From: an uncultured bacterium
GTDB lineage: Bacteria > Abyssobacteria > SURF-5
DNA length: 37,598 nucleotides
Assembly: GCA_964607485.1 (NCBI GenBank)
Contig: CAZSKP010000019.1
Coordinates: forward strand, 1 to 37,598
Direction of reading: 5' to 3'
Positions within the stretch are counted from its first letter, which is position 1. Every line of letters starts with the position of its first letter. A program made the position numbers and the translations under genes. This document shows positions 1 through 37,598 of the stretch, in pieces. Below the pieces are notes generated by a model, which was given only the letters and a program-made list of their open reading frames with translations, was not told where the DNA came from and made no database searches.

Positions 1-978
1 TGGGCGATGTTTGTGCCCGACTACGAGGGCACATACGGGTCCGGCCTTCCCGAGGGCTTGACGGTCCAGGTCGTAATCGACGCGTGCGACACCCTTGGAA
101 ACTCCGCCACGTATTATGACGACGGCTCGTTCCGTTTCAAGGTCGAAGACTCGGCCCCGGACCTTCCAAACCAGGCGATAGTCGATCCGGACCCGGACAA
201 CCCAGGCGACACATGCTCGGTAATCCTTCAGGATGGCGGGATGGCCGGTACGTGGATTGAGCATCCGGACACGCTCGTGCCGGCGCCTTACTTCGGAGCA
301 TTAGACGAGCTGCCCCCGTTGCCGCCGGAGGCCGGGACAGGTTACGCACTGGCCTTGAACCTGCAACCACCGACGGTTTTCGTTAACGGATGTGTGAGCA
401 TCTTCATTCCTCTTCCGGCCGCCGCCGACCTCGAAGCGTATGAGATATGGCATTACGATCCGGCCAATGGATGGCAGATGGCCACAGTGGGAGACGGATG
501 GCTCGAGTCGAGGATAAACCACGCGTCCTACCCGGTTAATCCGCCCGGCCCTCCGACAATCGAGCTCTGTGTGAATCACTTCACCGGTCTCCAACTCGCG
601 ACTCCAGCGGCTGGCGGCGGAGGTGGAGGCGGAGGTGGTCTCTGCTTTATAGCCACTGCCGCTTACGGTTCTCCGATGGAGGACGAGGTCGTTGTTCTGA
701 AGGAATTCAGGGATCGTTACCTGATGACGAACGCGCTGGGCCGGAAGTTCGTGGACTTCTACTACCGCAACAGTCCACCCCTCGCCGAATTCATCGCAAA
801 GCATGAGTCGCTGCGTGGAGTGACGAGGATAGCCCTGACGCCGGCCGTCTGGATGTCCAAGGTGATGCTCACGTCGCCCCGCCTGGGACTCGGTCTTGCC
901 CTGGGTGGCGTTGCGGCGATACTGTTCCTGCTGATGACACTCATCGGCAGGAGGATGAAAACAAGAGCCTCTGCATAA
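1..978 (+). CDS. Surface/secreted protein with C-terminal CFI-box-CTERM domain (5' truncated by window edge)
   Basis: Frame is open from base 1. A poly-Gly linker precedes [10 protein letters not shown]...LKEFRDRYL...[16 protein letters not shown], then a hydrophobic helix and basic tail (GRRMKTR), the typical CFI-box-CTERM layout. Confidence 0.88.
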
Positions 979-990
979 ACGTGTGACGGA

Positions 991-1043
991 AAACGCGCCC
1001 CTCTTCGGTCGGCTCATTTGCCGCCGGGGGGCGCGTTTGTTTT
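991..1043. terminator. Hairpin, probable intrinsic terminator between convergent genes
   Basis: aaacgcgcccc (991-1001) pairs with ggggcgcgttt (1028-1038), with an inner cggc/gccg stem. It is followed by gtttt on + and preceded by an A-run. Confidence 0.65.
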
Positions 1044-1117
1044 GGATACAACACGGTACGGACGCTCGGGTTGGCGCAACAGGGGAATCGCTTAGGTAAA
1101 TCCAATACGGGCGGATT

Positions 1118-2113
1118 TCAGGCGGTTTTCGTTCGCTCGGCTTCAGAAGATTCTTGAGAATCGAGTCCCGATTCCATCATCTGCTTGAACTTTTCTAAGA
1201 GCACGGGGTCGAATTTTCCGTCGGCAGTCTCCTCGCTGAGAATCTTCATGGTCTCGGCATGTGTGAGCGCATCACGGTAGGCACGCCGAGAGCTGAGGGC
1301 CTCATAAACATCGACGATGGCCATTATCCTGGCCAGCAGGGGAATGTCCTCGCCGACGAGGCCCGAGGGGTAGCCGCTGCCGTCGTATTTTTCGTGATGG
1401 TGTTTTATTATCGGCAGAACGGGTTCGAGCGAACGCAATGGGCGGCATATGTTCTCGCCCGTTTCGGGATGTTTCTTGACCTCTGCGAATTCGTCGTCGG
1501 TCAGTTTTCCCGGCTTGTTGAGAATGGTGTCTTTGACCCCTATCTTGCCGATGTCGTGCAGGACGCCTCCTTTTCTGAGGGTGTTGATATCCTGCTGGCT
1601 GAGTCCGATATATTTCCCCAGATTCACCGCAAGCGATGAAACACGGTCGGTGTGTCCCTTCGTAAAATGGTCTTTTGCTTCGATGGCATTCGCGAGAGAG
1701 AAGATGACGGTCTCGGCGCTGTCGAGGCTGTCGGTAAGGCTCTTGATGCGGAGGAGAGACTTCACTCGCGCGTAAAGCTCGCGGGAGCGGACAGGTTTCG
1801 TGAGGAAGTCGTCGGCGCCGGTTTCGATCCCGCGTATCTTGTTGTCGAAATCGTCCATGGCAGTGACCATGACGACGGGGATGAGGCCCGTGTTCTCGCC
1901 ATTCTTCAACTTCCTGCAGAGCTCGAGTCCGTCCATCTCGGGCATTGACACATCGGTCAGTATCAGGTCGGGACTCTCGCTCGAAACCTTCGCGAGTGCC
2001 TCGGCGCCGTCATAGGCTACAATCACTTGATAGCCGTCTTTCTCGAGCAGTTTCCTGTGAACCTCGACAACGGCTCTTTCGTCATCGACTACCAAGATTT
2101 TCGATTGCGGCAT
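1118..2113 (-). CDS. Response regulator with HD-GYP c-di-GMP phosphodiesterase domain (RpfG family)
   Basis: N-terminal receiver domain (VVDD, LTDVSMP, MVTA, FLTKP). Output domain carries HTDRV, LHDIGKIG, HHEKYDGSGYP and RAYR motifs. Confidence 0.95.
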   Translation of the reverse strand: MPQSKILVVDDERAVVEVHRKLLEKDGYQVIVAYDGAEALAKVSSESPDLILTDVSMPEMDGLELCRKLKNGENTGLIPVVMVTAMDDFDNKIRGIETGADDFLTKPVRSRELYARVKSLLRIKSLTDSLDSAETVIFSLANAIEAKDHFTKGHTDRVSSLAVNLGKYIGLSQQDINTLRKGGVLHDIGKIGVKDTILNKPGKLTDDEFAEVKKHPETGENICRPLRSLEPVLPIIKHHHEKYDGSGYPSGLVGEDIPLLARIMAIVDVYEALSSRRAYRDALTHAETMKILSEETADGKFDPVLLEKFKQMMESGLDSQESSEAERTKTA

Positions 2114-2185
2114 TTTCTGCCTTCCTGGTCAGACAGCCATCAACCCTCATCACATGCCGGTCCCTGGGCCGCCCTCAGCGTTCTC

Positions 2186-3238
2186 TCAATTCTCTCCGCT
2201 CCCGCGTATATGCTGAATCGCCCCGGCACCGGTCACGAACGCGACGCTTCTCCCCTTCTTCCTAGCGACCTGTACAAGGCCGACGAGGTTTCTTTCCAGA
2301 TTGGCGAGCGAATACAGAAAAGCCTTCGCCGAACGAGGCCGGTCGGCAAGCAGCTCGTCCGGATGAAAATACGTGACAAAAAACGGCTCGGCCTCTCCGC
2401 ACGAGAGGCGTTCCTTGATGATGCGGCCGTAAAGCAACGGCGAGGCTGTGACCTGGAGAAAAACGGATGTCCCTCCTTGTGAACCGGACAGCTTTTTCCC
2501 CCGCGACGCCAACTCTTTCGCCTTCTTCAGAATCCCGGCTCCGGAGGTGAATTTCGGAATCTCTGCGATATCCAATTCAGCCTCGCCCTCGCGGCGAGGA
2601 CGTCTGTAGTCTGCCTCCGACGGTCGATACCATTTCTGGGGAGTTCCCAACCAGTCGATCCTGTTATCGAACTTCGTACCGCCGTCGCCCGGTCCCCCCT
2701 CGAAGCGTACACCTGGAGAAGCGGAGAAATCGACTTGCAAACCCAGTTCGGAGAGCTTTTTCATCGTGAGATTGTCATGGAATGTCCAGCCCATGTGGCA
2801 GGTCGTAGGGCTCCGCCGGAGCGATTCACAAAAGCCGGAAAATCCTATCTCCAGGCAATCGTTAATCCACTGCGAATCCTGCGTCTCCTGAAACCAGCAG
2901 CCCCATTCGTCGCTCCAACGCCAAAGATGAGGGTGCCACGCGAGCTCGTGGCCGTCCTCTTCGAGCCGCCTCCACGTGTCGGCAAAGTGCTCGATGGGCC
3001 ACGACGGCGTTCCATAGATTTCCTTCATCTGAATGTCCGACCGAAGAGCGAATACCGCTTTAAGCTGTATTCCGGCGGCCTGTTCGATCCCTTTCAGACG
3101 CTCTTGCATCGAACCTATCCCTTCGCTGAGACCCCGCCACTTTTGGGCGGAACGATGGGAATCATATCGGGCGCCGCCATAACGCGGACGGTCGGGGTCA
3201 CAATCGCAGATAACAACAACCTTCAACACATCTGCCAT
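2186..3238 (-). CDS. Polysaccharide deacetylase-like (CE4/NodB-fold, WalW-like) protein
   Basis: N-terminal strand ending in D-x-D (ICDCDPD), ELAWHPH metal motif, VDFS, and late YFHPDE motif. Substrate unknown. Confidence 0.6.
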   Translation of the reverse strand: MADVLKVVVICDCDPDRPRYGGARYDSHRSAQKWRGLSEGIGSMQERLKGIEQAAGIQLKAVFALRSDIQMKEIYGTPSWPIEHFADTWRRLEEDGHELAWHPHLWRWSDEWGCWFQETQDSQWINDCLEIGFSGFCESLRRSPTTCHMGWTFHDNLTMKKLSELGLQVDFSASPGVRFEGGPGDGGTKFDNRIDWLGTPQKWYRPSEADYRRPRREGEAELDIAEIPKFTSGAGILKKAKELASRGKKLSGSQGGTSVFLQVTASPLLYGRIIKERLSCGEAEPFFVTYFHPDELLADRPRSAKAFLYSLANLERNLVGLVQVARKKGRSVAFVTGAGAIQHIRGSGEN

Positions 3239-3678
3239 ATGGGGGCCTTCTACAGTCGATTATAGGTCCGCCCGGCAATCGAGTAACACATGCGTCGACG
3301 CGTGTGCCGACCACTTTCGTCCATTATTGTCCGCTCACGGACATCATAAAGACCCTTACGAGCGGAAAAAATTTCCCCTTTAGAGAACCCGCCGCCTGTG
3401 CTTCCGCCTCATTATGCCTCGAAAAGACGGGCCAATCTGCGTGGATGATGCCGCGACTTTCAGTATACTTCGCCACGGAAGATTGAGCAAGAACTGTGCC
3501 ACGATTCTTTGTCGCTGCCGGCGCGCGCGGCGTCGCATAATCCATTACGATTCAAAGTGTTAACGATTACTGGCCGCTCAAATTATCCGCTTTCTTTCGG
3601 CTTGGGTCTCTTCCGCTGGAAGCTCCTTATGCCCTGGCCCTCTCGGCCCATGGACCTCGCAATGTTTTCGCTCATTTA

Positions 3679-3707
3679 TTGACTTGTACGTCATTGTGAG
3701 GTAAAAT
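3679..3707 (+). promoter_or_regulatory. Sigma70-type promoter for the 3782 gene
   Basis: TTGACT (3679-3684), 17-bp spacer, TAAAAT (3702-3707). Confidence 0.7.
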
Positions 3708-3781
3708 ATAGATAGCGTTCTAGTTAGGAACCGCGCCGCAACCGAACGTATTTTCGCCTTTGGAGAAGGCAGGGTGGTTTT

Positions 3782-4615
3782 TTGAAAAAGGCGGTCGTAG
3801 CCGGTATATTGATGCTGGTCATAGGATTTGTTCTCTGGCAGATGATAGCCAGAGAATTTTTCGAGCCACCAGAAAAACTGGCTGCAAAGATTGACACGGA
3901 AAAATTCACGTGGTTGACCTGCCCGAGTTGCGGCAAGTTGTTCATGGTCGAAGAGACGACGAAAAGGGGGTACTGCCCTTACTGCAAATTCGAAATGATG
4001 CTGGCCGAAGATAATAAGGTGCTCGGAAAGAGCGTGGATGAGGATGAGTTTATATGTTTTTTCTCGCCTAAGTGCGGGAAATTATTCTTCGCTTTTGAGA
4101 CGAAAGAAATGGGGAAATGCCCATACTGCGGAGAACCGATATCCCTGACTGCCCCTCCGACGAAAGATTTGGAGGAAGACACCCACCACCTGGTGGCTTC
4201 GGCGAAGCACCACGCAGGAAAGCTCTTGCTAGGGGCGCTCGGATTGTTCATGGTCTCGATTGCGGGCATTTACGTCGTGCTCAATAACCGTGTGGTATTA
4301 TCGCTTGAGCCCATCGAAGGAGCCTTGTCGGAAGACGTGAAGATCGAATTCTCGCAACGGCAGGCCAAGAAAAAGAAGCTCACTCTGGGGGACTCCGCAA
4401 ATGCGGACATCGTCTTGGAGACCCCTTCGCTGAAGGATATTTACTGCATCCTTTCATTCGTTCGTGTCGGCGGGAAAACGCATGCCTATCTGCGCCACCG
4501 CTCGAACGAGCCCGTATGGGTCAACGATAAGCCGCAGTATAACGCCCAGTTGAAAGACCACGATAAGGTTCGGATAGGCGACGTCGTGTTCGAGGTCCAC
4601 GCACGCGACAAATAG
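3782..4615 (+). CDS. Membrane protein with two Zn-ribbon-like repeats and a C-terminal FHA-like domain
   Basis: TTG start and N-terminal hydrophobic helix. CPSCGKLF..CPYC and SPKCGKLF..CPYC repeats, a second TM helix, then an FHA-like tail (LTLG..ADIVL..VWVND..LKDHDKVRIG). Confidence 0.75.
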   Translation: MKKAVVAGILMLVIGFVLWQMIAREFFEPPEKLAAKIDTEKFTWLTCPSCGKLFMVEETTKRGYCPYCKFEMMLAEDNKVLGKSVDEDEFICFFSPKCGKLFFAFETKEMGKCPYCGEPISLTAPPTKDLEEDTHHLVASAKHHAGKLLLGALGLFMVSIAGIYVVLNNRVVLSLEPIEGALSEDVKIEFSQRQAKKKKLTLGDSANADIVLETPSLKDIYCILSFVRVGGKTHAYLRHRSNEPVWVNDKPQYNAQLKDHDKVRIGDVVFEVHARDK

Positions 4616-4674
4616 GACCCCTGAAGGGACGGTCAAGCGGAGGAAATCGCAGACGAGACCAAAAGGCGAGAAGA

Positions 4675-5019
4675 ATGGCCTATTGCCACGGATGTGGACA
4701 TTACGTGGGAGATTACAGCGCCTACCGACACGGCGTACCGGGAAAAGGGGATCTCGTTCTGTGCTACAGGTGCAAGCAATGGGCCGACCGCCATCCCGGG
4801 CAGATCAATTTTCCGCCGAAACGTTCCACGCCATTCCCGGAAGGAAAGAGAGTACGCACATTCGCAAACATTTACATAATAAGCTCTTTGGGCGTGTTTG
4901 CGTTGGGGGCGGCTCTCGTCGTTTCGGGCGGGCTATCCGCCTCAGGGATCCTCTTTCTCCTCGGGGCATTATCACTGTTCCTCATCGGACTTGGAATGAG
5001 AAAGTTCATTAAGAAATGA
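4675..5019 (+). CDS. Small membrane protein with N-terminal CxxC...CxxC Zn finger
   Basis: CHGC and CYRC pairs, two C-terminal TM helices and a basic tail (RKFIKK). Confidence 0.7.
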   Translation: MAYCHGCGHYVGDYSAYRHGVPGKGDLVLCYRCKQWADRHPGQINFPPKRSTPFPEGKRVRTFANIYIISSLGVFALGAALVVSGGLSASGILFLLGALSLFLIGLGMRKFIKK

Positions 5020-5112
5020 ATGTGGAAACGGGCTCAGCCTTCCACACATTCGTTCGAGCGGCCAACTCCTGCGGGCTTCACAGTCGAGTAGAATCCGAGA
5101 AGGAACCCTCCC

Positions 5113-5592
5113 ATGAACGATCTGGACGAGAAGAGTCTGCTGGGTGATAAGAAGCGCCGGAATTTCTTCCGCCACGCCTGCGACGCCTCCGTGACAAGCG
5201 CCTTCGAGTACGACCGGAAAGACAAATGGAACCGCGACATTCACTCGGGTTATCTCAAAAGCGAGGCCATCGGGCAAAGCGGCCTGCGCGTGCTCAACAT
5301 CAGCGAAGGCGGCATCGCGCTGATATCGCGATTTCCGGCGCTCAAAGGAGCCGTCGTTTCTCTGAAAATATCGACAGCTTTCGACACGACAATCCGCGCG
5401 CAGGCCCGCGTAATCTGGGCCAAGAGGCCGAAGACGTACGTGGAGGCATACGTTCTCGGCTTTGAGTTCCTCGACATGCCGCGTGAGGACGCCAAAAACC
5501 TAAGCAACCTTTTGAAGATGCTCCAAAAAACGGCTCCCGCCCCAAGAAATCCCCTCGACCGGGGCTCAACCGACAGCGCATCCCCCGCCTAA
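5113..5592 (+). CDS. PilZ-domain c-di-GMP receptor
   Basis: RxxxR (RNFFR) and N-x-S-x-x-G (NISEGG) motifs plus ARVIW and LGFEF strands. An AGGA RBS-like sequence lies upstream. Confidence 0.88.
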   Translation: MNDLDEKSLLGDKKRRNFFRHACDASVTSAFEYDRKDKWNRDIHSGYLKSEAIGQSGLRVLNISEGGIALISRFPALKGAVVSLKISTAFDTTIRAQARVIWAKRPKTYVEAYVLGFEFLDMPREDAKNLSNLLKMLQKTAPAPRNPLDRGSTDSASPA

Positions 5593-5737
5593 CCCTACTT
5601 GCGTCATCTTCTGAAAAAGGGTACATTATGGTCATGTGTTTGGGCGCCGTGGAGCAGCCACTCAGGCAGGACACAAATAAGAATCTGCGACATGAATTTA
5701 GGCTGAAGAAAATCTAAAGCATCGACGCCGGGAGATT

Positions 5738-5956
5738 ATGAGCAGCGAGCGGCAGGATAAGGCAGACGCATCAAAACATCTTGTGCATACCCTGGAGTGT
5801 TCCAACTGCGGCGGCGTCGACAAGATCGTGATAGAGGAGGAAGTCGTCGCCCCGGGAGACAAGGTGTATCCAAGCGGTTCGGTCCTTTGCGCGAGATGCA
5901 GAACACCCACAATGGTGAATGTGTATCGCTGGACCAAGTGGAAAGAGTCGGGCTGA
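5738..5956 (+). CDS. Small Zn-ribbon protein
   Basis: GGGAG RBS before the ATG. CSNC and CARC pairs in 72 aa. Confidence 0.65.
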   Translation: MSSERQDKADASKHLVHTLECSNCGGVDKIVIEEEVVAPGDKVYPSGSVLCARCRTPTMVNVYRWTKWKESG

Positions 5957-6281
5957 TCCCGCCCCCAGCACACCCCACAAGAATTCCCATTGTCTTTTTC
6001 GCTGCTTCGTGCTATCATGCCGCGGAAGAAGGCCGAGCGGCACGAGGCAAGCTTCTTGCCCTGTCTTCCTGAAAAAGCGCGAGCAGGGAGAAGGAACGTA
6101 TCGCGCGTCATGCGCCCCACGCCTGTCACTTCATCTCTCCAACGGCAGGCGAGCATGCAGTTGTTTCCTCGACCCCTGTGACACAGATTTTCCGAGAACC
6201 TCGCGCGGAGCATCTCTCCATCTGAGTCGTTGCTGACAGAAATGAGCTGAGGCGGATTCGGAACCTCTGCGGGGTGCAAGC

Positions 6282-7451
6282 ATGCGTATCGGCTCTTTTG
6301 AATTCAACCTGCGCGAACTCGCAGGTTCGATGGGCGACTTTGGCACGCTCTTTCCCCTCGCCATAGGCTACATCGCGCTTTGCGGAATGGACCCCACCGG
6401 CCTGCTGGTCATGATGGGTTTCGCAAATGTCGTCAGCGGCCTCGTGTATCGTCTTCCCATGCCTATCGAGCCGATGAAGGTGCTCGCCGTCGTCGCGATA
6501 GCTGAGCAGTGGTCGCCCTCGCTCATCTATGCGTCGGGGTTTGCGATGGGAATGGTGTGGTTCGTGTTCGCGCTGACAGGCATCATGGAATGGGTGGCGA
6601 AGGTCACGCCCAAGTCGGTTGTGAGAGGCGTTCAAACCGCCTTAGGAGTTCTGCTGGCGATAGAAGGACTGAAACTGTTCTCCTCGGCGTGGGTACTGGG
6701 AATAGCCTCGCTGATTATCGTGATTGTGTTCCGCAAGAGCCGATACGCGCCCGCGGCGATCCTACTGGTGGCGCTCGGGCTCGTCATCATGGCATTCAAG
6801 GGTCATCTCCAGGGGCTCACCCCGCCCCGTCTGACGCTGCCTCCGCTTACCAGCTTCCAGGCGCGGGAGGTGTGGGACTCACTGGTCCGTGGCGGGTTCG
6901 CGCAGATTCCCCTCACGGCCACAAACGCCATCATCGCCTGCGCGGCCCTCATCACTCACTACTGGCCCGACCGGCGGGTGACAGAACGTCAGCTTTCCCT
7001 AAACCATGGGGTGATGAATCTGATCACGCCATTCTTCGGAGGGATGCCGATGTGCCACGGCGCGGGTGGCCTGGCCGGGCAGTACTACTTCGGCGCGCGC
7101 ACGGGCGGCACAAACATCATCGAGGGAGTGATTGAGCTGGGCCTGGGGCTGTTTCTGGCGACCAGCATCGCCACGCTCTTCGCCGCATTTCCGAAGGCAA
7201 TCATCGGAGCCATGATGTTCCTCGTCGGAATCGAACTGATGAAATTCGCCCGCGACCTGAAGGCCAACCGCGACCTCCTGCCCCTGGCCGCCACGGTCCT
7301 CGGCGCCGTCTACACCCCCTTGCTTAGGCTGGTCTCCGTCCCGCTCGCGCAAGCGATTCCCACCAGCAACATGGCCTTTGGCTTCATCCTCGGCCTCATC
7401 GTCCACTACCTCATCCTCCGCAATCACAAGAGAACTCCCGAGAAGGCATAA
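6282..7451 (+). CDS. Putative molybdate/sulfate transporter (MOT1 family)
   Basis: ELAGSMGDFGT, PMPIEPMK, and GGMPMCHGAGGLAGQYYFGARTG family motifs, with many TM helices. Confidence 0.88.
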   Translation: MRIGSFEFNLRELAGSMGDFGTLFPLAIGYIALCGMDPTGLLVMMGFANVVSGLVYRLPMPIEPMKVLAVVAIAEQWSPSLIYASGFAMGMVWFVFALTGIMEWVAKVTPKSVVRGVQTALGVLLAIEGLKLFSSAWVLGIASLIIVIVFRKSRYAPAAILLVALGLVIMAFKGHLQGLTPPRLTLPPLTSFQAREVWDSLVRGGFAQIPLTATNAIIACAALITHYWPDRRVTERQLSLNHGVMNLITPFFGGMPMCHGAGGLAGQYYFGARTGGTNIIEGVIELGLGLFLATSIATLFAAFPKAIIGAMMFLVGIELMKFARDLKANRDLLPLAATVLGAVYTPLLRLVSVPLAQAIPTSNMAFGFILGLIVHYLILRNHKRTPEKA

Positions 7452-7640
7452 TCCCCGGGGCTCTTCTCTGTCAAAAGGCTGCTTCTCTACCCTGTGTTTG
7501 AACCGTCCCGTGTGAAACAGCTGCGGCCTCCTCGCGAGAAAATCGTTGCCTTATGATATACTATTCTTAGAAAGAAGCACTAGTCGCGGGTGCCCAAATC
7601 GGCTATTTGAAGCGGAATGTGGGCGGGCAAGCACAAAAAG

Positions 7641-8696
7641 ATGAGAGGTATAAGTATCGTGTCTCCGAAACACGCCGAAAAGGAATTCGACAAGCAATTT
7701 CAACAAAGACAGAATGTGTTGGCTAAATTCCCAGCAAAAATCTCTGTCCCAGCAGCGGAAGTGAAGAACTTCCTGAAAAGGAATTGCTATCTTCCAAAGG
7801 GGAATGAGACGGCCGCGATATCGTATTCGAAACCGAAGACGGCCGCACTCTGCTATGATCGTGTCTGGGATCCGATTGGCATGGATGTCCCCGACTCCTG
7901 TCGCTTCTCCGGAACCACGGGAGGTGAGTTTATAATCGTGGGCCTTATGAATTGGATTCTTAATAATATCGGAAAGCATGATCATGACCTGCCTACCCAT
8001 GGCGCTAGGCTTGGCACTAGTGTTTTCGCTTGGCATACAGACCTTGTGGATGTATCTATGGCAGTTGGAAAGGAACTCGATGATGAGACTCAAGCAATAA
8101 TTAGAGGAGCTACTGATTATCTGCCGCGGGAGGTCGCACGACACCTTTTTGAATACCACAAGCTGCGTGCGATTCCAATATATAAAACGAAACCAGAGCG
8201 AGATGTAGAATACGCAGCCGGGAATCGTGAAGCGGCTGTCGCGACCCTCTCCAACCTGAGGATAGTGGACGAAGAGAAGTTGACATGGAGTCAGGTCATT
8301 GAGTTCCGTGAGGACAAAGATGCGCGTAAAAAGTATCGTTGTCTCTTGCACTGGCTCGATAAAGAAATGGTGGGTAAGTCTCAGGCCTTCATCGAAGACG
8401 AAATAGCGATGAAGCTTGAGAACTACGAATGGGCACTCAAGAAGCACGGTATCAAGACTGTTCTGGGCACGGTCTCTGATACGCTGGATGGCAAGTACTT
8501 AATAGGTGTATCCGCCGTCAGCGGTGTGATGTCCCTGACAGCTTCTCCCCTATTTGGCATACTAGCCGGAGCTGGTTTAGTTGTAGGCAAGGTAGGAGTT
8601 CAGCTTGCAGAGAACTGGTTGGAATTTAAGGAAATCGAACGAGGCCGCAATTCAGAGATCGCAGTTGTCTACGAGATGAAAAAACTTCAAGGCTAG
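7641..8696 (+). CDS. Hypothetical protein (loose DUF6236-like resemblance), AT-richer than flanks
   Basis: Long ORF (alternative ATG at 7617) with AALCYDRVW motif and a C-terminal Gly-rich hydrophobic hairpin. An extended -10 (TGaTATACT, 7554-7562) lies upstream. The family call is tentative. Confidence 0.7.
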   Translation: MRGISIVSPKHAEKEFDKQFQQRQNVLAKFPAKISVPAAEVKNFLKRNCYLPKGNETAAISYSKPKTAALCYDRVWDPIGMDVPDSCRFSGTTGGEFIIVGLMNWILNNIGKHDHDLPTHGARLGTSVFAWHTDLVDVSMAVGKELDDETQAIIRGATDYLPREVARHLFEYHKLRAIPIYKTKPERDVEYAAGNREAAVATLSNLRIVDEEKLTWSQVIEFREDKDARKKYRCLLHWLDKEMVGKSQAFIEDEIAMKLENYEWALKKHGIKTVLGTVSDTLDGKYLIGVSAVSGVMSLTASPLFGILAGAGLVVGKVGVQLAENWLEFKEIERGRNSEIAVVYEMKKLQG

Positions 8697-8738
8697 CGCT
8701 AGCTCTTGCACTGCAACAAATATATTTTTTCAAGGTTA

Positions 8739-8790
8739 TGGGGTCAGGTCTCACATTATTACTTTTGTCATAATGTGAGACCTGACCCCA
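8739..8790. repeat. Perfect 21-bp inverted repeat, REP-like element
   Basis: tggggtcaggtctcacattat (8739-8759), 10-nt loop, ataatgtgagacctgacccca (8770-8790). It lies between convergent genes. Confidence 0.85.
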
Positions 8791-8829
8791 GCGATGTGAC
8801 TCCAGCGATGGGCTTCTCTTGCGGCGTTC

Positions 8830-9639
8830 TTATTTCCCCTTGAACTCCGGTGGGCGTTTTTGCATGAAGGCCTGGACGGCTTCTATCACGTCCTCGCACG
8901 GGAGCACCGCCGCGTTCTTTTGTGCCGCGTATTCCAGCCCCGGATAGACGCCGTTCTCGCGGCTGTACACGAGCACCTCTTTCGTTCCCTGAACCGCCAG
9001 AGGCGAGCAGGCGGCGATCTCCGTTGCAAGTTTCTTCGCCTCCTCGTACAGAGCAGCCCTGTCCTCGCATACGCGGGTGACAAACCCCATCCGCAGGGCC
9101 TCGTCGGCGGTGAAGTTTCTCCCCGTCAGGGCCAGCTCGCGGAACCAGCCGTGCCCGATGATGTGCGGCAGCCGCTGGAGCGTGCCAAGGTCGGCGATGA
9201 GCGCCATCTTCGTTTCGCGCACGGCGAAGACGGCGTCTTTGGATGCGAGGCGGATGTCGCAGGCGGTGAGCAGGTCAACGCCCGCGCCGATGCAGTGGCT
9301 GTGCACAGCGGCGATGACCGGCTTCCGGCATTTTTCGATAACGCTCATGCTCTCCTGCGCCTGCACGATTTTCCTTCGGTTGCTCTCGCGGACGTCCGCG
9401 GTGGGAACGTCGCCGAACATGCTGCCGGCCTCTATCAGATCCAACCCGGCACTGAAACTCTTGCCTTCGGCCTTGATGATCACCACTCGCACATCGGGGT
9501 CTTCGTCGAACTCGGGGAAAAGCTTCAACAGGCCCGCAAAGAACTCCATATTCATCGTGTTTCGCTTCTCAGGCCGGTTGAACGTCAACCACGTGACATA
9601 GCCATCCTTTTCGACCTTGAAAATACCGTTATCGCTCAT
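8830..9639 (-). CDS. Enoyl-CoA hydratase/isomerase (crotonase family, dienoyl-CoA isomerase-like)
   Basis: FNRPEKRN, FSAGLDL, KPVIAAVHSHCIGAG and ADLGTLQRLP motifs. GGAGG upstream favours the ATG at 9639. Confidence 0.93.
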   Translation of the reverse strand: MSDNGIFKVEKDGYVTWLTFNRPEKRNTMNMEFFAGLLKLFPEFDEDPDVRVVIIKAEGKSFSAGLDLIEAGSMFGDVPTADVRESNRRKIVQAQESMSVIEKCRKPVIAAVHSHCIGAGVDLLTACDIRLASKDAVFAVRETKMALIADLGTLQRLPHIIGHGWFRELALTGRNFTADEALRMGFVTRVCEDRAALYEEAKKLATEIAACSPLAVQGTKEVLVYSRENGVYPGLEYAAQKNAAVLPCEDVIEAVQAFMQKRPPEFKGK

Positions 9640-9809
9640 GAGCATCCTCCGTTCTATGGATTAAGCCGGAAAGCCTCGTTCGCCGCCGTTCGTGCGCAGT
9701 ATAGGGTATCCGGCGGCACATTGTCAAAGGCTGTGTAGGGCACCCCGTTGAGCACGACTCTCCGCTTTGCTAAAATTGATATGGAGGCTTCAGAGACCTC
9801 AGATTGCCA

Positions 9810-11168
9810 ATGCGTTTTACGGACGACATGAACAGACCATCGCACATTGATGAACTCGCGAGAGAGAATTACTGGTTCGATTCGGGTGGGTTCGGCGCCG
9901 AAACGCTCAACCCTCCGCTCAAAGGCAACATCCTCGCCGACATTGTAATCATCGGCGGCGGCTTCACGGGCATGGCCGCCGCATACAACCTGATAACCAA
10001 TCATCCCGACAAGAAGGTCGTGCTCCTCGAAGGAGCCTCCTGCGGATACGGAGCGAGCGGTCGTAACGGCGGATTCGCCGACACCGGCGTTCGAGGACTG
10101 TGGAGAGTCTGCAGCGAGCAGGGTCCGGAGACGGCCCGCCGAATATTCGACATCACGCTCGACGGGCTCGACTCCATCGGGAATTTCGCGGAGGAACACG
10201 GCGTCGATTGCGACTTCGCCCCGAACGGCTCAATCGAGTTGGCGGCGAACGATTCGCAGACAGAAATGCTGGAGGAAGAGAAGGAGTTTCATGACAAGCT
10301 CGGCCTCGAAGCCGCGCTCATCGACGGACGCGAGCTTCAGAGGACGATAAGGACCGGGCGATACGTGGGCGGGCTGCGGTGTCCGTACGGCGCGACGCTC
10401 AATCCCTTCAAGCTGGCTCGCGGCATGAAGCGAGTCGTCGAAGAAAAGGGGGTCGCGGTCCACGAGCACACGCCGGCGATTCGCGTCGAGCGGGGCAGGC
10501 AGGTGACGGTCGCGACGCCTGCCGGACAGGTGCGCGCGCCCGCAATGGTCCTGGCGACAAACGCGTATTCGCCGGGCCTCGGCTTTTTCAAGAACCGAAT
10601 AATCCCCATGTGCGCTTACGTCATCGCCACTGCGCCGCTGACGGAGAAGCAGCGCGAGGCCATCGGCTGGCGCGGCAGAGAAAAGCTCTCCGACCTGAAC
10701 ACCATTTTCAACTACTTTCACCTCTCGAGGGACAGCCGCATCGTTTTCGGCGGCGAGGGCATCAGGTATCTTTACGGCGGCCGCATCTGCACAAGGATGC
10801 ATCGGCGAACGATGGACAGGCTTCGGAAGGGGCTTCTCGCGATTTTTCCGCAGCTCGACGGAATCAAGGTCACGCACCGCTGGGGCGGAACCGTGGGCAT
10901 GTCGCTCGCCTTCGTGCCGTCCGTCGGCGTGCTCGGCGACAAGGGAAACATCTTCTACGCCGTCGGCTACAGCGGCGAAGGGGTCGTGCTGTCGCAGGTG
11001 GCGGGCAAGATTATTAATGACCTTTATTCCAAGAACGACAGCGCCCTCACCCGCCTCTTCTTCGTCAACGGGCCGGTCCCCTACTCCCTCCCCGATCCGC
11101 TTCGCTACCTCGGCGTCCACGCATACAAGGCCTATTTCCGCTGGCTTGCCACACGGCCGATACATTGA
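9810..11168 (+). CDS. FAD-dependent oxidoreductase, DadA/PuuB (gamma-glutamylputrescine oxidase-like) family
   Basis: IIGGGFTG Rossmann motif, GASGRNGG, LATNAY and GYSGEGV. The start is ambiguous (9804/9810/9828). Confidence 0.9.
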   Translation: MRFTDDMNRPSHIDELARENYWFDSGGFGAETLNPPLKGNILADIVIIGGGFTGMAAAYNLITNHPDKKVVLLEGASCGYGASGRNGGFADTGVRGLWRVCSEQGPETARRIFDITLDGLDSIGNFAEEHGVDCDFAPNGSIELAANDSQTEMLEEEKEFHDKLGLEAALIDGRELQRTIRTGRYVGGLRCPYGATLNPFKLARGMKRVVEEKGVAVHEHTPAIRVERGRQVTVATPAGQVRAPAMVLATNAYSPGLGFFKNRIIPMCAYVIATAPLTEKQREAIGWRGREKLSDLNTIFNYFHLSRDSRIVFGGEGIRYLYGGRICTRMHRRTMDRLRKGLLAIFPQLDGIKVTHRWGGTVGMSLAFVPSVGVLGDKGNIFYAVGYSGEGVVLSQVAGKIINDLYSKNDSALTRLFFVNGPVPYSLPDPLRYLGVHAYKAYFRWLATRPIH

Positions 11169-11184
11169 TAACACGTCGCGATAC

Positions 11185-11245
11185 ACCAAGACATCAAGGA
11201 AATGCAAAAGAAAAGATTATCTTTATGTCTTGGTTCTTGGTGGTT
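11185..11245. repeat. Imperfect inverted repeat built from short CCAAG/CTTGG units
   Basis: accaagacatcaag (11185-11198) versus ctttatgtcttggt (11221-11234) is 13/14 complementary. An extra tcttggtggtt unit follows. Confidence 0.6.
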
Positions 11246-11358
11246 AACGTTTGATTTATCCACGAAGCTTCATGAAGTCTTTTAGGCGCACAGCCGTGCG
11301 CCCTCACAAAATGATCTGTAATGGGCTGCTCCTCCTCATGTTATCCCTTCAAGGAGGC

Positions 11359-11386
11359 TTGCTAGGGGAAAAAGAAGTGTTATATT
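11359..11386 (+). promoter_or_regulatory. Sigma70-type promoter with extended -10 upstream of the molbindin gene
   Basis: TTGCTA (11359-11364), 16-bp spacer ending in TGt, then TATATT (11381-11386). Confidence 0.5.
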
Positions 11387-11441
11387 TTAGGGAGGGAGAT
11401 AACCCGTTTGGATTTATGTAACCCCATGAGGAGGTGGGCTT

Positions 11442-11651
11442 ATGAAAGTCAGCGCCAGAAATTTATTAAAGGGTAAAGTTTCAAAGGTTACGATGGGCGC
11501 CGTGAATGCGGAGATTGAGGTCGAATTGACTGGCGGCCAGAAGGTTATATCAATCATCACGATAAATTCTGCGAAGAGACTTGGGCTGGAGGTTGGCAAG
11601 GACGTATATGCAATGATCAAGGCCTCCAATGTGATGATCGCCGTCGATTGA
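11442..11651 (+). CDS. mop: Molybdate/tungstate-binding TOBE protein (molbindin, Mop family)
   Basis: SARNLLKGKV...SIITINSAKRLGL...AMIKASNV in 69 aa, with a strong GAGGAGGT RBS. Confidence 0.95.
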   Translation: MKVSARNLLKGKVSKVTMGAVNAEIEVELTGGQKVISIITINSAKRLGLEVGKDVYAMIKASNVMIAVD

Positions 11652-11954
11652 TGTCGGGTCTCCTTTATTTGGTTCTTATAAAAAGGGGGCCTCATCTCTG
11701 CCCCCAATACAAATACATTTCCCCTTGACGTCTTCAGCCGTTTCCATCTCTGAGAAAGTCAACCTTCCGTTCCTCATTCTGCATTCTTTCAGTCTCCCGC
11801 AACCCACCTTGAACCTCAGTATTTCCCGAAGTTTATTTGGGTGTTATAGTTCTATTGAAAGTTGGATGAGTATCGTCAATCATAAGGTCCTGTCCTTCCT
11901 TGTGAGTTTTGGGACGCGGAGTCAACCAGCAGCGCCCAATGCTTCCGGGAGAAT

Positions 11955-13604
11955 ATGAAAATGAAGAAGTTGGATGACACAAGCGCGGTCGAAGTTGCCG
12001 ATGGCATCTGGTGGGTCGGATTTGCGGATTATGAGGCGGGCTTCTCGAATAATCCTTATCTCTTACTGGATGAGGACGAGGCGGTCCTGTTTGATCCAGG
12101 TCCGGGCCACCCCCTTTTTCGAGATTTGATCCTTCAGAAGATACAAAGCGTAACGCCACAGGAAAGGATAAAGTACATTGTCGTCCATCATCAGGACCCA
12201 GACCTCTGTGGCCTGATTCCATTTATTGAAAACACACTGCACCCCGACGTCGTGATAATGACGCATCCCAGAGCGTCTCTGTTTATTCCATACTACGGAT
12301 CACGCAAGGGAGTCTTGCCTTTGGGCGATGGGGACAGTCTCGAACTGAAATCGGGCAGGAAAATCACATTCTATCATGCTCCCTATCTTCACTTTGCCGG
12401 GAATATCGTGAGTTACGACGAGAAGACAGCGTCATTGTTTTCGGCTGACATCTTCGCTGTGTTCAATAGGGAATGGAGCCTCTACGCGGATGATTCCTAC
12501 ATAGCTCTCGCCAAAAACTTTATCGAGCACTACATTGCGGCAAAAAAGCCGGTTCTGTATGCCTACGAAAAGATCAAGGGCCTTAGGATCGAACGGATAC
12601 TTCCCCAGCACGGAGGGATCATCGAGAATAACATTGAAAAATTTCTTGCCATGCTGACCGAGGTGGAGCCTGGTCAATTGCTGGAGGAATTGAAAAAGAA
12701 GCCGACCGCCACAGAGGTGGGGAAGCTTCTTGAGGCCGGGAAGACTTGGCTGGCATACTGGTTGAAAAAGGATCTGGAGTTGAATTCCCTGGATGACCTC
12801 ATGCAGGTGGCGATGGAGGAAGGCCCTTCGACCTTAGCATTGTTGATCGACGCAATTTCTGAAAAAGCGCGAGACTTGGGAGTAGCTAATCCTCTTACCT
12901 ACAGCAAGCAGCATAAATGGAACAACATTTGGTCTCTCCAGACAACACAGCTCATGGATTCAGTGAGGCGACGTTTTCTCAGCAGACAGTACGGAATGCA
13001 ATCGGGAGCGGATTCGAGTTTTTCGGATATCACGAAGCAAGGGCTCCAGGCATTCAAGACAAAAGTCGCGATAATGTTTGTCGATATCAGAGCGTTTACG
13101 GAATGGAGCGCCGAGAAATCGCCGGATGAAGTGGTGGGTATGCTGAATAGACAATATGAGCTCACATCCAGACTAATCCACTCCCGGGGAGGAAGAGTTA
13201 ACAAGCTCATGGGCGACGGGATATTGGCATACTTTCCTGAACACAAACTTTCGGAGTGCGTGATCTCGGCGATGGAAATCCAAGATGCGATTCCAAAAAG
13301 CGGGCTGTTGCCTGCAGGAATAGGATGCGACTTCGGCGAGGTTATAATGGGAGATATGGGCCAGGAGGTTCGGCTGGACTATACAATCATAGGAGCGGCC
13401 GTGAACTTTGCCGCCCGAATGTGCAGCAGCGCCGGCAAAGGACAGATCGCGCTCTCCGGCAGGATGTATGAGAGGATGCGTGATCAGACCAAACGTCAAA
13501 TCATGGAAACATATTCGATGGAAACGATAAGAGTGAAGGTCAAGCCGACCGACCCTGAACAGAAGGGTATTCTCTTCAAACAGACTCTCATATCCGAAGG
13601 TTAA
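11955..13604 (+). CDS. ODP-type MBL-fold di-iron domain fused to a class III adenylate cyclase
   Basis: N-terminus: NPYLL, FDPG, HHQDPDLC, PYLHFAG, LFSADIF, PQHG. C-terminus: FVDIRAFT, KLMGDG, GDMG..RLDYTIIGAAVNFAARM. Confidence 0.88.
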   Translation: MKMKKLDDTSAVEVADGIWWVGFADYEAGFSNNPYLLLDEDEAVLFDPGPGHPLFRDLILQKIQSVTPQERIKYIVVHHQDPDLCGLIPFIENTLHPDVVIMTHPRASLFIPYYGSRKGVLPLGDGDSLELKSGRKITFYHAPYLHFAGNIVSYDEKTASLFSADIFAVFNREWSLYADDSYIALAKNFIEHYIAAKKPVLYAYEKIKGLRIERILPQHGGIIENNIEKFLAMLTEVEPGQLLEELKKKPTATEVGKLLEAGKTWLAYWLKKDLELNSLDDLMQVAMEEGPSTLALLIDAISEKARDLGVANPLTYSKQHKWNNIWSLQTTQLMDSVRRRFLSRQYGMQSGADSSFSDITKQGLQAFKTKVAIMFVDIRAFTEWSAEKSPDEVVGMLNRQYELTSRLIHSRGGRVNKLMGDGILAYFPEHKLSECVISAMEIQDAIPKSGLLPAGIGCDFGEVIMGDMGQEVRLDYTIIGAAVNFAARMCSSAGKGQIALSGRMYERMRDQTKRQIMETYSMETIRVKVKPTDPEQKGILFKQTLISEG

Positions 13605-13821
13605 CATGCTAAAGGCCAAAGCAACGTTTCTGTAGCAAACGGTTTCAGATTTATGCATAATTCAATAGCTGGGATACAACAAATATGAAGGGAAAAGGGA
13701 GAAATTCTCTTGGTCGTCGAGGAGAGAATGGCTCCAGTTTACACAAATTACACGCTTGATGTCGGATGAGGTCGGATTTGAAATATGGTCATCCGCATAA
13801 GCCGGAAGAAGGCGAAAGATC

Positions 13822-14460
13822 ATGGTTAAGACAACTAGAGCATTGATCGTTTTGGTGGTGATCCTGGGTGTGGCTGTCGCAGTCGAGTCGTTCTACCTGT
13901 ATCAGATGAACAATCGCGTTAACCGGCTGACTGGCAAGCAAGTGACGGAACTCAGATTCCCGTTCTGGCACAAGGCCTTGCAGCCACAGGCAAATGCAGG
14001 AATTGACGAAAACTGGTTCAATCAGCCGTTTGAATCCAATACATGGGACCCATCCAGCGAGATGCAACGGATGCACGAACAGATGAACAGCATGCTCGAA
14101 AATTCCTTTGGCAATTTCAGCGGGAAAGCCGTCGCCGCGCCGTTCTATAGCAGCGAGACGTTCGGCCCTAATGTGAACCTGAAACAGGAAGATTCCCAAT
14201 ATGTGGCAACTGTAAAAGTGCCCGGTTCCAAAGAGGCGGCCGTAAACGCGCAAGTTGAGGGCCAAGTGCTCAAGATAAATGGCAAAGAAGAAAAAGCTGA
14301 GGAAAAATCCGACAAGAACGGGCAGACGATGTTCAAGGAAAATTGGACGGGTGAGTTTGAGGAATCGATTCCACTACCCGGACCCGTTGATGCGAAACAC
14401 ATGCAGACTAAGTATGAAAACGGCGTCTACACGATAATTCTGCCGAAGGCCGCCGTCTAA
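13822..14460 (+). CDS. Hsp20/alpha-crystallin protein with N-terminal membrane anchor or signal
   Basis: Hydrophobic N-terminal helix, WDPSSEMQRM segment, and an alpha-crystallin core (VKVPG, LKING, GEFEESIPLPGPVD, YENGVYTIILPK). Confidence 0.85.
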   Translation: MVKTTRALIVLVVILGVAVAVESFYLYQMNNRVNRLTGKQVTELRFPFWHKALQPQANAGIDENWFNQPFESNTWDPSSEMQRMHEQMNSMLENSFGNFSGKAVAAPFYSSETFGPNVNLKQEDSQYVATVKVPGSKEAAVNAQVEGQVLKINGKEEKAEEKSDKNGQTMFKENWTGEFEESIPLPGPVDAKHMQTKYENGVYTIILPKAAV

Positions 14461-14490
14461 GGGAATCGCGACCACTTGCCATTCTCGCTA

Positions 14491-14553
14491 GAGAGGGGGA
14501 AACATCCGCTTTGAGGGAGAGAGCGGATGTTTTCCCCTCTCAACCTTTTTATT
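14491..14553 (+). terminator. Intrinsic terminator (20-bp stem)
   Basis: gagagggggaaacatccgct (14491-14510) pairs with agcggatgttttcccctctc (14522-14541) with one G-U pair. A T-rich tract follows. Confidence 0.75.
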
Positions 14554-14672
14554 CTCGGCTTCTCGAAAAATCAACCTTTTGCCAATCGACAGGTGTTGAC
14601 TTTTGCAGCCACTTCTGATACTGATTGTCGCATAAACAGACCGCGACTCATTCTTGTTAAGGGGGAACGCCG

Positions 14673-15638
14673 ATGAAGATCGCCGATGACATCTATTTCT
14701 ACAAGGGACGCGAGGAGGAGAAGATCATACGCGGGGCAGGCTCCTGCAATGTTGTGGTTTTGAAGACCGACCGGCAGGTGATGGTGGACAGCGGGCTCAT
14801 CGTCGGAGGTTCGTTCAGGGATTTGCAGACGGCGGCAGCGAATGACGGCCTCGACCTGAGCCGCACGCGGGCCGTCCTGCACACGCATTCACACTGGGAC
14901 CACATCACCGGAGACTGCATCGTTCAAACGGAATATGGCGCCGAAGTGTATGCCCATCCGTGGGCACGACCGAGCATTGAATCGCAGAAAGCAGCGTTTC
15001 AGGCGTTCGTCATGGACACCGGCGACTTCTACGGCGAGATCATCGGCCTTCCTACCCCCTTCATCAGGATTCTGCTCTGGTACGTCGGAGGCTCATACAG
15101 CGGCCTTCGACTTGACAAAACACTGGACGGGAGCGAAGAATTGGATTTCGGCCTGAAGGTCATTGCCTGCCACACTCCCGGCCACACCCCCGGCCACATC
15201 GGTTACTACATCCCTGAGAGAAAAGCGTTCGTCAGCGGCGACCTGATCGACCTGGAGACCGGCGAGGGCGCAGACCTGAACAATCCGCATTCCAGCTATG
15301 CGGACGGTTTGGCGTCGCTGGAGAAGGTGCGAGAGATGGATATTGAATTCTTCCTCCCGGCCCACGGCCAGCCGGTACGCGGAAAAGACAAAGTCGAAAG
15401 CCTTCTCCATCGCATGATAGAGAGCACCCATGCTTATACCAAAGACGTGAAGGGCATCCTCTCTCAGGGCGAGGACACGCTCACTGAAATATTCACGAAG
15501 TTGATGCCTGGCACTCCCTTTACCCTTAAGGCGATGAAGATGATGCAAATCCTGACCATACTGAAACATTTGCAGAAGACAGGCGAGGTCGCTCTGCAGA
15601 AGAAGGACGGTAGACAGGTATGGAGTCTGAATGAATGA
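14673..15638 (+). CDS. MBL-fold metallo-hydrolase with probable C-terminal winged helix
   Basis: HTHSHWDH, TPGHTPGH, SGDL and PAHG motifs. Confidence 0.9.
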   Translation: MKIADDIYFYKGREEEKIIRGAGSCNVVVLKTDRQVMVDSGLIVGGSFRDLQTAAANDGLDLSRTRAVLHTHSHWDHITGDCIVQTEYGAEVYAHPWARPSIESQKAAFQAFVMDTGDFYGEIIGLPTPFIRILLWYVGGSYSGLRLDKTLDGSEELDFGLKVIACHTPGHTPGHIGYYIPERKAFVSGDLIDLETGEGADLNNPHSSYADGLASLEKVREMDIEFFLPAHGQPVRGKDKVESLLHRMIESTHAYTKDVKGILSQGEDTLTEIFTKLMPGTPFTLKAMKMMQILTILKHLQKTGEVALQKKDGRQVWSLNE

Positions 15639-15714
15639 GTCGGGATTAGGGATGCTCAGGCACACTTGGGCCTTCAATTTGGACATCAATTAAGCTCTCT
15701 CGGGGGTTCATATC

Positions 15715-17184
15715 ATGGACGTAATCATTCGAAACGGAACGATTGTGGACGGGAGCGGCCGAAAGGGATTCGCGGGTGACGTTGGTATCGCTGGAGAAAG
15801 AATCGTAACGGTGGGGAAGGTTCCCGGCGACGCTCCACTGGTGGTCGATGCCGCGGGCATGGTGGTCGCGCCGGGGTTCGTGGACATGCACGCCCACTCC
15901 GACTTCGCGCTGCTGAAGAATCCCGCCGCCAGCGAGAAGATAATGCAGGGGGTCACCACCAATGTGATCGGGAACTGCGGCATGTCTCCCGCTCCCGCAA
16001 ACGAGAGGGTGAGACAGTATTTCGAGGGCTTCCTCAGGTTCGTCTTCGGTGAAATGAGCGTGCGAGGCTTTCGCACGCTTGCAGAATATTTCAAAGCCGT
16101 TGAAGATAACGGCGTGTCCATCAATATCGCCTCCTATGCCGCGCACGGAATCATCAGATACTATGTAACCGAGTTGAACCCGGACACGCCGACCCCGGCC
16201 GAGATCGACCAGATGAAGAACATCTTGCGGCAGGCGATGGAGGACGGCGCTTTCGGTCTCTCCTCCGGCCTCATCTATCCTCCGGGCAACTTCTCCAAGA
16301 CCGACGAGCTAATAGAACTGTGCAAGGTGGTCGCTGAATTTGGGGGAATCTATTCGACTCATATGCGAGATGAGGGCGAACGGCTTGCGGAATCAGTCGG
16401 CGAGGCTATCGAAATCGGCGGTTCCGCCGGCGTGCCGGTTCAGATTGCGCACCATAAGGCTCACGGCAAACCTAACTGGGGGAAGTCGAAGGAATCATTG
16501 AAGCTTATAGAAAGAGCTCGGAGCGAGGGCCTCGACATTACGGCCGACCAGTATCCATACACCGCCTCCAGCACCATCTTGGCCGCTGTAATGGCGTCAG
16601 AGGATTTTGACGCGGATAACGTCATGATCGCGTCAACGAAGTACGACCACTCGCTCGAGGGAAGAATGCTGGCCGACATCGCAAAGGACCGGGGCAAGAC
16701 GGCACGGGAGGTCGCCGAGGAAATCAACTCGGATGAGGACGGCGCGGTCATGGCAATCTTTTTCGAGATGAACGAAGAGGACGTGGTCCGCATCATGAAG
16801 CATCCCACCACCATGATCGGCTCCGACGGAGCGGAGAGCGAGGGCGGAAAGCCGCATCCACGCCTCTATGGCACCTTCCCCCGCGTCCTAGGACGCTACG
16901 TCAGGGAGAAGAAGGTGCTCAGCCTGGAGGAAGCGGTCAGGAAAATGACGTCCATGGGGCTTGAAAAACTCGGCATCAAGGACAGAGGCCTCATCAAGGA
17001 AAATTATTATGCCGACATCGTAGTGTTCGATCCCGACACGGTGGCTGACACCGCGACCTACGAAAATCCGCGTCAGTTTCCCCGGGGAATACGACATGTC
17101 TTTGTCAACGGCGCGCTGGCTGTCAATGATGGAAAACAGACCAGCGCCCTCGCAGGAAAAGTCTTGAGGAAGACGATGTCTTGA
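15715..17184 (+). CDS. N-acyl-D-amino-acid deacylase (D-aminoacylase family amidohydrolase)
   Basis: PGFVDMHAHSD, GNCG, THMRDE, AHHKA, IGSDG and PHPRLYGTFPRVLG motifs. Confidence 0.93.
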   Translation: MDVIIRNGTIVDGSGRKGFAGDVGIAGERIVTVGKVPGDAPLVVDAAGMVVAPGFVDMHAHSDFALLKNPAASEKIMQGVTTNVIGNCGMSPAPANERVRQYFEGFLRFVFGEMSVRGFRTLAEYFKAVEDNGVSINIASYAAHGIIRYYVTELNPDTPTPAEIDQMKNILRQAMEDGAFGLSSGLIYPPGNFSKTDELIELCKVVAEFGGIYSTHMRDEGERLAESVGEAIEIGGSAGVPVQIAHHKAHGKPNWGKSKESLKLIERARSEGLDITADQYPYTASSTILAAVMASEDFDADNVMIASTKYDHSLEGRMLADIAKDRGKTAREVAEEINSDEDGAVMAIFFEMNEEDVVRIMKHPTTMIGSDGAESEGGKPHPRLYGTFPRVLGRYVREKKVLSLEEAVRKMTSMGLEKLGIKDRGLIKENYYADIVVFDPDTVADTATYENPRQFPRGIRHVFVNGALAVNDGKQTSALAGKVLRKTMS

Positions 17185-17219
17185 AGATTGGTTCGCCGAA
17201 GCAACGGGAGAGGATTTTC

Positions 17220-18704
17220 ATGAAAACAACAAGATTCGAGGTTCTGAGCAAAGACGAAATCCAAAGGATTCACGAAGGCTCCCTCTCGGTCCTTTCAGAG
17301 AGGGGTGTAAAGGTCGAGGCGAAGGATGTGCGTGACCTTTTCAGGGAGCGAGGCGCCGATGTTAATGATTCAGACCAATTAATCCGGCTTCCTCAGGACC
17401 TGGTCTTATGGGCAATCGAGCAGGCCCCGAGCGAGTTCATGCTCTATGGGTTCGACCCGGAATTCAAGATCCGGATAGATACTGAATCGTCGCTTTTTTG
17501 CGGCCTTGGCACGCCGACGGATGTGCTGGACAAGAACGGCAATTTCAGACCCGTCCTTCTCGAGGATTTGCGAAAGCATATTATCCTGATTGACGACCTC
17601 GAGCATCTCTCCGGCGAACAGTTCGATTGGTGGCCAAGCGATATCCCGATGACAACCATCCACGTCGAAGGCATCCGTCTGTGGGCACGCGAAGCAAGAA
17701 AACCGTATGGTTTCGGAACGCTCGGCCACGTGGCATGCAAAGATATGATGGACATGACCGCTTTGGTTGTTGGCGGAGCGGATCAATTAACCGGCAAGCC
17801 AAGACTCATGGGGATTTGCAGCGTAGTCAGTCCTCTAAAGATCGATACCGCTCAAGCACATGGCATGAAGGTATATGTGGAGCACAATCAACCGGTCATT
17901 CTGGCGCCGGAAGCAATGGCGGGAACGACGGCTCCCGTGACGCTGGCCGGCCTGCTTGTGCAGCAAAATGCCGAGATATTGGCGCACATCGCCCTCGCTC
18001 AGATCATAAAGCCTGGGGCGCCCGTCTTGTGGGGAACGGTCTCAACCGCTGCGGACATGAGAACGGGCGATGTCGCCCTCGGCTCGTTCGAAACCGGGCT
18101 CATCACGGCGGCAAGCGCTCAGATTGCCAGGTCGTACAATATCCCTTCGCGCGGCGTGGGAAGCACAACAGATTCAAAGTCTCTGGACATCCAATGCGGA
18201 TTCGAACGGATGATGAATCTTTACGCCGCATATATGTCAGGCATCAACTATATAACCTGCGCGGGCACGCTGGAGAGGACCGTTGTCGGGTCTCATGAAT
18301 TGATGGTTTTAGACAACGAGCTCGCCGCAATGCTGAAGAGGGTAGCGCGGGGAATCGACGTGAACGAAGCCACGCTCGCCATCGACATGATAAACAGACT
18401 CGACTGGACGGAGACCTACATGGATCAAATGCACACGGCAGAGCATTTCCGTTCCGAGCTTTACATCAGCGATCTCATCGATCGTCACAACCGGAATGCA
18501 TGGCTCAATGCCGGGTCGAAGAGCGTTCTGGATCGTTGCGCCGAAAAAGTGGAAAACATTATCGCCAACCACAAACCCAACCAACTGAGTCGCAAGCTTG
18601 AGGATGAAATGCAAAAATTCATCGACTCGGTCGCGGCGAGACCTCTGGAGGAATTCTACAAATATGAGGGTATGGAGGCACCGCCTTCGGAACTGCCGAT
18701 CTGA
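17220..18704 (+). CDS. MttB-superfamily corrinoid methyltransferase, non-pyrrolysine type
   Basis: LSKDEIQRIHEGSL, SPL, MAGTTAPVTLAG, AEILA, DMRTG and TDSK..DIQCGFE motifs. No in-frame TAG. GGAGAGG RBS precedes ATG 17220. Confidence 0.9.
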   Translation: MKTTRFEVLSKDEIQRIHEGSLSVLSERGVKVEAKDVRDLFRERGADVNDSDQLIRLPQDLVLWAIEQAPSEFMLYGFDPEFKIRIDTESSLFCGLGTPTDVLDKNGNFRPVLLEDLRKHIILIDDLEHLSGEQFDWWPSDIPMTTIHVEGIRLWAREARKPYGFGTLGHVACKDMMDMTALVVGGADQLTGKPRLMGICSVVSPLKIDTAQAHGMKVYVEHNQPVILAPEAMAGTTAPVTLAGLLVQQNAEILAHIALAQIIKPGAPVLWGTVSTAADMRTGDVALGSFETGLITAASAQIARSYNIPSRGVGSTTDSKSLDIQCGFERMMNLYAAYMSGINYITCAGTLERTVVGSHELMVLDNELAAMLKRVARGIDVNEATLAIDMINRLDWTETYMDQMHTAEHFRSELYISDLIDRHNRNAWLNAGSKSVLDRCAEKVENIIANHKPNQLSRKLEDEMQKFIDSVAARPLEEFYKYEGMEAPPSELPI

Positions 18705-18747
18705 TCAGCGCACTACCGCTTACCCTAAGAATCAGGAGATGCAAATC

Positions 18748-20037
18748 ATGTTGAGCAAAGCTGAGAAAGCCAAAGAGTACGGAAAGCAATCGCGGCTGAT
18801 ACATGGCGACTGGCGGCAGTCGGCGATCGATTACAGCCGTGCGATGGTTCCACCGGTATCGTCATCGGCCACGTACGGCATGGACACGTCGGTCTTCGGC
18901 GGAAAGAGGCCGTTGGATTTCCTCATGGAATTGGAAGACCTTACTCGACTGCCTTTCTACATCTATACGAGATTCGACGATCCCACGAACTCGCTCCTTG
19001 AAGACAGAATTGCGCTTGCAGAGGGTGGCGAAACAGCCTTGGTATTTGCCAGCGGCATGGCCGCCATCACGGCGGCGCTGCTGACGAATTTTTCGGCGGG
19101 CGATGAGGTTCTCTATCATCGGTCTGTCTATGGAAACACACACAGCGTCATGACAAAGTGGCTTCCTCGATTCGGTGTGAAGACAACTGCGCTTGATTTC
19201 AATGCCGACGAGGCGCTTTCGGAGGCAATCACTGAAAAGACCATGATCGTATATTTTGAAACGCCGGTTAACCCCCTGATCGACCTCGTGGACATTCAGA
19301 AAGTCCGTAATATTGTGGACGATGCAGAGAAAAGGCTCGGCCGGCCAAGCCAGATCCAGATAATTCTCGACAACACGTTTGCGACTCCCTGTTGTCAGAG
19401 GCCTCTCGAACAGGGAGCGAATATGGTCGTCTGCAGCCTCACTAAGTCGATCGGAGGTTTTGGCGTGGACCTTGGGGGTGCAATCGTCGGGAGTAAAGAG
19501 AACAGGGCGGCATACGTCATGTACCGGGAGGAGATGGGCGCGGTTCTCTCTCCAAAAGCAGCATGGAATATGCTTACGTTCGGATTTCCGACGCTTGAAA
19601 TCAGGATGAAGGCAATGCAAGAGAATGCAGTGAAAGTAGCACAATTCTTGGAAAAACATCCCAAAGTCCGCAGGGTGAACTATCCGGGGCTTGAATCGCA
19701 TCCCCAACACGAGATAGCAAGAAGGCAAATGCGCGATTTCAACGGCGATTTCGCACCGGGTTCTCTATTGTATTTTGAACTCGACACGGACGACGAGAAT
19801 GCGGCTGAGCGGTTCACTGTCCATGCAAGCGACAAATCGTATTGTATATCACTCGCCGTCAGCTTCGGGCAACCCAAAACTCTCTTGGAGAATCCTTATA
19901 ACATGACTCATCTGCTCGTGTCCGAAGAGGAAAAGAAATCGATGGGAATCACGAGAACCGGCATGCGACTCTCTGTGGGACTGGAAAAGCCCGAAGACAT
20001 TATTCGGGACTTGAATGACTGCCTGGACGAGCTATAG
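18748..20037 (+). CDS. PLP-dependent Cys/Met metabolism enzyme (methionine gamma-lyase/cystathionine gamma-lyase family), divergent
   Basis: YTR..DPT, FASGMAAI, FETPVNP, DNTFATP, SLTK (PLP Lys), YPGL and RLSVGLE motifs. AGGAG RBS precedes ATG 18748. Confidence 0.9.
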   Translation: MLSKAEKAKEYGKQSRLIHGDWRQSAIDYSRAMVPPVSSSATYGMDTSVFGGKRPLDFLMELEDLTRLPFYIYTRFDDPTNSLLEDRIALAEGGETALVFASGMAAITAALLTNFSAGDEVLYHRSVYGNTHSVMTKWLPRFGVKTTALDFNADEALSEAITEKTMIVYFETPVNPLIDLVDIQKVRNIVDDAEKRLGRPSQIQIILDNTFATPCCQRPLEQGANMVVCSLTKSIGGFGVDLGGAIVGSKENRAAYVMYREEMGAVLSPKAAWNMLTFGFPTLEIRMKAMQENAVKVAQFLEKHPKVRRVNYPGLESHPQHEIARRQMRDFNGDFAPGSLLYFELDTDDENAAERFTVHASDKSYCISLAVSFGQPKTLLENPYNMTHLLVSEEEKKSMGITRTGMRLSVGLEKPEDIIRDLNDCLDEL

Positions 20038-20362
20038 CGATTCTTCAACGTCACGGTATTACCATCGAGATGCAAGCAAGTTTTGATTGTTGAACTACTT
20101 GTGGCTTATCCGCCAGGAGCTCGACACATTACTTGCATCAATTGTTGAGACCTTTTTGACGTTCCCCAGAAGGCAGTCATCACCCATCCGACCGTCCAAA
20201 TACCTCTCTCAGAGAGTGAAGGATGAGTCTTTACTATTCTTGCTCTCAAAAAAGTGTGCACGGTGTTATTACATTATGCCTCGGTACTGCTGATGTTCAA
20301 TTTCATGAATCCCCGCCACGATTCTCTTGTACGTCACGTTGTAGCGGCGGTTCGCGAATCGC

Positions 20363-20391
20363 TTGCAGAAAGCGGGCAAATATGGTACATT
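20363..20391 (+). promoter_or_regulatory. Sigma70-type promoter upstream of leuS
   Basis: TTGCAG (20363-20368), 17-bp spacer with extended TG, then TACATT (20386-20391). Confidence 0.55.
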
Positions 20392-20458
20392 AAAAGGCCA
20401 TAAGCCTATTGCCACAAACAAACATACACCTTAGATATAATCCCGAGAAAGCATCATT

Positions 20459-22927
20459 ATGAACGCGGAGTACGATTTTAAGAACATAGAGCCGAAATGG
20501 CAGAAATATTGGCGTGAGAACAAGCTCTTCAAGATGCATGAAGACTCGCCCAAGCCGAAATACTACTGTCTGATGATGTTCCCCTACCCTTCCGCCGAAC
20601 TGCATGTCGGGCACGGACGCAACTACATCATCGGTGACGTGCTGGCGCGCTACAAATTCATGAAGGGCTTCAACGTGCTCGCTCCGATGGGGTGGGACGC
20701 CTTCGGGCTGCCGGCCGAGAACGCCGCCATCAAGCAGAACATCCACCCCAAGAAGAGTACGTGGAACAGCATCCACCGCATGAAGAGCCAACTCGGCCAG
20801 TGGGGCGTCGAGTACGACTGGGACCGCGAGTTCGCCTCGTGCGAGCCGCTGTATTGTAGGTGGACTCAGTGGCTTTTCCTGCAATTCTATAAGAAAGGTC
20901 TCGCATACAAGAAGAAAGCCGCGGTCAACTGGTGCCCTTCCTGCGCCACGGTTCTTGCCAACGAGCAAGTGATAAACGGCGAGTGCGAACGCTGCTCGAC
21001 CGAGGTTGCCACCCGCGACCTCGAGCAATGGTTCTTCAAGATAACCGACTACGCCGAAGAGTTGCTCGACATGAGCCACCTGGGCGACTGGCCCGAGCGC
21101 GTCAAGACGATGCAGACGAACTGGATCGGAAAAAGCCACGGAGTGACGATCGATTTTCGGCTGGCCGAAACCGGTGAGTCCGTCCCCTGCTACACGACCC
21201 GGCCCGACACCGTCTTCGGCGTCACGTACCTCGTACTCGCGCCCGAGCATCCCCTGGTCGAGCGTCTCACGCGCGGCACGCCCATCGAGAAGGAGACCGA
21301 CGACTTCGTCGCGCGATGCCGACGCATGGACCGCATCAAACGCACGTCCGTCGAGATCGAAAAAGAGGGGATGTTCATTGGCAAGCACATAATCAATCCC
21401 GTAAACGGCGAGCGCGTGCCGCTCTGGATAGCCAACTACGCGCTGATGGAATACGGCACGGGCGCAGTGATGGCGGTGCCGGCGCACGACCAGCGCGACT
21501 TCGAGTTTGCAAAACAATATAATCTGCCCATCAGGGTCGTCGTACAGAAGCCCGACCGGAGCCTCCAAGAAGACACGATGACCGCCGCATACGAGGACGA
21601 CGGATTCTCGGTCAACTCCGGACACTTCGACGGCATGGCCACCCCGGAAACCATCGAGAAGATCGGCATATGGATGGAGGAGCAGGGCATCGGCCAGCGG
21701 ACCGTCAATTATCGCCTGCGCGACTGGCTCATATCGCGCCAACGCTACTGGGGCGCGCCTATACCGATAGTTTATTGCGATACGTGCGGGACGGTCCCCG
21801 TGCCCGAGGAAGACCTGCCCATCTATCTCCCCGAGAAAGTCGAGTTCAAGCCGACGGGCGAATCGCCCCTCGCGCGATGTCCGGAATTTGTCAACACCAC
21901 GTGCCCAAACTGCGGCGGTCCTGCTAGACGCGAGACCGACACGATGGACACCTTCGTTGACTCGAGCTGGTACTATATGCGCTACCTCTCGCCCCATGAC
22001 GAGCGGCAGGTGTTCGATTCCAAACTCGTCAACAAGTGGCTGCCGGTCGACCAATACATAGGCGGAGTGGAGCATGCGATTCTCCATCTGCTGTATTCAC
22101 GCTTCTTCACAAAGGTCATACGCGACCTGGGGCTGGTCAGCTTCGACGAGCCGTTCCAGAACCTGTTCACGCAGGGAATGATAATCAAAGACGGCGCCAA
22201 GATGTCGAAGTCGAAGGGCAACGTCGTCTCGCCCGACGAGCTCATCAAGAAGTACGGCGCCGATACCGTCAGAATATACACGCTCTTCGTTGGCCCGCCC
22301 GACAGAGACGCCGAGTGGAACGACCGAGCCGTCGAAGGCGCGTACCGATTCCTGGGCCGTGTGTGGAGGCTGGTGCATCAGCATCTGGAGCGTGCGAACA
22401 AGGCTGACGACGCGCTCCCCTCAGAGCCGAGCGATGCAGAACGCGAGCTGAGAAGAATCGTTCATGCCACAACCAAGAAGGTCACCGAGGACATCGAGGA
22501 GCGCTTCCATTTCAACACCGCCATCAGCGCGCTCATGGAAATGGTGAACGCAATGTACACCGCCGACCTAAAGAGTGTGAGCGCTCCGGTGCTGAAGGAA
22601 GCGCTTGAGAAGCTGGCAGCGCTTCTGTATCCGATGGCGCCGCATATCTCAGAAGAGCTGTGGCTCCAGCTCGGCCATTCCGAGAGTCTGCTGCGGGAGA
22701 AGTGGCCGACCTATGACAAGGATGTTATTCAGGCCGAGGAGATGGTCATCGTGGTCCAGGTGAACGGCAAGGTGCGCAGCCGAGTGACCGTTCCAGCCGA
22801 CTCAAGCGATGAAGACCTAAAGAAGGCCGCCCTGGACGACTCCAAGGTGCTCAGCCATATAGACGCCAAGAACGTCAGGAAGATAGTCGTTGTGCCCAAA
22901 AAACTGGTGAACATCGTTGTCAAATAG
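20459..22927 (+). CDS. leuS: Leucine--tRNA ligase
   Basis: MFPYPS..LHVGH (HIGH motif), GWDAFGLPAENAA, TTRPDT and GTGAVMAVPAHDQRD editing motifs, DWLISRQRYWG, KMSKSKGN and VQVNGK. Confidence 0.99.
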   Translation: MNAEYDFKNIEPKWQKYWRENKLFKMHEDSPKPKYYCLMMFPYPSAELHVGHGRNYIIGDVLARYKFMKGFNVLAPMGWDAFGLPAENAAIKQNIHPKKSTWNSIHRMKSQLGQWGVEYDWDREFASCEPLYCRWTQWLFLQFYKKGLAYKKKAAVNWCPSCATVLANEQVINGECERCSTEVATRDLEQWFFKITDYAEELLDMSHLGDWPERVKTMQTNWIGKSHGVTIDFRLAETGESVPCYTTRPDTVFGVTYLVLAPEHPLVERLTRGTPIEKETDDFVARCRRMDRIKRTSVEIEKEGMFIGKHIINPVNGERVPLWIANYALMEYGTGAVMAVPAHDQRDFEFAKQYNLPIRVVVQKPDRSLQEDTMTAAYEDDGFSVNSGHFDGMATPETIEKIGIWMEEQGIGQRTVNYRLRDWLISRQRYWGAPIPIVYCDTCGTVPVPEEDLPIYLPEKVEFKPTGESPLARCPEFVNTTCPNCGGPARRETDTMDTFVDSSWYYMRYLSPHDERQVFDSKLVNKWLPVDQYIGGVEHAILHLLYSRFFTKVIRDLGLVSFDEPFQNLFTQGMIIKDGAKMSKSKGNVVSPDELIKKYGADTVRIYTLFVGPPDRDAEWNDRAVEGAYRFLGRVWRLVHQHLERANKADDALPSEPSDAERELRRIVHATTKKVTEDIEERFHFNTAISALMEMVNAMYTADLKSVSAPVLKEALEKLAALLYPMAPHISEELWLQLGHSESLLREKWPTYDKDVIQAEEMVIVVQVNGKVRSRVTVPADSSDEDLKKAALDDSKVLSHIDAKNVRKIVVVPKKLVNIVVK

Positions 22928-25340
22928 TCTGAATTCGAGAAGCTCTCCCGTTGCGCTCAAGCTGGGGGCGCGTCATATTTCCCTTGCTTTGCCGTGGGGA
23001 AAATTGCTCGTGACAGCGGTGGCGGCCTGCGCAGTGCTCGCCGTTGCCGTCGCCCCAAGCGTCTTGTCGGCGCCGACCTATCTGCCCCGTTTCACCGTGG
23101 CCGTCAATGAAAATCCGCAAGACGTCGCTGTCACGCGGGACGGCGCTTACGCCTACGTCGCAAACTTCAATTCCGACAATCTCAGCATTATCGACCTTGG
23201 AAACTATGCGAAGGTGAAGGACATTCCCGCGGGCGACGGCCCGTCTTCGCTCGTCATCGCAAGCGACAATTCGTTCCTTGCGGTGGCCAATTTCTTTTCG
23301 AGCGACGTGTGGTTCATCAACCCGCAGACCGACACAGTCGAATCGCGAATCAAGGTCGGCGACGGTCCGATAGCCGTCGCCCTTTCCCCGGATGACAGCA
23401 CACTCTGTGTCGCCAACATGATGGGGCGGAGCATATCCGTAATCGACACAAAAGCGAGACAACTGACCGCCACGATCCCCCTCGATGATTACCCGTACGG
23501 AGTTGCTATCTCGCCCGACGGGAAACGCCTGTTTGTCTCGCTTCGTGAAAAAGCCGCGCTGGCTGTGATAGACCTTTCCACAAACGAGATTGTGGGAACG
23601 ATAGCAACGGGAGGATTCCCGCGTGCGATGGCCTTTTCGCCCGACGGCAGTCAGTTGTTTGTTACGGATTACGACGCAGGCAGGCTGCTGCTTATCGATA
23701 CGAAGAAGCTGGTAGTTGCGCGCGAATTCAAGGTCGGCGACGGTCCGATAGCGCTCGATGTGAACGCCGGCGGCTCGAAAGTGTTCGTGCTCAACAAGAA
23801 AAGCAACAGTCTGAGCGTCGCCGAAATTCCGACGCTTAACTTCTCCGAACTCATGGTCGGCACAAGCCCTACGCAGATAGTCCTGATTCCCAACACCGAG
23901 ATCGCCCTTGTGACGGCCAGCGGACTGAATCAGTTGCAGATCATGTTTCCCCAGGCGACCACCTCGCCACCCGCGAAGATCCCGGAGATGCTGAAACCCG
24001 CCCAGCCCGTTTCCGCGGCTATAGAGCCTCCCCCGCCGGTTGCGTCCGAGGAGGCGGCGCCCGTTATCGATGTGACGACCCCCCGGCCGACGCACGCTGG
24101 GGGCGTAAAGGAACCTATGGCCGTCGCACGCGCGGAGCAAGTGGCCACCCCTCGCCTAAGGCCCGCCGAGCCGGAGCCCTCCTCGGGACCGCCACCCGGC
24201 GATGCCGCCAAGGAGACCCCGTTGGCGGCCGCGACCAAAGAGCCTTCGGCCGAGACGGGACCAGTGCTGGAGCCCGGCAAGCCAATCGCCGGCAGTGCCG
24301 AGCCCGAAATTTCGGCCGACGCAATCGGCTCCGAGCCGCCGCGGAAGCCTGAGCGCATAGACCTCGCGCGTCTTCTCCCGCCGAGCGAGAGGAAAAGGAA
24401 GGTGGTGGGCGAGAAGGTCGGCAGCGCCAAGCTGGGGTCGGCGACTGCTCTCATTGTGAGCGAAGACACCCACGAGGTCTGCGTGTTGGATATGCACTCG
24501 AACAAGATTGTGTCGAGATTCAAGCTGAAGGACAGACCCGAAGGAGTTGCCGTCGACCCGAAGGGCAAATTCCTGTACATGACCATGCGATACGATAACT
24601 CGCTGCTTGTGATAGATCCAGCGGCCGGAAAGATCATCTCCAGTATTGCCGTGGGTGCTTATCCCCGTGCCGTGGCGGTTCACCCGGACGGCCACGTCGT
24701 CTATGTGACAAACGATGAAGATTCAACCATATCGGTCGTCGGTGTGCCGGAGTTCAAGGTGACCACGACAATCGGCGTCGGCGACAGCCCCATTGCGCTC
24801 GCTCTGTCGCCCGACGGAGACCGTCTGTACTGTCTCAACAGGTACTCGGGAACCGTCTCTGTAATCGACACGCGCGCTAACAAGGTGGTCTCGACGGTGG
24901 AGGTCGGCCGCTCGCCGTGTGCAGTTTCTTTGAGCCCCGACGGCTCTGCGATATATATCGCCGATGCCATAGACGATAAGATTTCCGTCATCGGAGCCGA
25001 CAACGAACGGGTTACCTCCTTGCAGGTCGGCGACCGCCCCGAGGCGCTTGCGTTGTCCCCCGATGGGAAATCTCTCTACTGCGTCAACTTCTTCTCCCGG
25101 ACCCTTTCGGTCATCGACACCCAGAACCTTTCCACCGTTAAGGATGTTCCGCTTGGGAACGGCCCGAGCGGAGTCGTGGTCAGTCCGGACGGTCGGTATG
25201 TGTATGTTACAAACCGCTTCGACAACAACGTCTCCGTGTTCAGCGCCGACAGCCTTACCATACTCGACACGATAGAGGTCGGGGGCGGCCCGACGAAGAT
25301 GACCGTCTATGCCGCTTCCGGCGGAACCACGCCGCGGTGA
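22917..25340 (+). CDS. Exported YVTN/YncE-family protein with two beta-propellers joined by a Pro/Ala/Glu-rich linker
   Basis: Signal-like hydrophobic segment and about 42-aa repeats (VG..P..vAlSPDG..lYV.N) in two blocks separated by a low-complexity linker. The start codon is uncertain (TTG 22917 or GTG 23010). Confidence 0.85.
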   Translation: MSNSLNSRSSPVALKLGARHISLALPWGKLLVTAVAACAVLAVAVAPSVLSAPTYLPRFTVAVNENPQDVAVTRDGAYAYVANFNSDNLSIIDLGNYAKVKDIPAGDGPSSLVIASDNSFLAVANFFSSDVWFINPQTDTVESRIKVGDGPIAVALSPDDSTLCVANMMGRSISVIDTKARQLTATIPLDDYPYGVAISPDGKRLFVSLREKAALAVIDLSTNEIVGTIATGGFPRAMAFSPDGSQLFVTDYDAGRLLLIDTKKLVVAREFKVGDGPIALDVNAGGSKVFVLNKKSNSLSVAEIPTLNFSELMVGTSPTQIVLIPNTEIALVTASGLNQLQIMFPQATTSPPAKIPEMLKPAQPVSAAIEPPPPVASEEAAPVIDVTTPRPTHAGGVKEPMAVARAEQVATPRLRPAEPEPSSGPPPGDAAKETPLAAATKEPSAETGPVLEPGKPIAGSAEPEISADAIGSEPPRKPERIDLARLLPPSERKRKVVGEKVGSAKLGSATALIVSEDTHEVCVLDMHSNKIVSRFKLKDRPEGVAVDPKGKFLYMTMRYDNSLLVIDPAAGKIISSIAVGAYPRAVAVHPDGHVVYVTNDEDSTISVVGVPEFKVTTTIGVGDSPIALALSPDGDRLYCLNRYSGTVSVIDTRANKVVSTVEVGRSPCAVSLSPDGSAIYIADAIDDKISVIGADNERVTSLQVGDRPEALALSPDGKSLYCVNFFSRTLSVIDTQNLSTVKDVPLGNGPSGVVVSPDGRYVYVTNRFDNNVSVFSADSLTILDTIEVGGGPTKMTVYAASGGTTPR

Positions 25341-25362
25341 ATCGCCTGAGGAAACCGAGAAC

Positions 25363-27216
25363 ATGTATCGCTATAACATTCTCCCCGGCGTCGCGGCTCG
25401 ACGCTTCCTGCTGTGCTTGGCTCTGACGGCGCTCAGCTTGCTGCTTCCGGACAAAGCGGCGGCCTGGGGACAACGCACCCACGTCCGAATCACAGAGCTC
25501 GCCCTTGACGCGCTCCCCCCGGTGTATCGCGGCCAGGTTGTGCCTTACAAGGATGAGCTTCTCCGAGCCGTCATTGAAGAAGGGCGGAAAACAGCCCCGG
25601 GCGGCTATTCGACCATCGCATTGCAAACATTAGAAGACATTCAATTACTCATGCTTGTCCCCCACGACGGGACCGACCTGTCGCACTACTTCGTTTACCG
25701 GCTTGGCGCGACCGGCCGAGCAGTCGCCGATTCCGCGATGCCGCTCTCCTGGTCGAGCCCCTCGGACGAAGCGCTTCAAGAGAGATTTGAAAGCGACATC
25801 GACGGCGACTCGGAGTCGCTTCGAGCGCACAACGTATCTCCCATGTACCTCACTTATCCCGCCAGCTACATGGAGCGGGTATCGACCGACGCCCGGCTGT
25901 CCGAGAACTTGGTGAGAACCAGATACCTCTCCGGCGGGGGATACAGAAATTGCAGAGACGAGATAGTGCTGCCCGCCTTCAAGCGCGCCGTCGAAGCCGT
26001 CGCGAGCATATGGTTGACAATCCTCTCCAACGAGCCCGCGCCCAGAGCTATCCCGCCGCGAATCCGGATGGGCTACTACATGGACCAAATACAATACTCT
26101 TCAGCGAACGGCCACTTTGAAGACGTTTATGCCGCCCTTCAGGCGCTCAGGCAGGAGGGCAGGCGGATTCCGCTCACGCCGAATCTGGTGGGCGAAGAGT
26201 TCTTTAACCTTCCTTACAGCGCTCAGACGAGCCGCGTGTACGACCTCGCTACGCTCGTTGACCCGCAGTCGGCCGCCATCTCTGAACGGAAACGCTGTTG
26301 TGACGAATACGTCGAGAGGAACCGAGAGGAAAATGAAAATTCGTTCCCGACACGGAAGTTGCCCCGCTCCTTGTTCGGCAAGAATGGAGAGCCTCCCGAC
26401 ATTTTTGTCTATCAGCACAGCTCGGGCCTTCTGCTTCTCACAAGCAAAGTGAAGGAGACCGGTCCGGATTATGTGCTGCTGAACTTCGAGCCGATAAAGA
26501 AAATCACGAAGGAGAGGGTTGTCAGGACAATAAAGGGCGAACCTCAGACCGAAGAATTCGACCTAGAGGAAATCATACGGTTCTACGCGCGCGATTACGG
26601 CGTCTCGCCCGCGCTCGTCAAGGCGGTCATAAAGGTTGAATCCGATTTCCACCCTTACGTCGTGTCGAGCGCCGGAGCAAGGGGGCTGATGCAGCTAATG
26701 CCCTCTACAGCACTCGAAATGCAGGTCGAGGACACGTTCGACCCCATTCAGAACGTTGGAGGCGGAGTCCAGTACCTGGCCCGGATGCTCGAGCTCTTCA
26801 ACGGCGACGAACGGCTGGCGCTCGCGGCCTACAATGCGGGCCCCGGAAACGTGCTTCGATACGGCGGCATCCCGCCCTTCAAAGAGACGAGGGAGTACGT
26901 TCCGAAAGTGTTGGACTATTACGACCGATACAAGAAGGATTCCTCTCCGGTGAAGCTGAAGGTGGCTCTGAACAAGAAGCCGGCAGCGGATTATCTCCCC
27001 GATGTCGAAGTGGTCGAGGAGGTGGAGGTGGAAGTGACCGTATCCTCCCCCCGCCCGCCGAAACCGAAGGCCTCGAAGGACTATGTGATAGTCCGCCTGA
27101 AGAATGGAAACACGATGCGCGGAAAAGCATATAAGAAAACTCCCAAAGGTATAAAGCTGCAATTGGAAAACGGCTCGATTCTCATTCGCGAGGATTTGAT
27201 AACCGAGATAATTTGA
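25363..27216 (+). CDS. Exported lytic transglycosylase (SLT/GH23) with N-terminal Zn-PLC/S1-P1-nuclease-like helical domain
   Basis: Signal peptide ending AAA|WGQRTH. SLT motifs AVIKVES, GARGLMQLMP, ALAAYNAGPG and ETREYV. Small C-terminal beta domain (VRLKNG..RG). Confidence 0.85.
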   Translation: MYRYNILPGVAARRFLLCLALTALSLLLPDKAAAWGQRTHVRITELALDALPPVYRGQVVPYKDELLRAVIEEGRKTAPGGYSTIALQTLEDIQLLMLVPHDGTDLSHYFVYRLGATGRAVADSAMPLSWSSPSDEALQERFESDIDGDSESLRAHNVSPMYLTYPASYMERVSTDARLSENLVRTRYLSGGGYRNCRDEIVLPAFKRAVEAVASIWLTILSNEPAPRAIPPRIRMGYYMDQIQYSSANGHFEDVYAALQALRQEGRRIPLTPNLVGEEFFNLPYSAQTSRVYDLATLVDPQSAAISERKRCCDEYVERNREENENSFPTRKLPRSLFGKNGEPPDIFVYQHSSGLLLLTSKVKETGPDYVLLNFEPIKKITKERVVRTIKGEPQTEEFDLEEIIRFYARDYGVSPALVKAVIKVESDFHPYVVSSAGARGLMQLMPSTALEMQVEDTFDPIQNVGGGVQYLARMLELFNGDERLALAAYNAGPGNVLRYGGIPPFKETREYVPKVLDYYDRYKKDSSPVKLKVALNKKPAADYLPDVEVVEEVEVEVTVSSPRPPKPKASKDYVIVRLKNGNTMRGKAYKKTPKGIKLQLENGSILIREDLITEII

Positions 27217-27266
27217 TGTCGCACGGTTGCTGCGGCCTTAATCGACCCGGACTATCCCAACACTTC

Positions 27267-29558
27267 ATGACCTCTCTTCCAAAGTCATTTCAAACTCTTG
27301 TCGTCTCGCTGTTCGCCCTGGCTTCATTGACAATCCTTTTCGGGTGCGGCGCCGCTCAGAGACCCGTGACCATCAAACTGTGGGAATTCCCCCGCTGGCG
27401 CGAATCTCCCAATTCGGTTGACAGATTCGCGTGGATGCGGCGACAGATTGCGGATTTCGAGAGAACGCACCCACAGGTCTCCGTCGAGCTGACAGAACTC
27501 ACATGGGAGCGCGGCGAGGACAAGAAAAGGATCGCCATTGCTGCCGGCGTCGGCCCCGATATGATTACCGGCACGCTACCGGTGCAACTGGTTGAGCGGG
27601 GTCTGGTCGAGCCGGTCGATGCGTACATGACCGACGAGGAGAAGGCCGACTTCTTCCCACCGGCGCTGGACGCCTTCACGTACGAGGGCAAAACGTACGG
27701 TTGGCCCTGGTACCTCACGGGAAGCGCTATGTTCCTGAATCTCGAACTGTTCGAGCGATACGGAATACCCCCGCCGAGCGCGGACTGGAACTACAAAGAT
27801 TTTCTGGAGTGCGCACGGCGACTCACGCGCGACATTGATGGCGACGGAAGGCCGGAGGTGTACGGATTCGGATTCCTGGTCCGCCCTGGCGACACAAGCG
27901 TGTGGCCTTTCCTGTTTCCCGACGGCTTGCGGCTTCTACCCGGAGCCTCCGCGTCCCCCTTCGAGCCGAATGGAGGGGGCAAGGCCGGCTTCAGACTGCT
28001 CCACGAATTGATTCACAGAGAACGGGTCGCGCCGATACAGTGCGCCGCGTGGGACACCGAAGCGCTGTGGCAGCGCTTCACGAACCAGCGCGACATAGCG
28101 ATGGCGCCTTGGGGAATATGGGCAATCCCGAAGTTGCGCACCATCGCCGACTTCGATTTCGAGGTGCTCCCCTACCCCTCGCTGAGCGCTACCGCGCCCG
28201 CCGTGCCGGCGCGCGCGTTCATCGGAACCTCGGGGTTCGTCGTGCTGCGCCAAGCCGACGCGAGGAAGCGGGAGCTCTGCATGGAGTTTGCGAGATTCCT
28301 CGTGCGGCCGGAAGCGCAGGGAGAACTCGCCCTTTACGGCGTTTTCCCCTCGAAGATCTCGGCGGGCAACATCTATGAAGGCGACGAATTGATGGCGAGG
28401 ACACAGGAGATAATCACCGCGGGACAGACCGTTCCTCGACACGTCGAGTGGGCAAAGATAGACGAAAAGTTGCAGCGCGAATTTCAACTGGCGCTACTGG
28501 GTGAGAAATCGGTACAGGAAGCTTTGTCCCAAGGGGCTCGCCAGACGCGCATAATTCTGGAGAAATCAAAGGAGAGCACAGCCTCGGCACCGGCGGGCGG
28601 GCGGCCCGGCCGCATGCTCCCCATAGTCTCAGCGCTTTTCGCTCTGGGCGGGGCATTTACTATCTGCATCATGTTTCTCGCGCACAGGGGCCGCGCGGTT
28701 TCGGCGTCGCCGTTCGCGTTTCTGTGTCCGGCGCTCACGGTCTTCGGAGTCTTCCTGCTTTTCCCGCTCTGCTGGGTTGTGCTCCTGTCTTTTCAGGAAT
28801 ATTCCATCGCAAATGCTCACTCCACATGGACGGGCCTGCAGAACCTGCGCTCGGCCGTCCGCGACCCCGTGTTCACCAAGGCCGCCCTGAACACGCTTAT
28901 CTACTCCGCGGTTGTCGTGCCCGTGAACACGCTGTCAGCCCTCGTCGTCGCCAGCCTCATATATCCGCTTTCGAGCCGGGCCAGGTCGTTCTTCCGTGGC
29001 GCCTACTACCTTCCGGGCGTGGCGTCGGTGGTGGTGATCGCGATGGTCTGGCGGTGGATGTTCAACGAGAACTTCGGACTGCTCAACGCCGCGCTGGGGT
29101 TCTTGGGGCTGCCGGGGGTTCGATGGCTGACGAATCCGCATGTGGCGCTGTCGAGCGTCATCCTGACGGGCATCGCGCGCCCGCCCGGAGGCCCGATACT
29201 CATATACCTGGCCGCGCTCGACGCAATCCCGACGTCTCTGTACGACGCGGGCGAAATCGACGGGGCCGGGCCTCTCAGGAGATGGTGGCACGTGACGGTG
29301 CCGCTGCTGAGGCCGACCACGTTGTTTCTTGCGCTCACGATAACGATCGCCTCGTTTCAAGTGTTCACGCAGGTGTTCATCCTGACAGACGGCGGGCCGG
29401 GCTATGCCACCGAGGTGGTCGTGCACAGGATATATACGGCGGCCATTCGCGATTTCGATTTCGGAGCGGCCGCTGCGATGTCGCTCATATTATTTGGCGT
29501 CATCCTGTTCGTCTCGGCATTGCAGTATCGGTTCTTCAGGTCGGAGGTCGAGTACTAG
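27267..29558 (+). CDS. Carbohydrate ABC transporter: substrate-binding lipoprotein fused to a MalF-type permease
   Basis: Lipobox LFGC and a sugar-SBP region (GPDMI, YEGKTYGWP, DIDGDG). Same frame continues into TM helices with YYLPGV, GLLNAAL, WLT, LYDAGEIDGA (EAA-like) and LTDGGPG. Alternative start at 27213/27216. Confidence 0.9.
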   Translation: MTSLPKSFQTLVVSLFALASLTILFGCGAAQRPVTIKLWEFPRWRESPNSVDRFAWMRRQIADFERTHPQVSVELTELTWERGEDKKRIAIAAGVGPDMITGTLPVQLVERGLVEPVDAYMTDEEKADFFPPALDAFTYEGKTYGWPWYLTGSAMFLNLELFERYGIPPPSADWNYKDFLECARRLTRDIDGDGRPEVYGFGFLVRPGDTSVWPFLFPDGLRLLPGASASPFEPNGGGKAGFRLLHELIHRERVAPIQCAAWDTEALWQRFTNQRDIAMAPWGIWAIPKLRTIADFDFEVLPYPSLSATAPAVPARAFIGTSGFVVLRQADARKRELCMEFARFLVRPEAQGELALYGVFPSKISAGNIYEGDELMARTQEIITAGQTVPRHVEWAKIDEKLQREFQLALLGEKSVQEALSQGARQTRIILEKSKESTASAPAGGRPGRMLPIVSALFALGGAFTICIMFLAHRGRAVSASPFAFLCPALTVFGVFLLFPLCWVVLLSFQEYSIANAHSTWTGLQNLRSAVRDPVFTKAALNTLIYSAVVVPVNTLSALVVASLIYPLSSRARSFFRGAYYLPGVASVVVIAMVWRWMFNENFGLLNAALGFLGLPGVRWLTNPHVALSSVILTGIARPPGGPILIYLAALDAIPTSLYDAGEIDGAGPLRRWWHVTVPLLRPTTLFLALTITIASFQVFTQVFILTDGGPGYATEVVVHRIYTAAIRDFDFGAAAAMSLILFGVILFVSALQYRFFRSEVEY

Positions 29559-29591
29559 CGCTTGAGTGGGCGCGGTTAACGAAACTAGGAC

Positions 29592-30413
29592 ATGGCATCC
29601 CGCAAATCACATACGACACTGATAGCGCTGTTGACGCTTGGGGCGGCCGTGTCTGTTTTCCCCGCATTCTGGATGTTCTACACCTCGTTCTGTCCGGCGG
29701 AGAAGCTCAGCGCCGTGCCTCCGGTTTTCGTCCACGGCGAGTTCACGTTGCTGAACTATTCGCAGCTCCTGTTGAACGCCCCCATCGCGCGATGGACCGT
29801 CAACTCTTTTGTCATATGCGCGGCGATAACCCTCGGCCAGCTTCTGTTTGACAGCATGGCCGGATATGCGTTCGCCAGAAAGAAGTTCTTCGGCCGAGAG
29901 ATTCTCTTCTGGTTGGTCGTCGGCACGATGATGGTCCCCGTGCAGATACTCATCGTGCCGTTGTATATAATGATGGTGAGACTGCACCTGGTGGACACGC
30001 TGTGGGCGGCGATATTGCCCGGACTGGCCGGTCCGTTCGGAATCTTCTTCATGAGACAATACATGCTGACGATTCCGACCGAACTGGAGGAAGCGGCAAG
30101 AATCGACGGGTGCAGCGAGTTCCAGATATTCTTCCGGGTGATTCTCCCCGTCTGCGCGCCGGCGTTAGGAGTGCTGGCAATATTCCTGTTCATCTCGAAC
30201 TGGAATTCGTTCCTATGGCCGCTGCTCGTGCTCAACAGCGCCGACACCTACACGCTCACGGTTGGACTCGCAACGCTGCAGGACAAGCAGGCGCTCGATT
30301 ACGGGCTGCTGATGGCCGGAGCCGTCGTCGCGTCTCTCCCGATGTTCGGCGTGTTCCTGCTGTTCCAACGCATGTTTATCAGGGGCGTCAGAATGGGCGC
30401 TCTGAAAGGATGA
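29592..30413 (+). CDS. Carbohydrate ABC transporter permease (MalG type)
   Basis: AGYAFAR, IPTELEEAARIDGC (EAA loop) and WNSFLWPL motifs. Confidence 0.95.
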   Translation: MASRKSHTTLIALLTLGAAVSVFPAFWMFYTSFCPAEKLSAVPPVFVHGEFTLLNYSQLLLNAPIARWTVNSFVICAAITLGQLLFDSMAGYAFARKKFFGREILFWLVVGTMMVPVQILIVPLYIMMVRLHLVDTLWAAILPGLAGPFGIFFMRQYMLTIPTELEEAARIDGCSEFQIFFRVILPVCAPALGVLAIFLFISNWNSFLWPLLVLNSADTYTLTVGLATLQDKQALDYGLLMAGAVVASLPMFGVFLLFQRMFIRGVRMGALKG

Positions 30414-32239
30414 CCGAAACAAGGAGTGGTTTCACATTGATTTTCAATAACCTGTTCAGAATAAGGCTCGTCACGTCGACGGTGTCGGCGGCCTGCATTA
30501 TCTTCTGCGCGACCTCGTGCGCAAACCGTTCGAATCACGCGGAAGTGGCCGAACATACAGCCGAAGTCATCGGCTCCGCGGACGCGCTGTACTCTGCCGA
30601 AGGCTCAGGCGCGGGCAGTGAGGACACGCTTGCGTCCACGCAGGCATCGGATTCCCAAGAACCGGAAGAAGAGGTCAGCATTCCGGTTGTCGAGCCGAAG
30701 AAGATCGAGCCGCGGAAGGCATACATCGAGCCCATCGTGAGGGTGCAGATTCTCGGAGACGCATCCTCTATCAAGCTCGGAAGCAAGGGGAAATTGACGC
30801 TGAGCTTCGGCAGCAACTTCATGAAGGTCGAGCCGGGCTCGCGTCTCCGGTTCAAGCCGCGCAGCGCCCGCGTGTCCGTGCGTTCATACGCGGTCGGAAT
30901 CGGCACCTTCGGCGCCGACGAATATGAAGACGCGATGAAGCTGGCGGAGAAATGGAAAAAGGACGGCTACACCGTCCGACTGATAAAGGCGGGCGGCCCG
31001 CTCCTCCAGGCCGACGGCACGATAGCCGATACCACTGTTTACTGGGTTGCGCTCGGCATCTTCAAAGAACAGCAAGCCGCCGAAAAATTCCGGGACAGGA
31101 TGTTTGACCGTGGCATCTCATGCTGGGTGATCGACGAGAGCGTGCTTGGCCCCCGGGGGAACATAGAGTTGGCCGACGCAAAGGGCAATCCGCTCGCGTA
31201 TGCCGACTCACGCGTAATCGTCGCAAGCGGTGAACCCATAACCATCTTCGATGTCCCGTTCGGACACGGGTTCTGGGATTCGGGCAATAGAGAAGACAGA
31301 AGCTACCTCAGTCCGCTCGAGATCATCGTGGACAAGAAGGGGAAGCTGGCGGCGATAAACGAGGTCAAGCTTGAAGAATATGTGAAGGGCATCGTACCTG
31401 TCGAAATACGGTTGACCGCACACGACGAGGCCCTGAAGGCCCAAGCGGTTTCGGCCCGCACAGAAGCGATAGCGAAGCTGGGCATCCAGCACGCATTCGA
31501 CCCGTACGACTTCTGCGCCTCGCAGCACTGCCAGGAGTTTGGCGGACTCGCCCGCAGGACTTCTCGGACGGATGCGGCCGTGGACGCCACCCGTGGGCAG
31601 GTGCTTATGTGCGACGGGTGTCTCGTGGATGCGGTGTACAGCGCCAACTGCGGTGGCCACACCGAGAACAATGAGAATGTCTGGACCTCCCGGCCGAATA
31701 TATCGCTCCGGGGCGTCTCCGACCTTTACAGCAACCCGGACTCGTTCCACTTCCCGCTCTCGGGGTCTCAACTGAGCAAGTGGCTCCAGCAATCGCCACG
31801 CGCTTATTGCGGAGACCCGCGCGTCGGCGACCGCAGCAAATTCCGCTGGAAGGTGAGATACAGCCCGACGCAGATAAAAAGAATCGTGAACAGGTATCGC
31901 AGAGTGGGTTCGGTCAGGGACATCATTGTTCTTCGGAGAGGAGTGTCGGGCCGCGCCCTGCGCATCAGGATCGTCGGCAGCAGCGATACCGCGACAGTCA
32001 ACAAGGAGCTGCAGATAAGACGCGTGCTGGGCGGGCTCAAGAGTTCGATGTTCACCGTGGACATCAATCGCAACTCCTCCGGCAATCCGACGTCGTTCGT
32101 TTTCTACGGAGGCGGATGGGGCCATGGAGTCGGGCTGTGTCAGGCGGGGGCCGAGGGAATGGCCCTCGCGGGATTCGACTATTCCGACATCCTCAAGCAC
32201 TACTTCTCGCGGACCGAAATCAAACAATTGTATGAATGA
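30410..32239 (+). CDS. SpoIID/LytB-family lytic transglycosylase with SPOR domain, probable lipoprotein
   Basis: ATGA overlap with the permease stop, ATSC lipobox-like motif and SPOR-like repeats (YAVGIGTF.., YWVALGIF..AAEK). SpoIID motifs EEYVKGIVPVE, ALKAQAVSART, DFCASQHCQ and GWGHGVGLCQ. Confidence 0.9.
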   Translation: MTETRSGFTLIFNNLFRIRLVTSTVSAACIIFCATSCANRSNHAEVAEHTAEVIGSADALYSAEGSGAGSEDTLASTQASDSQEPEEEVSIPVVEPKKIEPRKAYIEPIVRVQILGDASSIKLGSKGKLTLSFGSNFMKVEPGSRLRFKPRSARVSVRSYAVGIGTFGADEYEDAMKLAEKWKKDGYTVRLIKAGGPLLQADGTIADTTVYWVALGIFKEQQAAEKFRDRMFDRGISCWVIDESVLGPRGNIELADAKGNPLAYADSRVIVASGEPITIFDVPFGHGFWDSGNREDRSYLSPLEIIVDKKGKLAAINEVKLEEYVKGIVPVEIRLTAHDEALKAQAVSARTEAIAKLGIQHAFDPYDFCASQHCQEFGGLARRTSRTDAAVDATRGQVLMCDGCLVDAVYSANCGGHTENNENVWTSRPNISLRGVSDLYSNPDSFHFPLSGSQLSKWLQQSPRAYCGDPRVGDRSKFRWKVRYSPTQIKRIVNRYRRVGSVRDIIVLRRGVSGRALRIRIVGSSDTATVNKELQIRRVLGGLKSSMFTVDINRNSSGNPTSFVFYGGGWGHGVGLCQAGAEGMALAGFDYSDILKHYFSRTEIKQLYE

Positions 32240-33386
32240 CTCATCTCAAACGGTCAGGCCGGGCATCACCCAGTTGTTGGAATCCGAGCGAGGCATTCTC
32301 GACGGCGCCCGGGTCGGCCTGATCGCAAACTCGGCAAGCGTCAACGAACGGGGAATCTCCACGGCATCGCTGCTTCTCAATGTCGGCATCCACCTCGAAT
32401 GCCTGTTTGCGCCCGAACACGGATACGACGCCTCGGCCGAGGCCGGACGTAAGGTCACCGACTCCTTTGACGCGAACACGGGACTCCCCATTCGCAGCCT
32501 GTACAACGAAGCGCGCCAGCCGACCGCCGAGATGCTGCGAGACATTGATGCCGTCGTGTTTGACCTGCAGGACGTGGGAGTTCGGTGTTACACCTATATT
32601 TGGACGATGGCGCTGGCAATGCAGTCGGCGGCCCTCTACGGCAAGCTGTTCGTGGCACTCGACCGCCCCAATCCGCTCGGCGGCCTCCTTGTACAAGGGC
32701 CAGTCCTCGACCCTCGGTTTGCAACCTTCATGGGAATGTATCCTATCCCCCTTCGATACGGAATGACGATAGGCGAGCTTGCGCTGCTGTTCAACCATTC
32801 CTTCGAGATAGGCGCCGACCTGGCTGTGATCCGGATGCAGGGCTGGCGACGCCGGCTCTGGTTCGCCGACACGGGCTTGAAGTGGCTGCCTCCCTCGCTG
32901 GCGATTCGTTCGGCCGAATGCGCTCTCCCGTATGCGGGCACGTGCCTGTTCGAGGGCACCAATATGTCGGAAGGACGCGGAACCTCCTCCCCATTCCGCT
33001 TGATAGGAGCACCGTGGCTCGACACCCATATCCTCGGCGCGGTGGATGAAAGGTGGCTCGCCGGGTTCGATGTATCGCCCCAAAAATTCACGCCGAGCGG
33101 GTCTGAGTATGCAGGGACCGAATGCGCCGGGCTTGCTATCACGGTCGTTGACAAGGAGAGGGCCGACCCCGTTGCGCTATCGGTTGCGCTGCTCGCGGAG
33201 ATAGCCTCGCGTCATCGGGCTGACCTCGAGTGGAACGAGGAGCACTTCGATGCGGTCGCGGGCACGGATACGCTTCGTCGCGAAATCTGCGCGGGAACCG
33301 ACCCCGAAAATATTATTGAAAGCTGGAAGGAGTCTCATCGGAATTTCGAAAAACTCAGGACGCAGCATCTTATGTACGAAGGGTGA
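32232..33386 (+). CDS. namZ: Exo-beta-N-acetylmuramidase NamZ (DUF1343/YbbC, GH171)
   Basis: RVGLIAN, LFAPEHG, FDLQDVGVRCYTY, LDRPNP, GMTIGELA and SEGRGT motifs. It overlaps the upstream stop and has no signal peptide from ATG 32232. Confidence 0.92.
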   Translation: MNDSSQTVRPGITQLLESERGILDGARVGLIANSASVNERGISTASLLLNVGIHLECLFAPEHGYDASAEAGRKVTDSFDANTGLPIRSLYNEARQPTAEMLRDIDAVVFDLQDVGVRCYTYIWTMALAMQSAALYGKLFVALDRPNPLGGLLVQGPVLDPRFATFMGMYPIPLRYGMTIGELALLFNHSFEIGADLAVIRMQGWRRRLWFADTGLKWLPPSLAIRSAECALPYAGTCLFEGTNMSEGRGTSSPFRLIGAPWLDTHILGAVDERWLAGFDVSPQKFTPSGSEYAGTECAGLAITVVDKERADPVALSVALLAEIASRHRADLEWNEEHFDAVAGTDTLRREICAGTDPENIIESWKESHRNFEKLRTQHLMYEG

Positions 33387-33422
33387 CAGGTTACGGGAAA
33401 GCTCGGTGACAGAGTTGGCGAG

Positions 33423-34946
33423 ATGTTCATGGTCGGCTACGCGGGCGTCGACCCCATGGCCGCGAGCGACCTCATCCGGCGCTATCGCGTCGGAGGAATA
33501 ATACTCTTTTCGAGAAATGTAAGGGATGCGGCCCACGCGGCGGAAGTGTGCGAGAAGCTGCAGGAGCTCAGGCGGCAGGTGAGCGACTCGCCGCTGTTCA
33601 TTGCGGTGGACCAGGAGGGTGGCTGCGTCGCGCGAATAACCGAGGGGGTCACGGTCTTCCCGGGCAACATGGCGCTGGGGGCGACCGGGTCCGAGCATCT
33701 CGCACGGCGCGTAGGCAACGTGACGGCAACCGAGCTTTCGGCTCTGGGGATAAACGTCAACTTCGCGCCCGTTCTCGACATCAGCTCTAATCCTCGCAAT
33801 CCGGGCGTCGGTGCTCGGTCGTTCGGCTCAGACCCTGCGCTCGTTGGGCGTCTGGGATCGGCGATGATAGGAGGAATGCAGGAGAAGGGCGTCTGCGCGA
33901 CCGCGAAGCATTTCCCCGGGCTGGGCAACGCGCGAGTCGATTCCCACGACGAGCTGCCTGTCGTGGATGCCGCAAGAGACCGGCTGGAGAACCGAGAGCT
34001 TCTGCCCTTCCGCGCGGCCATCGAGGCCGATGTCGCATTCATCATGACGGCCCATTGCTCCTTTCCATCGCTCGACGGCACGCTCGCCCCGGCAACGCTT
34101 TCAAAGCCTGTCCTCACGGGGCTGCTCCGGGAACGAATGGGATTCAACGGAATCGTGATAACCGACTGCCTCGAAATGGCGGCGGTCGAAAAAGACTTCC
34201 CGGCGGCGCAGTCGGCCCTGATGGCGGTCCGCGCGGGCGCTGATATGGCGTTGATCTGTCACACGCCCGAGAAGCAGGCTTCCGCGGTCGACTCGCTCGC
34301 CGCCGCCGTCGAGTCCGGAGATATTCCGGAAGAGACTATCGACGTAGCCACTACAAAAATATCATCCATCAAAAAACATCTTGGATTTTGCGACAGCTCC
34401 GCGCCCCGCAAGGTTGCGCCTGAAGCGTCGCTCAGCGAATCCATTGCCGCCGAAGCCATAACCATCGTGAGAAACGAGGGCTCGATGGTGCCGCTGAGAC
34501 TCGCGCCGTCGGACAAGCTTGGCGTGGTCGTTCCCCGCTTCGAGATCCTCACAAAAGTGGAAGATGCCGCCGAACCGCACGAGGCTTTCCTGGAAGAAGT
34601 GAGACGCCGCCATCCGCATGTGCTCTATCGCAAGGTCGCCGTCGAGCCATCGTCTAAAGAGATCGGCGAGTGTGTGACTATCTGCAGGGAAGCGGACTCT
34701 CTGATTGTGCTCACGTATAACCTTCATCTGAATCCAGCGCAGAGAGATTTCGTGCGCTCCGTTCTTGCCCTCGGCAAGCCAACAATCGTGGCGGCCGTGC
34801 GCGACCCATATGACCTCGTGTTCGTACCGGGCGCGCGCGCTTGTGTGGCAACGTACAGCTTCCGGGAGTGCTCGTTAAGAGCTTTGGCTAAGGTTCTCTT
34901 CGGCGATTTCGAGGCGAGAGGCAAGCTGCCGGTCGAACTTGCCTAA
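33423..34946 (+). CDS. nagZ: Beta-N-acetylhexosaminidase NagZ (GH3, two-domain type)
   Basis: GGIILFSRN, AVDQEGG, NFAPVLD, RSFG, KHFPG, DSH dyad, MTAH and ITDCLEM nucleophile, plus a C-terminal domain (VRDPYD, GKLPV). The true start is unclear (see findings). Confidence 0.93.
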   Translation: MFMVGYAGVDPMAASDLIRRYRVGGIILFSRNVRDAAHAAEVCEKLQELRRQVSDSPLFIAVDQEGGCVARITEGVTVFPGNMALGATGSEHLARRVGNVTATELSALGINVNFAPVLDISSNPRNPGVGARSFGSDPALVGRLGSAMIGGMQEKGVCATAKHFPGLGNARVDSHDELPVVDAARDRLENRELLPFRAAIEADVAFIMTAHCSFPSLDGTLAPATLSKPVLTGLLRERMGFNGIVITDCLEMAAVEKDFPAAQSALMAVRAGADMALICHTPEKQASAVDSLAAAVESGDIPEETIDVATTKISSIKKHLGFCDSSAPRKVAPEASLSESIAAEAITIVRNEGSMVPLRLAPSDKLGVVVPRFEILTKVEDAAEPHEAFLEEVRRRHPHVLYRKVAVEPSSKEIGECVTICREADSLIVLTYNLHLNPAQRDFVRSVLALGKPTIVAAVRDPYDLVFVPGARACVATYSFRECSLRALAKVLFGDFEARGKLPVELA

Positions 34947-34957
34947 TCAAAGGAAAC

Positions 34958-36118
34958 ATGAAGCGTCTTGTCGAAATTGCAGGGCTGAGGAAGCGGCTCG
35001 TCGTCGGGCTGATGTCCGGCACCTCGGCCGACGGCGTCGATGCCGCACTGGTCGAAATTGAGGGAAATTCCCTCGACACCCGTGTGAAGCTCCTTGCGTT
35101 CGAGACGCTTCCCTACCCCAGAGATATCGCGGAAGCAGTCAGAAATCTTCAGGGCGGCACGACGCGGCAGGTGTGCGAGATGAACTTCCGGCTGGGCGAG
35201 ATATTCGCGCAGGCCGCTCTGAACGTGATTCGCTCGTCCGGCGCCGAGCCGTCGGACGTTCACCTGATCGGCTCACACGGGCAGACCATCTATCATATGC
35301 CGGACGCTGCGCCGCCCGCACGCTCGACGCTCCAAGTGGGCGAGCCGTGCGTCATAGCGGAGCGCACGGGCATTCCGACCGTGGCCGACTTCCGCGTTCG
35401 CGACGTGGCGGCGGGCGGCTACGGCGCTCCTCTCATCCCCTATGTCGATTTTCTTCTCTTCAGGGAACCGGGCCGCGTGAGGGCTCTGCAGAACATCGGC
35501 GGAATCGCCAACGTGACGATTGTCACTCCCTCACTCGATGGCGTGTTCGGCTTCGACACCGGCCCCGGCAATGCGCTGATAGATGAGTTCGTCCGTGGAA
35601 CGACCGCAGGCGAGCACGCGTTTGACAAGGGCGGAAATCTCGCGCGAGGCGGAGAGGTCGAAGAGGAAATCCTCCAGAATCTCCTTGAGCACCCCTATTT
35701 CAGCTTGCCTCCTCCTAAGACGACCGGCCGCGAGGTCTTCGGTCCCGAACTGGTGCGAAAGCTCATCTCCGCGACTCCGCCCGAGCACCGCGCTGACATG
35801 CTGGCGACCCTCACCGCGCTGACGGCGCGCTCGATCAAGATGAGCTACGACCGGTTCGTGTTCCCGGAGGCCGTTGTCGATGAGGTAATCCTGAGCGGGG
35901 GTGGTTGCCGGAACGATTATCTGGTAGAATTACTTCGCGAGTTGTTTGCACCGGTTCCCGTTCGGCTATCCGATGAATTCGGCGTGCCGGCGGACGCGAA
36001 GGAGGCGATAGGCTTCGCCGTCCTCGCAAACGAGACGATAAGCGGAAACCCGTCGAATGTTCCCTCCGCCACCGGGGCCTCGCACCCTGTGGTGCTGGGA
36101 AAGATCGTGCCGCCCTAA
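34958..36118 (+). CDS. anmK: Anhydro-N-acetylmuramic acid kinase
   Basis: GLMSGTSADGVD, IGSHGQT, DFRVRDVAAGGYGAPL, NIGGIAN, FDTGPGN, PPKTTGRE and KEA motifs. Confidence 0.96.
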   Translation: MKRLVEIAGLRKRLVVGLMSGTSADGVDAALVEIEGNSLDTRVKLLAFETLPYPRDIAEAVRNLQGGTTRQVCEMNFRLGEIFAQAALNVIRSSGAEPSDVHLIGSHGQTIYHMPDAAPPARSTLQVGEPCVIAERTGIPTVADFRVRDVAAGGYGAPLIPYVDFLLFREPGRVRALQNIGGIANVTIVTPSLDGVFGFDTGPGNALIDEFVRGTTAGEHAFDKGGNLARGGEVEEEILQNLLEHPYFSLPPPKTTGREVFGPELVRKLISATPPEHRADMLATLTALTARSIKMSYDRFVFPEAVVDEVILSGGGCRNDYLVELLRELFAPVPVRLSDEFGVPADAKEAIGFAVLANETISGNPSNVPSATGASHPVVLGKIVPP

Positions 36119-36152
36119 ATCGGGACAGAGCCTATTTTTAGGGATCAAAACC

Positions 36153-37310
36153 ATGTTGAAATCTATTCTTCGGATCGGCTGCGCCGGGCTAGTGTTGCTT
36201 GCGGGGGTGTTGTCGCCGGGATCTCAGAACAATGTTTATTCCGAGACCGCTAATAATCATCCGGCTAAATCTGTCTTCATAGATTTTTCTCTCAGTCCCT
36301 TACGTGATAGGCTGGCCGCCGTGCTTAGTAATAAAGACGGATTCAGCGGTATCAAGGTCGTGGATGTTACAAGTGGAACAGTTTTGGAAATGTTTGAGGC
36401 TCCGGATGTAAGTGATCCTGTGTGGTCTTCTGACGGCAAGCAGCTGTTCTTTCGAGCAATAACAAAAGAGCTAGATTGCGGGCAGGAATTGCCCCCAGAG
36501 GCTTTCAGTAAGCTTGCTCGAGAAGCTACTTTGGTCTACAAATATGACTTTGACAAATTCACACCTGTCGTTGAAGGATTGATTGTGCACGACCTTATGT
36601 ATTCGAAATTCCTTCAATCCCCGATTATCATCGGAATGGAAGAGTTATTTGAGCCGGGGGCTGATTGGGATGATTGGAAAGCGAGGCGTAGACCGGATCT
36701 CTGGATGATCGATTTAGGCGACCAACAGCTGCGACGATTGACCTCGGAAAACTCACTTTCAGGCAGCCCGGTCATGTCAACAGATGGCACGCTCGTTTTC
36801 TATAATCTTCTTCTTCCCCGCGAAGAGAAATGTGTCCAATTCGTGCTGGACCTGCGCACAATGGGAAAAAAACCGCTGGATTTGGGGCGTTTTTTTGATT
36901 CGTTCCTGGCCTTGTCAAAAGATAACAGGTATCTGCTGTTCACCAAGAATCCTATCGTCGAGGGCGAGGTGCAACCCAAAGGTCGTTGTTATCTGTATGA
37001 CCTTGAGAAAGGTCAGGAGACTCAGTTATTGGGCGAAGAGTTTATCGTTTGCGAAGGAGCCTTTCTTGAAAACGGAAAGACGGTGGCGCTGTTGGCAAAA
37101 GGCCCGGGAGAAGAGGAATTCAATATTTGGATAGTCAGAAATAGGCTTGGCCCCCCGGAGAAGATCACTGACACTGGTCCGCCGTCTGGCGGAAAGGGCA
37201 AGATGGCGCGGTATGATGAGACAAATCTCATATTCACCAATAATAAGAACATATATGTGGTAAATGTGGTAAGTGGTGAGAAGCGTGTGGTATATACGGT
37301 ATCCAAGTAG
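36153..37310 (+). CDS. Exported TolB-like beta-propeller protein
   Basis: Signal peptide and repeats resembling P-x-WS-x-DG (PVWSSDG, PVMSTDG, LSKDNRYL). Visibly AT-richer than the operon upstream. Confidence 0.75.
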   Translation: MLKSILRIGCAGLVLLAGVLSPGSQNNVYSETANNHPAKSVFIDFSLSPLRDRLAAVLSNKDGFSGIKVVDVTSGTVLEMFEAPDVSDPVWSSDGKQLFFRAITKELDCGQELPPEAFSKLAREATLVYKYDFDKFTPVVEGLIVHDLMYSKFLQSPIIIGMEELFEPGADWDDWKARRRPDLWMIDLGDQQLRRLTSENSLSGSPVMSTDGTLVFYNLLLPREEKCVQFVLDLRTMGKKPLDLGRFFDSFLALSKDNRYLLFTKNPIVEGEVQPKGRCYLYDLEKGQETQLLGEEFIVCEGAFLENGKTVALLAKGPGEEEFNIWIVRNRLGPPEKITDTGPPSGGKGKMARYDETNLIFTNNKNIYVVNVVSGEKRVVYTVSK

Positions 37311-37423
37311 AAGGCAGAATGTGGTCGGGCTTTTTCAGCGAAAGAGCAGGGTCAAGCTTTAGGTTGCAACATATTTTGGATTGAAGATTTGACCCTATCA
37401 ACGCAACACTAGTGAGGCACTGT

Positions 37424-37598
37424 ATGATACGCATACTTTTTCGACCGAGCTTTCCGGTAAGGTTCTTCTTTGTCATCGTCTTTTTGGTGTTCGGGTGCAT
37501 GTGTCTTGCTTCGTGCGCGCGTGCGCCGCGCGTGACGCCGCAAAAGGCTCTGGACTACGGCCAGTTCGCTCTGCGCCAACTGCCGCCCGAGGCAGATC
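37424..37598 (+). CDS. Probable lipoprotein, 3' truncated (not in the supplied ORF track)
   Basis: GAGG RBS, then MIRILFRPSFPVRFFFVIVFLVFGCMCLASCARAPRVTPQ..., with a lipobox LASC. The frame is open to the window end. Confidence 0.65.
   Translation, partial: MIRILFRPSFPVRFFFVIVFLVFGCMCLASCARAPRVTPQKALDYGQFALRQLPPEAD

Follow-up and report, generated by a model that had tools for sequence, protein, structure and literature searches.

A conserved operon links peptidoglycan-cutting enzymes to a sugar-type ABC importer that probably carries peptidoglycan glycan

In E. coli, the AmpG-NagZ-AmpD-AnmK-MurQ pathway imports the anhydroMurNAc-ended products of lytic transglycosylases through the MFS permease AmpG and processes them in the cytoplasm with NagZ and AnmK. 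The YejBEF-YepA transporter of Agrobacterium tumefaciens is a peptide/oligopeptide-type system that imports muropeptides. In bacteria without AmpG, this ABC importer has been described as taking AmpG's place (PMC9790009). In Bacillus subtilis, the murQ-murR-murP-amiE-nagZ-namZ operon is reported to encode an amidase, NagZ and NamZ together with an uptake system; the three enzymes are secreted and degrade wall glycan step by step, starting at the non-reducing end, while the MurNAc monomer enters via the PTS transporter MurP and passes to MurQ (PMC8054146). In Tannerella forsythia, as reported, NamZ1-3 (GH171) act on peptide-free glycan, all three carry signal peptides and are periplasmic, and fragments are imported via MurT and AmpG for MurNAc salvage (bioRxiv 10.1101/2021.12.02.470905). 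Peptide-free glycan is the substrate given for NamZ enzymes in both of these reports (PMC8054146; bioRxiv 10.1101/2021.12.02.470905). A similar dependence is reported for SpoIID, which cleaves only denuded glycan and leaves anhydro-ended products: in the SpoIID-SpoIIP engulfment machinery (PMC6221140), as with the chlamydial SpoIID homologue (PMC6635528), an amidase denudes the strands and a SpoIID-family enzyme cuts them.

We analyzed a window of 37,598 nt, which stops at a 10-N scaffold gap. The host is an uncultured Abyssobacteria-like bacterium. ORF listing together with Pfam and NCBIfam profile matches placed seven genes, all in the same direction, at positions 25363-36118: SLT, an SBP::MalF-type permease fusion, a MalG-type permease, SPOR-SpoIID, NamZ, NagZ and AnmK (Table 1). 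The spacings from SLT to AnmK (50, 33, -4, -8, 36 and 11 nt) bear out the initial annotation, which had described seven co-oriented, abutting or overlapping genes. In this conserved operon, enzymes that strip and cut wall glycan are tied to an ABC importer of the sugar type and to three cytoplasmic enzymes for taking the fragments apart. We propose, with a probability of roughly 0.65, that the region represents the central part of a conserved envelope operon in which periplasmic breakdown of peptide-free glycan is coupled to uptake and cytoplasmic dismantling.

Table 1. Features of the locus, in positions of the window.
Feature	Position	Strand	Basis
Double YVTN/lactonase-type beta-propeller protein, 807 aa, predicted exported	22917..25340	+	Pfam and NCBIfam; hydrophobic N-terminus
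Lytic transglycosylase SLT, predicted exported	25363..27216	+	PF01464 101.5 bits; predicted signal peptide
Lipoprotein SBP::MalF/UgpA-type permease fusion, 763 aa	27267..29558 (ATG; alternative TTG 27213)	+	Single ORF; Pfam, NCBIfam
Fusion: lipobox signal	27267-27347	+	
Fusion: binding domain	~27348-28601	+	
Fusion: extra transmembrane helix	28623-28679	+	
Fusion: permease core	~28704-29555	+	
Fusion: EAA-type coupling loop	29244-29303	+	
MalG/UgpE-type second permease	29592..30413	+	BPD_transp_1 75 bits; UgpE 135 bits; EAA loop 30090-30149
Lipoprotein SPOR-SpoIID/LytB, 609 aa	30410..32239	+	TIGR02669 188.7 bits (cut-off 83.3); SPOR 23.7 bits (cut-off 21); lipobox
SPOR domain	~30884-31132	+	
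SpoIID domain	~31352-32224	+	
SpoIID E332 codon	31403-31405	+	Alignment to PDB 5txu/5i1t
NamZ (GH171 exo-beta-N-acetylmuramidase family), predicted cytoplasmic	32232..33386	+	NamZ_N PF07075 252.7 bits; NamZ_C PF20732 151.1 bits
NagZ, two-domain GH3 beta-N-acetylglucosaminidase, signal-less	33423..34946	+	NF003740 223.4 bits (cut-off 207); PF00933 317 bits
NagZ motif KHFPGLGNARVDSH	33906-33947	+	Taken here to be the NagZ signature
AnmK, kinase of anhydro-N-acetylmuramic acid, predicted cytoplasmic	34958..36118	+	NF007148 481.7 bits (cut-off 387); PF03702 352.6 bits
PD40/TolB-like beta-propeller protein, predicted exported	36153..37310	+	PD40 23.7 bits; hydrophobic signal
N-acetylmuramoyl-L-alanine amidase gene, 5′ end (58 codons, lipoprotein-type signal)	37424..37598	+	Translation

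The conserved unit is bigger than seven genes, with an Amidase_3 gene on its 3′ side and the double beta-propeller gene, also syntenic, on its 5′ side. The amidase gene runs past the 10-N gap to contig position 39854, encodes two Amidase_3 domains and a CarboxypepD_reg domain (Pfam, NCBIfam), and lies 3′ of AnmK in all six close loci. The double-propeller protein, in which a Pro/Ala-rich linker joins the two propellers, is encoded immediately 5′ of SLT in 5/5 close loci with upstream sequence (L008, L010, L012, L014 and L015) as well as in metagenome locus L105, and may be the upstream member of the unit. The PD40/TolB-like gene between AnmK and the amidase gene is a lineage-specific insert outside the unit: it gave zero tblastn matches across 80 genome loci, and in relatives AnmK directly adjoins the amidase gene. 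SLT itself, syntenic in 5/6 close loci, combines a signal peptide with an N-terminal domain of 385 aa that has no Pfam match at E ≤ 5 and an SLT domain close to the C-terminus. When SPOR-SpoIID was aligned to C. difficile SpoIID (PDB 5txu/5i1t), E332 matched the catalytic E101, and a Cys, a His and a Cys matched the zinc ligands C140, H145 and C146 (residue roles as reported in PMC6221140), such that the catalytic Glu and three of four zinc ligands are conserved.

The fusion is encoded by an uninterrupted ORF, in which SBP_bac_8/SBP_bac_1 occupies residues 66-381 of 781 and is followed by BPD_transp_1, the permease part being closest to UgpA/GlcT/MalF. A transmembrane scan predicts a coherent topology: the lipobox precedes a binding domain on the outside, after which come a single additional helix, a short loop rich in Arg and the permease core. 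Both permeases retain EAA-type coupling loops and so require an ABC ATPase. As modeled by AlphaFold (pLDDT 89.8), the binding domain has oligosaccharide-binding proteins as its structural neighbors, the nearest of which bind tri- to penta-saccharides; at 17-22% identity to solved proteins, with maltodextrin binders ranked first, this resemblance is generic.

The fusion defines a genuine, conserved family. Its architecture is invariant across the family alignment, 31 of 39 database matches are of fusion length, the fusion is uninterrupted in 52 of 80 genome loci, and it is present once per genome in all ten genomes of the host's family. As the initial annotation had anticipated, the fusion keeps company with wall-recycling genes, which we assessed at loci with at least 5 kb of downstream sequence (6 in the close clade, 31 in the distant clade). 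SpoIID, NamZ, NagZ, AnmK and Amidase_3 each occur at 6/6 eligible close loci, and the second permease comes after the fusion gene at all six and at 28 of the 31 distant loci. In the distant, Riflebacteria-like clade (~30-35% identity in the binding domain), a BadF-type kinase is found at 25 eligible loci, SpoIID at 24, MurQ at 20 and Amidase_2 at 9; 25/31 have one or more of the set MurQ, SpoIID, AnmK and cell-wall amidase. These MurQ matches lie above the curated cut-off (TIGR00274, 359-381 bits vs 302), and MurQ, typically single-copy, occurs at most once per genome (41 genomes searched); in a 5-Mb genome, it would by chance lie within 10 kb of any given gene in <1% of cases. At a third-lineage locus (L021), a kinase::MurQ fusion is followed by SpoIID and AnmK beside the transporter. 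Linkage to SpoIID is thus kept though gene order varies between clades. Overall, the fusion adjoins MurNAc-specific genes in three of the five sequence clusters (60% identity) of its family; the relatives are not independent, the linkage being effectively carried by three lineages, and metagenome loci mostly duplicate genome loci. The available flanking sequence of the other two clusters (Wallbacteria-like plus L058; L042; 3 eligible loci) contains no cell-wall gene, and neither do three Riflebacteria-like loci (L032, L048 and L052). In five distant carrier genomes, AnmK (5/5), NamZ (5/5) and NagZ above cut-off (4/5) are located away from the transporter.

AmpG was above cut-off in none of the ten genomes of the host's family and none of the five distant carriers, which, together with the adjacency of MurNAc genes, supports the initial proposal of CUT1-type import of peptidoglycan glycan without AmpG. 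The ten family genomes also gave no PTS EIIC and no Mpl above cut-off, and AmpD-type Amidase_2 was found in only one of them and not in the host genome. This pattern fits import of peptide-free sugar only. A genome-wide search for ampG, murQ, an amgK/murU pair and an orphan ATPase, as suggested earlier, recovered the ATPase alone. Only two CUT1 systems are present in the host genome; the second comes with its own ATPase. No lineage has an ATPase gene inside the cluster, but candidates lie elsewhere in the genome, and the best of them as a partner is a further MalK/UgpC-type gene without permease neighbors, on another contig (C4). MurQ was found neither in the host genome nor in its nine family relatives, nor was an AmgK/MurU pair found (the MurU model is strict, being above cut-off in 0/14 control genomes), and the pathway past AnmK is therefore incomplete as drawn. 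The expectation that the ATPase, murQ and an amidase would all be encoded elsewhere thus held for the ATPase; murQ was not found, and the amidase gene begins within the window. Taken as a whole, the earlier reading is partly supported.

That the transglycosylases carry export signals and NamZ, NagZ and AnmK do not was also upheld, using a hydrophobicity heuristic (a Kyte-Doolittle scan of the N-terminal 60-70 residues in 12-residue steps of averaging, combined with a lipobox pattern) that is not SignalP; Tat or non-classical export may still occur. SLT reached a score of 2.60; the value for the fusion was 2.37, accompanied by the lipobox LFGC, and that for SpoIID 2.08, accompanied by the lipobox ATSC. 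NagZ and AnmK scored 0.96 and 1.09. For NamZ, the longest ORF (start 32124) gave 0.29 across its N-terminal 60 residues, and the annotated ATG gave 1.68, in which case the scan extends into the mature domain. A longer NagZ N-terminus is impossible because the ORF begins at the first start codon past the preceding stop. In syntenic relatives, even the longest possible ORFs were signal-less for NamZ (7/7), NagZ (7/7) and AnmK (6/6), the highest score among all of these being 1.63, while SpoIID had a hydrophobic stretch ending in Cys in 7/7. The predicted exported and cytoplasmic proteins thereby partition as our model needs, both in the region and in 6-7 orthologous clusters.

In the model we propose, the lipoprotein amidase, with its two Amidase_3 domains, would first remove stem peptides. 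The SPOR-SpoIID lipoprotein, probably with help from SLT, would then cut the denuded strands to short 1,6-anhydroMurNAc-ended fragments, GlcNAc-anhMurNAc and longer. These would cross the inner membrane through a CUT1-type ABC importer (type I), whose binding protein, predicted to be lipid-anchored, is fused to the MalF-like permease by a single additional membrane helix. The energy would come from a MalK/UgpC-type ATPase with its gene elsewhere in the genome, possibly the orphan gene. In the cytoplasm, NagZ would take off the terminal GlcNAc and NamZ the MurNAc thereby exposed, until AnmK turned the last anhMurNAc into MurNAc-6-phosphate. We infer from the neighboring genes that peptidoglycan-glycan fragments are what it carries; which way transport runs, which ATPase drives it and what each enzyme accepts are likewise presumed. 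The transporter probably represents a new class of peptidoglycan-glycan importer, a view that we hold with moderate confidence. The literature searched contained no prior description of such a system, and the operon points to a cell-wall recycling route not previously described.

The same molecular mechanism might instead serve mainly to feed on foreign peptidoglycan, from necromass or prey, rather than to recycle the cell's own wall. All characterized NamZ systems, as reported, salvage released or foreign wall material (PMC8054146; bioRxiv 10.1101/2021.12.02.470905), the cluster encodes large exported proteins (the double propeller, and SLT with its novel N-terminal domain), and the genome has other Amidase_3 genes, which serve cell separation. 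We nevertheless find this doubtful, since no outer-membrane uptake component is among the profile matches in the cluster, SPOR domains are reported to target the cell's own septal denuded glycan (PMC6895207), catabolism would need the MurQ that the host's family lacks, and the transporter is universal and single-copy in that family, like a housekeeping function.

Somewhat less likely still is a smaller cargo, in which the transporter would import only MurNAc/anhMurNAc monomers, or only GlcNAc-anhMurNAc, to the exclusion of longer denuded oligomers. Release of disaccharides by SpoIID has been reported (PMC6221140), and the sugar kinase and MurQ that neighbor the transporter in the distant clade would be enough for free MurNAc. 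In each of three Riflebacteria genomes examined (G041, G043 and G044), one NamZ paralogue lacks a signal and another bears one, and the exported paralogue could make monomers outside the cell, so that monomer import may be possible there instead. In the host, however, NamZ, NagZ and AnmK are each encoded once, and the signal-less NamZ and NagZ could not make monomers outside; signal-less NamZ is present in the distant carriers too, and the structural neighbors of the binding domain take larger saccharides. The case for oligomers thus draws mainly on the predicted cytoplasmic location of NamZ, an enzyme that needs MurNAc at the non-reducing end, which would therefore call for a tri- or tetrasaccharide, at minimum, to be taken up. 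That the transporter carries some other carbohydrate, such as chito-oligosaccharides, and sits among cell-wall genes without functional meaning appears very improbable: maltodextrins and other non-amino sugars are the ligands of the closest solved relatives of its binding domain, NagZ-type GH3 enzymes cleave chitobiose too, and in several family members the surroundings lack cell-wall genes, but MurQ, AnmK, NamZ and SpoIID, all of which act specifically on material containing MurNAc, flank it in three lineages in differing gene orders, MurQ does so far more often than chance allows, and no cluster examined contains a chitinase or chitin-related gene.

Returning to the recycling operon that we favor, its importer differs from the E. 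coli carrier in being a binding-protein-dependent ABC system rather than an MFS permease; peptides are apparently removed before import, a cytoplasmic NamZ is added, and MurQ is missing. Among CUT1 relatives, we know of no cell-wall gene context for Bdellovibrio bacteriovorus MalE-MalF and of no linkage of Mycobacterium tuberculosis UspABC to NamZ, AnmK, MurQ or SpoIID. The former (PDB 6ffl) shares the fusion of a binding domain to a MalF-type permease and is the top structural neighbor of our binding-domain model (E 2.3e-27, TM 0.64-0.69), although identity is 21% and the ligand reported there is maltotriose. UspABC has been proposed, as reported, to recover cell-wall amino sugars (PDB 5k2x/5k2y; PMC13041923), and its UspC is a distant, unfused relative (sequence E 2e-4; structural rank 17-20). 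Unlike YejBEF-YepA, the system described here belongs to the carbohydrate type, pairing SBP_bac_1/8 and MalF/MalG-like permeases, and lies amid enzymes of peptide-free glycan. Whereas B. subtilis secretes its glycosidases and T. forsythia keeps NamZ in the periplasm, here NagZ and NamZ are signal-less and are paired with an ABC importer in place of PTS and MurQ. Finally, compared with the SpoIID-SpoIIP machinery and the chlamydial homologue, the SpoIID found here belongs to a lineage that does not sporulate, has a SPOR domain and a lipoprotein anchor fused to it, and is genetically tied to an importer and cytoplasmic glycosidases.

Gene calls from an ORF listing combined with Pfam and NCBIfam profile matches recovered the genes, order and coordinates proposed in the initial annotation, and the spacers from SLT to AnmK (50, 33, −4, −8, 36 and 11 nt) agreed with this picture. 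The unit is nevertheless larger than had been described. The amidase, which had been supposed to be encoded elsewhere, starts within the window and runs past its end, which makes it the operon's final gene. A 10-N scaffold gap lies directly at the window end, inside this gene, and so the sequence of the first Amidase_3 domain lacks a few codons; 3′ of the gene is a convergent acyl-CoA-ligase-type gene. The PD40 gene is a local insert, since it is absent from six syntenic relatives, in which AnmK directly abuts the amidase gene; an insert between the two was seen only in the window's genome. The double propeller was found upstream of SLT in all five close loci with upstream sequence. Our scan placed no promoter-like site upstream of the operon (11 sites versus 5.9 ± 2.4 expected) and returned 15 terminator-like sites versus 16.2 expected, giving nothing beyond chance on the operon limits. 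The window makes up the first 37,598 bases of a contig of 82,660 bases, which belongs to an assembly of 4.70 Mb in 93 contigs that is 97.5% complete. Among named public entries, the transporter gene has its closest relatives in MAGs deposited as Candidatus Abyssobacteria (a class of Candidatus Hydrogenedentota in NCBI taxonomy), or variously as Hydrogenedentota, Poribacteria or Lindowbacteria. The window also carries, upstream of leuS, several unrelated genes: those for an ODP metallo-beta-lactamase::adenylate/guanylate cyclase fusion, a metallo-beta-lactamase-fold protein, an amidohydrolase, an MttB-family methyltransferase and a Cys/Met PLP enzyme.

Features of the operon and of the other loci discussed (window positions unless a contig, C, or locus, L, is named)
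Feature	Position	Strand	Basis
Unrelated genes upstream of leuS	11955-20037		
Double YVTN beta-propeller, 807 aa	22917-25340	+	Pfam/NCBIfam
SLT	25363-27216	+	Pfam/NCBIfam
SLT N-terminal domain, 385 aa	25465-26622		
SBP_bac_1/8 binding domain joined to MalF/UgpA-like permease, single ORF	27213/27267-29558	+	Pfam/NCBIfam
EAA-like motif, fused permease	29244-29303		
MalG/UgpE-like permease	29592-30413	+	Pfam/NCBIfam
EAA-like motif, second permease	30090-30149		
SPOR + SpoIID/LytB	30410-32239	+	Pfam/NCBIfam
NamZ	32232-33386	+	Pfam/NCBIfam
NagZ	33423-34946	+	Pfam/NCBIfam
AnmK	34958-36118	+	Pfam/NCBIfam
PD40/TolB-like protein	36153-37310	+	Pfam/NCBIfam
Amidase: lipoprotein-type signal, two Amidase_3 domains, CarboxypepD_reg	37424 to contig position 39854, across the gap	+	
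10-N scaffold gap	C19:37599-37608 (L001:599-608)		
BadF-type kinase::MurQ etherase, 613 aa	L021:12998-14839		
Stand-alone binding-domain homologue, 440 aa	L127:9869-12560		
RmlA-like sugar-1-phosphate nucleotidylyltransferase	C14:28213-28938 (L088:3214-3939)	−	
SPOR-domain protein, 187 aa	L088:3986-4549	−	

The fused transporter gene is one open frame, and 31 of its 39 database matches are likewise of fusion length (707–782 aa, 42–100% identity). Its binding domain belongs to the SBP_bac_1/SBP_bac_8 class (PF13416, 91.1 bits; PF01547, 80.3 bits), while in NCBIfam the fused permease scored best with GlcT/UgpA/MalF and the second permease with UgpE/GlcU/MalG. Among 13 aligned members the layout is conserved, with a lipobox signal followed by the binding domain, an extra hydrophobic helix, an Arg-rich short loop and the permease core, an arrangement predicted to keep the permease N-terminus on the inner side, as required by a MalF-type core, with the binding domain outside. 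The binding domain was modelled confidently with AlphaFold (pLDDT 89.8, pTM 0.88, from a 36-sequence alignment), and the top 50 structural neighbours of the model in Foldseek were all CUT1 binding proteins; these are oligosaccharide binders (maltotriose, cycloalternan, sophoropentaose and arabino-oligosaccharides) with 17–22% identity to the query, and a sequence search with the binding domain agreed with this placement. The top match was the MalE domain of a Bdellovibrio MalE-MalF fusion, and M. tuberculosis UspC ranked 17–20. The model thus fixes the class as CUT1 and fits an oligosaccharide cargo, sequence and fold being unable to name the ligand.

Both permeases keep EAA-type coupling loops, recognized by EAA-like motifs, and an ABC ATPase must therefore serve them. 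The cluster itself contains none. A genome-wide search for the orphan MalK-type ATPase that had been expected elsewhere found two MalK/UgpC-type genes, one of them in another CUT1 operon on contig C15 that has its own binding protein and permeases. The other, on contig C4, scored 439 bits on NF008653 (cut-off 432) and has no transporter neighbours. It is the obvious candidate energiser of the fused transporter. The genome has only two CUT1 systems in all.

Conservation of the transporter's neighbourhood with cell-wall genes had been set as a test beforehand. A one-genome-per-species scan yielded 80 loci, which were searched using the window's proteins and four proteins of one distant locus as tblastn queries. 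We kept loci with binding and permease parts in one uninterrupted frame, namely 8 close (at least 55% binding-domain identity) and 44 distant (28–47%); the 28 set aside mostly had permease similarity only, with a few interrupted or unfused and one cut at a contig end. Counts refer to loci in which the sequence extends at least 5 kb past the 3′ end of the fusion (6 close and 31 distant), 2 close and 13 distant loci being too short.

Genes found near the fused transporter in close and distant loci
Gene nearby	Close	Distant
Second permease	6/6	28/31
SpoIID	6/6	24/31
NamZ	6/6	0/31
NagZ	6/6	0/31
AnmK	6/6	1/31
Amidase_3	6/6	0/31
SLT	5/6	0/31
BadF/BcrAD-type sugar kinase	0/6	25/31
MurQ	0/6	20/31
Amidase_2	0/6	9/31
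Any of MurQ, SpoIID, AnmK, cell-wall amidase	6/6	25/31

In example loci, Pfam and NCBIfam agreed with the tblastn calls, and the SIS proteins passed the 302-bit cut-off of TIGR00274, the MurQ equivalog, with scores of 359–381 bits. MurQ, SpoIID, AnmK and cell-wall amidases were all missing from six distant loci (L032, L042, L048, L052, L070 and L071). Because relatives are not independent, we clustered the fusion proteins at 60% identity and obtained five clusters. One is Riflebacteria-like (39 loci; kinase, MurQ and SpoIID), one is the window's own (9 loci; SpoIID, NamZ, NagZ, AnmK and amidase), one is the single locus L021 (MurQ, SpoIID and AnmK), and two have no cell-wall gene nearby, one Wallbacteria-like (3 loci, 2 eligible) and the other the single locus L042. 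Three of the five clusters thus show the linkage, with SpoIID as the neighbour common to all three and a gene order that differs among them. In L021, a BadF-type kinase fused to a full MurQ etherase directly follows the transporter genes, and is itself followed by SpoIID and AnmK. Thirty metagenome loci repeated the two main patterns and overlapped genome loci (the contigs of L118 and L018, for example, are equally long); these were left out of the independent counts. Elsewhere, a stand-alone, unfused binding-domain homologue (approximately 32% identity, no adjoining permease) lies directly upstream of murB in locus L127, and two Bacillota MAGs (L061 and L062) encode CUT1 systems that are unfused and more distantly related, accompanied by a GntR/UTRA regulator, a BadF-type kinase, an SIS_2 protein, a ceramidase-like protein, a GHL10/DUF4015 hydrolase and a GH3 enzyme; these clusters are amino-sugar-like and uncharacterised.

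The enzymes of the window matched their profiles: NamZ_N scored 252.7 and NamZ_C 151.1 bits, NagZ 223.4 bits on NF003740 (cut-off 207), AnmK 481.7 bits on NF007148 (cut-off 387) and SpoIID/LytB 188.7 bits on TIGR02669 (cut-off 83.3). NagZ also contains KHFPGLGNARVDSH, a putative Asp-His dyad motif. In GH171 enzymes the conserved catalytic residues are a Glu and an Arg, which correspond to Glu92 and Arg279 in the B. subtilis NamZ. Window SpoIID residue E332 aligns to the catalytic E101 of the C. difficile protein, and a Cys, a His and a Cys align to zinc ligands C140, H145 and C146, with H134 not conserved (three of four ligands). The SPOR match (PF05036, 23.7 bits, gathering score 21) is marginal, although consistent in position; the domain exceeded its cut-off in five of seven close-clade proteins, was below it in the other two, and exceeded it in none of the five distant SpoIID-family proteins scored. 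NamZ, AnmK and SpoIID are each single-copy in the genome. Tblastn with the cluster amidase found no paralogue there, but a Pfam search revealed further Amidase_3 genes on contigs C1 and C17/C6, so this is not the only candidate for a cell-separation amidase. The SLT N-terminal domain had no Pfam match at E ≤ 5. Its predicted mature N-terminus, Trp-Gly with a His four residues on, is invariant in six orthologues, and we therefore considered a zinc phospholipase C/P1-nuclease-like fold; with no Pfam match and a poor AlphaFold model (pLDDT 55.7, 6 sequences), we make no claim for it.

We assigned protein location heuristically, from a hydrophobicity window and a lipobox pattern rather than by SignalP. 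SLT, the fusion (lipobox LFGC), SpoIID (lipobox), PD40, the amidase and the propeller have hydrophobic N-termini, and all seven SpoIID orthologues have a hydrophobic stretch ending in Cys. By the same heuristic, the earlier observation that NamZ, NagZ and AnmK lack export signals was borne out, even from the longest possible ORFs, and extended to their orthologues (7/7, 7/7 and 6/6, respectively). These locations bear on the cargo. A cytoplasmic NamZ needs a MurNAc at the non-reducing end, which arises only after NagZ trims at least a tetrasaccharide, and neither an exported NamZ nor an exported NagZ is encoded in the genome to release monomers outside the cell; both points argue, indirectly, for oligomers as the probable cargo. 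The Riflebacteria-like clade may differ in this respect. Five distant carriers encode AnmK (5/5), NamZ (5/5) and NagZ over cut-off (4/5), with AmpG over cut-off in none and a 203-bit AmpG-like gene in one, and three Riflebacteria genomes each have two NamZ paralogues, one signal-less (L097, L100 and L102) and one with a clear signal peptide (L098, L101 and L103). The one Riflebacteria-like NagZ examined (L099, genome G041) is signal-less. The two NamZ types suggest exo-muramidase steps both outside and inside the cytoplasm, and since an exported paralogue exists there, the transporter of this clade could import monomers instead.

Across the ten genomes of the window's family (77–98% complete), each of which has one copy of the fused transporter, we found AmpG over cut-off in none, as the AmpG-independent pathway of the initial annotation implied. 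None had a PTS EIIC, and the family therefore has no MurP or NagE. Mpl over cut-off was likewise absent from all ten, the matches being MurC-like, and an AmpD-type Amidase_2 occurred in one genome, which is not the window's. The absence of AmpD and Mpl is consistent with import of peptide-free sugar only. MurQ had been expected elsewhere in the genome but proved absent from all ten, and tblastn detected neither a BadF-type kinase nor a MurQ homologue in the window's genome. AnmK and NamZ are present in this genome and its nine relatives without MurQ, an AmgK-like kinase or MurU over cut-off. In the window's genome, the APH-family matches were a Kdo kinase and Ser/Thr protein kinases, none of them AmgK-like. 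The best MurU score, 78 bits against a cut-off of 250, fell on an RmlA-like 241-aa nucleotidyltransferase conserved in all ten genomes, the gene for which, on contig C14 of the window's genome, adjoins one for a SPOR-domain protein. The MurU model is strict, as none of 14 control genomes exceeded its cut-off, and a divergent MurU is therefore possible. One profile scan of this GC-rich genome covered a hand-picked 46 of the 82 ORFs listed. AnmK makes MurNAc-6-phosphate, and the lack of MurQ in the family is therefore a weakness of the proposed pathway, and one that suggests an enzyme not yet known.

Published work bears on the likely mechanism. SpoIID cuts only amidase-stripped glycan, leaving anhydroMurNAc-ended pieces, mainly GlcNAc-anhMurNAc (PMC6221140), SPOR domains bind denuded glycan (PMC6895207), and in a Gram-negative bacterium a homologue of SpoIID acts at the division septum (PMC6635528). 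In the simplest reading, the amidase would act first on the glycan and SPOR-SpoIID, with or without SLT, would follow, after which the ABC transporter would import the products and NagZ, NamZ and AnmK would process them. We put the probability of this mechanism at roughly two in three. The central point of the initial annotation, CUT1-type import of peptidoglycan glycan, is supported, and its placement of murQ and the amidase elsewhere proved wrong. A bolder proposal, which we advance tentatively and with the odds somewhat against it, is that the fusion system represents a new peptidoglycan-glycan importer family that replaces AmpG in at least two deep lineages (Abyssobacteria-like and Riflebacteria-like) and takes up peptide-free oligomers of at least tetrasaccharide size, with GH171 NamZ cytoplasmic for the first time and MurNAc-6-phosphate disposed of by an undiscovered enzyme in the Abyssobacteria-like lineage, where we found no MurQ, no AmgK-like kinase and no MurU over cut-off.

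Peptidoglycan recycling influences growth economy, beta-lactamase induction and immune signalling. To our knowledge, the entry routes for wall fragments are AmpG, PTS transporters, MurT and peptide-type ABC systems. Our full-text literature searches, which took in few subscription journals, returned no report of peptidoglycan sugars being imported by a carbohydrate-type ABC system; the available portions of a 2024 review of muropeptide transporters name none (PMC11509177), and those of two further papers contain nothing that pre-empts this form of import (PMC6987092, PMC5507952). If the mechanism is true, uptake of peptide-free glycan by a carbohydrate-type ABC importer would be an additional entry route, would explain how wall sugars are recovered in phyla lacking AmpG and PTS, would answer what becomes of denuded septal glycan in such bacteria, and would place a function of GH171 enzymes in the cytoplasm. 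The absence of a MurQ step, which hints at an unknown MurNAc-6-phosphate enzyme, defines a biochemical gap that is directly testable, and since every component is either soluble or a standard membrane protein, they should be expressible and assayable.

Compared with E. coli-type muropeptide recycling, the window's genome lacks the set of AmpG, AmpD, Mpl and MurQ (0, 1, 0 and 0 of the ten family genomes). The characterised NamZ enzymes, as described in the available text of the reports, are one from B. subtilis (PMC8054146) and three from T. forsythia (bioRxiv 10.1101/2021.12.02.470905), all of which carry signal peptides and act outside the cytoplasm on peptide-free glycan. The signal-less NamZ of the window differs from these in predicted location, not in fold, and because every NamZ characterised in these sources carries a signal peptide, a cytoplasmic NamZ would be a real departure from what is known. 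We regard the system as one of known pathway logic and known protein families, in which the carrier class, the location of NamZ and the missing step are new.
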